64,000 bases of DNA from positions 372,001 through 436,000 of the forward strand of contig NW_026250407.1 of NCBI RefSeq assembly GCF_024521635.1, read 5' to 3'. Source of the stretch: Tricharina praecox (taxonomy: Eukaryota). Positions 1 to 64,000 of this stretch are shown here, piece after piece. A model generated the notes under the pieces. The model made no database searches and was not told where the DNA came from. It was given only the letters and a program-made list of their open reading frames with translations. Made by a program: the position numbers and the translations under genes. How positions within the stretch are numbered: the stretch's first letter is position 1; the number at the start of each line of letters is the position of its first letter.

Positions 1-835
1 GCGGGCATCCGCTGGGTATAGGATTGTATGCTCATCTCGATCATCTGTCTGCGGGCGGAGAACTGCCGGGTGACTCAATGAGCACCTGGGAGGAACAAAC
101 CTGCTCGCATCGGTGGGGGGAAACGTGCGCCAGTCAACCTTGGCCACCGCAATTCGGAAACTCCGAAGATTCGGATGGTGGTCAGATCCAGATGCCCCCT
201 TCCCTCCCGGGGAACAAGTGCGCACAGTTGGTTGGCTGACACCGGAAACCCGACGAGGTTGTTCCTGCCGGGGGGTTTCTTGGAACGTGCACCGTGAGTA
301 ATCCGAAAAGCGGGGGGCTCGGTTTGCCGGGTCTGTTATCGATACGAAGGGCATCTGCGGCCTGGATGCATATTCTCCACGAACACCACCACGCTGTAGG
401 TGGCGGGTGAGTCCTTACCAGCCTCCATCCGCCCGGATCCGTGATGTCGAGTGAGTGCAAGGACGAGTGTCAGCTGCTGCGAGATATTAATCGTTCGAAC
501 CGAACGCGGGGTCCACCTGTGGCTAAGGATAGCATATTTTGTACCTGGGGATGAGGTGAGGTAACAGGTTGCATTGGCGATCCATGGATGGAGGACGGGT
601 TGCAACTGGAGTCTTGACAGGGTATCGTATCGTGGCCAGTGTTCCCACGAGCCGAGCGCCGCCGCCGTTGCGATCGGCCCGTAGTTAAGTCTGTGTCACC
701 ACCGTATCGCAACTCTACACCTGCATGCACAGAGAGCTTATTGTAGCTGGACAAACAGCTATTGGACGACTAAACAACTAACAACGTGAAGATCTCATTG
801 CTGAGTGCCTCGTTCAAGTCGACCGGCCGAGTGGA

Positions 836-843
836 TATAAAAG
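836..843 (+). promoter_or_regulatory. TATA box of the small secreted protein gene
   Basis: TATAAAAG about 120 nt upstream of the ATG at 959, followed by a C/A-rich 5' UTR-like stretch. Confidence 0.55.
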
Positions 844-958
844 CGAACCACTACCTCCCCATCCAAAGGTACATCTTCACCCAGCTCGCTCCCGTCCTTC
901 ACAGCAACTCCTAGAGCCCACTCACATAATCCAAAGCTCCACCTCCAAAACCGCAATC

Positions 959-1637
959 ATGAAGACCTCCAGCATCCTCTCCGCCCTCTTCCTCGCTGCC
1001 GCCGCCAGCGCCGCGCCCATGCCACAGGAGGAGGATGGCTGCATCCTCCCGCAGGTCATCTACAGCACGCTGGATTACGAGTTCAAGCTTGTAGCCGCCA
1101 ACTCCGGCGACGCCTCGATCGACGGCAAGACGCTCTCGTTCGTGCCTACCGGGGCCGCCGCCACCTACGATGTTGGCATCCACGCCGCGGGCACACCGAT
1201 CAACACCACGCTCGTCGACAACAACCTGATCCTCGACGTCGGTTCGGGCATCAAGGCCTACATCGTCACCCCCCGCGACAAGCCTGCGTTCCGCGAGATC
1301 GAGTTCTCGTCGGCCGCCACCGCCATCCCCGCCACGTACGAGGCGTACCCGGCGTGCATCGACGGCACCGGCGAGATCGTCATCAGGCCGTCGGGCGATG
1401 ATGATGGACAGGGTTCGTAATCCCCACTCCTGCGCATGAGGGATGTTACTGATGATGTGATAGTGTTCTGCGTCCACCCCGTCGCGGATAGTGCGACCGA
1501 ATACGGCCTGTGGGTCAAGGGCGATGGCTCGTGTACGTCTTCTATCCATCCGATTACCCCTTCCTAAATTATCTGCTAACCTCCGGCCTTTAGCTCCCGC
1601 TTGCATCGAGATCACGGTGGTGGCAATCCAGGAGTAA
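959..1637 (+). CDS. Small secreted protein of unknown function (3 exons, 4 Cys)
   Basis: Signal peptide MKTSSILSALFLAAAASA; ORF 959-1420 continues in frame through two short GT-AG introns (GTTCGT..GATAG, GTACGT..CTAAC..TTTAG) to ...ACIEITVVAIQE* (TAA 1635-1637). Confidence 0.8.
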
Positions 1638-2492
1638 GGGACAATACTCAAACAACTGGCAACAAAACAACGAATATTCAAGTGCTTGTACCTAATGCTT
1701 GTACCTGCTTGATCTCTCTGGCTACTGCTGTATAGCCTCCTATTAGTCTTTCATCTTAATGTTTATGTATTCGGAATGGAATGAAAATAATTTCTCGATG
1801 ATAATGCTACCTATTGGTTTCCGGAACATGCGAGTACCAAACACAATGGCCAAGTGAACAGCGAAACACAGCGGAATTGCCGGGCACATTGAAAACGCTT
1901 GTGACCTGTTACCTATGAAACGCTCGCTTCGCCCGCTGTATCTGTCTTTCCAGCTCTTTGCTCACAGTTTTTGAATAACGGTTCTTATGTAGTCAGTCGG
2001 CCAGGCCAATTGCCTGTAGGTATCATTTTTCAATTTCCCCGCCAGTCTTTCTTCGACTGGTCCATTCAAGGCGGTCCCACCCGTAGCCCGTGGGCCTCAC
2101 GGGCAACGATCAAAATCTGGCTGGTTTATTGGTGGAGTGATAATACGTGACCGGAACGAAAACACCGAGTGAGCAGGAGGCAATGTTGCACAATTCTGGG
2201 CTTAGCTGCCTCCCAGGGGGGAACCAGAAAAGGACTAATGTATATGTACAAGCTTCGTGATGGGTGCTCCTGTAGATTTAAATTTCCCCGAGTCCCAACA
2301 TGAATCTTCATTGTTTTGCCCTGGGCATGGATGAGATCCCATGACCGGGCTTCACGTGTCGTGGGCGGGGCGGGTGGGGCTCGGCTTGGCGAACGCGGGG
2401 CAAGCCACCAGCGGAGTCCCAGCTCGAGTCATTCAGCCCACCAGATACCCCTGCATCCTCCTGCACCGCCCATCTTTCACCAATCCGCCGCC

Positions 2493-3766
2493 ATGACGGA
2501 ACCATCCTTCTCGCTGCTCGCGCTGCTCAAAAAGATCTCGACGAAAGCTTCGGCCGTAACTGCCGACGAAGTCACCGACGCCATCACGCGCATCTCGCAG
2601 AACCAATGCTCGCCCGTCCAGACCGGCGCGTTGCTCACCGCAATGCACTATACCGGGCTCGACATGAGGGCGGATGTCATCGCGGGTGCGGCGAAGGCGA
2701 TGCGTGCAGCCGGGATCAAGATCGAGGGGCTGAAGGTGCATCCCCGCGGAGAGGGAGTGGGAGAGGGAGAGGGAGTGGGCACGTATCGCGGTGGACTGGT
2801 CGACATTGTCGGCACCGGCGGCGATGGGCATGATACGTTCAATGTTTCCACGACTGCGGCGATTGTGGCGAGTGGATGCGGAATCCGGATTTGTAGGTTC
2901 TACTGTGGTCCGTGGGAGCCCGCGTGCTGATATCAGGGTAAGGCAAGCATGGCTCGAAGGCGTCTACCTCCTCCTCCGGCAGCGCGGATATCCTCACCTC
3001 GCTCGGCGCGTCGCTGGCTTCCGTCACCGCGCCAGTGGTCTCCGAGTACTACTCTACCGCATCGCACCCCGCCAGCAGCTTCTGCTTCCTTTTCGCACCG
3101 GTGTACCACCCGGCGATGGCACATATCGCACCCATCAGACGCGAACTCGGCTGCAGGACTATCTTCAACGTTCTGGGACCGCTGATTAATCCGATCGATT
3201 ACTCGCACCCAGAAGGACTGGAGGCGAGGATTCTGGGAGTCGGCCGACAGGAGTTGGGGAGGGTGTATGCTGAGACGCTGCGGCTGCTCGGCGTGAAGAA
3301 GGCGTTGGTGGTGTGCGGTGAGGAACAGCTGGATGAAATCTCGCCGGAGGGATATACCAACTGCTGGAGACTCGTGGAGGGCACGGATGGAGAAATTGGG
3401 ATACAGGAGTTTAGGATTCATCCTACGGAGACATTTGGGCTGCAGACGCACCCGCTGACGGACGTGGCTGGTGGGAAGGGGCCGGGCGAGAATGCCGAGA
3501 TTCTGAAGAGGTTGCTCCAAGGAAAGATGCCGAAGGGGGACCCGATCATGGACTTTGTACTTTGCAATGCGGCAGCGTTGGTGGCCGTTACCGGCGTGGT
3601 GGGGGGCGTCGAGAAGCTGGGCGCGGATGGGATCATGAGGGGCTCTCTGTGGAAGAACGCAGTGGAGACGGCGATGGAGGGGATTATGAGCGGGCAGAGC
3701 TCGCGGAGTTGGGAGAGGTTTGTGGAGGTCTCGAGACGTGCTTCGGAAGCGCAGCTGACTGCGTAG
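2493..3766 (+). CDS. TRP4: Anthranilate phosphoribosyltransferase
   Basis: Motifs DIVGTGGDGHDTFNVST, KHGSKASTSSSGSAD, FLFAPVYHPAM, RTIFNVLGPLINP, LDEISP; one intron 2893-2942 joins the two ORF-track pieces. Confidence 0.95.
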
Positions 3767-4240
3767 AAATCGAGCTGTCATGTCGCGCTGCCATGTCGTG
3801 CTGCCATGTCGTGTCATGCAAATCAGCTCTCTCCTCCAATCGTCGTCGATGTTGGCTGCTGACGTAACCGCTTCACACGTCTCGTGTCGTCTCAGCCGTG
3901 CGGTTGGCTCGCTTTTGCGTGATTGCAGCTGGCAGCGCCGCGCAGCTAGCCGTGTTCTCCCTAGTCCCGTCCAACCCAACCTTACAGCTCATCACCAGTG
4001 AACTTCAGCTGCAGCTGTCTATCCGCCTAGGTAAGGTACAAATGTAGTATCCTCCCCAGTGCGCCCAACAGCCCCTCCTCATCTCGCGGCTGCTGTCCTG
4101 TATCCTATATCCTACTCTGCATCCCGTATCCTGCATCCCGTACTGTATCCCGTATCCCATACTCCATCGTTTACCCATATATGTCCTGCAACTGTAACTG
4201 CTTCGGAAACCGCAATCGTCCCCCTCCAGCCGCCGTCGCG

Positions 4241-5653
4241 ATGCCTTTAACACTCCGAAATCTGACTTCGATGGTCATAAAAATCACCAAGACCTCTCGG
4301 TTCCCCGCCCCCGCGTCGGCCAAAGGCGTGCCCATAACGGCCGGAAACTTCACAAACATCCCGAACCTTGCCAACAACTTCACCTCTCTCATCCGTCGCT
4401 CCACGATATCCACCGTGCTCCCGCTCAAGGAGCCGACAGCCAAAGAACTCGCTGAGAACGCCACTGCGTTCGAGGCCCATGATGCATCGATCGAGATCCA
4501 ACCCTACTCCGCGTCAGATACGGGCGTCGATCTCGGGGCGGAGGGCGTGATCCTGCGGCTAGAGTTCGAAGCCTCCGGGCGGCGCTTCCGAGTGGACCTG
4601 GTTGACCGGCGCGAGCTCACGCCACTCCCGCTCGGCGACGTAGGCGAAATCCGTCTCGTAGCAGTCTTCCACCGTTTACGCAGCCACCTCGCGCTGGTAT
4701 CCAGCGCGGCGCTCAACAATTGGATGTCGAAGCTGCGGGACGGCGTCGCGCTCGGCGCCCTGAGCATGCCGGGCACACACAACGCGCCGACGTGCTACAC
4801 TGCGCTCCCCAGCGTCCGCTGCCAGGCCGTCGACATCACCGCGCAGCTCGAGAACGGCGTGCGGTTCCTCGACATCCGGGCGCAGCCCGACGGGCCGGGC
4901 GGGCGCGAGCTGACGCTCGTACACGCGCAATTCCCGATCGCACTCAACGGCCCCAAGCGCCTCGCGGCGGTAATGCAGGAGTGCTACGACTTCCTGGCGC
5001 GCAATCCGAGCGAGTGCGTGGTCGTGTCGCTGAAGCGCGAGGGCCGCGCGGGGACCAACGACGAGGAGTTCAGTCGGCTGATCAAGGCCGAGGTTGTCGA
5101 GCGGCAGCGCGAGCGCTGGTTCGTCGAGCCGGTGATCCCCACGCTTGGCGCCGCGCGTGGAAAGTGCATCCTCTTCAGAAGGTACCATATCGACGAGGCG
5201 CTGAAGGCCGAGCACGGCGGCCGCGGATACGGCATCAACGCAGAAACGTGGACGTATAACACCCCGAACGATACCATCTTTGCCGGCAACATCTGCGTGC
5301 AGGACTTCAGCGAGGTGCTGGAGACCACAAACATCTCGACCAAGATCGGATACGTCAAGGAGCACCTCGAGCGCAGCGTGGCCGGCATCGCCGCCGCCGG
5401 AAGGGAGGGCAGACAGCCGCCGCTGTTCGTCAACTTCCTCAGTGCGGCGAATTTCTGGCGCATGGGCACGTGGCCGGATCGTATCGCCGCAAAGATCAAT
5501 CCGGCAATCACGGAGCATCTGGCGATAGATCATAGAGTTGAGGGCGGCAACGCCGGGACCGGCATAGTGATTACGGATTTTATGGGCGAGGATGGGAACT
5601 GGACAATGTTTAGACTGGTGGTGGGGATGAATGGCGGGTTGCTTGTGCAGTGA
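4241..5653 (+). CDS. Phosphatidylinositol-specific phospholipase C, X-domain (bacterial-type PI-PLC / PLC-like phosphodiesterase)
   Basis: LSMPGTHNA, CQ..DITAQLENGVRFLDIR, LVH, PSECVVVSLKREG, PTLGAARGKCIL, VQDF motifs; likely start MPLTLRNLTS at 4241 (ORF is open from 4181). Confidence 0.9.
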   Translation: MPLTLRNLTSMVIKITKTSRFPAPASAKGVPITAGNFTNIPNLANNFTSLIRRSTISTVLPLKEPTAKELAENATAFEAHDASIEIQPYSASDTGVDLGAEGVILRLEFEASGRRFRVDLVDRRELTPLPLGDVGEIRLVAVFHRLRSHLALVSSAALNNWMSKLRDGVALGALSMPGTHNAPTCYTALPSVRCQAVDITAQLENGVRFLDIRAQPDGPGGRELTLVHAQFPIALNGPKRLAAVMQECYDFLARNPSECVVVSLKREGRAGTNDEEFSRLIKAEVVERQRERWFVEPVIPTLGAARGKCILFRRYHIDEALKAEHGGRGYGINAETWTYNTPNDTIFAGNICVQDFSEVLETTNISTKIGYVKEHLERSVAGIAAAGREGRQPPLFVNFLSAANFWRMGTWPDRIAAKINPAITEHLAIDHRVEGGNAGTGIVITDFMGEDGNWTMFRLVVGMNGGLLVQ

Positions 5654-6271
5654 GATGAGTAGCAGCCTGTGTGTTATATACGAGTACTTATTGGGAGGTA
5701 TACACGGTGCTTATTTTTTTATGGTCTATGATAATGATTGTGTTCGGGGATAAAATTTTGCCTCTTCTGTACGGAGTTCGAGATGGAGGGCCCGACCTGT
5801 ACTTTAGTATCGCCGAGAAATGTGGGGGACGTACATACTCTACAGCATACTTGCCATGTCTCTATTGATGCTGACAGTCAAGTGACAATACATGCATGCG
5901 GGCATCTGTCTTCTTCCTACATACCTAATCCATCCATCCTTCAACATCTCATCCTCATCCTCATCTCATATCCCAAACACAAACCCAACCGAATCATTCA
6001 TCAGCAGCGTATCTTCCTAGTCCACATCAAACCCATACCAAAACAGAGATATCCGTCCATCCATCATGTACCGTGCCTTGCAATAAACAGAAACAAGAAA
6101 CGAACGAGGAGGAAAAAAAAGGAGAAGTAGAATAGAAATCAAGCGAGAGAATGTAGTGAATGATGATCATCAATAACAGAAATACAACAAAAAAAGCGAG
6201 GGTCAATAACTCCAAACCACCATGCATTCAAAACATCTATCCTATTATCCTCGGCAGTTGCTGCTGCAATA

Positions 6272-7474
6272 CTACGCATCCCTCGGGGGTGTTGGTGGCG
6301 CACCCGCCGTCTTCGCTCTCGGCTCGCCCATCGTCGTCGTCGTCGTCGTCGTTGGCAGCCCCAGCCCCAGCCCCATGCTAATAGCAGCAGCATCGATGCT
6401 TTCGACCTGTCTCAGTTTACTGGAGAACGGAGGCTTAGAACTCGGCAGAACATCGCCTCTAAACATGGAGAACGGACTCATTGTCATGTCCGGACTGCGC
6501 GGACTAAGGGGCAGCGCGAACAGATCCTCCTCCTCCTCTTCCTCGACGAGGCCCGGTGGCGCCGGTCGCACCGACGATGTGTTGGGAAAGTGCATGCCCG
6601 TGCTGATCCCTAGGCCGGTGAACGGGTCCATGACTGCCGACTCCTCCTCCTTCGGCGACGGCTTGGACGTGAGGAATTTCTCGACTACCCATACCTGCTC
6701 TTCGCCCACCATCCACCCCTCCCGGCGCACCGCCTCCTCATCCATGCCTCCACCCTCGACGCCGACCTTCAGGCGGCCCTTGGTGGTCCCGCGGGAGCCT
6801 TCGAGCTCGAGCTCGTTAGCAATATCCTGCAGCGCCTTGAGGTCCTCGAGGCGCTTCGTCGACCATGCCGTGTGCAGCGCCGCCGTTCCTTGTTCGGAGG
6901 GGGGGCCGTAATGGCCCTCGGGGATCTCAGCGAGGAGGGTAGGAGGGGTGTTTGGAGGGGTCCACGTAGGAATGAAGAATATCCTGACGGAGCTCGGGAC
7001 GGGCGTCGCATCGGCGAGGAGAAACAGCACCTCCGTCTTTTTCGAGACGCTACTACTGTCAGAGAGGATATGTTCCGGGGCCTGAACGACCGGACGAGCC
7101 GCAAAGAACGTCGGCAGATCGTCCTGCAGTTCCCCAAGATTGGGGCCGTTCTCGAATTCCAGGAGGCGCGCGGTGGAGAGCGGGCCGGTGGGGATGGGCT
7201 CGTCGGCTCGCGCGGCATCGCGGAGCTTGCTTAACGACGGGTTGCTGGCTTCGCTGCTCGCCCGCTCTTTTTGCAGTGCAGCGTACCCGCCTTGCGCTCC
7301 GGGCGCGCTCTGCACGTCCTCCGGAAGCTCCGGGTACATGTCGTCCCACTCGACGAGCCACTCCCCGTCAATCTCGATCTTCTCGTCCGCGAGCTCCCAT
7401 GCCACGCAGATGACCTTGGATGCTTTCGTGGTCTCAATCGTCACTCGAGCATTGGAGAGTTCTGGGGCACTCAT
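6272..7474 (-). CDS. Hypothetical protein, 400 aa, acidic and Ser/Pro-rich C-terminus
   Basis: Long uninterrupted ORF with coding-like GC3; motif DLFALPLSPRSPDMTMSPFS; family not recognised. Confidence 0.7.
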   Translation of the reverse strand: MSAPELSNARVTIETTKASKVICVAWELADEKIEIDGEWLVEWDDMYPELPEDVQSAPGAQGGYAALQKERASSEASNPSLSKLRDAARADEPIPTGPLSTARLLEFENGPNLGELQDDLPTFFAARPVVQAPEHILSDSSSVSKKTEVLFLLADATPVPSSVRIFFIPTWTPPNTPPTLLAEIPEGHYGPPSEQGTAALHTAWSTKRLEDLKALQDIANELELEGSRGTTKGRLKVGVEGGGMDEEAVRREGWMVGEEQVWVVEKFLTSKPSPKEEESAVMDPFTGLGISTGMHFPNTSSVRPAPPGLVEEEEEEDLFALPLSPRSPDMTMSPFSMFRGDVLPSSKPPFSSKLRQVESIDAAAISMGLGLGLPTTTTTTTMGEPRAKTAGAPPTPPRDA

Positions 7475-9237
7475 TTTGATTCGTTTTCCCGTTGAGGAGC
7501 TAAAGCGCCGGGCAGGCGGGGTGGGAGGATGGGGGCGAGGTGGGGCGGAGGGGCAATGGTGTTTTTATACGATGGGCGTGGAGACGAAGAACCGATCAAG
7601 CATGCACGTTAAGGCGGAGATGCGTTTCGTTGGGTATTCTGTGGACAGCAATGGATCGGTTTAGGTATGTAAAACGAAGATGGATGGTACTGAAGGGTTG
7701 AGGAGGTGAGTTCAGATTGGTCGTCGAGCTCGTCCGCGGGGCGTTCTGTGGACGTTGGGGGGCGTTTCACGAGTTGAAGTACAGACAACTATTTTTTCCA
7801 GTCAGCACGACTACATTTCCTCCATTGCCTACGGATTGCTCTCTCTTCGAAAACGATATCCAGAAGAGGGGGGGGCGGGGAGAGGGAAGCGGGGAGGCTC
7901 AAACGCGGAGAGCGTGAGGGCGGAGGGGCAAATGGGAGGAGGTGGGGGGGGCAGGGGCGTACCCCTCCATCAAATACCGGCAGCAATCAGGGGGCAGCAC
8001 CGTTTACTATCACTCACCAGAAGAACTAACTACGGCACATGCAGGCGGGCCAAAATAGAAATGTGATGTATGTGGGGGAGTATGTATTCGAGTCTCGAAT
8101 GTGTGGGTCTCCGCAGCGGCGGCGGGCGGGAGGGCGGGAGAACGGGATGGCGGACGTCGGTCAAGGCGGAGGCGGGGGCGGGGCGGGGCAGTTTGATGAG
8201 GGTTGCAGTGTGGGAAGGAGGAAGAGGGAGAGGGGCTGGTGTTGGTGTTGGTGATGAGGCCAGGGTTCGGTCTTGGTGACATGGGGGGAGAATAGTTACT
8301 CGTCTCTAATTATAGCCTCTGCCCTTGTAAGTTGTGTCATGGGGAATTCGAGCCGTTTCTCGGGTAAAAGCTGTGTCCATCTCTCGCTGAAAACGGTGAG
8401 CCTGATCCCTCTTCCGTCCGGGAAGTCGGTTTTAAAGTCCGTGTCTTGGCTTCAGATAAGAATAGATGCTGAATTTGCACATTGCACAATGCACATCTGA
8501 CATCTGTGGCAACTGTCAAGCTCGGGCCGAAAAGACTGGCTTGATGTTCCGGTTCTCCGTCAAGGTTCTAGATAAACTCTTTTGGCCGTTGTAACCGTGA
8601 CGGGATATATAGCAAGTATGGACCCTGGGGTCTGGGCCGAGGCCACCAGGGTTTCTGACAAACCTACTTTACCGTTGGTGGATGACCGCCAGTCGGTAGC
8701 TTGCAGCCGAACCATGACAAGAATCTTACTTACGTAATTCACCCACACTCGTACATGGGAGAGCACTCGACTGCACTGTGAGCACCCGTGTTGGTTTGGT
8801 AATGAATATGGAGGTGAGCGAAGGACCATCATAAGGAACCTTATTTTGGACTGCCACCGAGAACGATGACGTGCAGCTGTGGATTACCGTAAGAAAAAGC
8901 AAATAGCATTTGAAAGCACGTGCAATGTTCGCATCTCAATCTTATTCCTTAGGCTCAAGCTTGCGACCATCCACCGCACTCGTCCAACGTCAATCATCAA
9001 TTACACCCCGAAACCCCACACGCAAGAATATAGACACAAGAACTTTTCATTCACGATTTCTGTTGTACCGTTCCCATCACTTCTAGAATTCAAAGTACCT
9101 GTGATGTTTAGCAAAGCATGTTTCAAAAGCAGAATTCCACCGAAAAAGCGAACAAGCCACTACCCTGGCCCTCCACAAAAAATTCAAATCCCCATTTACC
9201 GCCATTTCTTACAAATCTGGTAGTAATCTGGTCGCGG

Positions 9238-11553
9238 TTAATAGAACCTGCCCTTCTTAGAGCTTGGTCCGTGGTAGGGAGGAGGAGGCGGCATGCGGTG
9301 ATCAGCAAGCGGGGGAGGAGGCGGCATGCGGTGATCAGCAGGCGGGGGAGGAGGCGGCATGCGGTTATCAGTAGGAGGAGGGGGAGGCGGCATGCGGTGA
9401 TCAGCTGGTGGAGGTGGGGGCGGCATGCGAGAATGCATAGCGGGAGGGGGAGGCTGCGGCATGCCGTAATTGACAACGAGTGGAGGCGGCATGGGGTGGT
9501 TAGGAAGGCGAGGCTGAGAAGGTCCACCATAATGGTTGTGTGCTCCATACGGAGTATGTGCTCCTAGCAGAGGAGGGGGTGGCGGGAAAGACAATCCATG
9601 ACGCATGTGCTGGGAAGGAGGAGGCCGAGCCGAGTGGTAACTCTGCTGGGCCATTTGGACGTTCAATCCGGGGCGGTAGTAGTCTCCTGTGTTGACTCTC
9701 ATATCGTTCGTTGGGGCAGAGATTGGGTTGAATGGGGGGACCCACTGACTGCCCTGGGCTCCACGCGGGTCGTCCTGCTGCTGCGACGGCATCTCCTGTT
9801 GGAACTGCGGTCTCTGTGGCATCTGCTGGTGCCACGGGGCCTCAGTAGGCTTCTGACCACGAGGACCAGTAGGAGGAACGTTGTTGCCATCCGTGAAGTC
9901 CAAGCGGCGGGGTGGCTGCTGTTGCCATGGCGCCGGAGCACCAGTCGGACGGGGATCCCAAGGCCTCGAACCACCGCTGCGGCCAACTCCCTGTCCATCC
10001 TCGATCAAGGCAAGGGGCCGATAGGTATTAGTAGTTGATACAGGAGCTGACCCTCCAAGCTCCAGCATGAGGGACTATGCGGTGTTAGATCTACCACTTG
10101 TGAGAGAAGAGGGACACGAACCTCGTATTCCTTGTCAACGTGGTCACCTTCCTTGCCGGAGTCTGGCCTGCTAGGATTTCTCCAATCCGAGCCCCTCGGG
10201 CGATCACGACAGTCTCGAGCGTAATGACCGCTGTTGCCACATACCCTGCAAACGACGGACGAAATAATATTCTTTTTCTCCGAACAGTCGTATTTGCGGT
10301 GGCCAAGCTCCCCACCTCGAGTTGCTGTCAGATTGCAGTCCCACCGTTCACTGGAAAGAATGGAAGGTTCACATACAGTTTTGGCATGGAGTACCCTCAT
10401 CATCACGAAGGGTTCCGTTCAGCGTTGCAAGCAAGCGAAGTTGATGTCTCTTCAGGTCGTTCTTTTGTTCCGGCACGGAAGCAGCCTGTTGATTCGAGGG
10501 ATTAGTATGGAGCCGCCGGGGAAGTCAAGGATCACGTACTGTTTCAATGACTTCATGGATCAACTTCTTAGCTTTCGCAACATTGAGTTCGTTATCCGAT
10601 ATGATCAAACAGTGAAGATCCTCGTCCAAGTTCGAATCCATCGCCCTATCACTGCCTCCTTTCCCTTCCTTTACTGATCCTTTGCCACGAATAGCGATCT
10701 TTGCTCCGGACTTCTGCTCCATTTCCTTGAGTGTGCCGCCACGAGGGCCAATGAGTAATCCAACTTTTGAGAATCAAAGGTTAGTAACGTTCAAAACTCT
10801 GTCACCGATAACACCAAAAAGGGCATAATAGATCTATAGTGTGGGTCAATAGAAGCAAGGGGAAAGGGATCTAAATACTGAAGTTAATTTCTGGATAATC
10901 GTTAACAGGAATATAGACTTTCTCATGCGTCTTTTGGGGACGCCGATAGTCGGGTGGGGCTTTGTAGTTTGGAATTATCCCAGAGGCCCTGTTAATGAGG
11001 TCATGGCGTTCCGTTTCGAGCCTCTTGCGATAGCGGTACTCGCGAGTGTTGACACGCCTACCATGGCCATCATACTGAGGTGGTGGCGAAGGCGAACTAC
11101 CCGAGGTGTTAATGCGTACTACAACACTTGGGATCATCAAAAAGAGATTGGAGTTAAATACCGAAGCCTCTCAATTGGAATGATGTCACCGATCTTGAGC
11201 TTCTGGGTAATTTCCATAATGCGCACATGCATCGTATAGGCGTCCAGCTGTTCCGGAGACAGCTTTGCGAAGATTGCAGTAGGCAAGCCTACAAGGTCGG
11301 CCACCTGATTGTTTTCCGCCGCATCACCCCAGCGGTTCCCACGCTTGCGTTTCTTGGGTTCGACGACATCCGGGCGGGAGGAGGGGCGACCGCGTCTATC
11401 CTCGAGCTCCACAGAAATAAGTTTGACATCGGCGTTATTGGTATTCCTCGATTCCTGTAGGGGGAGAGACGTAGATTCGGGGTTCACGCGGCCGAACCGA
11501 CGATTCGAGGCCACAGGGATATTATTGGTTCCTGTAAGCTCTTCACGACGCAT
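9238..11553 (-). CDS. MSL5: Branchpoint-bridging protein / splicing factor SF1 (KH-QUA2, zinc knuckles, Pro-rich tail), multi-exon
   Basis: KRKRGNRWG (ULM), SPSPPPQYDGHGRRVNTRE, IPVNDYPEINF-GLLIGPRG, KSGAKIAIRGKGSVKEGKG, CRVCGNSGHYARDC zinc knuckle, poly-Pro C-terminus. Confidence 0.95.
9278..9430 (-). repeat. Coding 33-bp tandem repeat (MPPPPPPADHR units) in the MSL5 tail
   Basis: GGCGGCATGCGG recurs every 33 nt; translation RMPPPPPP(A/T)D(H/N) about 4-5 times. Confidence 0.85.
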
Positions 11554-11799
11554 GATGAAGCAAGTTGATGGTGAGGGTTTGCGGCGAGGAGGGGTTATGT
11601 ACGGTTAGAAAGGTTGATCGGACGATGGTGGATTTAATAAGATGGAGAGTGGTGTTGACACGAAGAGGAGAGAGAGGGTTGATAGAGGATGGAGGATGGA
11701 GGATGGTGGGGCAGAGGCATCGTGCAACTCACATATGTGGGCTGCCCACGTGACTGGACCAGGCGCTAGCGCTTGATCAGTACAATAGGACGCGCTTAA

Positions 11800-11889
11800 A
11801 TGTCCTTCGAGAAACAACTCCTGGATTGCATCCACAGTCTCCTTAATCGGGGTATCCTCGCCCTGTGCATGGAGGCATGTAATAAACAT
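11800..11889 (-). pseudogene. Short fragment resembling an aldo-keto reductase (AKR7-like)
   Basis: Translation ..CLHAQGEDTPIKETVDAIQELFLEGH resembles the AKR segment YLHxPDxxTPIEETxxAxxELxxEGK; no full ORF around it. Confidence 0.45.
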
Positions 11890-12382
11890 GAACCTATGAT
11901 TCATCAGCTAGCGAGCTAGCTTCCCGCCCCGATATCGGGTCAATTATTGAGAGATGCTTTCGCTATATTCGCACCATTGGATAATCCGACCGACAGCGAT
12001 TAATAATCTGATGATTTATTCCCGGCCTTGGTTTTTTGTTTAATAATTGATTGCTTGCGACCTATCTAAGGAGGTAGATCATGGCAATATACACACATCG
12101 CGTCTTTCCTCTCGGCCTTAGCTCTTGTACTCGAACCATCCAGCAACCGCCTCCGCCAAGAGAAATATCCTGCAAGCCTACCGATTGCACATGCAATGAA
12201 CCACATTGCGCTTTTATCTACGTACATTATATCACTCGCTCACGTGCTCCAACCTCGGAACATCCCGCTTCGCGTACCTACACCATGTACCACACTCTAC
12301 CAGGTAGTTCACGTTCACATGACACGACACGCACCACACCTCCCCTGACACCACCTCACCACGCACCACAAAACCAACCACC

Positions 12383-13123
12383 ATGTCCTCCGGTTTTGTT
12401 CCCGCGGGGACGATCCTGCCCGACACGCCATTAGTCTCAAATCCCGAAGATGCGGCGTGGGCTGCCGCGCGCGCCGCGGTCTCTGGCTCCTCCTCCTCCA
12501 GCACCGCCGGCGCCGGCGCCTCCACCTCCGTCTCGGCGACTGACCCGTCCGACACACGCAGTCTCTTCGAGATCCTCCAGGCCAACAAAACCCGGAAGCA
12601 GGAGGAGTTCGCGGAAAAGCTAAAGTTCAAGAACCAATTCCGCGCGCTGGATGAGGACGACGTGGAGTTTTTGGATTCGGTGATGGATGGGCAGAAGAGG
12701 TTGGACGAGGAGCGGAGGAGAAAGGAGAGGGAGGAGGTGGAGAAGTTTAAAGAGCTGCAGTCTGCCGGTGATGCGGGGGTCGGCGTGGAAGCAGAGTTGA
12801 AAGAGGAGGAGGAGGAGGTCAAATGGGGGAAGCGGAAGAGAGGAGAGAAAAGGGGGAGGCCTACGGTAACGGCGTTGGCTGGTGTTAAGGTGAAGAGGAA
12901 GGAAGAGACAGAGGAGGGCGCGACCAAAAAGGATCGGATAGATGGAGGGGGTGAAGAGAAGACGCTGGAGGCGAAGAAGCGGAAAGTGGAGGAGAAGGTA
13001 GAGACCAAACAGACAACTGTGGTAGAGAAGCCTGCGGAAAAGGCGACGGCGCCTGTGCCAAAAGTGGGCCTCCCTAAGGTTGCACTGGGGTTAGATTACG
13101 GGTCCGACAGTGATGATGACTGA
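12383..13123 (+). CDS. FAM192A/NIP30/Fyv6-family nuclear protein
   Basis: RSLFEILQANKTRKQEEFAEKLKFKNQFRALDEDDVEFLD (NEFA/NIP30 N-domain), Lys/Glu-rich middle, LGLDYGSDSDDD end. Confidence 0.85.
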   Translation: MSSGFVPAGTILPDTPLVSNPEDAAWAAARAAVSGSSSSSTAGAGASTSVSATDPSDTRSLFEILQANKTRKQEEFAEKLKFKNQFRALDEDDVEFLDSVMDGQKRLDEERRRKEREEVEKFKELQSAGDAGVGVEAELKEEEEEVKWGKRKRGEKRGRPTVTALAGVKVKRKEETEEGATKKDRIDGGGEEKTLEAKKRKVEEKVETKQTTVVEKPAEKATAPVPKVGLPKVALGLDYGSDSDDD

Positions 13124-13345
13124 ATGGGTGTGTATGCTACGTTACATATTACCATGGCCGGCTTAGATTGCGCCTGTTGGTGCGCAGAGCCACGAACTTA
13201 CAACCCAACTTCGAGATACTGAGGGGACTAAACAACGCGAACGCGGACTTGATTTCAGTATGGTGCCAGACCCTGGTTGAGTCTAAATTTCTTGCCCTCC
13301 CTCGGTACTGTGTGCAATATAGTCTCCTACAACATAAAACGTTCA

Positions 13346-16300
13346 TCACTTGCTACCTCCCGGAAAATCATAATCCCCACTCATCTTGCCCCAAGATGGC
13401 GTCCTTACAGTGAGCGCGCCCTCAAACATGAAACTCCTCCCTCCCTCGTCCTTAGGTGACCTGAGCTCGACTAGCTCTAATGCCTCCCTCAAAGTTTTTC
13501 CGCTATTATCCAGTGCCGTTAGGAACCTAGCCAGTTCCTTACAGAGATCCCAGTCGCCTTCCTGCACGGCTCTAGCAAAAAGCCGAACCATGTCCTTCGA
13601 ACTTGAAGAGAGCTGTTCCAGGGTGTGTAGAATTAACAGATAACCGCCAGCCGTCTTCAGGTGTCCTCTGGATAACGATTCCTCGAATAGCGCTTGGGGT
13701 GAACCGACGACTGAGAAAAGGTGTTTCCACGACGCCACCTCAGTTTTCCGTGTGCACCGCACGATCACGTCGAGATAGTGGGGGAAATGTGACAGAAATT
13801 GGATGACATCCGGTAGCACAGCATCCTCGGGCTCAGGGGGGTTGTCGGCTTCATCGTCCAGCACATCGTGGAGGAGGACCTCGAGAGCGTGGTCGAAGTA
13901 GGCAAGGGATTCGTAGTTGCGCGCCAGCTCCACTGCCGCTCCGGGTTGGTGGTTGGTGAGCAGATGGCGGAGAAGGTGAGTGATGAATAGGTGTGTCTAT
14001 CTGGGTTAGCGCTGAATTCGAGATGCGATGGGTTGATTACTCTTGTTGAGAATTTGAAGTACGAAAAGCCGACGTCTCGCCGCTGCACTAGATCTGACTC
14101 GATTCCGAGGATGATTCCTCTGTTGACTAGCGCCGACATGGGATAGAAATCTACCGGAACCTTGACTGGCGGTGGTAGTTCACGTCCATGTGCCCCGGAT
14201 TCGAGGATATCCTTAACATCTATCCATGCCTGCCTTTGTCAGAGGTGGGATAACATCTAGGAATTGGGGGACCAACCTTTACATCGTTTCCATCGAATGC
14301 CCACAAGGAATCCGAGAGATTTTTTTCCATGACCAGGGGAAACGTCTCGCTCAGCGGTGTATCCCGCTCCGGTCTAGGCATGAAGCTCTGCTGAATGGGT
14401 TGATCGCGTATCAGAGCGTAGTATTCCACGTTTTGCAGCAATACTCGCATGTCATACTTCAACTTCCCTCCGTCAGTGGTCGATGGCTGAAGCAACACCA
14501 ACTTTCCATCGACAAGGAAGATCATCGTGGCCACTGCAACGTCCTTGGACGGATCACCTCCGCGAAGCTGTTCGTCCGGTACAATCCAACTTATCGCGCG
14601 GACCCTGGTAGCAGCTGGTATGATTCCGTGGAATGTGATCTGGCCGACCTGTACTAATTTCACCGAGTTCTCGGTGCTTTGCACGATGAAGTGGTAGAGC
14701 ACATTATCGGTAGTGTAGACAAGTAGAGAGTCGTCTCCCGTGAGTGAGAGAACCACGACCGCCGATGGTAGCATTTCGAGATGAACGAGCATGGTATTAT
14801 CAAGCTGGAGTTCGCGCGAGTAGAGCCGTAGCTGAAACGAATCTTTACTTTCCACCGCAGCAATCAGAATATGCTGGTACCAGCACATCCCGCCTCTCAC
14901 GACAAAATCCTGTTCCATCTGTTGGTTTCCGAAGGTTTTCCATCGCCCACTGTTTATGGAGTAATGAGCCAACCCACGCGACCCGGCGACTGCAACATAA
15001 CGGCCGTCAGGAGAGATCACCGAAGCCCGGATGGGCCAATTATCCGCCAAGTATGAGGCAGGGACCTGAACCGAATGCCAGAGGACGCTGCTATCTTGCG
15101 AAATCATGGTGTTGTCATCCTGGTCGTATCCGCGATAGACAAGCAGCTTCTCCCCGGTTTGCAACATCGGCCGTGCGGTGGTGACAGACGAAAAGCACCC
15201 CGCAATTGACGATCTAGCAAACTCAAGACCCCAAATGCGTTCATCCCCGTCTGCTCGCAACAGTAAGATCTCTCCCCCACCCGCAATCCACGACCCATCT
15301 TTTACCCCACCGAGGTACCCTTCGTTCGGCTTTTGCTCCAAGAGCGATTTTCTGACTGCGAAGGAGTTGCCGCTGGGCTTTCCATATACACTCCAGGTCG
15401 CCCATCCGTGTTTGTAGCCAGCAAAGAGGCAATAGCCATCTGGGGACCAGCTCACGAATGTGACTTGTCCAGGTGATGGGCTGGGGACGAAGACTTTATG
15501 GGAAAGAGGAATGTTTCCACTGTAATCGCGGGCGGTGTACACAGCGATCGAGCCACTGCATGTATGTGTTAGTCTGTACGTTGAAGGAGATTGCGTGAGA
15601 TATACTTCGCACACGCCACCGCGATCATCGAGAACCGCGCATTGATGGCAACCTTGACGGCAGCCTCATCACGGCCCGACGGCGAATGGAAGCAGTATCC
15701 CTTGAACGTCCGAGATCCGTTGTCGCGGTCCGAGATGAGCAGTTTCTGGACTGCATACGCCCGACCATCGGTCGTAACCCAGGTGGAAAGATTCATAGGC
15801 CGATCATACACCATGTCGGTAGTGATCACTGCCTCGCCGTCATCCGTCAGAATACACTTCTGCGACGTCATCTTGCGCAGTGCAAACATACCGAGTGCTT
15901 TGGTATGGACTAACCTTTCTTCTTCATCCAAGGCATCCGACTAAGTAATTCCGCAGACGTCTGGCTTCCGGTCGAGTCTGGCGCCCACCGAATGCACTGT
16001 ATTGCCGCGGGCTTGATCGTAGCCACCATCAACTCATCCTCCAGCGCAAGAACTCTAATGTTTGTCAGGGTCGCGCTCGCCTCCAGAGTCGACTTCCACA
16101 GGCTGTAGCCTCGTGTTTCGGGGCACCTACTTGCCGATGCCAGCATCAACCTTGATCACCATCCTGAACTGCAGCGAAGATTCCCGGACACCACCGCCTT
16201 CGCCAACGCCGGGCATTAAGCCGCCATTGACAGACGCTATTTTCCCACCCGAGTTTGACAACGACTGCTGCCGCGCATGGTGGTGATAATTATTGACGAA

Positions 16301-16924
16301 AGCAGGCTTGTAGACTCGGGCGTTCGGATCGGTCGCGAGAGAATACGTCATGAGGTATCCGAGCGATGTTTGAACGACGAATATCTGTGAATCCGGTCGC
16401 ACGAGGACGTCGACATTGGGTCCGTACGCTTCGACCGAACTCGGCGACCGACGCACATGTGCCACCACTGCGGTCGGCTAGCTACACGTTTAGCGGTACG
16501 GCTTTGGATCGTCGGGCGGTCGGGTCTTCACCTTCATCTGCCATATTGTCAACTCCGCCCTGGTGACGGTTGCGAATAGCGATCCTGTCCGTGCAACGCG
16601 CAGCGCAACAATGTGTGTTCTCGATTCGTCGTCCAGCGCGCCGTCGCTCGTCGTCGGTTCCTGCTCGGCGTCTTGCGCGGTCGGTGTCTCCGGCAGCGAT
16701 TCCTCGTCCTCCACCTCTCGTTCGCCTACTTTCCGCCCATCCTCCTCGTCTTCGATGGACTCTTTCGTCAGATCGACTTCATCTCCGTCGTCGCCCGGCA
16801 CGGGAGAGAGCGACAGGCTATTTCGCACAAGCTCGGCGGATTCGTCGGAGTCGTAGTCGATTCTGATTGCTGGTGGCGGGACTCTGGCGGCGTATATTCT
16901 GGGGGCGCCTATGGGCCAGTACAT
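13346..16924 (-). CDS. RIC1: RIC1 family guanine-nucleotide exchange factor subunit (Ric1-Rgp1, Ypt6/Rab6 GEF), multi-exon
   Basis: N-terminus MYWPIGAPRIY; WPIR..ISPDGRYVAVAGSRGLAHYS..GRWKTF; C-terminal YFDHALEVLLHDVL, VIVRCTRKTEVASWKHLF, ELARFL; several short introns. Confidence 0.93.
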
Positions 16925-17137
16925 TATGTTGTTTCTCTTGTGTAATCGGTGTGCGGAGGGAAAGTATTGGTGGTTTCCGGGAATATGAAGTGAAATGGGC
17001 GTTTGAGTTGTCGACGGAGCAGGGGGGAAGCTCTCACATAAATGGGAGCTTAGCTCGTTGAGGAAAAGAGGGTAAACGTGCGGCTGTGCTTGTGCTGGTG
17101 TGCTAGGATTACGTAGGATTATGTAATAGTTGTTACA

Positions 17138-18850
17138 GCAGGGCCTTCGAGCTCACTATCCACTCGGACGCACTCGGTCATTCGTGGGTGGGGGAACATT
17201 TGCTACGTACAAAACGAATTATAATACTATTCTTGAAGGCGAGGAAGCCATTGCCTAATTTTAGATTCCATGTCGGGCTTTCGGACGGCACAGGGAAAAG
17301 ACAAAATCACACTCTACATTGCGATCGGGAACCGGATCGATATCAGGCCGAGCTACTCTTGAGATCACAGCATACAATACAGCTCTATGTGAACAATTCG
17401 TCACGACAGCACAGATCGAGGTAAAATCATAGGATACGCTCAATGGTAATAGGTAGTAGTATTTAGTAATACTCCCTGGGACTCGAGTCCCTCGAACTCG
17501 GAGACGAAGGGTGCGTACTTGTTCTTGTGGTTGAAAAAGTGTCGCTTGACACTGCCGGCGCCGCGCTTGAGGGTTTTGTTGGATGGAGCGATGGTGGCTT
17601 CGTCGGAGGAGATGAGGGAGAAGCGGCGCTTATGGATGTTGGCTGACATTTCTTTCGCTGGGCTCTGTGAGTGGGTGAGGCGCAGTGGTGGTGCTGGAAG
17701 TGGTTGGCTTACCTTTTCGGAGGTTGGTGTGTTTGAACTTGTGTGAAGGTGGTGGGAAGATGACGAAGAGTGTGGTGAGCTCGCGCTTTGGCGTGGTGAA
17801 AAGGAGTAGGAGTGGTGGATGATGAAGCGGAGTAGGAGTTGTAAATGGTTGAGAATTGGAGTGGTCAACCAAGTGGTGAAGTAAAGCGTGAAAGCAAGCT
17901 AGCGACTCCAACACCTACACACCTGCACGGTGTATCACTCGGTAAATCCGTTTGCTCGGACATGAATCGCGCTTGACTCAGTCAATGTGTCAAACGCCAT
18001 GATCTGCAAAGGCCGAATGCTATGATGATGAAACAAAAAATCAAAAAATCAATGTGTCAAACCAAATACACAACACGCAGAATCAATCGTAACACTCACT
18101 AGCAATTCAGCCGGCCAGCGCACGTTTTCATGCTCAGTTCCACCCTCGACGACTAGGTATCCGAATTGATCCTTCTGATTTCAGGACGGATGTTCGGATC
18201 ATACCGCGGGTTCAGTTCGATTTGGTGGACTCATCCCGTGTCCACCTTCCACAGGGTACCGCTGCGATCTCAGCCGCGCCAGCAACGGTGAGCATCACTG
18301 ACGAGGTGCATATCTTGTATGTACATCTATGCGGTGCGAGAGCCAAAATCCTCGAGTTCCGACACACGCGAGAATGTTTTGCACGCCATGTTCCCGCGGC
18401 GACGATCCGAGACGACACGGTTCGGTTCGTAAGACGCCTGCTGCTGTAACACCTTCGGTGTGGTAGGTATGCCATTCCATCTTCCGGCAGCCATATATGA
18501 CTTGAATATCACTTCAGACCCGGTTGAAGGGGTTGCGGTGATGTTGCTGGTATATAAAGGATTCCGGCGGGGTTCAATCGGCCAGCCACATGGTTCGACC
18601 CCCAGAATTTCAGAAAGTGCCAGTCGACTGACTGCAGTCCGTGGCGATCAAATGTTGGACGGACTGACTACACACCAACCTTCAGTTTTATGGACTGGGC
18701 TGGATTATCGGGAGCACTGCGGAGTATATGTACATGTAGACGGCCAAGAAGCTCAGCTCCGGCTGGCGGTGCACGGCCTCGCCTAGCCCGCCGTAACTAT
18801 ATAGAGTGCTCTAGGAAGGTTTCAACTTTCAACTTTCAACTTCCAGTCAT
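17138..18850 (-). repeat. Left arm of a large inverted repeat (partner ~29430-31549)
   Basis: Reverse complement matches the right arm: near-identical at 17225-17927 vs 30753-31457, gapped and diverged elsewhere; inner boundary approximate. Confidence 0.95.
17440..17649 (-). CDS. Small unknown protein, copy 1 (MSANIHKRRF...; 69 aa if unspliced)
   Basis: ATG preceded by a candidate 5' UTR intron (GTAAGC..CTCAC..CACAG) and a C/A-rich leader; identical to copy 2 at 31031-31240. Confidence 0.5.
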   Translation of the reverse strand: MSANIHKRRFSLISSDEATIAPSNKTLKRGAGSVKRHFFNHKNKYAPFVSEFEGLESQGVLLNTTTYYH

Positions 18851-19974
18851 CTTTGTTCTTTTGTCTTCGGCCCGATCAGTCCGAACACAAGCCCGAGTCC
18901 GAGCCCAAGTTCCAACGTTACCTGTCGGTATCGGGAAATCCACGCACGCCGGCTAGTTAGTAGAGCACAGGATGGCTTTCCCGGTTTTGTGGTTCTGTGG
19001 TTCCATGGTTCTGTGGTTCTGTGGTTCCGTGGCTGGGTCTGCAGTGAGAGACCCAAAAACGGGATGAGACGATGTGTATAAGCATTAAGGACGAGAGACG
19101 GACCCGGGAACGAATAGACAGAACAGATAGAACAGAATAGAAACAACTCAACGTTGAGTTGTTGACCCTCCACATCGCGTCTGAGCCTGGTCAGTGGTCA
19201 CACCCCATAACACTGAATCGCTCCGTTAAGCCTCCAGAGTCCATACCGCTGCTCACCGCAACTGTCAACACGGACTCACAGAGGAGCCTCGACCCTCGAC
19301 CCCAGCGCTTACTCAGCAGGTAGTCAGCAGGTAGTCAGCTACAGCCACCGCTACCAATCAAGCCACCGCCCTCCTAGCCCACACCAAGCCCAAGCCACAA
19401 TAAGCCCAAGCCTCAGCCCTAGCCCAAGCCACACCACAACCCCAAGCCACTCCAAGAGAAAGGCCGCGCGTCACACAAGCCAGTCGGGAAATTGGGTTTG
19501 ATGCATCCTTGCTGCAAGCAACTTTCCTGCATGCGCGACGCCGCGACCGTCCCCAGACTCCCCCCAGTCCTCACCCCCACGATCGTCTCGGGGCGCAATC
19601 GGATTATCGGACCGTATTTGCACTCTACGTACGACGAGGGGCGGGGAGAGGGGGGGTTGCACTCGCATTTCCCGCCGTCGTTTCGACCCGACTTCGGTCA
19701 CTCAAATCACGTCAATCACGTCATGCGATCATGCGATCCGAGGATTGGTAGATGGAAACCAACATTCATTTGATTTGTGTGGTATCGTTGCAGTAAAAAA
19801 AAAAGAACAGAGAACATTCCCAATAAACACATAAACACCTTTTCATCATCTACATACGAATGAAGAAGAAGCAAGCACAAAAAAAAGAAAGGAAAAGAAG
19901 CCCAACACCATCCTCCACGTCGTACATTACACTGTTATGCTACAGACTCGTTTGATATCGACCACATCCACACT

Positions 19975-20649
19975 CTACAACAGAACGACACCAGCAACGA
20001 CACCGACGACACCCATGACGGAGCCGACCATCATGCGGGGGGCGGCGTTGCCGGAGGCAGACGCCTCAGCGCCGCCAGCGGAGGCGGTCGAGGTCTGGAC
20101 GGCGGAGATGATCGCGGCGGCGGCGTCGGACTCGATAGACTTAGCGGCAGCAGAGGCGAGCGCGGTCTGGGTGGAGAAGAAAGCGGCGACGCCAGAGGTG
20201 CCAGAGGCGATGGCGTTGTGCAGGTCGGCCGAGACCGAGCCCCAGCCTGCGACAGAGCTGTACTTGCTCTCGATCTTGTCGTCGATGTGAGCGATCTTCG
20301 AGGTGGCTCCGGCCCAGTTCGACTCGATGCCGGAGGCGGCGTCGGTCGCGAGCGAGGCTACGCCAGAGGTGATGCCCGAGCCGACGGAGCCGAGGGTTGC
20401 GGTCGCAGCAGACGCGATCGAGCCGATGTTGGACGTCGCATCTCCGATCACGGAGGTGATCTGCCCTCCGACTACAGAGCCGACGATGCTGGCCGCATCA
20501 CTGGATGGTTGTTAGTTATCTGTGCTGCAAAAGGGTGCACACTGTTTGGAAGGGAGGGAGGGAACTAACCCAAGGTCCTGACGGGGGACGTTGGTTGCGT
20601 AGACGGAAGCGGCGGAGAAAAGGGCGAGGGTGATGAACTTGGTCTGCAT
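19975..20649 (-). CDS. Ser/Ala/Thr-rich secreted, probably GPI-anchored cell-surface protein (2 exons)
   Basis: Signal peptide MQTKFITLALFSAASVYA; intron GTTAGT..CTAAC..CCAG; C-terminal SASGNAAPR followed by hydrophobic MMVGSVMGVVGVVAGVVLL. Confidence 0.85.
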
Positions 20650-22568
20650 GTTGAGGTTGTTTGGGGGGTTGTTGTTTGTTGGGTTGGAACGAGGGTGGTG
20701 ATGATTGAGGTGAGGTGTTGTAGTGAAGGTGAAGATGATGATGATGGGGGGGGGAAAGGAGAGCAAAGGTGGGTCGAGGGGGTTCTCTTTATACGTTAAA
20801 GGGGGTGGATCTATTGATTGACTGACTGATTGATTGATCGACGCCAAACGGCCGTCGCCAACCACCTTCCGGCGCACGCCTTGGGCCCTTGGCCCTTGGG
20901 AGGGAGGCGCTCGAGGCATGAAGGGGCGCAGACCCTTGCGTGGCTACGAAGCACCTTGCCGATTCCATTGACCAAGCCTCAGTTCTGGCAATCTACAGCA
21001 CTTACGGTTAGCTGGGAGCACGCACTCCCCGGAAACCTGTACTTGCTACTTGCTACTTGTTACGGGCTAACCACCTGCTACTCTAACTGGGGCCTGGCAG
21101 TGCTACATAGAGGCTTGGAAGTTGGCGGTCACTGGTGACGTCTGCTCTTACTCCCGCCGAGAGTACTGCTATTTCCATCGACAAATACCAATAATCACCG
21201 TGAGAAACACCCCAGAATCTGCACTGTTGCCAACTGCATGGCCACTTTATTGCCGGCTACCCGTGTTCTGTGCTGCTGCTGTGCTCCGAGACTCTACTGG
21301 GGTTACATTCCCAACGTCACTACTTTAAAAGCAAATTGGTGCGGAGGGGGAGGGATTGGGCAGTTGAGTACCGTACCGTACACCACCCTGCTTGCCCTGC
21401 CCTGGGTAGAGTGCTGTGCTGCGCATTCGTGCAAGTCCAGCTGTTGCTGATGGCGTTGATGTTGTTTTTGTTGTGATTGTTGTGATTTTTGGGGATACTC
21501 ACGTCAGATCCAGCTAGAGTAGCCGGGCAGCACTTGGACTAGAGCATCTGCACAAAGCCGTGCCGGTGCTCGCTCCCTGTTTATACATAGCATCCATCTA
21601 CACGAACGCGGGGAGCTCAAGCCTCGCTGGTGATTCTCACTGCGAAGGCTTCACTTCACGTTCACCGGGTCCGAATACATGGCAACCCAGCAGCCATGGC
21701 CCATAACCCAGCAGTCCAGCAAACAAGCTATGTACCCGGCTATGTACCCGGCTTCATACATAGAGCACCTATGTCACTAAGTACCACTCGGGCAAGGCTT
21801 CCACGGCACCGATCACAGCTGGTGCACAGCTGACAGAAGCATGTGTGTGTACTAGTACTCCGGAGTCCACCCAGGTAAGTTTGTAGAGTCCATAACTCCC
21901 CAGCCGGCACTCCTCCCCGGCATCGCAACTCGCAACTCGCAAGCATAAGTATGTATCTACGCCGGGACGAAACAAAGTTCCATACCTTCCATACCTGCTC
22001 CCCCGCGGTACGCCTGCCTGAAATCTTGGTTCACACAGTTTACCTACCTACAAATTACCATGAAGTCGAACCCGAGTATTAACTTCCAACTTCCAAGTAA
22101 CCACCAATCGGCGACCCATCACACGGTAGGGTGAAACCCTTCCTGTCGTGGAACCATTCCAGAATCTCTCTCTGGGTATTCCACCGTTCCGCTCAGCCCC
22201 CCACACGACGTTTCTTGGAGCCGCGCGTAAAGTGTGTGCGCCCAGCGCCGAGCGCCGAGTGGCTGCCCAAGTGGCCAATGGGGCTGGCCAATGGCAAAGT
22301 TCTGCCCCGAGCGCGGGCGCGGGCGTGGGCGCTCTTGGCGGCCTGTGTGTGTTGCACTGTTGCACCGCCGTCTCCGTGTGAACCGTTGGGCAACGGGCAA
22401 TGGGCACGGACGTGCAGAGAAAAAGAAAAAGAAAGCACCTATATCCATATGTTTATTGCAGTAGAGTAGGTAGATCGACAACTGCACATTGAATAACACT
22501 ACATATGATATGATATGATATGTGGATCTGTTGCGGCAGCGGGCTTACGTATGTACAAAACAATACGG

Positions 22569-22638
22569 TGGTTTGGTGGTTTGCTGGTGGTTTGCTGGTG
22601 GTTTGCTGGTGGTTTGCTGGTGGTTTGCTGGTGGTTTG
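22569..22638 (+). repeat. 11-bp minisatellite (GGTTTGCTGGT)n
   Basis: About 6 tandem units visible. Confidence 0.9.
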
Positions 22639-22760
22639 CGGAACGTCACTCGCTCTCGCTCTGGGGCGGAAAGACGCGAGACGCGTACGTACTCCGTCAC
22701 GATCTACGGTATCCAATAAGGTCGGATGCGGTGATCATTAAACGGGAAAACAAAGAATGG

Positions 22761-22785
22761 AGAGAGAGAGAGAGAGAGAGAGAGA
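22761..22785 (+). repeat. (GA)n microsatellite
   Basis: AGAGAG... run. Confidence 0.9.
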
Positions 22786-23430
22786 ACGTTGCATACGGCC
22801 TGGTCTAGAGACACTCTACACGCACACCGCACACGTACTGTGGGATGGCGAATGGTCGGTATGTAACTCCTTCACTACGGATGCGGGCTGTGATTGGAAG
22901 TTAAACTACTAATATGATAGGCTAGACAGAGCAAGATGAGTGAGTGAGTGGTGATGACCACACGACCGAGGAGGAGGAGGAGGTACGGCAGCCATCAATG
23001 CCTGTCCGTACACCCACGTACCTCATTGCTAATACGTGCTCCGCGCAGAGTACTCTACTCTACGCAGGTCTTCAGTCTCCAGTCTCCAGCGTACTCCTAC
23101 TACCTACAGGACCATTTGCGCCAGCGGCCAGCGTGCGGGAGAGCATCGGTGGCCCATGGAAGGCAGAAAAGCCACAACTTACAAGTGTTCCAGATCGGAC
23201 GTGAATTTATCCGCCCCGGTCTCCAGATGCTTGGGAGACGGAACTTGTACCCGCTCGGTTCGAGGTGATCGGCCGATTTCGACGGGGCAGGGTGAGTCTC
23301 GCTCTTATGTACCGGCATACATGCCTGGGTACTTGGGTATTTGGGTAGGTAGGGAGGTATGCTTGGGTAGGTACTTGGGTAGATGCTGTCTGCTGGGTCT
23401 CGTCGCTGGTGAATGAAAGTCTCCACTTCA

Positions 23431-23464
23431 CTCTACCTACTCTACCTACTCTACCTACTCTACT
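23431..23464 (+). repeat. 9-bp tandem repeat (CTCTACCTA)n
   Basis: About 3.5 units. Confidence 0.8.
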
Positions 23465-24745
23465 TCCAACGGACTCGCCACCGAGAGGCATCAGCACATA
23501 CGGTACCGGTACCGGTGTGTAATCTAGATAGGCATGAGCGATTGTCCCACGTCCCGGATATTCTTTTCTCCCTTGGTCGGCGTGACTTCCGACCTGGAGT
23601 ACCGTTCCATGCCTTCCATTCACCCCATGCAAGAACTGTTCTCACGCACAGAAAGTTAGAAAACAACTACCCCACGCGGGCCGAAGCGGTATCGAGCTCG
23701 TCTACCTAGGTAAACTCTAGACTCCAGAGTAGTGATCTCCGCACCAGGTCGTGGCAGCGGCGGCGGAGCAAGTGCCAACCCGTGAGGGAGGTGTGCCGCT
23801 AGGTATCACACATGAGTTGGAGCAGCGGGCTGCGGGAGCAGTGCATTAGCGCACGAGATCCGGAAGATCTAGTGCTTTACTGAGGTGTGCGCACGAAACC
23901 TACCGGCAGGCACCACCAAAACAGCTGCCTGGAGAATCATCATACTAGGGGAGTTCCTGCCTGCGACTCTACTCCTGCAACTCTGTTTTCTGGATCGAAG
24001 ATGCCGTTGCCGTTGCCGATGCCGTTAGGGGGCCGTTTTTGCCGAGGGGAAGATACCCAACTACCCAACTACGGTGTGCTCTACTCTAGATATATGTAGA
24101 GTAGAGTGCAAAAGTCGCTGATCAGCCGTCGGACAGCGGAGCCGTTCCCAGGTAGGTACGAGTTAGGTAGGGCTAAGTACACAGTCTCGACTCGCCACTG
24201 CGAATGCGCGGCAGTCAGCACTAGTTAGTAAGTTGGACTGTTGGACCAGCACTTCCAGTCGCCGGCTGTGTGCACATTGCACTACTATATGCGCTCTCGT
24301 GAGAGCTCTGGATGGCAGTGGAAGCTGGAGCTGACGTCACATGCGGAAGCCGACGATCTGATCTTCCGACCTCGGGTCCCGCCGTCCGAACTTCGAAAGC
24401 TTGTGCTGTGCCACTGCTGCCCGGTTGACTTGCTATATATGTAATTCGCTCACAACATCCGATCAAGGTGATCCTTTTTCAGCTTCGGATAACACGGAAG
24501 CCGTATATATTATCGGCAGGGCACACGAAAAACAAAATCGTCACTGGAGTGGTGGACCGTGATACTGCAGCAAAACAAGCTTTTTGGAGATTCTATATAC
24601 CTATGCAAATCTCGCACCCCCTTGACACCCCAATACCTTAACACCCAACACCCCGTACAAACAAACGCCAATAAACGCAAATGCAAGACAAGCCCCCTCC
24701 CCCCCAATGTCTTGCAGTGGGTATATATGTAAATATCACCTCCGC

Positions 24746-26038
24746 CTACAGCACGAGCCCCGGCCTCTGCTTCCTCTCCTCCAGGATCATCTCGCAAGCC
24801 TTCAACGCGGCCACCACAGCCAGCGACATGATCGGCGTAACAACATAGAAATAGGCAAGCGTTCTAGCCACCATCATCTTCCCGTGCTGACCGACGCCCG
24901 AGACCTCGGCCAGACTGCTCAGGATCATGGCGGGCGGGCCTATCGGCATGAGCATCAGCGACCACCACAGCATGGGATCGGAATCGAGCAGCTGCGTCTT
25001 TGCCGCGACAAGGTACACGAGCGGAATGCTGACGAGCCCCCAGAAGATGAACCGGATGGCGAAGATTGCGGCGACAGCCTTCTTGGGCGGGTTCGGCGAG
25101 GGCAGGTGCTTCGGCGGCGTGAGCGAATCGGAGAGTTTCGAGCCGACAACAAACATCTGCAGCGCCGTGAAAAGGTCGCCGATGTTGCGGAGAGAGGACG
25201 TGAGCCACGCGTTGAGGAAGCCGCCGTCCTGGGTCTCGGCGAAGAGAGCGCGTTGCAGTGGTGGGGTGAGTCCGATGACTACTGCAAAGATCGCCCCCCA
25301 GAGGGTGGGAGTCAAGAGTGAGGAGACGTAGGAGAGCGCCTTTTGGACGCGTACCGGGAGGCGGCCGAACTGGCTCGAGGCGGTTTCTTCCACGGCGGCG
25401 AGTCGGGAGGTGATCGGCTTAGGAAGGAGGGTGGAGTTCTCGTCTGCGTCTTCGTCGTTGTTGTCGCCGTTCTGCTGGTCGTTGTCGCCCTCGCTTTCGT
25501 CCTCGTCCTCGTCCTCCTCCTGTTTCATGTCGTTGCCGAGAATCTTCGGCCCGATCGCGAAGGTGGCCGCATTCGAGACCATGCTGTTGATCAGGAAGAA
25601 GCTTTGCGCGCGCTCCACCGCTGCCGACACATCGTCTCCCGCAATCGAGCGTAGGATTCCCGTGGTCGTCAAGCTTTGCGTCAAGAGTAGCGGCAGCGAT
25701 GTGGTATTATTGAAAGCGCACGCCGCACCCACCCAGCTCGGAAGCTTAAACACTTTCTGAGCCAGCTTGCCCAGCGCCAGCGAGATGACGCTGTAGAGGA
25801 TACTCCAGATGAAAACGGGAACGTAACTCGTGAAATTCCCCGGCTGTATCTGGCTGCCGACGTTGGTGATCAACAGCGCCGGAAGAAACATGTTGACGCA
25901 GAGCGAGGAGACGTTTTTCGCCGTGCCGGCGTCAACCATTCCCATGCGCGCTGCGAAGACGCCGTAGCCGAGCGTGAGGAGAACCGAAAACGCGGCCTGG
26001 AAGGCCCCCAAACATGAGGCCGCAAATGCTGAAGACAT
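24746..26038 (-). CDS. Auxin-efflux-carrier (PIN/PILS-like, Mem_trans) family membrane transporter
   Basis: About 10 TM segments in two halves with an acidic central loop; MFLPALL, AFNNTTSLPLLL, PIGPPAM motifs; start MSSAFAAS at 26038. Confidence 0.88.
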   Translation of the reverse strand: MSSAFAASCLGAFQAAFSVLLTLGYGVFAARMGMVDAGTAKNVSSLCVNMFLPALLITNVGSQIQPGNFTSYVPVFIWSILYSVISLALGKLAQKVFKLPSWVGAACAFNNTTSLPLLLTQSLTTTGILRSIAGDDVSAAVERAQSFFLINSMVSNAATFAIGPKILGNDMKQEEDEDEDESEGDNDQQNGDNNDEDADENSTLLPKPITSRLAAVEETASSQFGRLPVRVQKALSYVSSLLTPTLWGAIFAVVIGLTPPLQRALFAETQDGGFLNAWLTSSLRNIGDLFTALQMFVVGSKLSDSLTPPKHLPSPNPPKKAVAAIFAIRFIFWGLVSIPLVYLVAAKTQLLDSDPMLWWSLMLMPIGPPAMILSSLAEVSGVGQHGKMMVARTLAYFYVVTPIMSLAVVAALKACEMILEERKQRPGLVL

Positions 26039-26401
26039 CGAGTTGGTGGTATCGTACGAGACGTGATGATCACGCCGGGGGGGGGTTCTGTGGCCACACG
26101 ACATGGTGCCGAATACGGTGAGCTTATATCGTCGGTTCGGCATGTAGTGATGTCATGGATCGGCGACGTCAGGGAAGCCGAAACCACGGCAGGGCCAAGG
26201 CACAATCGTTACACATCCTAGCCGCCCAGCCACCCAGTCTTTGACGGACGACTGGCCGACTGGCCGCAGCTGCAAAACACGCTTTTCAAGCCACTTCGCT
26301 TATGCCGTCCAATTGATCGTGATCCAGTTAAACTATTCTATTCACATATATGCTAGGTACTCTACATACAACTCACGAGCACTGCTACCTACCAAGTCAA
26401 G

Positions 26402-28333
26402 CTACATCGAATGAATGTTCGAATCCTTCGTAATCCTCCTCAAATTCTTGCCCCAGATGTACAGCGGGATCGCAAACAGGTATATCACCACTGAGGTTCC
26501 CATGATAGTAGTCATGGGCGCAACATACCCGGAGCTGATGATCCAGTGGGTCAGGAACTCGGCGACTCCATACCCCTACATTCCCACCGAGCACACGTCA
26601 GTCAACGGACGTTCCATCCGCAGCGCTCGCCGCCAGCCGGAGGGAGACATACCCAGAGATTCTTGTTCACAGTGGCCGAAACCAGTATCTCGCCCGCAAC
26701 GGGCTTATACGAATCGATCGAGTAGGTCATGGCGATGGCCGAGATGGCCGAAACCTGGAGGCCGAGAAGCGTGTATCCCACGATCACGATAATCTCCCAC
26801 TTCCACGCATTCTGGTAACCGTATGCGGTCACCAGTGTCCCGACGATGGTGCAGAGAACAAACGGGATCAAGCTCGGAAGCCGCATCTCGGGTTCGCGGA
26901 TGCCGTTGTTTTTGCGCGTGGCCCGCATCGACACCCAGTCGCTGAGCGGGCCGGCGGTTAGCATGCCGATGGTTGCGCCCACGAGCGGCGCGAAGTTCGT
27001 GAGTCCTATGCATCGGTCCAGTCAGTTCAGAGATCAATCAAATGGACGGGTGAGAGCGTACCAACAGCGGTGCTGGACATGTTATACGGCGGGGCGGCAA
27101 ACGCCTGCGACTGCGTAAGATTGACCATGAGGAAGCCGCTCGCGCTCCACGAGAACGCAAACGACGTCCACTCGACAATCGGGAACGAAAACAGCTTGAT
27201 CGGGATCCACAGGGACAACAGCGACTCCTTCTTTGAGGTGCGCCTTATGACCGAGACGAATTGTGATCTGATCGGTGTGCCCTTGCCGAAATATTCGTCG
27301 ACGTGTTCGAGGGCGTGTGGGGGATTCTCCGAGGTGGCGACGGTCGGCTTCTCGGCGTCGGCGTTTGAGGAGTCGGACGGGATCAAGCCACGGTCGTCGC
27401 TGCCCGGGCCCGCGCCAACGAGGTGGCGTCGGTCGTAGTGGGTTTCCGGGTGCAGGAAGAGTTGGAGGACGATCATGACACCGTACAGGACGACGTTGAG
27501 CCACCAGAAGCTCCTCCAGCCATATCGGTCGGTCATGGCCCCGGCAACGATAGGTCCCACCTATACAGGGTGAGCGGATTTAAACGCGGTACTCGGAGGG
27601 ATACACTTACCATCAGCGACCCGAAGTAGCTCCACGTGTAGACGTTCATCCAGAACCCACGCTCGTGGAGGAATTTGATGTCGCTAATCAATACCGGAGG
27701 AAGCGTCTCAGCAGTACCCGCACCCACACCGTGCAGGATGCATGCGCCCAGAAAGGAGCTGTAAGATGTGGCCGTGGCCCTCCAAATGCAAGATCCGAGC
27801 GAGACCGCCGCAGAAGCTATCAGGACCCACCGACGACCGTATGTTGTGGACAGTGGCACCCAGAGGAAATTGCTAAACCCGAGCACAAGGATACTTATAC
27901 CGATCTTGACACAGAATCAGCTTGAGAGGCGGGAGACAACACGGGAAGAAAGAGGCCCTACAAATCGTAGGATCTCAGGTGGACTCCTGTTCCATTCCGC
28001 CATGTACTGGGGAACCTGCGGCGCGATCGCCAAAGGCCCGAATGCTTGAAGGAACGATGTCATGATCATGCTCGACATCACGATGCCCTTCCACAACGGA
28101 CTCCAATTGAGCGGATCTTCTGGATTGTTGGAGGGCTGGGGCACAAGGACTCCATCACTCTTGCTCTCGACGAGGTGGATTCCGGCCACTACATTATTGC
28201 AGCATCAGCTCTGCCAAGTCCCCCGAACAGGCCCGTGGGCATAGATACCTTGCGCCATAATCTCGGTCCCCGGTATGATGTCGACATGGAGGGCGTTCTC
28301 AACCTCGCGGACGATTTCTGGGTCATTCTCCAT
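26402..28333 (-). CDS. MFS transporter (HOL1-like / DHA1 group), multi-exon
   Basis: LVPQPSNNPEDPLNWS, PLSTTYGRRWV, FLHERG, GWRSFWW, PETHYDR, NNGIREPEMRL, YSIDSYKP; start MENDPEIV at 28333, stop TAG 26402-26404. Confidence 0.9.
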
Positions 28334-29429
28334 TCTGATTATTGACTTATCCAGTGACCAGCATAAAAAGGAGCGAGAATTGAATATAAATGGATCCGCG
28401 AAAGATCTTCCCCGCCCCTAGAATTTACTTCGGCTATAGCGTAAGGTGGGGTACATGAAGGTGGACTAAAGCATGGAGGTCACGGAGGCGAGATGGAGGA
28501 CGAATTGCTGTTCGTTCTCTATGGCATGCGGGCGGAATTCCCATGTACCCAGGGACCATACATACTCGTACTCGCACACGAAACCGGCGGGCTGGGAATT
28601 GTCTGACAACTGCCTACATAATATCTCGCTTCCAACGAGCGTGCTTAGTACCAGATGAGTAACTGCGGTGTTGTTCGTCGCCGGGAGTGGTCTCGGGGGC
28701 CCATACTCCACTACTAGTACATAGGACCGTCGGTCCCACCGGCTTGTTCCTTGTGGGGCTGTGGCTGTTGGAAAGTGATCCCATATTGATCACCGCCCGC
28801 TCTAGAATTACCCTGGATTTCAAAGCTGGCCCATACAATGTGACATGCATATATCTGCTATCTAGTAACCGTGCTCTAGACAAACCTCCGCTGCTTTGAA
28901 CCTGGTATGTAACTGGAACGTACCGCAGGTGTCTCTCAATAGCGTCCCAACGCAAGGAGTGTGCGATGACCATGATTCAAACAAATCCCAGTTCCGCCAT
29001 CTCGGACTTTTACATAAGAGGACATACACATAATCGGCAATAGCAACCAGGTGAACCGTGAATCCTCAGCACGCTCGTTGACAAGTACATACCAAATATA
29101 AGAGTCATCTAGGGCGGGACATTCCCCACCCAACCCAGTGCCCACCCCTCCGGTAACTAGGTTAGAGATAAGGTGCATAAAAACGCGCCAAAACTCTCGC
29201 TTACGGTTTGCGGGGTACGGGTAGTATCCGCTTTGGGTTGTGCATGGTGCACCAACCGATCTGGCGCGTACTCTATGTATCATATGAGGTATGTGTGAGG
29301 TGTGTATGCCAATCATCTGCCGGGTATGCCTTCCAGTGCGTTTTAGTATCATACTTGGGATTTTACAAATTTTGATGCTCCGCGTGTTTAGGCAGGGGAG
29401 GGGGGAGAGGAGGGCGACGTTGGCTTGGG

Positions 29430-31549
29430 TGGCTGGAACTTGGAAGCTTGAAAGATCTCGTGAGCACGGGCAATTCCGGTTTTTACGCTCGCAATCGAGC
29501 GGCGAGCAACGAGACGACCGAACGACCGACCGACTGGCTGGATCGCAGGAGCTGGACTTCTTGGCCGTCCACGCGTACTCCAAGAACCGGCAGTGCTCCC
29601 AATAGTCCAGTCCAGTTCGGCTGATAAAATTGAAGGGTGGTGTGTGGTCAGTCCGTCCAACATTTTGCCGCCACGGACTGCCACGGACTGTCACTTTCTG
29701 AAAATTTAGGGTCGAACTATGTGGCTAGGTAGCCGATTAGAATCCCACAGAACTCTGGGGGCCGAACCATGTGGCTGGCCGATTTGAACCCCACTGAATC
29801 CTTCACATAGGTAGAAGCAACATCACCGCAACTCCTTCAACCCTTCACAATCCATCCTTCCATCAAAAATTCAGGTTTCGTACACAGTTGTGGAAAATGA
29901 AATCCTTGGTGCCGGCCACCGAAGGCTTTAACGTTCCGGATGTGTTTCAAGCAAAGAAGCCGGGTCTGAAGGGACGTTCAACTCGTCATATATGGCTGCT
30001 GGAAGATGGAATGGCATACCACACCGAAGGTATTACACGATGGAGATGTCAGACTCTGGAAAAATGTTCTTCACCAATTTCCAACATTTTCCATTCAAAG
30101 TACCTACCAGTCCATGCGGTCGACTGCCGTCCGTCCAGTCCTAGTTACCAGCCGCGCAGAAGGCCACCCAGTTCAGTCCAGTCCAAGCCTCAAGATGGAC
30201 TGGACTGGACTGGACTTTCGGAGGCACTGGACCTGGACCGGTAGTAAAAACCGAAGATCTAGGTAGGTACCCTCGGCAACGAAGTTTCAATCTTTAGTGA
30301 CGGCAACCCCCTTACGAACCGAACAGAACGGCATCGTCTCAGACCGCCGCCGCTGCCGGAACATGGCTTACAAAGGATTCGCGCGTGTGTAGGAACTCGG
30401 AGATTTGGGCTCTCGCACTGCATAGCTGTACATAGGTACCTCGTCCGTGGTGCTCGCAGTTGCTTGCACTGCTTTGGTCGCTGCGGTGCTCCATGTAAGG
30501 TAGATACGGGATGAAGCCACCCCAACCGAACTGAACCCGCGGCATGATCAGAAAATCCGGCATACAATCAGAAGGATCAATTCGGATACCTAGTCGTCAA
30601 GGGTGGAAGTGAGCATGAAAACGAGTGCTAGCTGGCTGAATTGCTAGTGAGTATTTCGATTGATTCTGCGTGTTGTCTATTTAGTTTGACACATTGACTC
30701 TGAGTCCAGCGCTATTCATATTCAAGAAATCGGGTTACCGAGTGATACACTATGCAGGTGTGTAGGTGTTGGAGTCGCTAGCTTGCTTTCACGCTTTACT
30801 TCACCACTTGGTTGACCACTCCAATTCTCAACCATTTACAACTCCTACTCCGCTTCATCATCCACCACTCCTACTCCTTTTCACCACGCCAAAGCGCGAG
30901 CTCACCACACTCTTCGTCATCTTCCCACCACCTTCACACAAGTTCAAACACACCAACCTCCGAAAAGGTAAGCCAACCACTCCCAGCACCACCACTGCGC
31001 CTCACCCACTCACAGAGCCCAGCGAAAGAAATGTCAGCCAACATCCATAAGCGCCGCTTCTCCCTCATCTCCTCCGACGAAGCCACCATCGCTCCATCCA
31101 ACAAAACCCTCAAGCGCGGCGCCGGCAGTGTCAAGCGACACTTTTTCAACCACAAGAACAAGTACGCACCCTTCGTCTCCGAGTTCGAGGGACTCGAGTC
31201 CCAGGGAGTATTACTAAATACTACTACCTATTACCATTGAGCGTATCCTATGATTTTACCTCGATCTGTGCTGTCGTGTGACGAATTGTTCACATAGAGC
31301 TGTATTGTATGCTGTGATCTCAAGAGTAGCTCGGCCTGATATCGATCCGGTTCCCGATCGCAATGTAGAGTGTGATTTTGTCTTTTCCCTGTGCCGTCCG
31401 AAAGCCCGACATGGAATCTAAAATTAGGCAATGGCTTCCTCGCCTTCAAGAATAGTAGGTATTATGATTCGTTTTGAAGTAGCCATTGTTCCCCCACCTA
31501 CGAATGACTGAGTGCGTCCGAGTGGATATAGTGAGCTCGAAGGCCCTGC
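29430..31549 (+). repeat. Right arm of the large inverted repeat (partner 17138-~18850)
   Basis: Matches the reverse complement of the left arm; contains extra insertions (~29840-29950, ~30040-30300) and a ~55-bp local tandem duplication near 29705-29795. Confidence 0.95.
31031..31240 (+). CDS. Small unknown protein, copy 2 (MSANIHKRRF...)
   Basis: Candidate 5' UTR intron 30968-31015 (GTAAGC..CTCAC..CAG); ATG 31031; identical to copy 1; a possible second intron 31162-31297 would extend the ORF to 31421. Confidence 0.5.
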   Translation: MSANIHKRRFSLISSDEATIAPSNKTLKRGAGSVKRHFFNHKNKYAPFVSEFEGLESQGVLLNTTTYYH

Positions 31550-31861
31550 ACCGCGCGAGTGCAACAGTACCGGTGTGTGCCCGAGGACTTGCATACGCAC
31601 GCTCATGCTGAGGCCGTGAGAGCAGCTCGAGGTTTGCGGTGCCCTTGCTGAATTCCAACTTCTATGTGATACCTATTGCAATCTGCAGGCGCTAACTACT
31701 CTACTCCACTCTACACAGACAAACAGAACGGAGCAGCTTTCGGTCTGCCTACTACCTATGATATATCGAGTAAACACCGCCATCAATCAATCGGAATAAA
31801 CTAGAAATATGTATGTACAGATGTATCTAAGTAACCACATAGTTCCATCCACTCAGCTTCT

Positions 31862-32707
31862 CTAGTTACCCGGGACGTACAAATATTCCGAGGCGATCTC
31901 GGAGACCCAGCGCACCAGCAATCCAACAGCATAAGCAAAAGCCCAAATCTGCATCACCACAACAGCAGTAACAATCCATGAGCGAGCTGTCGCCCTCGGC
32001 GCCGCCGAAACGAACCCTCCAAAACCCTGGTTCTTATCCGGCGCCGAGCCCGAGGCCTGTTTAAACGTCAGGTGCAGGAGCGGTGTGCCACCTTCGCATT
32101 CGGGAACAACGTTCTCGGGGAACCTGCCCTGGATGTTGCCTTTACAACCCATTAGCCTCTCGCGAATTCACATCCTCCCTCTTTCTGGGGGTATACCCTT
32201 CGGAGAGTACTCGCAAACAAGCTCGTACGGGAGCTCCGCGCTAAATCCCCGGGCAGCCCATACGGCCGTGCAGTGTGTCAGCGCGCATCCGACACGGGAA
32301 GTGTTTCTCCAGACGATGGCGGAGAAGCGGCCCGTCTCCTTGGCCCACTGCGGGTTGCTCCAGTCGTAGAGCCGCCGCTCGTCGTACATCCGATTGAGCG
32401 CATCTGTGGCAGACAGGCCCCACCCGATGTTCTCGCCCATTCCGGGCGGAGATGAGTGCGGCTGAGGACATGTCGAGCTGTACTCCTGCGCTACGGACGC
32501 GAGATGGGCGTCCCAGGATACGGGTGCTGCGGAGTGCACGGCGCGGATTTGGTTGTGCACGGTTAGGCACTCGCGGATGAAGGATGGGTCGGTGGAGGTG
32601 GTGATGGAGGGGTCGGCGATGGAGTACACAAAGCCCGACAGGAGGAGGAGGAACAGCAGCAGGGCTGCTGGTTGAGACCTCATGTTTTCCCGGTTCAAAA
32701 TGGTCAT
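31862..32707 (-). CDS. CAP/SCP/PR-1 family secreted protein with hydrophobic C-terminal tail, copy A (2 exons)
   Basis: HNQIRAVH, WDAHLASVAQ, GENIG, GRFSAIVWRNTSRVGCA, VCEYSPKGNI; signal-like N-terminus; C-terminal hydrophobic segment. Confidence 0.9.
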
Positions 32708-34575
32708 GTTGACAGCTGGGTCTATACTCTGTGTATGGAATTAGCTTGTGAAGGATGGTCCAGGAAGCTGTGTATGGAGCAGATGGATCATATACTGAGC
32801 TGAGAAAGGTATGTTTTATACTTGTTGTACCGAAAGGTTCCTACAAAAGCCCGGTGGATGTGGGAAATTGAAAAGCTGGAATATCCTTCTAGTATGACAA
32901 GCAGAGTCGATGAAGGAGGTTGTGATCACATCTCAACTACTCACACGGCCGGAAGTTTAGGGCTCCCACCCCTCGCCCTGTGAATAATTGCTGATGAACG
33001 AGGTTTCCTCAGTGTCGTCACATAGGATAACTGTTCATCCTCAGACACAGATCCAATCTCAGATAATAACCTGCAGAAGGGTGGAGACGGGGGGGCCCCT
33101 GGATTTCCGGCCGTGTGAGTAGAATCATGCCAGTGTCTACCTACGTGGTTCATGAGCGTAAACGGCGGGCCATCCGAGGTTGGCGAGTGATACACTATGC
33201 AGCAAGGATGGACATTCGCCAAACGCTCGCCTGGCTGGTTCCAGTGGGTACCATTTGCTAACATGCTTACATAGAGTACATAATCTTATCAAAGTATCCC
33301 GACGCCGCCGATACGGTCCCATCATCTTGTCCTCGGAGTTAGCTGAGGTCTCGGCGGTGGGCTGTGGGCGGTGAGCGGGCTCATTGTCCGCACGTTATAC
33401 TGGCCGGCTGGCTGGTAACGGTCCATCCTTGAGGCTTCTCAAGACAGAAAACGACATCGCCCCCGGCAGCAGTATCATACCGAGTCCGCTCTATATATGC
33501 ATTGGGGGCCGTGGTGGCTCGGCAGCATGCGTAGCAAGATCCCCGTCGGAAAACGTACATATGTGCTGATGTATTCTCGTTCTCGGTCGATGGCCGGGAC
33601 CCGTAATCTTACGCAGTAACTTGGGAATGGATGATTTGGCGAGATTTGTAACGCACTTGTGGCAAGGCGGTGGAGGAGCTGTCGGCGAGAGGAGGAAGTG
33701 AAGGAGGACTCCTGTCGGCGGGAGAAACCGAATGTGGTTAGTAGTGGGCAATGGGCATAAACGTTGGTAGGCCTCAACTTTGGCGGCCATGGCGGGGTCG
33801 ACCAATTGAGTCCGGCAGGTTTTTCTTCTTTTTCTTCTTTCTTCATCATCCTCTACAGAATAGACGATCAACCTCTATCTCCTCTTTCTTCTGTGTGTGC
33901 TCTCCTCTCGATCCCGCCTCCGGCCTGCCAGAGGGGTGTTGAAAAAAGAGCCATCTGCAAAACCCTGCTCGTGCGTTCTCCTGCGTTCATGTCCTTTACC
34001 TTTGCTGTCGTCCAGTATTGTGGCCCGTATGGCGGACAAGTCGCACGAATTAGTAGGTACCCTTCAGCAACACAGGTCCATCGAAGCTAATGTTTGCTAC
34101 AGTAGTGGAGATGCCGGCCGGCCAGCCTTGAGCTGTACTCTTCGATGTACTGCCAAAGACCTACGACTCGGGATGCCCCACATGAGCGGAGGAGGAACGA
34201 AAATACTCGTAAACACGTGATGTTACTCGTCCCATCCCAAACACTCCAGCCGTTTTGCATGACGTATCACTCGCCAACCGATGGCCCCCGTTTACGCTCA
34301 TGATCCACGCAGATGGCTTAATTTTGACAGTCGAGATGCGACCACGACACTCGCGGCCTTCTCGGTCGACTCCGCCTGTCATAGAAAGATGTTCAACATG
34401 TTCAATTCTCCGTAGCCACCCGCCTTTTGTATGTACATAGGAACCTTCCCGCGCAACAAGCATAAAACGAACAGCGCAGTCCAGCCAAAGCCTGCTCTTG
34501 CTTCCTACACAGCTTCCTAAATCATCATTCACCAGCTAATTCCATACACCGAACACAGATCAGTTAGCTATCAAC

Positions 34576-35346
34576 ATGACCAATAACCAGCATAACACGA
34601 AATACCAACCAGCAGCCATGCTGCTCCTCCTCCTCCTGCCGGGTGTCGTCCACTCCACCTCCTCCACCGACCCAGCATTCATCAAAGAATGCCTAGACAT
34701 GCACAACAAGATCCGCGCCGCACACTCAGCGCCCCCTCTAACGTGGGACGCCCGACTCGCAGACGTAGCGCAACGTTACAGCGCAACGTGTCCGACGGGC
34801 CACTCGATGACGCCGGGGCTAGGCGAGAACCTCGCGGGTGGGTACGCGACAGCGACCGAGGCGCTGCAGGCAATGTGGGACGAGCGACAACTCTACAACT
34901 GGAATGACCCCAAGTTCTCGAAGGAGGCGGGCCACTTCACCGCCATCGTCTGGCGCGATACCACACACGTCGGTTGCGGAATGACAGATTGCTCCCATAT
35001 TGGGGATGGGAACGGGAACCACTTTGGGAACTCGTTCGTTTGCGAGTATACTCTGCATGGTAAACCCCCCTTCCCCCCCTTTCACCCCCCCTCTGAGACC
35101 TAACTAACTAACAGGATCATGGCAGGCAACGTCGAGGGCCTATTCCCGCAGAACGTTATTCCCGAAGGCGGCAAACCGCCCCCGAAGTCCGATCAGGGCC
35201 CGCCGGGCTCGCCTCCAGATAACAACAATCTAAATTCCGGCGAAGTCTCGGGGGCGCCGGCGGCGGCGACCGCTCGTCCGTGGGGTGTTGTTGCTGTCAC
35301 TGTGATGCTGCTGGTGTGGGGCTTTGCGGGCGTGTTGAGACGCTGA
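34576..35346 (+). CDS. CAP/SCP/PR-1 family secreted protein with hydrophobic C-terminal tail, copy B (2 exons)
   Basis: HNKIRAAH, WDARLADVAQ, GENLA, GHFTAIVWRDTTHVGCG, VCEYTLHGNV; intron at the same position as in copy A. Confidence 0.9.
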
Positions 35347-35941
35347 TGTAGTTACCCACTACATACTTTGTACATACCTTGGGCATCTGGCATCGTCATT
35401 TTTGTACATACATAGGCACATAGATCACTCGATTGAGTGGATGGAACTACTTGATTAGGTACATCTGTGCATACATATTCTACATAGTTTATTTTGATTG
35501 ATGGCGGTGTTTACTCTGTATATCATGCCATAGTAGGCAGGCCGAAAGCTGTTCAGATCTGTTCGTCTGGAGCAGGGTCTGAGATTGTAGTAGTTGGCGC
35601 CTACAATAGGAAGTGTAGGAAGTATATACCCGCTGGAACTACTAGTAGCCAGGCGAGCGTTTAACGAGAGCCCGCTTGTCATTTAATCGTTCTTTGGCCC
35701 CTACTATTTATCTTTACATAGTTGTTTATTGACTCTGATTCTCTCCCTCTCTCTCTCCCTCTCTCATCACCATTCTCCACGCAAAGCCATAGGCCCATAG
35801 GTAATAATAATACTACATTCTTAATCATTCATATATACACATCGCACACATCAGACATGTCTCTCGTAACCAACCAACCGCCCAAGTACCAACATACATA
35901 CACACACAGGTACCTAATCCCTATGATGATGCTCACCCCGC

Positions 35942-36977
35942 TTATTCTTGAGCTTCATGATCTCGACGAGCTTGGCATTGACGCGCTCCCACTTTCCCCA
36001 CGAAAGGTAGTGCGCACCTCCAGGCACAATCTCGAACGACCCCAGCAGGTCGTTCGCCTCCAGGACCGCCCTGGTGCCGTTCGCGTGCACGTCGACCGTG
36101 TAGATCTCGTCCAGTTCGCCCTGCCACTATGTTAGGCGCTGCGTCGGGGTGTGTGGGGGAGCGAGGGGCGGGAGCGGAACTTACGTGCATAACATCGATC
36201 TTGACGTCGAGCTCTCCAACGCGAGGGACGATATCGTCTCTCTCGAGCAGCTGATTCGTGACCTTTACCATGCGGGCCTCATTCTCGGGGGAGCCTCCGT
36301 AGCGTTCCTTCCACGTCGCGATCCAGTGGTTGCCAGCATCGATCTCGCGCTGCGTTGCGTCCGGCGAGTTGATGTCGACGCCGAAGCCTGCCTTGTTCAC
36401 GAGTGCGAGGTTCTCTTCGATGTACGGGAAGTCCGTGGTTAGGTAGGTGATCGACGCTTTGCTCTCCGCTGTCTCGACCAGGATCGAAGACCCCGCGTAG
36501 ACGATCCGGTTCACGAGGCGCGGGCGCTGCAGTGCGAGCCGCGTCGCGATGAAGCCGCCCTGGGAGGTGCCGCAGAAGGTCGCTTTGGGGATGTCGAAGT
36601 GGTCCTGGTGGATTCGTTAGTTTTCCGGTTAATCGTATGGGGGAGGGTGTTTTTACAAGAAGCAGGCCAACGTCCGTAGCGGTGTCCCAGTAGGTGAACT
36701 CGTCTCTTCCGGTGGTATTTCCATGTCCGTGGATATCAACGGCAATCATGTTCCATTTCTGGTCCGCAAGCTGGGGATCCGTGAATTGCGGCTCAAAGAA
36801 GGAGCTGTCGGTGATGAACGGGTGCAGGAGGACCAAGGTCGGCAGGTCCGACTTTGGCACCGCCGGCGCCGACCGGTAGCCCAGTTGGACACCGTTGGTG
36901 AGAGAGAGGAGCTGGAGGACTGGGAGCTGCATCTTTCCAGTGGATGCGGATGAGGTGGTGGTGGTAGTGGAAGGCAT
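35942..36977 (-). CDS. Alpha/beta-fold hydrolase (3 exons)
   Basis: PTLVLLHPF, IAVDIHGHGNT, nucleophile elbow GTSQGG, C-terminal GGAHYLSW; two short introns. Confidence 0.85.
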
Positions 36978-39957
36978 CCTTCAAAAGGGCGGCGGTGGTC
37001 GGCTTTATGCAGGCGAGAAGCTCGGCGGCGATTGTATTCCGATTGTATGTATTGAGACGACTATCAATCTACTAGTATCAGACTACTGCTTCTTCTGCTT
37101 CCTGTTCCTGGTGCCTGACTCTGGGCAGCCTGTACGTTCGTTCGTGGCGAGACCAAGAGCTGCGGGGTGCTCTGAGTGTAACAATTCCGGGGCTGGCGCG
37201 GGGCGGGGGGAAGCTTTTGGTTGGAAGGCAAGAAGTTCGCGATGTTCTAACTGTATGTACCGGAGCGGCCGAACCCACGGGCCCCCCTCTCTTTTTATAT
37301 GCCGGTGATTATGCGGGCGATTTAGCGCAGGATTGAGCCGACAAGCTTATTCCTTGCTCTCTCAGCTCTCGGTCTGCCATTTTTTCTCGCGAAAAGATGG
37401 GGTACGGTAATTAGACTGCGCCGGATGATCGATGACGAACGGGCGTCTCATCGCGGTCTAGACGGTCGGGACGGTATTCTATGCGGTTATCAGCCGAGTG
37501 CCTGCGGACATCTGCAGTTACACAACTGTATGTATAGTAGAGTACCTATAGCACCTATGATATGTTCCGGCCGCGCGGATGTGGGCCATAGTTAGATACT
37601 ATAATTCATGATTCCTTTCGATGAGGATATTCTAGAACCGACAAACGCATCGCATCGCATTCGCGTTCGCGTGGAACCGAGTCCTCACCATGCACATAAG
37701 CATCGACGTCGGAACTCTATTCCTGTGGCGTTTTCAGGGCTAACCGGGTGCAGCAGGAGCATCGAAAACGTGTGGATAGAGATATGGCCACCGCCCATCG
37801 CCGCTTCGAACTGGAGAAGAGTACCGATAGCAGGTGTTTAACGCAATCTGCGGAAGCTCAAAGGGTCAGCCGAGGATGTACCTATGTACGGCGGCATATT
37901 TGTCAGGCAGTTGGGGCGGGGAGATAGGTACAAACCTACGAGGTTGATCCTGAAGAGTGGAGACGACGACCACACGTGCAGTGGCTACTCCACTGAGCAC
38001 TCTAGTTAGTGAGTGCGGTTAGTTTTCAGGAACGGCAGGTCCACGACGTTGACGCCGAATCGGTGAGTGGTGTCGTAAGAGGCGTATTTGGCTCCCGCAG
38101 CGTCTCGACTCTCGCCCTTGTCTGTACGGCGTACATTGTCACACCGCGCCTACCAAGAGAAAATGGTGACAAGTACGACGGATCAATTATCCATCGGGAA
38201 GAAGAAGGCTCGAGCTGCAAGGTCTTCAGGCCTCCCTTCCCGAGCAGCGGTCTATCGCCATCGCCATCGCCACCGCCAGCTGTACCTATTCCAGACCCGT
38301 TCTTCGAGCCGGCTATCGACAATGAATACACATGTGCGAGCTAGGTCTGTAACTACCGCGGGAACTCGATGGCGCACCGGCGCACCGCCGCACGCACGCA
38401 CGAGGACCCTGGGGCTTATACTCTATGTAGTAGCGCCATGATTCGGGAATCAAATCAGCACATGTGTTTTTCCCGGGCCCGGTTTGCGTAGCACAAAGGC
38501 TTGTCGGCTCTTTTCCGGTGACCGCGCTTCCGTCGGCTGATTCGTAAACCGTAAGCACTGAACCTGAGACTCGAAGCCTGAAGATAATAGTTTGTGTTCT
38601 ATTTGCGGAATTGATTATTGCTGTGGGTCTGTAGGCTGTGGGTCGTTTTGGCCGTGGCCGTGGCTGGAAGTGGGTTCGAGAATCGAGAGGCGTGTTTTCG
38701 ATTTACATAGAATACCGGCGAAGTACAGACTCCAAGTCTTCGATCCGATCAATTGCTGGGTAACTTGATAATGAATCTCGCGTATCCCCACTTCATCACT
38801 CCGCCGCTCGCCTAATTCACCAATAGTCCCCAGATTCCGCAGTCGGTAAGTACAGGTACATACCGGTACCTATTCATGACGCCTTTTGCGAGAAACTCTC
38901 TACCGTTTTCCACGCCTGCCGGTGGGGGCTTGGAAATATTGTCCAACCCTTCCAAAGAGAGTACCGCAGGCAGGTACCGGTACCTAGCCTACAACGTGGG
39001 TCCCGTGGCCGTAGGTACTAGTACATAGTCAAGGAAGACCAACCAACCGATCGAACGGAGCAGGACTCCGATGACGCCATATGAATCGCTCCAGGGTTCG
39101 GCAACGAGTGTAGCATATCGGACCCAGCCTTCCGGTTTCATTAGACATGATTTTAGGGGGTTCGAAATGGATCCCGATGGTTGTAACTTGTCAGGGTCGA
39201 TCCTTAGAGTGCCTTCCATCTTCTCGCGTGGGAACCTGACTGCCATCTCTTCCAATACTTGCATATCACAGAAGCCAAACCGATATGGGCTGGGCTGCTA
39301 TGTATGCGGGTGGGGGGTGGGGGGCTTCATGTTTCGCAGGCCACGAGACATGCTATGTACCTAGCGGGAGCCCGAGCGCAAGGGACTAGAGTAGGAACGG
39401 CGAGCAAAAGCCTAGATTCTGACCATCATTGAGGTGAGACGCATGTCGTCCGATGCTTGGAGGGATGTGTATATACCTAGTATCGGAGTGCAATTCAACG
39501 TGGTGTATCACTCTTCCCGAGACTTCTCCCGTCAGCGCTACTACGATTCATGGTGTCTCAATGACTGCTGAGACCGATCGCACATACCTAGAACGCATGT
39601 AGGTATCCCGATCGTCACTGTCTCTGATACTACATACCTTCCTTCTTGAACTCTTCCCCACCCTTAGATCCCATGGCATGTCCGGTCTCGAGCTACGAGA
39701 TCTGACATGTGGGTCCTCGGCGTCTCCAGCGTCTCTCTGGCTGCAATGAGCCGAGTGACGGCGAACCATCTCGGCGCCCCAGCCAGCCCGCAAACCGGGA
39801 TCTCCCCCCCCCCCCCCACTCGGCGAGTTCTGCACTCATCCGAACGGCAGAGCTCCCGCCGCAGGTTGTGATCGTGACATTGTATGTACCCGGCTGTACC
39901 TATCCCAATCCCCCGAACGAAGCAGCCGATGGACCACAGTACGCACATAAAAAGAAC

Positions 39958-41809
39958 GGGGTTTGTCTAGGATGATCCACTTTTTTGTTATCTAGGATTA
40001 TGTAGACCACATTAAGCGCCTACCCGCCGTACTGCGCCACTGCGCCAGCGCGTTAGAAAAGTCAGAAAAGAATACGAAAGAGAGGACATCGATTCGTTGT
40101 TGCATGCGGCCTTACTACCGTAGACTACTTAAAATAGTGCCTAAGTACCTATCATGTATGTTTCGACACGTAGAAGCCTTATGACCGATGTGATTACATC
40201 TTGAGCAGCTGAGTGGGGCACGATCTAGGAGATCCGGCAATTCTCCCGCATGCTGTTGTCCGTTCTTCCTTCCTGTTTCACCCTTGCTCATTCGGTTCTT
40301 GGGTGGTCGTCTTTTACGAACAAGGGTCAGTGGTGGTTCACACCGTGTCACCTTCACCCTCTCCTCCCCCTCCTCCTTCTCCTTCTCATTCTTCCCCTCC
40401 TCCTCCTCCCCCTCCTCCTTTCCCTTCTCCTCCTCCTCCTCCCCCTCCTCCTTTCCCTTCTCCTCCTCCTCCTCCTTGGATCCAGAACCGCTGTTTTCGC
40501 GGTTGATGTCCTTGTGTCGGAGCGTTTTCAAAGCCCGGTGTGCAGCCCAATAACTGATGTTCTGCGCATAGTGGTGTGCAATGGCTCTCACAACGTCGTT
40601 AGGTGCCGTCGTCTGGCTCACCGCCATAACCTTCGGGACCGCCTCCAGAAGCCACGCCTGACAATTCTGCGCCTCGCGCTTCTGCTTCTTTCCCACCGTT
40701 CCACTTCCGATACAAGCCGTATGATTCGGATCAACAATAGTAACCTCAGCACTCTCGGACACCTTTTTCCAGTGAGCCCGGACTTTAGAGGTGCAGGCCT
40801 TCTCCGCGCAGATCACCACGTTGATGCTGCTAGTCAACTTCTGGTACCGCGTGCGGAACCTGCCTTCCACCGCCCAGCAAAGGATTTGATGCTTGAAGTC
40901 TCGAAATGTGCGGAATTGCTAGCCCACGGTCACGGCGGCGGATGTGCTGGCCACCTCCTGCTCCTCCCCCTCATCCTCCCCCTCCTCTTCCTCCTCCTCG
41001 TCTTCCTCGTCCTCCTCCTCCTCCTCATCCTCCTCCTCCTCCTACTCGTCGTCCTCCTCGTCCTCCTTCTCCTTGTCCTCCTGACCCCTCTCCTTCTCGG
41101 ATTTAGAACCGCAATTTTCGCGGTTGATGTCCTTGTGTCGGAGACTTTCTAAAGCCCGGTGACCAGCACGGTAATTAATGTTTTGCCCATAATGGCGTGC
41201 AATTTCCCTCACAACATCATTAGGTTTCGTCGCCTGTCCCACCTTCATAACCTTCGGGACCGCCTCCAGCAGCCACGCCTGACAATTCCTTGCCTCGCGC
41301 TTCCGCTTCTTCGCCGTCGATCCCACACATGTGGTATGGTTTGGATTGACAATGGTAACCTCAACACTCTCAGACGCCTTCTTCCGGTGCGCCCGCACTT
41401 TGAACATGCAGGCCGCCTCCGCGCACACCACGACGTTGATATGGATGTTCGACTTCTGGTACCGCGTGCGGAACTTGCCTTCTACGGACCAGCGCAGGAT
41501 TTGGTGCTTGAAGTCTGCGAAGGTGGGGAATTGTTGGCCTACGATTATCGCGGCGGAGGGGTTGGTGGTTGCCATGCTGGCTGCAGCGGGGCGAGCGCGA
41601 GGAAATTGGTTGTGGTTGTTTCGGGAGAAGGTGTTAGGTGAGGGTGTGGGTGTTGGATGTGGGTGTTCGGCAAGAGTGTGGGAGTTGGAGTAAGTGTGGG
41701 AGTTGGAGTAGGTGTGGGATAATGGAGTTAGACGGAGGGCGCTTATTGTGGTCTATCCTAGACATTACGGGTTGAAAGTGGACATACATGTCATAGCCTA
41801 GATAAAACC
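39958..41809 (-). mobile_element. Internally deleted, degenerate Mutator-like (MULE) DNA transposon
   Basis: Degenerate TIRs: left GGGTTTGTCTAGG..TCCACTTT..TCTAGGA..TAGACCACATTAAGCGCC, right (revcomp) GGTTTTATCTAGG..TCCACTTT..TCTAGGATAGACCACAATAAGCGCC; internal MuDR-type domains and CCHC knuckle; no TSD seen. Confidence 0.7.
40115..41575 (-). pseudogene. MULE-transposase-derived reading frame: two MuDR/FAR1-like domains plus C-terminal CX2CX4HX4C, broken by two in-frame TAG stops
   Basis: VGQQFPTFADFK..C..C.FKVRA..H.C twice (621-nt period); stops at 41042-41044 and 40919-40921 in one 487-codon frame; CSRCNHIGHKASTC; no DDE domain recognised. Confidence 0.75.
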
Positions 41810-43503
41810 TGTAGATTTTACCCTTCCCTGTTCTATCCAGTAAATCTCGTGCAGCACATAATCCTGCCCGCGCTTAACCACAAGCGCGACACAGCTCACT
41901 CAGCATAGGCAGATTAGCATCATGCCCTCCATAGAGTCCTCCTCCCACCGCCCCACAAACGCCTGGACTGAGGGCAAAGAAAACTAAACTCACATCGAGC
42001 CATCTGCGGACTGAACGGGGTGTCTAGGTGCCGACAGTGGCGAGGAAACCCGGAGTGGACCAAACAAAACCAAAAACCTCTCCTACCAGTCTACGACAAT
42101 AAAAATGCAACGACAGCCACTCATCCCGCTTACGGCACCGCACTCCGCTTTGCCCACTACTTACCTATCGTAGCCGCCGGTGGGTGCTAGGAGTCGGGGG
42201 TTACGTAGTAAACATATGTTTCTTTTGTGCGTGAGGTCCTAGGGTACATGTCGATGCCAGGGGCATACTCGTGTTGTTCAGTGTTCTCTGGCATGGAGAT
42301 CGATCATCGATGGACTGGGCAGTGGTGTTTCCTCTCGTTTCATTGGTTCAGCCCTGGGAATCGGGACAGGTATGATGTATCTGTCGAAACTGGAAGCCTG
42401 GGTACTCCCAAGTCGGAGCTGGAGGAGCTGGAGGTGGTGACGATACTAAAGTCGCAAACGACCGCTCACAGCGGTAACTTCGGGTAATAGTAATAGCATC
42501 GGGAATCGTCGCTTGGGAGTCGGGGGCTGCGTGCGACGGGCTACCTACCGTAAGGACCCGGAGGCTGACAAGCGACTCGAACCCGCAAACCGATAGAGTA
42601 CCGAGTTCAACTCGAGGAATCCGCGACACTGGAATCTTAGAGATTTGCGCAGTAATGGATAAGTGTTCACTTTAATGCCGGATATGGAAGGGCGGAAGGA
42701 CAACCTCGCCGCGGTTGATCGGTAAGGACTCAAGAGCGATGAACGGTTCCGAGAGTATAGTATATGTGTGAAGCTCTTGAATACTCGAGGTGCTACTAGT
42801 ACAGCTAGTTAGTGGTAGATTTGAAAGCTCTCTATCGTCGTTCGGTCGGTGAGTGTGTTTTCAGCTGCTGTATGTCCATCTCTAGGTATGCACCTACTCC
42901 CGAGGGCCGAGTCGATATCGATATCCATGTGGTCCACTGCTAGGCCAAGTGATGTGTAGCCAGATGTGTAGTTAGCCCCATGGCCAGATTGAATGTGCCA
43001 CATTGTCGAGCATGCGGAAGTATCGCGGTACAGTCCCAGTTGTTTAGACGATATTCAGCAGATCATAGATGTGTTCGTCCCGGGCTCAGGAAGGTGTTTC
43101 CGCAAGTCGAGACAGGGTTTGGGTTAGGCCCAAGGTTGAGGACAATCTTATCCGGATCAGCTCCCTAGATAACCAAGCTCAGCTCAGCTATGACACGCTA
43201 AACCCGTGCCCCGCGTAACTCTCCAACAGGCAGCAGCAGCTGTGGCAGTGACACAGCACAGCACAGCACAGCTCATATGCCCCTGCATCCCATGTCGAGG
43301 ATCTTGTGACTTCGTTCAATGAGGGGCAGGCACAGCAGGCATATCGTACAGGCAAGTATTATCGTCACCCCGCTATAGTTGAACCGATAGATAGATAGAC
43401 AGACCCTCCTCCGCTTTTCCCCCTCTCCTCCTCCTCCTGCTCCCTTCCTCGCAAATTTGTTTCCCGCCTGTGACGATACTCTAGCTAGCTACCCCGCGAA
43501 ACC

Positions 43504-45326
43504 ATGCCACCCCGCGTACCGACCGCGGGCACAACGACCTCGGAGCCCAGTCCGAACCCGATCCCCGTGAGCGACCCGGGTCTGCCGCACCCCACATCGA
43601 CGGCCTCATTCTGGCACGCCCCGCCATCAAGCTTCCTGCACGCGCACCGGACGACGCCGTCGCTGCCTTCCTCGGTGACGACGTTAATAATCGGCTCTGG
43701 TCTCGCAGGCTCCATGCTATTCCACCACCTGCAGTCGTCGCTCGGGCCCTCCTCCTCCTCCAGCTCGACGCTCATGCTCGAAGCGCGGAACACGTGCTGG
43801 GGCGCGACGGGCCGCAACGGCGGCCACTGCAAGCCGATGCTGTACCAGTCGGGCGACTTCATCGAGCTGTGCAGCGCGTATGGCGAGGGCGAGGCGCTGG
43901 CCCGCATCAAGTTCGAACAGCTGAACTTCGAGCTCATGCGTGAATACATCGAGGGGGAGGGGGTGGATTGCGAGTGGGTCGCTACGCCCTCCGCCGATGT
44001 GTTCTACGAGGCGGAGCCGCTCGACCGTGCGAAGAGGAATATCGACCTGCTGCGAAAAGTGGCGCCGGATGTGGCACGCAGGCTGAGGGTCGTCGAGGGC
44101 AGGAGGGAGCTGAGAGAGAGTCTTAGGACCCCGACGGCGCTGGGCGCGGTCACGTTCACCGCTGGGAAGCTGAGCCCGTATAAACTCGTTTCGCATATTC
44201 TCGAGAAGGGGGTGAGGACGCAGTGGCTGAATCTGCAGACTACTACGCCGGCGACGAGGGTTTCACGGTCGGCTGGCAATGATGGGAATAGGTGGGCGGT
44301 CGAGACGCCAAGGGGAACGGTGCTGGCGGATAGAGTTGTTTTCGCGACGAATGCACACACCGCTCACTTGCTGCCCGCGTTCAAGGGGTGGATATATCCC
44401 GTGCGGGCTCAGATGGCTGCACTCATCCCGCCGAAGAGTCTCAAGGACCGGCCATTAACGCACACCTACGGCCTCGTCCGCCACGACCGGAAGACGGCAT
44501 GCTATCTTATCCAGCGGCCGGTGGATGAAGACGGTGGCGGAGGCGAGCTAATGCTCGGCGGCGGGCGGGAATTCGAAGAAAATCACGGCGTCGGCATGCA
44601 GGACGGCAGCATCAATCCGCAAGTTGCACACGGCCTCCGCACCTCGATACCAGGATACTTCGCGGACGAGACCGGGTACGAAACCGACGACTTTGCAGAT
44701 ACGCGCGAGTTAAGGAAGAGCTTTATCGAGAAGTTTCGGCGGCTGCGGCTGGGTGGTGCCGCCGGACACGACGTGTGGGATGCCGCCGAGTGGCTGGGAG
44801 TTCCCGAGGACGAGGAGGACTTGGACTTGGAGAGGTGGAAGCCCGCACCGGCAAGGAAAGAGTGCAGGGCAAAAACGGAATGGTCCGGGACTATGGGGTT
44901 CAGCCGCGACGGGCGGCCGTTCGTGGGAAAAGTCCCCGCCGTGGGCGAGGAGGATGCGGAGCGGTTGGAAATCGAACGGATGGATGATACACGCGGGCTG
45001 TGGATGCTGGCGGGCTTCGAGGGCCATGGTAGGTTCCCCACACACCCATCTCTGCCATTAATTACGAGCTACCCGGCGTCTGTGGCGGCTGACTGTGACT
45101 AGGAATGGCATTCACGTCGGGCTCGGCGAAGGCACTCGCAACCATGATCGCCGCCGCGGCCGACTCGAGGAAGAACGGAACCGCAGCAGCAGACTCAGAA
45201 TCACTGTACGAATGGTTCCCCCGGACCTTTGAGGTTACTCCCGCAAGACTCGGCCTGGCGGAGGTCGAGAATTGGGAAGAGGTACAGCAGTATGACGACT
45301 GGGAAATCATCGATGAGGAGGGCTAG
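43504..45326 (+). CDS. FAD-dependent oxidoreductase (DAO / glycine-oxidase-like family), 2 exons
   Basis: IIGSGLAG, LEARNTCWGATGRNGGH, VVFATNAHT, WSGTMGFSRDGRPFVG, AGFEGHGM across intron 45029-45102. Confidence 0.9.
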
Positions 45327-45500
45327 GAGCTCGTCTCATCCTGAACCGATCGGTCTGTTTTGCGGTTGTGTTGTCTGCGGGGACGAGGGTGGGTGTTATT
45401 GGCACTTGACTGGATACTCTGCTCTGCTCTTCTCTACACGGTACGAATACCTATTTCTCTCACAGTGAATACCTATCCTCTCTTCACCAGACGGATGGAC

Positions 45501-45549
45501 ATCCATCCATCCATCCATCCATCCATCCATCCATCCATCCATCCATCCA
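45501..45549 (+). repeat. (CCAT)n microsatellite
   Basis: About 12 units. Confidence 0.95.
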
Positions 45550-47318
45550 ATCCGTTTCTTTACATGTTTGCCGCGGTAGAGTAGAATATGGTAGAATAGA
45601 GAGAGCAATATACTTGCCGATTTAAAGCGCAACCGTCACTCAAAGTAGCGAGCAATATACTTGCGAAATTTAAACTGCAGCTGTCACTCGTCTGTATGAT
45701 CATAAATATGCTCCCCACGGCGGAAGTCTGTTTATTCCACAGCGAGTCGCGAGTCGATCGCGACCGTTCTTTGCCGTGAATATATCCTCATGATCAACGA
45801 CCGCTCCAGTCAACGCTCCAGTCCAGTCAATGGCCGCTACCCATTCCCATTCCTGCAGGCGTGAGAGGGCGAGAGAGGGCGGCGATAAGAAACCTTGGGG
45901 CTTCCTTCTGCGGAGAGAAAAAAAATGCGCCTTGCCACCGACCGACATCCAATCGATCGAAGTTTTCGCCCCTCTATCTACATACTCTACTCTACTCTAT
46001 TCTGCAAAATCGACGCCGGCACAAGCTGCCGAGCTCTCCTCGTATAATATTGTTTTGCACACCAGTCCTTTCACCTGCATATTTCCAAATTCCAATCCTC
46101 GGCCACCTAATACTCACCCTGCTTATCTGGATTCTGGGTCCACTAGTCAGTTACCCACGTTGCAACTACCAAAGTATGTACTCCACACACGAGACTCGCG
46201 TGCCTATAGAATCCCGCGCTTGACTTATACCTAGCCGCTCGTGCCCGCTCCAACTAACCCGCTCTAGCCCGCTGCGTACTGCGAGCCCGCCGCTGGTGCC
46301 ATAATGCCATCTCCATCGTCATCGGCATTATACCGTACATATACCGTACATATACCGTACATATACCGCAGACGTGATCCATCTCGCGACCAGTCGAGCA
46401 TCACGGAGTACATATATTTTTTCTGTCTCTCCGTCAGACGGGCGGCGATTGGAGGCGACTGAGCGAAATACTTTCCTTCGCTCATGGAGGAGCGCTCCTT
46501 CTGACACGTGCGTGCCGGAGCAGCAACGCGACGACGCCTGCAGAAACCGAAGGATCATCACTGCACAGCGCTGCACTGTGTAGACAGCGCAAAGCAAAGC
46601 CAGAGCAGTGAAACAGTAATTGTTCCTGGTCGTCGCGTCGTTCGTGCTGGCGCGCTGTGTGGGGTCCCCCCGGCAACCCTGGCAACTTATGCAAGGCTGC
46701 TGGCAACTGCAACGTGCTGTTCGCCAGTGGGTGGACAGCACACATCACCCACCCCCTCCTTCCACTCACAGAGCACACCACACACCCCCCCACCCACCCC
46801 CCCCACCCACCTCATGCCACACCACCACCACCACCACCGCCACCACCACTCCGCCAGCCAGCCATGGTGAAAACGAAAATCAACAGTTGGCGCTGTGGTG
46901 GTGGTTTCGATTCGAATTATTGCATTTACCAGTAGCAGTTGGTGGTGGTAGGGTGGTGGGGGCAGGGGGAGTGCTGGCAGCGTCTTAGTGGTCGAGTGAG
47001 ATCCATGACGCGAATCGAATGGAATCAATCGAGAGCTATGTGTGCAGCGTGCGGCGTGCAGCGTGCGGCGTGCGGCGGAGGAGGAGTAGGAGCAGGAATA
47101 GGAGCAGGAGCAGGAGCAGGAGCAGGAGGGGTATATGTATATATCCCCTCGAGGACGGAACGGAACGGGCTGCTCAACATACGGAAACAAAAACAAAGCC
47201 AGGACTTCAGAATATCAGGACATCCGGACATCCTCCACCGCCTGCCCACCGCCCGTTCACTCTACCCACGACTTCATCTCATTGCTTGAGCAACAGAAAC
47301 ACAGCACATACCATCACA

Positions 47319-49492
47319 ATGGAGCCCCCACAGACACAGACACAGACCCCTCCCCCGACCCTGACCTCGAGCGTGAGCGGCCTGCAGTCGTCACTAAGCA
47401 CACTGCACCCGCAACTGAGCGTTCTCACGACGTCGCTCTCGTCGAGCTCAACCGAAAGCCTCCACGCCACACAATCGCACCTATCAGATGCGTCGTCGAT
47501 CCTGCACCGGCTGCTATCCTTCCTCAACACATCCACACGGCGCGGCAGCGCCCCCTCCCCGGCACGAGAGAACGGCGAGCTGCAATCGCTGCTCGCACAC
47601 CTCTTCGGCGCCTTCGCTTTGGCGGAGGGCGAAGCGCTCGCGGCGACGCAGGCCTCGGAAGCAGCGCTGAGCTCTATCGAGTCCTTCAAGACGTCGCGGG
47701 TCTCGCCGCTGCTGCGGGAGTTTAGCGGGGCGAAGGAGCGCGCGCTGGTGCAGGTCGCCCGCGCTACGACGAAGGTCGCTGTTGCCAACGAGAGCAAGAT
47801 GCATATGGAGCTGAAGCTCCAGGGGAACCGTGAGAGTGTTGAGGCGACCAGTAAGCACCTTGATGAGGTCCAGGCCACCCTCAATACTATGGCGTATAAA
47901 ATGGAGGCTCTGGTAGAGAAGAAACAGGAGATGGAGGAGAGGAAGTTGGAGGCCAAGGAGCGGAGGGAGTTGCAGAGGGTATGGTTTCCCCATCTCTTCT
48001 CACCCACATACCCCGTATCCGGATAGTTAGCTGACGTTGTGTGCAGTCCCAAAAAGCCGTCGGCTTCCTCTCAATCTTCGTGCCCGTGCTGGCGCCTGTA
48101 GCTGCAGCGGCAGCCGTCTTCTCCTCGTAAGTGCCCCTCTTCCGCTTGCAAGTCGTCAATCACGGACTAACCCCACCCAGCAGAGCACTAGACGGTGAGC
48201 TCCGACGGGCCCACAACCAGCTCGAGATCCTGCGACGTCAGACCTCCGGTCTCAACCCCGCCCTGATCGAGAACGCACTCAAGGGGCTCAACCTGGAGCA
48301 CGCCACGATCCAGGCCGAGCTCGAGCAAGAATCTGCTGTGGTGACTACGCTCTCCGCGGAAAAATCCGCGCTGGAAAGGCAGCTTGAGGAGCTGGAGGAG
48401 GTCCATGAGACCCTTGACGCCGTGTGCGCTGAGCTGGCCCGCACCCAGTCCGTGGTCGCGGAGACTGCCGCGAAGGTCGGCGATGCGGCGGCCAAGGCCG
48501 CAACTGCGAAGGGCGTGTGCGCTCAGGGCGTCGTCAATAGCTGCCGTATGTCGTTGGAGGAGGGGCGAAGATGGGTGGTGGGCTTGCTAGAGGGGGTGGT
48601 GGAGACAGTCGGCGAGGGGCGCGAGGAGCTCGAGGCCTGCAAGGTGGATGTGCAGCAAGAGGTGCCGGTCGACGAGGCATTCGAGAGCGGCGGCGAGTCG
48701 CCGCTGGTGGGGAGGAAGGAAAGTGGCGAGTGGGAGGGCCCGGAGCTGCTAGCTGTTGTGGAGGCCCCCGAGGAGGAGGAGCGCGAGTGCGAGCACGAGG
48801 GCGAGGAGAGGGATACGTGCGAGTGCGAGGAGGAGAGCGACGAGGAGGTCCCAGAGACCGTCGATGTGGGCGTTGAGACTCCCGTGCACGAGGAGGAGGA
48901 CGAGGAAGAGGCAGAGCGGGAAATCATCGATGCGGTACACCCAGCCGACGGGCCAGCCGAGGAGTACGATCCAATCTTGGAGCATGAGCATGAGCAGGAG
49001 CAGGAGGAGGAGGAGGAGGAGTCAGCCGTGCTGACCAGCGCGTTCCCACTAGAACGCGAGCCCAGCGTTCCGGGCAGCTATCAAGAAGACTCTGAAGACG
49101 AAGACTCGGACGGCGAGTACTCCGACGACGAAGTCGAAGAGGAAGACGAAGGCGAAGGCGAAGAAGCCGCTCACCACCACCACCACCACCACCAGCAGAA
49201 AGCCTACCCGCCCTCGATCACCTCGTCGATCCTGTCCAGCTCATCTTCGGAATCACACGTACAAGACGCCTCCAAGCAAGAAATCCACGTGCTAGGATCC
49301 TCCACGAACTCCTCGCCCTCCCCGTCCGACGACGAGCACGACGAGGACTCGGATGATGATGATGAAGCACCAGGCTACGAACAAGACCTGGCACAGAAAT
49401 GCCGCGGCCTGGTTAATGTTCAGATCGCGCCGGTTCCTGAGCTGCCAGAGGTCCACGAGATCGAGGTGGGCATGCCGGGGAGCTTTCATTAG
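47319..49492 (+). CDS. Unknown coiled-coil protein with central hydrophobic segment and long acidic C-terminal region (3 exons)
   Basis: Introns 47979-48046 and 48127-48180 (GTATGG/CTGAC/CAG; GTAAGT/CTAAC/CAG) join the ORF-track pieces in frame; the middle exon encodes AVGFLSIFVPVLAPVAAAAAVFSS. Confidence 0.7.
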
Positions 49493-49864
49493 GAGTTGCT
49501 TACTTGGTACATACTTGGTACATGTGATGTTTGCGATGGTTGTGTGTTGTGTGTTTTGGGAGCGATGGAGTTTGGAGCCCTTGCTTTTCTACATTTCTTT
49601 TCTGCATTTCTTTCTGCATTACCTATTTTGGTTATGGTTCGGCGTATGATATCACAGTTCGTTTAGGGAATACATATTGTTGCACGTATCTATCTCCTCG
49701 CCGAGATCATCAGTGACCCACTTGTGAAGTATGTAGTCAAGTAACCGCACCAATTCTCAATTCGCCACCAGTCAAAAGCCACGAACATGCCAAAGAAAGA
49801 CCCCTAAAACCCAGACCCGACATATGTATCATAGGTACAAGAATAAACACCAGCTCATCAACAT

Positions 49865-52650
49865 CTACCCATAATAATACCCGCCGGCCGAGCCTTCATA
49901 CCCACCACCGCCGGAGCTACCACCATGCCTCTGTTTCTCATGCCTATGCCTATCGCCCCTGCGCTCGCGCTCCTCGCCACTATCGTATCCGGCCTCGAAC
50001 CCACCCGGAACACGTCCGCTTCCGTACTGCGGCTCGTAGTACCCTCCCTCGCGGCTAACGGGACGAACCGAGTACTCGTACTGCTCGTGGCTCCTGCTGT
50101 GGCTGCGACGGTGCTCTCTGGACTCTGAGCGGTGGTGGCGGTCGCCCTCGCCGGAGCGACGGCCGTCGCTGGAGAGGGAGCGCTCGCTTTGGTGGTGCAC
50201 GGGGAGGTAGCCGCCCTCGTCTTCGTACACGCCGCCGCGCGACGACGAGTACTTGTCCTTGTCCTTCTTCTTGTCTTTCTTGTCCTTGTCCTTCTTGTCC
50301 TTGTCTTTGTCTTTCTTGTCCTTGTCTTTGTATGACTTGTCGTCTTTCTCCTTGTAGCGGTCTTTGGACTTGGAGCGCTTGTCCCTGGTGTGGGGGTCAG
50401 CTGGCTGTAATGGCGGGGTGGGTGGGGGGGTGGGGGAACTCACTTGTCTTTGCCCTCCTTGTACCTGTCCTCTTTGTACTTATCCTTCTTCTTCTCACCG
50501 AGATGTCCACCGCCGCCGCTGGCATCTTGGAAACCCGCCAGGCCCGCATCGAGCAGGCCGCCGAGCACACCGGGCAGCACGACACCGCCGACCTTGATAG
50601 TCCCGCCCTTACCCTGGGAGACGCCCGGAATCGCCGAGATAGCCGAGTAACCACTGCCCGGTTTCGACGAGCCCTTGCCATCCTTCTTAGGCTTCTTCCG
50701 CTTATCGATCTTGCTCCAGTCGCTGCCCTTCATCTTTCCATGTCCGCCACCACACTTCCCGCCAAAGACTCCACCGGTGTGGTTCCTTCCCTCGCGCACG
50801 CCGGCCGCGCCCAGGACGTCGTTGAGACTGGCGCCCCGGTCGGGAAGGTGCTCGGCCCATTTCACCACGGTCTGGAACATGCCGGCTTGGATGTCGCAGT
50901 TGGGGTCGCGGAGCGCTGGGTGGTGGAAGACCCGCGCCACGTCGTTGAGGACGACGTCGAGCGGGAATTCGGGGTTCTCCCAGGCGTGGAGCACGCGCGG
51001 CACGCAGAACTGTACGACGGCCGCGGCAACCTCGCCGGCGGGCGTGTTCAGCTTGTTGCTGAAGTGGTCCTTGCTGAGGAGGGAGTGCGTGGGGTCGGTG
51101 CAGTACGGATCTGTCCAGGGCTCGTATTGGTGCTGCGCCGAGGAGTCGATGACGGCTGAGGAGCCCTCCTTGAGCTCGAGCGAGGCACGCGCAATCAGCG
51201 GGCGGATGTAGGGTGCCAGGAGTGAGAGGATGAAGACGGAAAGAGTATCGGAGATCGTCTCGACCAGTGCCGTGAGACCGGGGATCTTCTCGATGGCCTC
51301 CTCGATGGCGCGCATGATGTTGTCGCGGAACTCGAGGATAGGATAGATTTTGTGCATGGTCTCGAGCGGGTTGAATGCAGGGCGGGAGTTATCGATCTTC
51401 ATGTTGGCCATCTCCTGAGCATCGGATTGCTGCTCAAGGCGGTCGACATCATTCACGGTATCGCCGCCCATCACTCCCATACTCGTCATCTGTCTCAACA
51501 GATCCTTAAGAACCGAACCTTGCCCGCTCTTTTCCGCACGTTTCTGGTCCTCGTGAGCATCGGCAAGCGCAACATCCATCTCGTCGACCTCAGTTTGCGA
51601 GAACTTGTCTTGCGCCTCTCCCAGCACGGAGTGCGCAAAGTCGACACTACCAAAGGTACCAGTGATCAGCGGGAACGCCCTGCGTCCACCGGGATATCCA
51701 GGCGGAACACCGATGTCCATCTCCGTGCGCTCTCCCACATGTGGGAATACCGCGCGGTGTCCCATCTCCCGGAGCACAAGCTCGACGTAATTGCTGTGGG
51801 CAGAGAAGTCCTCCAGACAGTGCAGCGCCTGGCCCAAGCACCGCAGAGCTTCAAAGAGGTCTGCCTCGCGTCCTTGCTGGCCTCGCGGGCCGGAGGTGTA
51901 CATCCTTCCGAAGTGGATGCACCGAGTCAACGAGAACTTGACGTAGCCGGACGACGTCGCCCAGCCGCCGGTCTCATTGGCGATATAGTTCTTCATACCG
52001 GTGAGAGGATCGATAGCGAGCTCGCTGGGGTGTACAGCCGGGCGCAGACGAGAGTCGTACACCTGCGCATTCAGATTATCGGCGTAGTCCTTGGGGTTGT
52101 CTACCATCTTTCATCAGTCTTTCCTTCCCTTCTGCGATTACACCTTCCCAAAGCCTTTCATACCGATGTGTTCTTCGGGACGATAAACACCCAACCGCTC
52201 CTCGGTGACTTCGTACTCCCCAGTAGCATAACCAAAGCTGAGAAACGACAGGACCCAGATAAGGCAGCGGATGGTATCCTTGGGCACACTCTTGAGCGTT
52301 CCCACATCGAGCGCCTGCGAGTAGTCGCGCAGCCAGTTACCAAAGTAGACCCTCCGGATCAGCGCCGCAGTCCATTTTCCGCCCTTCAGGAATGCGATCT
52401 TTTGTAGCGTATCCTACACAGCGCCGCGCAAAGGAAGGTTAGAGTTGGAGCTTGTTTTACCCGCGGAACCGGACCTATCGTGTATGTATGAACTTACTTC
52501 GATATCTCCATGACGGAAGTTCTGGCCTTCGATCTTTGCGATGGAGGCGATGTTGCCGGCGCCGAATGCATGTGCGGGCGACGCAAACACCAGCACCACC
52601 ACGAGGGTGAACAGGAGGACCATCGAGCGGTTGGTCCTTGAAGCGGACAT
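49865..52650 (-). CDS. Het-C domain protein (heterokaryon incompatibility Het-C / TinC-like family), multi-exon
   Basis: Signal peptide then AFGAGNIASIAKIEGQNFRHGDIE; YFGNWLRDYSQ; HIDNPKDYA; LGQALHCLEDFSAHSNY; DPTHSLLSKDHF; last intron 50385-50443 adds a Lys/Asp- and Gly/Tyr-rich tail. Confidence 0.92.
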
Positions 52651-53375
52651 CTCTGTGAAGTTTTGGGGCGCACAGTCTTTGTTGAAATGGTGTAGTGATG
52701 TGGTGGGTGGTGGGTTGTTCCGATCTCGGGCTGGTTGTCCGGGAACGGGCACGAAATGAGAAAGATGAGAGTGATGAGGGGGATTTACAGGAACAGAAGA
52801 GAAGGAAGAAGCACCTGCTTCTGGTGGGGGTTGCAACTTGCTGATGGTTGGTGTGTGATGGAGGCCTTAATCAGATCCATGCGCCGTACGCACACTTGCC
52901 CCTCTCCAACTCTTCCCCCCGCAGCTCTCGTCATCATTCCCTTCGATCCATGTCGGCCAAGCCTCTGAGCTTGAAAGCCGCCTGCCAAATTGTATTTGGA
53001 TTGGGAATAGATTCGAGATTGCCGGGATAACTACTATCACAGGGCTGATATGTATGACTCGGAATTGAAGTTGCCGGCAGGAAACCAGCTGAATGTCATC
53101 ACGAGAGTAATCATCTGAAAACACAGGTCATCACTTGCTACGCTTGCACATGCCAAACAAGATATAGCTATTGGAGCAACACAGACATCAATCAAAAACA
53201 ATCCATCTATCGTGCATACCATCACGAGAAAAATACAACAAAAATCAAACATCAGACATCGTCAACTCAACGCAACTCAACGCAATCAAAACCAAACGCC
53301 CTATTAACGCCGGTACGGATGCACAAGTAATGCGAACGAAGCACTAGAAATGCAATGCACCAAGACCAAGCCCTT

Positions 53376-55040
53376 CTACCAGCCCCCTCCCGTCCGACTC
53401 GCCAACTCCAGCACCTCCTTCTCTCCCAACCGCCCGCCGATATCGTTAGCCACTTTCCGGTAAGTGGTCTTGACCAGCATATCCTCCGACACGCCTGAGA
53501 TGCGCACCCACGCCGAGACCGCGTCCTGCAGAAGTTCCTCCGAAAGCGGCTTCTCATGCATCACCGGGATCTCCTTCCCCTCCGCTGCCGTATCTTCGGG
53601 TGACGAGAAGTAAGCTTCATCGACTCTCGCCAACAACTCCCGCTGATTCGCCCACTTGTCGAGTCCCAGCTCCTGCCACAGGGCCTCGTCGTCCCACTTG
53701 ATCTGTCCGCCGCCGTTCGTGCATCCGCCAGGACACGCCATCACCTCGACGTACACCGCCTTGTCGTCTTTGCTCTCACCGGCCTTCTTGGCGGCGACCC
53801 TCCTTCCAGCGGCGGCGGTAGCTGCTCCCGCCGGTTTCCTGCTTCCGAACTGGGGAAGTACTCGCGCCTTGGCTGGCTTGAGCCTTCGCACCAAATTTTG
53901 GATATTCCGAAACCCATAGCAGCGTGAGAGCTTCGCGATGGTTTCGCCGGATGGCGACAGAACAAGGTATTCGACCGTGTCGACGTTTCTTCCCTGCTGG
54001 ATGCTCAGGGTCGACTCGGGATGTCTTGAGAGGATGTCGTTGATGATCGCTGCCAATGTTCCACCTGAAGTGCCCGCGTCTCGTGCGCCGTTCTTCGGAG
54101 ATGTCGTCAGGAGTTTCTGGACGGCGGGATCGACGGAAAAGGTGGGTGTCGGGATTGAAGTGCGCGAAAGCGATGCAAAATCAATACCCTTCGCCTGGGC
54201 TAACGAAAGGATCTCTCTCGTAGTGATGACACAATCAACGTCCCGCACCGGTGTCTCTCCCCACGTACTATCCTTCCCCCTCCAAGCAGCCGACGTAAGC
54301 TCGCCCCTGGCACCCTCCAGCTTCTTGTCGAAGCACGGCATAATGGAGACGACGTAGACATCCTCGGGGCTCTTCACCGCCTGCTCGCCGATCATCAAGC
54401 TCTTCAAAAACGTCCCCGCAATGGCCTGCGGGCTCTTGAGCGCACTGAGATGCGGGATCAGCTCGGGATGCGTAGACTCAAGGTAGCAAATGAAGCCCGG
54501 GCACGAGCTCGCCAGCACCGGCTTCCTCTGCTCGCCCACACCCAGTATCCCGTCCGCCACCTCCTTCGCCGCATAATAATGTGCCAACCTGCGGAACGGG
54601 TTCGTGTCGATCACGGCCTCGAACCCCTTGCCACCATTCACCTCCCTCCCCAACTCCTCCGTGAGCAATCTCGTAACCATCGCGTCGACCTGATCAGGTG
54701 TGGCGCCCACGGCGACCGCCAGCGCCGCCTTCGTCTGCGGCGACAGCAGCGCCACAAATTTCTTCTCGGGAAACTGGCCCAGGGCACTCAGCACCTCGTT
54801 GTGGCTCTGCATGGAGACGAGCACGGCTTCGGAGGACGTGACGCAGCCGCTGCACGCGAGACAGTCCGTCAGCGAGATTTGTGCAGCGGTGCGAGCGTCG
54901 GCGGGGTTGTTCGCCGCATCCTCGACGGTCACGGAGAGTTCCGTGGGTGGCGGCGGTGGAAGCGTTTCCACGGGCTTGATGCAGGCGATCGACGGCGCGA
55001 TGAAGTCGTTTAGAGTTTCGGCGGAGAGGATCGCACTCAT
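53376..55040 (-). CDS. NAR1: Cytosolic Fe-S cluster assembly factor Nar1 (Fe-hydrogenase-like)
   Basis: MSAILSAETLNDFIAP..C, ISLTDCLACSGCVTSSE, SSCPG, IMPCFDKKLE, YGFRNIQN, EVMACPGGCTNGGGQ, C-terminal Trp. Confidence 0.96.
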   Translation of the reverse strand: MSAILSAETLNDFIAPSIACIKPVETLPPPPPTELSVTVEDAANNPADARTAAQISLTDCLACSGCVTSSEAVLVSMQSHNEVLSALGQFPEKKFVALLSPQTKAALAVAVGATPDQVDAMVTRLLTEELGREVNGGKGFEAVIDTNPFRRLAHYYAAKEVADGILGVGEQRKPVLASSCPGFICYLESTHPELIPHLSALKSPQAIAGTFLKSLMIGEQAVKSPEDVYVVSIMPCFDKKLEGARGELTSAAWRGKDSTWGETPVRDVDCVITTREILSLAQAKGIDFASLSRTSIPTPTFSVDPAVQKLLTTSPKNGARDAGTSGGTLAAIINDILSRHPESTLSIQQGRNVDTVEYLVLSPSGETIAKLSRCYGFRNIQNLVRRLKPAKARVLPQFGSRKPAGAATAAAGRRVAAKKAGESKDDKAVYVEVMACPGGCTNGGGQIKWDDEALWQELGLDKWANQRELLARVDEAYFSSPEDTAAEGKEIPVMHEKPLSEELLQDAVSAWVRISGVSEDMLVKTTYRKVANDIGGRLGEKEVLELASRTGGGW

Positions 55041-55945
55041 TGTTGCGGGCTGTAGCTGTGAATCGTTTTTTTCTTTCTTTGTGAGGGGAAGAAGGTGGAA
55101 AGAGGAGCAAGAGATATGGATTGAGTCGCTTGGTTACAAGTGGTAACTTTGACTGGTAATCGACAACGGAGCTGTGGTCACTGGTGGAGTGTCGGAGAAA
55201 GCTCGCGCGGGAAAAAGTAACGCCACTTCAATGGCAACTTGCAACAGTCCCTATTCTAGATTCGAAACCCAAGCGCACGCGGCCGCCTGCCGTATCAGGG
55301 CCGGGCGAAATGCGAGCATGTCCTTATTAATATTTTGGATTAGCGAGCATCTCAGAGGGGGCGTATCGCGATGATCGCGATAGGTTCTCCAGATAACGAT
55401 AACACAGCCGCAACTCGCCCAAACCCCTCGTCAAAGGTTCGGTTATCGCGCCGCATGTGATATCACTCACCTTTGAGACTTTGACGGCCGGGAAGCCCGG
55501 GCTATTTGGGCTGCTCTGGCTCTACTCGACTGTCCGGTATACGTATTTCGGGCTGTAGTCTAGGCTAGGAAATGCCATAACGACTAGCTGTTGCGATCTC
55601 GGATCGATCCAACTCATTCGGTTTGGCTGCTGCGTATTGAGGGCGCGCTATTCGGCCATTTCAAGATCGATCCGCTGAGTGCAATATTCCGAACCACGGA
55701 CTATCAGATCCGCAAAGCGCATAGGCACTGCCCATATCCAAGCCATGACATCCATTATATACTCCGCTAACCCAAACCGCACACGACCGACCGAACGAAC
55801 CCCGCCCCCAAATGCACACATATCCATAATCCAACGCCCATCCCCCCCATTGTCGATATATATATCATAAACCACACGATATCGCTAACCAAAAACCCGC
55901 CTGCCGCGGACAGCCAATACAATTCCGGCGCGCGCCTGCTTAATC

Positions 55946-56449
55946 CTAATCCTCCCAAACACTCCTCTTCGCCTCCTCCTGCCTCCTCTCCTCATCTCTC
56001 TTCCTCGTCCTCTCCTCATCGCGCCTCTTCTTCTCCTTCTCCCTCAGCGCCGCATCAAACTCCCTCTGCTCCTTCGTACTCCGCGTGCGCACCCCCAGCG
56101 CCGCCGAAATCATCCGTCGCGCTACCGCGTCCGTTTTCGCCGGGCGCTCGCCGGGCGCCTTTTCCTCGTCGATGGGGCGCGCCCACGAAGTGGGCGCCGG
56201 GGGAGGACTACCGAGCGTCGCGGACGACCCCCGCCGGTGCCCGAGCGGCGATGTGGGTGTGGGAGTAGTGGTGGTGGTGCTGGAAGCAGGCGGGTTGGTC
56301 GCGCTGGAGCTGGGCTCGGCTTCGCCCTCGTCGCCGGATGAGGACAGCGACGCCGTCTCCCACGAGTCGAGGATCTCGTCCTCTTCCTTTTCGTCGGCGG
56401 GCTTGCTGGAGGCTTTCTTTTTGGCGGCGGCAGAGGAGTTGGGAGGCAT
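55946..56449 (-). CDS. Small protein with R3HCC1 C-terminal-like motif and charged coiled coil
   Basis: RPAKTDAVARRMISAALGVR...SVWED recalls the C-terminal motif of R3HCC1-like proteins (from memory, not searched). Confidence 0.7.
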   Translation of the reverse strand: MPPNSSAAAKKKASSKPADEKEEDEILDSWETASLSSSGDEGEAEPSSSATNPPASSTTTTTPTPTSPLGHRRGSSATLGSPPPAPTSWARPIDEEKAPGERPAKTDAVARRMISAALGVRTRSTKEQREFDAALREKEKKRRDEERTRKRDEERRQEEAKRSVWED

Positions 56450-56915
56450 CGTGAGGATGGGCGGGCGGGCGGGCTGGAGATAATGCTGCGTATGGCGGGG
56501 AAGAGATAGAGTTGGAGTTGGGGTCGGACCATGCCGAATCTATATGGTCACTGGTGGGGCTTACATCGGCCCATCTTGCAACCCCTACCCTTCTGCAATC
56601 GGACAGTGTCCAGACAAGTTACAACTGTACCTACCCGTGAATTCCTCACGAAAAGGTATCGAGGCTTTGGTCATAACAATTCCAAGTGACTTCCGATTAC
56701 GTAGCAATGGCTATTCTCCCTTCGAGACCCAGCGCCGTATGCGGAGTCATACCGTAAGTATTCACGGGATACATATATTCGCCACCAATCACTCGACACA
56801 CCACACACGCTCGCGCCCATGGATGGGGGTATAGTAGGTATTCCACGCTGATGAAATTCATTGACAAGACACAAAAAAAAGCCCCATAAACACAAATCGC
56901 TTTTAATGATTCCGA

Positions 56916-57478
56916 CTACCGTTCCTTGAGCGCCTTATTCCTCTTCTCGCGTCTCTTCATGCGGTCGATCTTCTTCTGGTGCATGCGTGCCGCCAGCTTC
57001 TCGAAGCGCACCTTCTCCTCGGCCTTTTCGCGGCGCTCTTTGAGTGTTTGGATCAGGTCCTGGGAGGAGAAGAGAAAAGTCAGTATACGGTACGGTAAGT
57101 CCGGCTGGTGATAGCTGGCTGGGTGAGGGGTGGTGGGGGTGGCGAAAATAACCTTCTTCTTCTGCGCCTTCTCATCCTTCATCTCCTTCTCCCTCGCCTT
57201 CATGGCGCTGACCGCAACCCGCTCGGCTTGTCGCTCGTCGTACGATTTGCGCGCGGACTTCATGCCGGGCCGGAACTGCTTCTTGACTTCCTTCCACTGT
57301 TTTCCTATTCCGCCATTCCAGTCAATCCCGCTCCCCCAAGTGCTCAAGCGCGGTCGTCGCATATGTACGAACCATTCTTGCGGGCGCCCTTGACCTCGAT
57401 TGAGGCCGGTGTGGTGGTGGTGGCGGAGGGCGAAGCGGCAGAGGGCGACGCGGCAGGCGAAGAGGCGGAGTCGGACAT
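56916..57478 (-). CDS. CGR1: rRNA-processing protein Cgr1 (3 exons)
   Basis: KGARKNGKQWK..K..FRP, MKAREKEMKDEK, EEKVRFEKLAARMHQKKIDRMKRREKRNKALKER; ATG at 57478, two introns. Confidence 0.92.
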
Positions 57479-57992
57479 TTTCGCGATCGTGTCGTGTGTG
57501 GGATGTCGCGGGCTTGCAAGAAGAAAAAGAAGAATCGCGAAGCTTGTGCTTACTTGAAATCTCGGTTCGGAACTTAACGTGCGGCTCTGCTGCTGAGGGC
57601 TCGGCCCTGCAGCCCAGCGGCACTAGCTGGTCTCGGTAGTTACATAACGGAGCTCGGAGCTGTGGTGCAAACTGCATGAGTACAGTAGAGTAACCCAGTC
57701 TTTCCCTACTGGATTGCCTTGATTGTCCATGGGCCTCTACATATCTCAATGCCGGCTCCGGTGTCCCCCCGCACACATGCCGGATCCATTCCGCCTCGCT
57801 TGCCATGTCAACGTGCAGGACGGTGGAGCTCCCTCCCTGCATGGGGAGGATTGTGGGGGCAGCCGAGGCCGGAGCGGCAGGACATAGCCGATAGCTGATC
57901 CTCCACACATCATATCATGGCCATTATAAGAAGTACATCATGTACCCGTGTTTACTCTACGGAAAGCCTGAATCAAGTACCGCCCCCACCCA

Positions 57993-60311
57993 ATGCCCAC
58001 AGCTACAGCGCTATTCCGAGCAGCCGCTCTCCGCTTTGGGCATCAGCCCCGCCGCTGCCGCGGGATATCGATCAAAGCCCCGACGTCGAACTATGATGCC
58101 ACCATTAAGAATCTGAAGATCGTTCGCAATACTCGTGTCATCTACCAGGGCTTTACGGGCAAGGCAGCAACGGTGAATGTGCAGCAGTCGATACAGTATG
58201 GGACGAATGTTGTGGGCGGTAAGAGCTACCCCGGGCGAGAAACGTTACTATAGGATCTCAGACTGATTAGCAGCGTAGGTATGAGTCCGGGGAAGAGTGG
58301 GGAACATCTCGGACTGCCACTGTTTTCGAGTACATCGGAGGTACATATCTGGCCGACGAACTATCTGCGGCCAGTCCAGCGTTAACAAGCCCACCAGGCC
58401 GCACGGCACCTAAAACCGGACGCCACAGCCGTCTTCGTCGCGGCACCCTTCGCCGCAGCAGCAATCGAAGAAGCCATCGAAGCCGAAATCCCACTGATCG
58501 TAGCAGTCGCCGAACACGTTCCTTTGCACGACATGCTCCGCCTGCACTCGATCCTCCGAACGCAGAGCGTATCCCGCCTCGTGGGCGCAAACTGCCCCGG
58601 CATCATCAATCCCCGCGGCCACTGTCGCATCGGCTTCATGCCGCACCCCTCGTTCCTCCCCGGCAGCATCGGCATCGTGGCAAAGAGCGGGACGCTATCG
58701 TACGAAGCCGTCGCTTCCACTACCCGTGTGGGGCTGGGGCAGAGTCTGGTGGTGGGGATGGGAGGAGACCCGGTGGCGGGCACGACACTGAAGGATGCGG
58801 TCAGCGTGTTCCTTGAGGACCCCGAGACGGAGGGGATAGTGGTTATTGGCGAGGTTGGGGGCAGCGCGGAGTTGGAGCTGGCAGATTTGCTGCGGCGGTA
58901 CCGCGCCGAGGGCGGGAGGAAGCCCATCGCGGGATTGGTCGCGGGCAATTGCGCGGTTGAAGGGAGGGTTATGGGACATGCTGGCGCGTTCACGGGCGTG
59001 GCGGATCCGAGCGTAGAGGACAAGATTCGAGCGTTGGAGAACGTGAGTGTTGCTATGGTGCAACATCCGGGGCAGTTTGGTGAGGTTATGTTGAGGCTGC
59101 TTGGACGGCCTATGCCAGCGGAACCGGTGAAGGGGATGGGGCCGAATGGACCCACGCAGAGGAGGGGGATGCATACAATGGCGAGGCGTCCCGTTTCCGT
59201 TAGGCTGCCGAATAGGAGGCATGGGTATCAGCGCCGATCGCTGTACACCCAGGATCCGGCAGTTGTGCATGGGCTCATTCAGAAGGTACGTTGAACGAAG
59301 CCGTGCACGAACCATCACTCACATCATGAACCCACTAGGCCGCACCCCATGCGCCTGTTTCTCACTCGCCACCAACCACACCAACGTTCGGACTGGGTGT
59401 AACGATAGATCGTGCAGTCCGCAGTCCATGTCTAGTCGTCATACCAAACGGCAGCAAAGCAGCCATGTCTTACAGTTTCGACTTTATCTCCGGTCCACAG
59501 TCCAAACAAACGGAAGATGCCTTCTCGCAGCTCAACCTACCACCCAGCTATTCCTACAGTGACTTCGAAGACCTCGTCCAGCACATCTGGAGTCTATTCA
59601 ACCAAATAAAGGCATATACCGTGTTCTTCCAGCAGGTATCACTGCAGCATGGAATCCACCTTCCGGGTGGCGTCCTGATGCACCTAGACCACACGCAGCC
59701 CCTGTCCGCCGGAGTGGCCACCACCCAACAACCAGAGGAGCTTGAGGCAGCACAATTCGGGATCGTGTACCACACTCTCGCGGGCGAAGGTAGTATCGGG
59801 ACACTCGTCAACGGTGCAGGATTAGCCATGAATACTATAGATTTTGTCAACGCGAGTGGAGGCAGCGTAGCAAACTTCTTGGACACTGGTGGGAAAGCCA
59901 CCGGGAAGACGGTGGTCGAGGGACTGAGGATTGTGTTGGCGGACAAGAGAGTATTTGCCTCTCCATCATCCAGGGACCTCGTCTGGACGATACTAATTGG
60001 TCGTAGGTGAAAGTGGTCTTCGTCAACATTTTCGGTGGCCTAACCGACTGCACAATGATCGCACAGGGGATTCTGATGGCATACGACGAGCTGGCAATGC
60101 AGGCGAAGAACATACCGATTGTGGTTCGACTGCGCGGGACCAATGAGGAGATTGGACAGGAGCTGGTACATTTTCTTGTTCGTTTGCTATTGGTGCCGAA
60201 CTGACGAGTAGAAAATAGATCAGAAAGAGCGGTTTGCCTGTGTTGGCGTTTGATGATCTGGATGCGGCCACGGAAAAAGTCATTGCACTTGCCAGTGCTA
60301 CTACATACTAG
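57993..60311 (+). CDS. Succinyl-CoA ligase-like alpha-beta fusion protein (6 exons), with N-terminal mitochondrial presequence
   Basis: Alpha part: [34 protein letters not shown], phospho-His motif GRVMGHAGA; beta C-domain: [43 protein letters not shown]; introns 58219-58278, 58341-58397, 59286-59338, 59951-60006, 60166-60218 keep one frame. Confidence 0.85.
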
Positions 60312-61219
60312 AGATGGAGTGAGACCATAGATGCCACGCGTACCTCCCTATGATACCTACAAATGTACATACCTCACCTCTAGATGACTCTCCACCGGAT
60401 CTGCATACGCGCACATACGTAGGAACCCGATGAAGATCCTTTTTATCGACGCGAGCGGCGAATCGCGAATGCTCGTACAGATGCACATTGTATCTATATC
60501 CAGTTCAGCGCCCGGTAACCAATGTCCATTGTCTATATCTGAAACCGCGCCTACCAACATCTAGCTCTCGGGTTTAAGAAACTTACTCTGCATATGATTC
60601 GCGATCCGGCGGATGTCCGAGGCACCGTGATATTGGTACGTCGCACTGGCTCCTTATGTAACAGCCTTGCGCGCCGAACCCTGGCGTTCTGCCTAATCCG
60701 GTAGGATCTCCGCGCTATGTATAAGAGTCGGGCCGTATTGAGTAAGCTTACACAGGACTGCCGCAGAATGCCAATCCAAGACAGCAACAACCATGGGCCA
60801 TGGCTATTGTCGACGCCAAAGGAAATATCCATATTGCTTCTCCCAAATTACCATCGTGTATTCACTGCAGGACCCAGCCTCAGGTACACCGGGTTATTTC
60901 CCCGACGGGCACATGTGTTTTTGCAGCCCCGGGTGCATTTGAGGAAGGAAGGAAGAAGGGAAAGTCAGGCCTTCCATCCGGCCAGTCTTCAAGCTACTAT
61001 GCCTTAAAGCATTGACACCTAACCAATTGGACGTCATCAGGTCCCGGTACACTCTCGTGCGTGGCCAGGTCTTACCATATCCAGTAAGGCACTTTCCTCC
61101 GCCTTGTATTTATACAGGTGAGGTATCAACCAAGGCAGCGGCATCGTATTCACAGAGTGACATATAAGTTGCCTCCCTCCGTCTCTACTTTCCACCGGTA
61201 CCATATCTCCTCCGTCAGA

Positions 61220-62492
61220 ATGCGCGCCGCCCTCTTCCTCCTAAGCCTCGCCCTCGGCGTCCTCGCCGAACGCCCATTCATCAATGAACCGGACACGGGT
61301 CTGGTCTTCGACGAGGTAGAGATTGGCTCGCTGCCGTCACTAGCGGACATGATTGCCGTCCCCGACTTCGAGGCAGCCGCACGGCACTACATGCCCACGC
61401 GGAACTACAGCTACTACCGGACCGGCTCGTCGGGCGAGTACTGTAAGTGCCACTTCCACTTTCAGATTTTGGGGACTGACTTGGATACCGGTACGCAGCC
61501 TACCGCCGCGCCCTCGAGATCTTCTCCGAGGTCCGCCTGCGCCCACGGCTGCTCCGTGACATGCGCAACGTCTCCCTCTCGGCGAGCATCCTTGGCTACG
61601 ACTTCACCGCGCCGTTCTTCATCGCGCCCGCAGCTAATGCGGGGCTAGCCCACCCCCTCGCGGAGCTCAACCTCGCCCGAGCAGCGGGCAAGACGGGGAT
61701 CCTCTACGCCCCCTCGCTGTCCGCGTCCAAGACGATCGAGGAGATTGCTGCCGCCGCGGCCCCGGGCCAGATAATGTTCCACCAGCTGTACGTGTCGGCG
61801 AACAAGACGAAGCTGGCTTCAGACCTGCAGCGGATCGAGGCGGCCGGGTACAAGGGGATCTTTGTGACGATCGACAATCCGATCCACGGGATCCGGCAGC
61901 GCGAGGCGCGGTTCGGCTTCAGCAACACGACGAACCACGACGGCGGGCTGACGTGGGCGGGGTTCAAGGCGCTGCAGGAAATGACAAAGCTCCCGCTGAT
62001 CCCGAAAGGCGTGCAGACGGTCGAGGACGCGCGGCTCGCCGTTGAAGCCGGCGTCAAGGCCATCTACGTTTCCAACCACGGCGGCCGCCAACTCGACACC
62101 TCGCAGCAGCCGCTGGAAACGCTCCTCGAGATCTTGCGCTACGCCCCCGAGATCTTCGAGCAGGTCGACGTCTTCGCCGATGGAGGCGTGCGCTACGGCA
62201 CCGACGTCCTGAAGCTCCTCGCCATGGGCGTCAAGATGGTCGGAATGGGAAGGCCGCCGATGTTCGCGAATGTGTTTGGCGAGGAAGGTGTCACCGCGCT
62301 CGTCGAGGTCATGCGCAGGGAGGTCTGGGTTGACGCTGCGAATCTCGGCGTCCAGGATGTGAAGAAGATTGATCCTACTTATGTGAGTTCCCCTGTTCCC
62401 CCAGAAGAAGAAGTGAGTGGAGGATAGATGTTGACGTGACGGGTGGCTAGTTGAACCTTAAGAGGCTCGAACAGTATATGGCGGATCTTTAA
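61220..62492 (+). CDS. FMN-dependent alpha-hydroxy acid oxidase/dehydrogenase with N-terminal signal peptide, no cytochrome b5 domain (3 exons)
   Basis: PFFIAPA, FHQLY, VTID, PKGVQTVEDA, catalytic VSNHGGRQLD, DGGVRYGTDVLK, GMGRP; N-terminus MRAALFLLSLALGVLA. Confidence 0.92.
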
Positions 62493-63054
62493 ATGGCGGG
62501 TTAGAGGCTGAAGACCTCGATGAATTTCGCATGTAAAATAGAGGACGCATGATTATAAATGATATACCAATGCAAACTGCAACATACCCCTTCAATTCGA
62601 GTGACCATATTCATTTTTCATACGATATCACTCGAGAATCACCACACGGCATTATTTTTTTTGGTTGGCCCAGGATACTGTGGACAGGAAAGGACAAATG
62701 TACGGCCGTCATAGTCATGAATAGTTAGAATACGTGTATGATCGAATCAATAAGACTGGCTAAGAAGATCTCAATGTTGCTGGCCCGGAGCAGCGGGCTC
62801 TCGTGGAAAAAGTATACGCACAATCTCACCAGCCTAGGTAGAAAGTCATAAGGACCTTGATCAAAGGGTGTACTTTCAGTCCACAGGGCCAAAAACGGCC
62901 CTCATCTGCTACAGCAGGAGGTATCGATGACTCTATCCATTTTTGTAGAACCCTTTTAATTACCAAAGTAGAACGTCATCGAGAAAAAAAAAGCGAAAAA
63001 AGTTCCGATCCCAAGAGCACACACACAATCGATTCCCAAGAGTTGTTGTTGCAT

Positions 63055-64000
63055 CTATTCGACAGCGATCTGCCGGCCACCCCTCCGTCCAGCCTCCATT
63101 CCAGCACCACTGCCACTGGGACCGCCACCGCTGCCCTGCTCCTTCTGCTGCTCCTTGGCAGCCCTCACAACCTGCAGAATGCTGCTCAGCGAGTCCTTCC
63201 ACACGTCCAGACGGTCGGCGACCTGCTCCCACTCGGACATGCCGAACGTCCGGCTCTCGGCACGGTGTATCAGGAACGTCTGGTTGAGCTGCGAGAGCTT
63301 TCCCTCGACCAGGCCGGCGCGGATCACATCGATGACCCAGAGCTCGACTTCCTCCGAGGGCACGTGCAGGCGGCGCGAGATGTTGATGTAGGGGAGCTCG
63401 CGGTCGGGGCACGAGGCGGCGAGAGACGTCAGCGTGAGCAGACGGATCTTGCGGTAGGCGATGGCGTGGTCAATGCCGTTGTCGTCGACCCAGCCCTCGT
63501 GCTCGTCGTTGAACTCGATGTAGTCCTCCAACTGGCCGCCGGCAAATACATCGTACAGTTGGAACAGCTCTGGGTCGGAGTCTTGGAGAGCCTGGATGGT
63601 GGGGAAGGTGGAGAGTTCCTCGAGGTCGAGACGGCTGGGGAGGTTGATGGCCGCCTTGACGAGGCGGGTGGCGAGCTCGCGCGCTTGTGGTGCCGATGCC
63701 TCTGCGTCCGGGAATGTCTGCAGGGCCTTGACAAGGAACTTGTAGAACTGCTCTTCGTCGCTGGCCTCCTCGGCGATGTTGGCGATCTCCAGGTAGAGAT
63801 CCCGGGCCTCCTCTACGCTGACCGACCACTCGGAAATCCACTTGTCGACATTCTTGAGCTGCGGGGCGAGGGTGTCGTACAGGCTGTGTGCGGCGATCAC
63901 CTTCAAGGTAGTGCGGTAGACGGGGTAGCGCGCAGGGCTGTTGACGGGGAGGACATTGAAGATGGTCGACAGGACCGAGATGACCAGGGCGGGACCGTTG
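63055..64000 (-). CDS. eIF3m: Eukaryotic translation initiation factor 3 subunit M (PCI domain), 5' end beyond window
   Basis: RKIRLLTLTSLAA..RELPY..I...L.VP.EEVELWVIDVIRAGLVEGKLSQ..Q.FLIHR...RTFG..EW. Confidence 0.9.
   Translation of the reverse strand, partial: NGPALVISVLSTIFNVLPVNSPARYPVYRTTLKVIAAHSLYDTLAPQLKNVDKWISEWSVSVEEARDLYLEIANIAEEASDEEQFYKFLVKALQTFPDAEASAPQARELATRLVKAAINLPSRLDLEELSTFPTIQALQDSDPELFQLYDVFAGGQLEDYIEFNDEHEGWVDDNGIDHAIAYRKIRLLTLTSLAASCPDRELPYINISRRLHVPSEEVELWVIDVIRAGLVEGKLSQLNQTFLIHRAESRTFGMSEWEQVADRLDVWKDSLSSILQVVRAAKEQQKEQGSGGGPSGSGAGMEAGRRGGRQIAVE

Follow-up and report, generated by a model that had tools for sequence, protein, structure and literature searches.

The closest known case to the locus described here is the flip/flop (FF) region of Saccharomyces chromosome XIV (Salzberg et al. 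2022, PMC9731477). In the published description of its structure, FF is a 24-kb region of 15 genes near a centromere, bounded by 4.2-kb inverted arms that are homogenised throughout; both orientations occur in at least four species, and the arm genes are sporulation-specific (PMC9731477). A recurrent inversion of the FF type would further be marked by left and right arms that group by strain when strains and species are compared, and by suppressed crossing-over in orientation heterozygotes. Inverted repeats also bracket blocks of a few to about 18 kb at the inversion-type mating-type loci of Ogataea (Hansenula) polymorpha (PMC4238957) and Sclerotinia sclerotiorum (PMC3574095). As these two reports describe them, MAT genes lie inside the block, inversion is regulated (by starvation or meiosis) and a gene is silenced or truncated. 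Inversion-associated inverted duplications are attributed to staggered breaks by Ranz et al. 2007 (PMC1885836), in whose Drosophila data such duplications of non-repetitive DNA mark 17 of 29 inversions.

We analysed a window of 64,000 nucleotides of Tricharina praecox DNA, which is the whole stretch under study. It holds, like FF, a multi-gene non-MAT block between inverted repeats carrying lineage-restricted genes; the arms are near-identical within the genome (here in the core only) with gene conversion proposed as the cause, and short-read assemblies break at the arms (PMC9731477). In contrast to FF, only 0.7 kb of about 2 kb of arm is homogenised, the block has 3 genes and the host is a filamentous fungus, a soil cup fungus of the Pyronemataceae. 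The original prediction drew its analogy from mating-type inversions, which is the wrong model, since the block has no HMG-box match, and ORFs and promoters would stay intact after crossing over within the core; the unregulated FF region is the better analogy. The staggered-break case is resembled in the non-repetitive, gene-containing inverted duplicates at both ends, one of them at an apparently derived junction, but that model covers the origin of the arms and not a core far younger than they are (PMC1885836). Our literature search returned no report of a filamentous ascomycete with such a flip/flop locus outside MAT.

Inverted arms and the block between them

Inverted arms of 1.7-2.1 kb, one the reverse complement of the other, had been proposed at 17138 to about 18850 and about 29430 to 31549. 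The repeat is real but not uniform. In self-BLAST, 17138-17995 matches 31549-30684 at 96.7% over 868 bp (E 0), 18049-18429 matches 30697-30320 at 81.6%, and further blocks at 78-85% continue inward to about 18763/29545, beyond which only faint similarity reaches the proposed inner ends. Near-identity is limited to a core of 703 bp (17225-17927, minus strand, and 30753-31457, plus strand), where the copies differ by one substitution in 703 sites (0.14%), at 30982 within an intron, and by one 2-bp indel near 31276. Outside the core the arm segments are 7-19% diverged, with many indels. The left outer fringe (17138-17224) is the 3' end of a small gene described below and differs from the right one (31458-31549) by 7% and 3 gaps. 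The left inner arm (17928-18762) is about 13% diverged from the right one (29545-30752; 13.3% over 745 aligned sites) and lacks about 270 bp and other blocks that the right arm has. Target-site duplications were looked for at the outer ends and, as predicted, none were found. The arms carry no RIP signature (product index 0.5-0.86, substrate index 1.1-1.2, judged by the thresholds of PMC3778014).

The innermost arm consists of dispersed mobile DNA. An insertion present in the left arm only (17996-18048, plus strand) is the 3' tail of an A-tailed retroposed element; this element is dispersed, with about 20 matches at 86-96%, and the insertion is flanked by a 14-bp duplication (17982-17995 and 18049-18062). 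A MITE-like element in the right arm (29591-30229), with terminal inverted repeats of about 25 bp and nested repeats, is partly kept in the left arm and is therefore older than the duplication.

The three genes of the block all lie on the minus strand, as had been predicted. They encode a secreted Ala/Ser-rich protein (19975-20649; no Pfam match, homologues in Trichophaea and Pyronema), an intronless PILS-like membrane transport protein (24746-26038; PF03547, E 2.6e-25) and an MFS transporter with several introns by sequence (26402-28333; PF07690). The description of the first as a GPI-type surface protein stands as far as secretion goes, the GPI anchor having been judged by eye only. That no recombinase or transposase is visible is borne out by the lack of any Pfam family in 69 further ORFs of at least 85 aa (17000-31700). 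The left neighbour is RIC1, assigned by PF25440, and the left arm starts about 210 bp upstream of its start codon (16924, minus strand). On the other side, an older inverted pair that was missed in the original prediction (31684-35605; 31684-33212 versus 34245-35605, about 70%) comprises two head-to-head CAP-domain genes and starts 135 bp to the right of the right arm.

The arm gene and its third copy

In each arm lies a small gene that is transcribed and spliced and was overlooked in the original prediction, and the core corresponds to this gene: the left core takes in its leader, leader intron, ORF and 3' UTR. The 69-aa orphan ORF lies at 17440-17649 (minus strand) in the left arm and at 31031-31240 (plus strand; P0001) in the right, where spliced RNA-like contigs cover it; the two proteins are identical (both matches 100%). 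The leader intron, 55 nt with GT-AG ends, is at 30968-31022 on the plus strand (17712-17658 in the left copy). The same GT-AG joint is spliced in three of three RNA-like runs from three separate studies (X2, X3 and X5), the RNA label being a guess for X2 and X3, X5 being labelled 'DNA?' and all three showing the MFS introns unspliced; the intron is left unspliced in a DNA metagenome (X1). The arm gene is thus real, expressed and spliced. In one run the right inner arm is transcribed as a long, ATG-rich 5' leader with an observed intron at 30263-30392 and an inferred one at 30609-30709, whose donor at 30609 is altered in the left inner arm. The spliced long leader contains 14 ATGs and no long ORF. 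Leader folding is weak (z -2.1). The window has no Rfam match.

P0001 has no Pfam family and no Atlas match. A search for homologues of 37-121 aa gave one candidate, which was a homologue (P0002). P0002 matches a spliced reading of this arm letter for letter, so that it is not independent and may be this very locus as annotated; its second intron (31208-31329) is unspliced in the X2 contig. A third arm copy, 80% identical and broken by a LINE, lies on another contig, at G000:C27:483360-484806, between unrelated flanks. Relative to it, five of six changes in the first 12 codons fall at third positions (P 0.018), which suggests that the arm gene is under coding constraint. Genome-wide, 4 of 4 candidates match the core and all come from three loci; a start-of-ORF pattern allowing up to 3 mismatches returns the same three. 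The idea that the arm belongs to a dispersed repeat family therefore fails for the core, with its three genomic copies, and holds for the innermost arm.

Probable homogenisation of the core and possible origin of the arms

From its identity profile, the locus is probably an old inverted gene duplication whose core has recently been homogenised by gene conversion, a reading that we hold with moderate confidence. The core differs strongly from the inner arms in divergence (binomial test, P about 4e-42, and about 1e-14 even at a 5% rate), and its edge is sharp, divergence jumping from 0.1% to 19% at 17927. The homogenised tract takes in the intron, the UTRs and silent sites, which are free to vary, as comparison with the 80%-identical third copy illustrates. 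By our point estimate the duplication is about 90 times as old as the core, and at the 95% bound it is still 17 times as old or more. The arms are more alike than their age predicts in the 703-bp core only (0.14% versus 13.3%). Conversion had been proposed as the cause of the identical cores, and the contrast between core and arm, the sharp edges and the inclusion of intron and UTRs argue for it. As for its recurrence, divergence does not rise steadily with distance from the core but varies in patches (7-19%), and the profile therefore does not demonstrate repeated conversion; a scan of this type would preferentially flag a single recent event. With the third copy as outgroup for past exchange between the arms, a hand count gave shared alleles of 5:1 versus 4:6 (P 0.15). 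In a chance control, none of five inverted matches of at least 200 bp reached 95% identity (800 kb sampled outside the window; range 71.5-85.1%). The neighbouring CAP pair, an internal control, has no homogenised core.

We suggest the following course of events. A transcription unit of roughly 2 kb was duplicated long ago in inverted orientation, so that either end of the block carries one copy of a small orphan gene; the copies then drifted to about 13% divergence and took separate insertions and deletions. Both of these steps can be seen in the sequence. Judging from the identity profile, non-allelic gene conversion between arms 12.8 kb apart probably overwrote the 703-bp tract (ORF, leader intron and UTRs) and stopped at heterologies on both sides. 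Conversion between inverted repeats can occasionally resolve as a crossover, inverting the enclosed DNA, and by this general mechanism the block could be turned.

Gene order in relatives bears on how the arms arose. In Trichophaea hybrida, RIC1 is 49-51 accession entries away from the orthologues of the secreted (GPI) protein and PILS genes (KAF8542696, 745, 747), and in Wilcoxina mikolae it is 54 entries from PILS (KAF8249283, 229); we take accession order to reflect gene order because GPI and PILS are only 2 entries apart. As RIC1 is far from these genes in the relatives, the RIC1-GPI adjacency, the junction at which the left arm sits, looks derived. The order from RIC1 in T. hybrida is GPI then PILS, the same as here, and an opposite ancestral orientation is not indicated. 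No arm was found in the outgroups by homologue, accession-order or PILS-locus searches. The scan for PILS returned 8 loci, of which only one (L013, 78%) represents a near relative; this locus is 3.4 kb long and has no MFS, GPI or arm match. A search for the arm in relatives with the core pattern gave 0 matches in metagenome contigs.

Orientation of the block and rival readings

Near-identical repeats are prone to mis-assembly and the window is known here from assembled sequence; one arm might be false or the cores merged. We compared contigs of four of nine public runs (all nine being short-word contigs) with positions 27000-36000 only, that is, with the right arm. Independent DNA, the soil metagenome X1, contains left-arm, right-arm and C27 alleles, the left-arm alleles being at 30560-30656. 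Its right-arm contig has 0 differences and ends at 30782, exactly where the 31-mer graph forks at the core edge, and its record 5 (30944-33075) runs across the right outer junction into the unique flank with one difference. With both arms present in X1 and its graph branching at this same core edge, mis-assembly of an arm, raised as a possibility by the original prediction, is unlikely, and we give almost no credence to an assembly or polishing artefact. X1 is nearly identical in sequence to the window, with 1 difference over the 8 pieces listed, and so tests the assembly, not conversion; no unexplained core differences are present among the pieces listed. Its depth is 13.3-13.9 in the core versus 5.4-6.5 in the interior bins 27000-29106 but does not measure copy number, as bins 31515-33019 also reach 11-14.4 and are largely one contig's mean depth spread out.

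The block is geometrically able to invert. Judging from the layout, crossing over within the core would leave each gene whole and with its own promoter, and every ORF would keep its upstream DNA, because the inner arms turn with the block. With ORFs and promoters intact after a flip, any flips are most likely rare accidents of little effect. One orientation probably dominates, which is a prior and not a result.

A standing flip/flop polymorphism of the Saccharomyces chromosome XIV type, with recurrent conversion, some core crossovers and both orientations among isolates, is possible but rather unlikely. The anatomy is that of the yeast region as described, with gene-bearing homogenised inverted arms, a fast-evolving orphan gene and no recombinase, and about 4% of conversions resolve as crossovers, as cited in PMC9731477; a core so much younger than the duplication would also fit repeated conversion. 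However, no second orientation was seen, none of the contigs listed from the four runs, compared over the right arm, reaches unique flanks on either side of the core, and no reciprocal left/right chimera is evident among the pieces shown for the right inner arm of one DNA sample. The identical tract, 0.7 kb versus 4.2 kb in yeast, has diverged DNA at its edges, and homology that is short and interrupted would make crossovers less likely. That both orientations coexist today is accordingly doubtful. We raise tentatively, as a rather unlikely outcome, a non-MAT flip/flop in a filamentous ascomycete in which a 0.7-kb tract over an orphan microprotein gene re-inverts a three-gene block, both orientations coexist and orientation sets which copy, long-leader or short-leader, is read in the direction of the RIC1 promoter. 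A regulated switch with two expression states, in the style of mating-type flip/flop, is extremely improbable. The meiotic MAT inversion of Sclerotinia is reported to need arms of no more than 250 bp (PMC3574095), and the inner arms here differ in upstream structure, so that a flip would change which of them reads toward the RIC1 promoter; but none of 9 HMG-box matches is in the block (the nearest is over 170 kb away), there is no recombinase, and a core crossover would cut no gene short and would leave each promoter in place with respect to its gene. A two-exon HMG locus on C1 was inspected and MAT was not identified; the alpha-box search had no match anywhere, so its absence from the block carries no weight.

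Other readings concern the arms themselves. A fixed inversion scar, with arms from staggered breaks at one inversion or from stepwise duplication that no longer recombine, would agree with inverted duplicates of non-repetitive DNA at both block ends and with the left arm at the apparently derived RIC1-GPI junction, yet it is improbable as the whole account: alone it leaves a 0.1% core inside 13% arms unexplained, and T. hybrida shares the present order from RIC1. Within our preferred reading of duplication and recent conversion, such a scar may be the origin of the arms. That the arms are two mobile-element copies, or the termini of a composite transposon with the three genes as its cargo, is very improbable. 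The third copy with its unrelated flanks and the MITE-like and retroposed pieces of the inner arm, with dozens of dispersed matches, would suit this idea, but the core occurs at three loci only, there is neither a target-site duplication nor a transposase, and the core itself is a gene that is spliced and shows signs of constraint on its coding sequence.

If orientation is fixed, the locus would be a modest result: a clear instance of a conversion tract with sharp bounds, next to an unconverted inverted pair as control, which still defines an expressed orphan microprotein gene. If both orientations exist, it would extend the flip/flop principle from yeast to a second, independent case in fungi, at far shorter homology (0.7 kb versus 4.2 kb) and a cheap, PCR-scorable test of the minimal homology that sustains recurrent inversion. 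It would then also bear on the presence of orphan genes in arms of this kind, for which the yeast study leaves the reason open (PMC9731477).

Architecture of the inverted repeat

Self-BLAST confirms the inverted repeat of the original prediction, pairing 17138–17995 with 31549–30684 at 96.7% identity and continuing inward in blocks of 78–85% to about 18763/29545. Global alignment shows, however, that the arms are layered: an outer fringe of 86 sites (6 mismatches and 3 gaps), a core of 703 sites (17225–17927; 1 mismatch and one 2-bp indel), and inner segments of 745 sites that diverge by 7–19% (13.3% overall) with many indels. Near-identity is confined to the core. The outer arm ends lack a target-site duplication, in agreement with the original prediction. 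A sample of 800 kb from outside the window, 2% of the 38.4-Mb genome, took in 340 kb on its flanks, 60 kb surrounding the third copy and two 200-kb stretches chosen arbitrarily; none of the five inverted matches of at least 200 bp in it attains 95%. A short motif slightly within the edge of the core (30730–30760) recurs at 33185–33205 and 34255–34280, the inner ends of both arms of the neighboring CAP gene pair, and could be a promoter motif common to these sites or the end of a repeat.

Mis-assembly of the arms is unlikely, as both of them and the tract edge are also present in a second sample, the soil metagenome X1. Its metagenomic origin and its one difference from the window, counted across eight listed pieces, are the grounds for regarding this run as independent. 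In the contig comparison, which covered the right arm, an X1 contig bridges the right outer junction and a right inner contig terminates at 30782, 30 bases inside the core. Among the differences listed (22 more exist), X1 carries left-arm alleles at 30560–30656 and alleles of the third copy at 30765 and 31465. Depth over the core is about twice that of the interior, a ratio that does not measure copy number, and the bins to its right read high too.

The inner arms contain mobile DNA. A MITE-like element in the right arm (29591–30229, terminal inverted repeats of about 25 bp) predates the duplication, since a partial remnant is retained in the left arm, which later gained a 53-bp A-tailed insertion (17996–18048) flanked by a 14-bp duplication. 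Each of these two elements has many dispersed relatives, the counts being lower bounds (best 40 of 71 and of 50 candidates scored). The insertion belongs to a short A-tailed retroposed family found also at L109, L110 and L112; the L110 copy is about 150 bp long with a 10-bp target-site duplication. An ordinary dispersed repeat family thus describes the innermost arm but not the core, for which a core search and a start-of-ORF pattern search of the genome found no arm-gene copies beyond three. The third (G000:C27:483360–484806, 76–80% identity) has lost most of its ORF and carries a sense insert of about 0.8 kb (L004:700–1490, G000:C27 about 483640–484430), presumably a 3'-terminal fragment of a fungal LINE.

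The arm gene and its transcripts

The core is a gene. An identical 69-aa ORF lies in both arms (31031–31240, plus strand; 17649–17440, minus strand), and neither Pfam nor Atlas yields a match to its protein. Of the six changes that separate the first 12 codons from those of the C27 copy, five are at third positions (P 0.018), which points modestly to coding constraint. The sole database match, P0002 (labelled Tricharina praecox), agrees in every letter with a spliced version of this arm and serves here as a guide to the taxon only. The X2 contig passes without splicing across the intron that the P0002 annotation places there, and therefore the 69-aa form is the one seen.

A 55-nt GT–AG intron just upstream of the ATG (30968–31022) is skipped in contigs of public runs X2, X3 and X5 (three studies) and not in soil DNA run X1. 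These three runs behave like RNA because they have zero depth over 34224–35728, where X1 has depth, with the caveat that their labels are guesses and that the MFS introns are covered unspliced in each of them. Across the MFS gene (27000–28944) the contigs retaining predicted introns are possibly antisense transcripts, retained introns or DNA. An additional upstream intron in X2 (30263–30392) and 16 unaligned letters ahead of a CAG acceptor at 30710 suggest a long right-arm leader; once spliced, it contains 14 ATGs and lacks a long ORF. At the 5' end, the contigs of X2 and X5 bear right-arm alleles. That of X3 begins precisely at 30753, the first base common to both arms and the point where a word graph would fork with both copies present; this hints at transcription of the left copy as well but does not prove it.

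Inferred conversion of the core

At the inner rate of 13.3%, the chance of at most one substitution in 703 sites is about 4e–42. Selection on the 69-aa protein cannot give this identity, because it spans intron, UTRs and silent sites, and such sites are free to change, as they vary in the C27 copy. We infer from these sequences, in line with the original prediction, that non-allelic gene conversion made the cores identical. The duplication would be at least 17 times older than the last such event, an age gap that would fit repeated conversion; a single recent event is also possible, because there is no steady identity gradient and such a scan selects recent events. The RIP indices are not RIP-like, in line with the weak RIP described for Pyronema in PMC3778014.

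Beside the block, the head-to-head CAP pair (31684–35605) is inverted and about 70% identical throughout, with upstream and downstream DNA matching too. It is unhomogenised, and therefore proximity alone does not homogenise. The right CAP gene has zero contig depth in the three RNA-like runs, and the spacer of the pair contains a high-copy dispersed repeat (33667–33927), over which three of the four runs reach summed contig depths in the hundreds, with many loose ends.

A crossover within the core would invert the block. It would cut no ORF and re-pair no promoter because the inner arms would turn along with the block; the sole change would be which of the two copies is read in the direction of RIC1, a gene located about 210 bp outside the left arm.

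Neighborhood, orientation and known systems

The three enclosed genes are as predicted: a secreted Ala/Ser-rich protein (GPI-type by eye, no Pfam match), a PILS-like carrier and an MFS transporter. No family match was found for 69 further ORFs of at least 85 aa. Among named proteins, those closest to PILS and RIC1 come from Sphaerosporella, Pyronema, Wilcoxina and Trichophaea, genera of the Pyronemataceae. The GPI and PILS orthologues are two entries apart in T. hybrida accession order, which suggests old neighbors. The left arm seems to sit at a lineage-specific junction, because RIC1 is about 50 entries off in T. hybrida and W. mikolae; in Pyronema they are widely separated or fall on different scaffolds. 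An origin of the arms by staggered breaks, a route to inverted duplications described in PMC1885836, would be compatible.

Several other features were observed. Upstream of a relative's PILS gene (L013:1–400, 78% DNA identity) lies an apparent broken Tc1/mariner-like transposase remnant, judged by eye, and that gene has no MFS match within 1.3 kb. Tandem arrays occur inside the block (22563–22650, 11-bp unit, about 8 copies) and in frame within an ORF (9245–9518, 33-bp unit). A tandem pair of ∼610 bp at 40115–41752 (40354–40950/40965–41565, 78% identity) has acidic ORFs, one matching the MuDR transposase DNA-binding domain (PF03108, E 6.5e–9). At a distance of 19 kb to the right of the block is a Het-C heterokaryon incompatibility gene (50440–52110; PF07217, E 7.5e–183), and the tRNA-Leu call within it (50913–50988) is probably spurious.

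The analogy first drawn, to the mating-type switches of Ogataea and Sclerotinia, does not hold: none of nine HMG-box matches lies within the block. The alpha-box search gave no matches anywhere, hence their lack at the block is not telling. The closest case is the FF (flip/flop) region of Saccharomyces chromosome XIV (PMC9731477), where gene-bearing arms are homogenised by conversion with occasional crossover and both orientations occur in populations, are laboratory-stable and have no known phenotype. Our locus is built like FF and is a candidate for the same class, the likeness being one of anatomy. That both orientations exist today is conceivable but rather unlikely; no contig listed over the right arm spans the core with unique flanks on both sides, so orientation is not readable from them, and PMC9731477 describes the same limit of short reads for FF. 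A regulated switch is highly improbable. The best explanation, which we hold to be reasonably probable, is a real gene-bearing inverted duplication whose core is homogenised by conversion. The literature searched, which covered few subscription papers, yielded no flip/flop locus outside MAT from any filamentous fungus.
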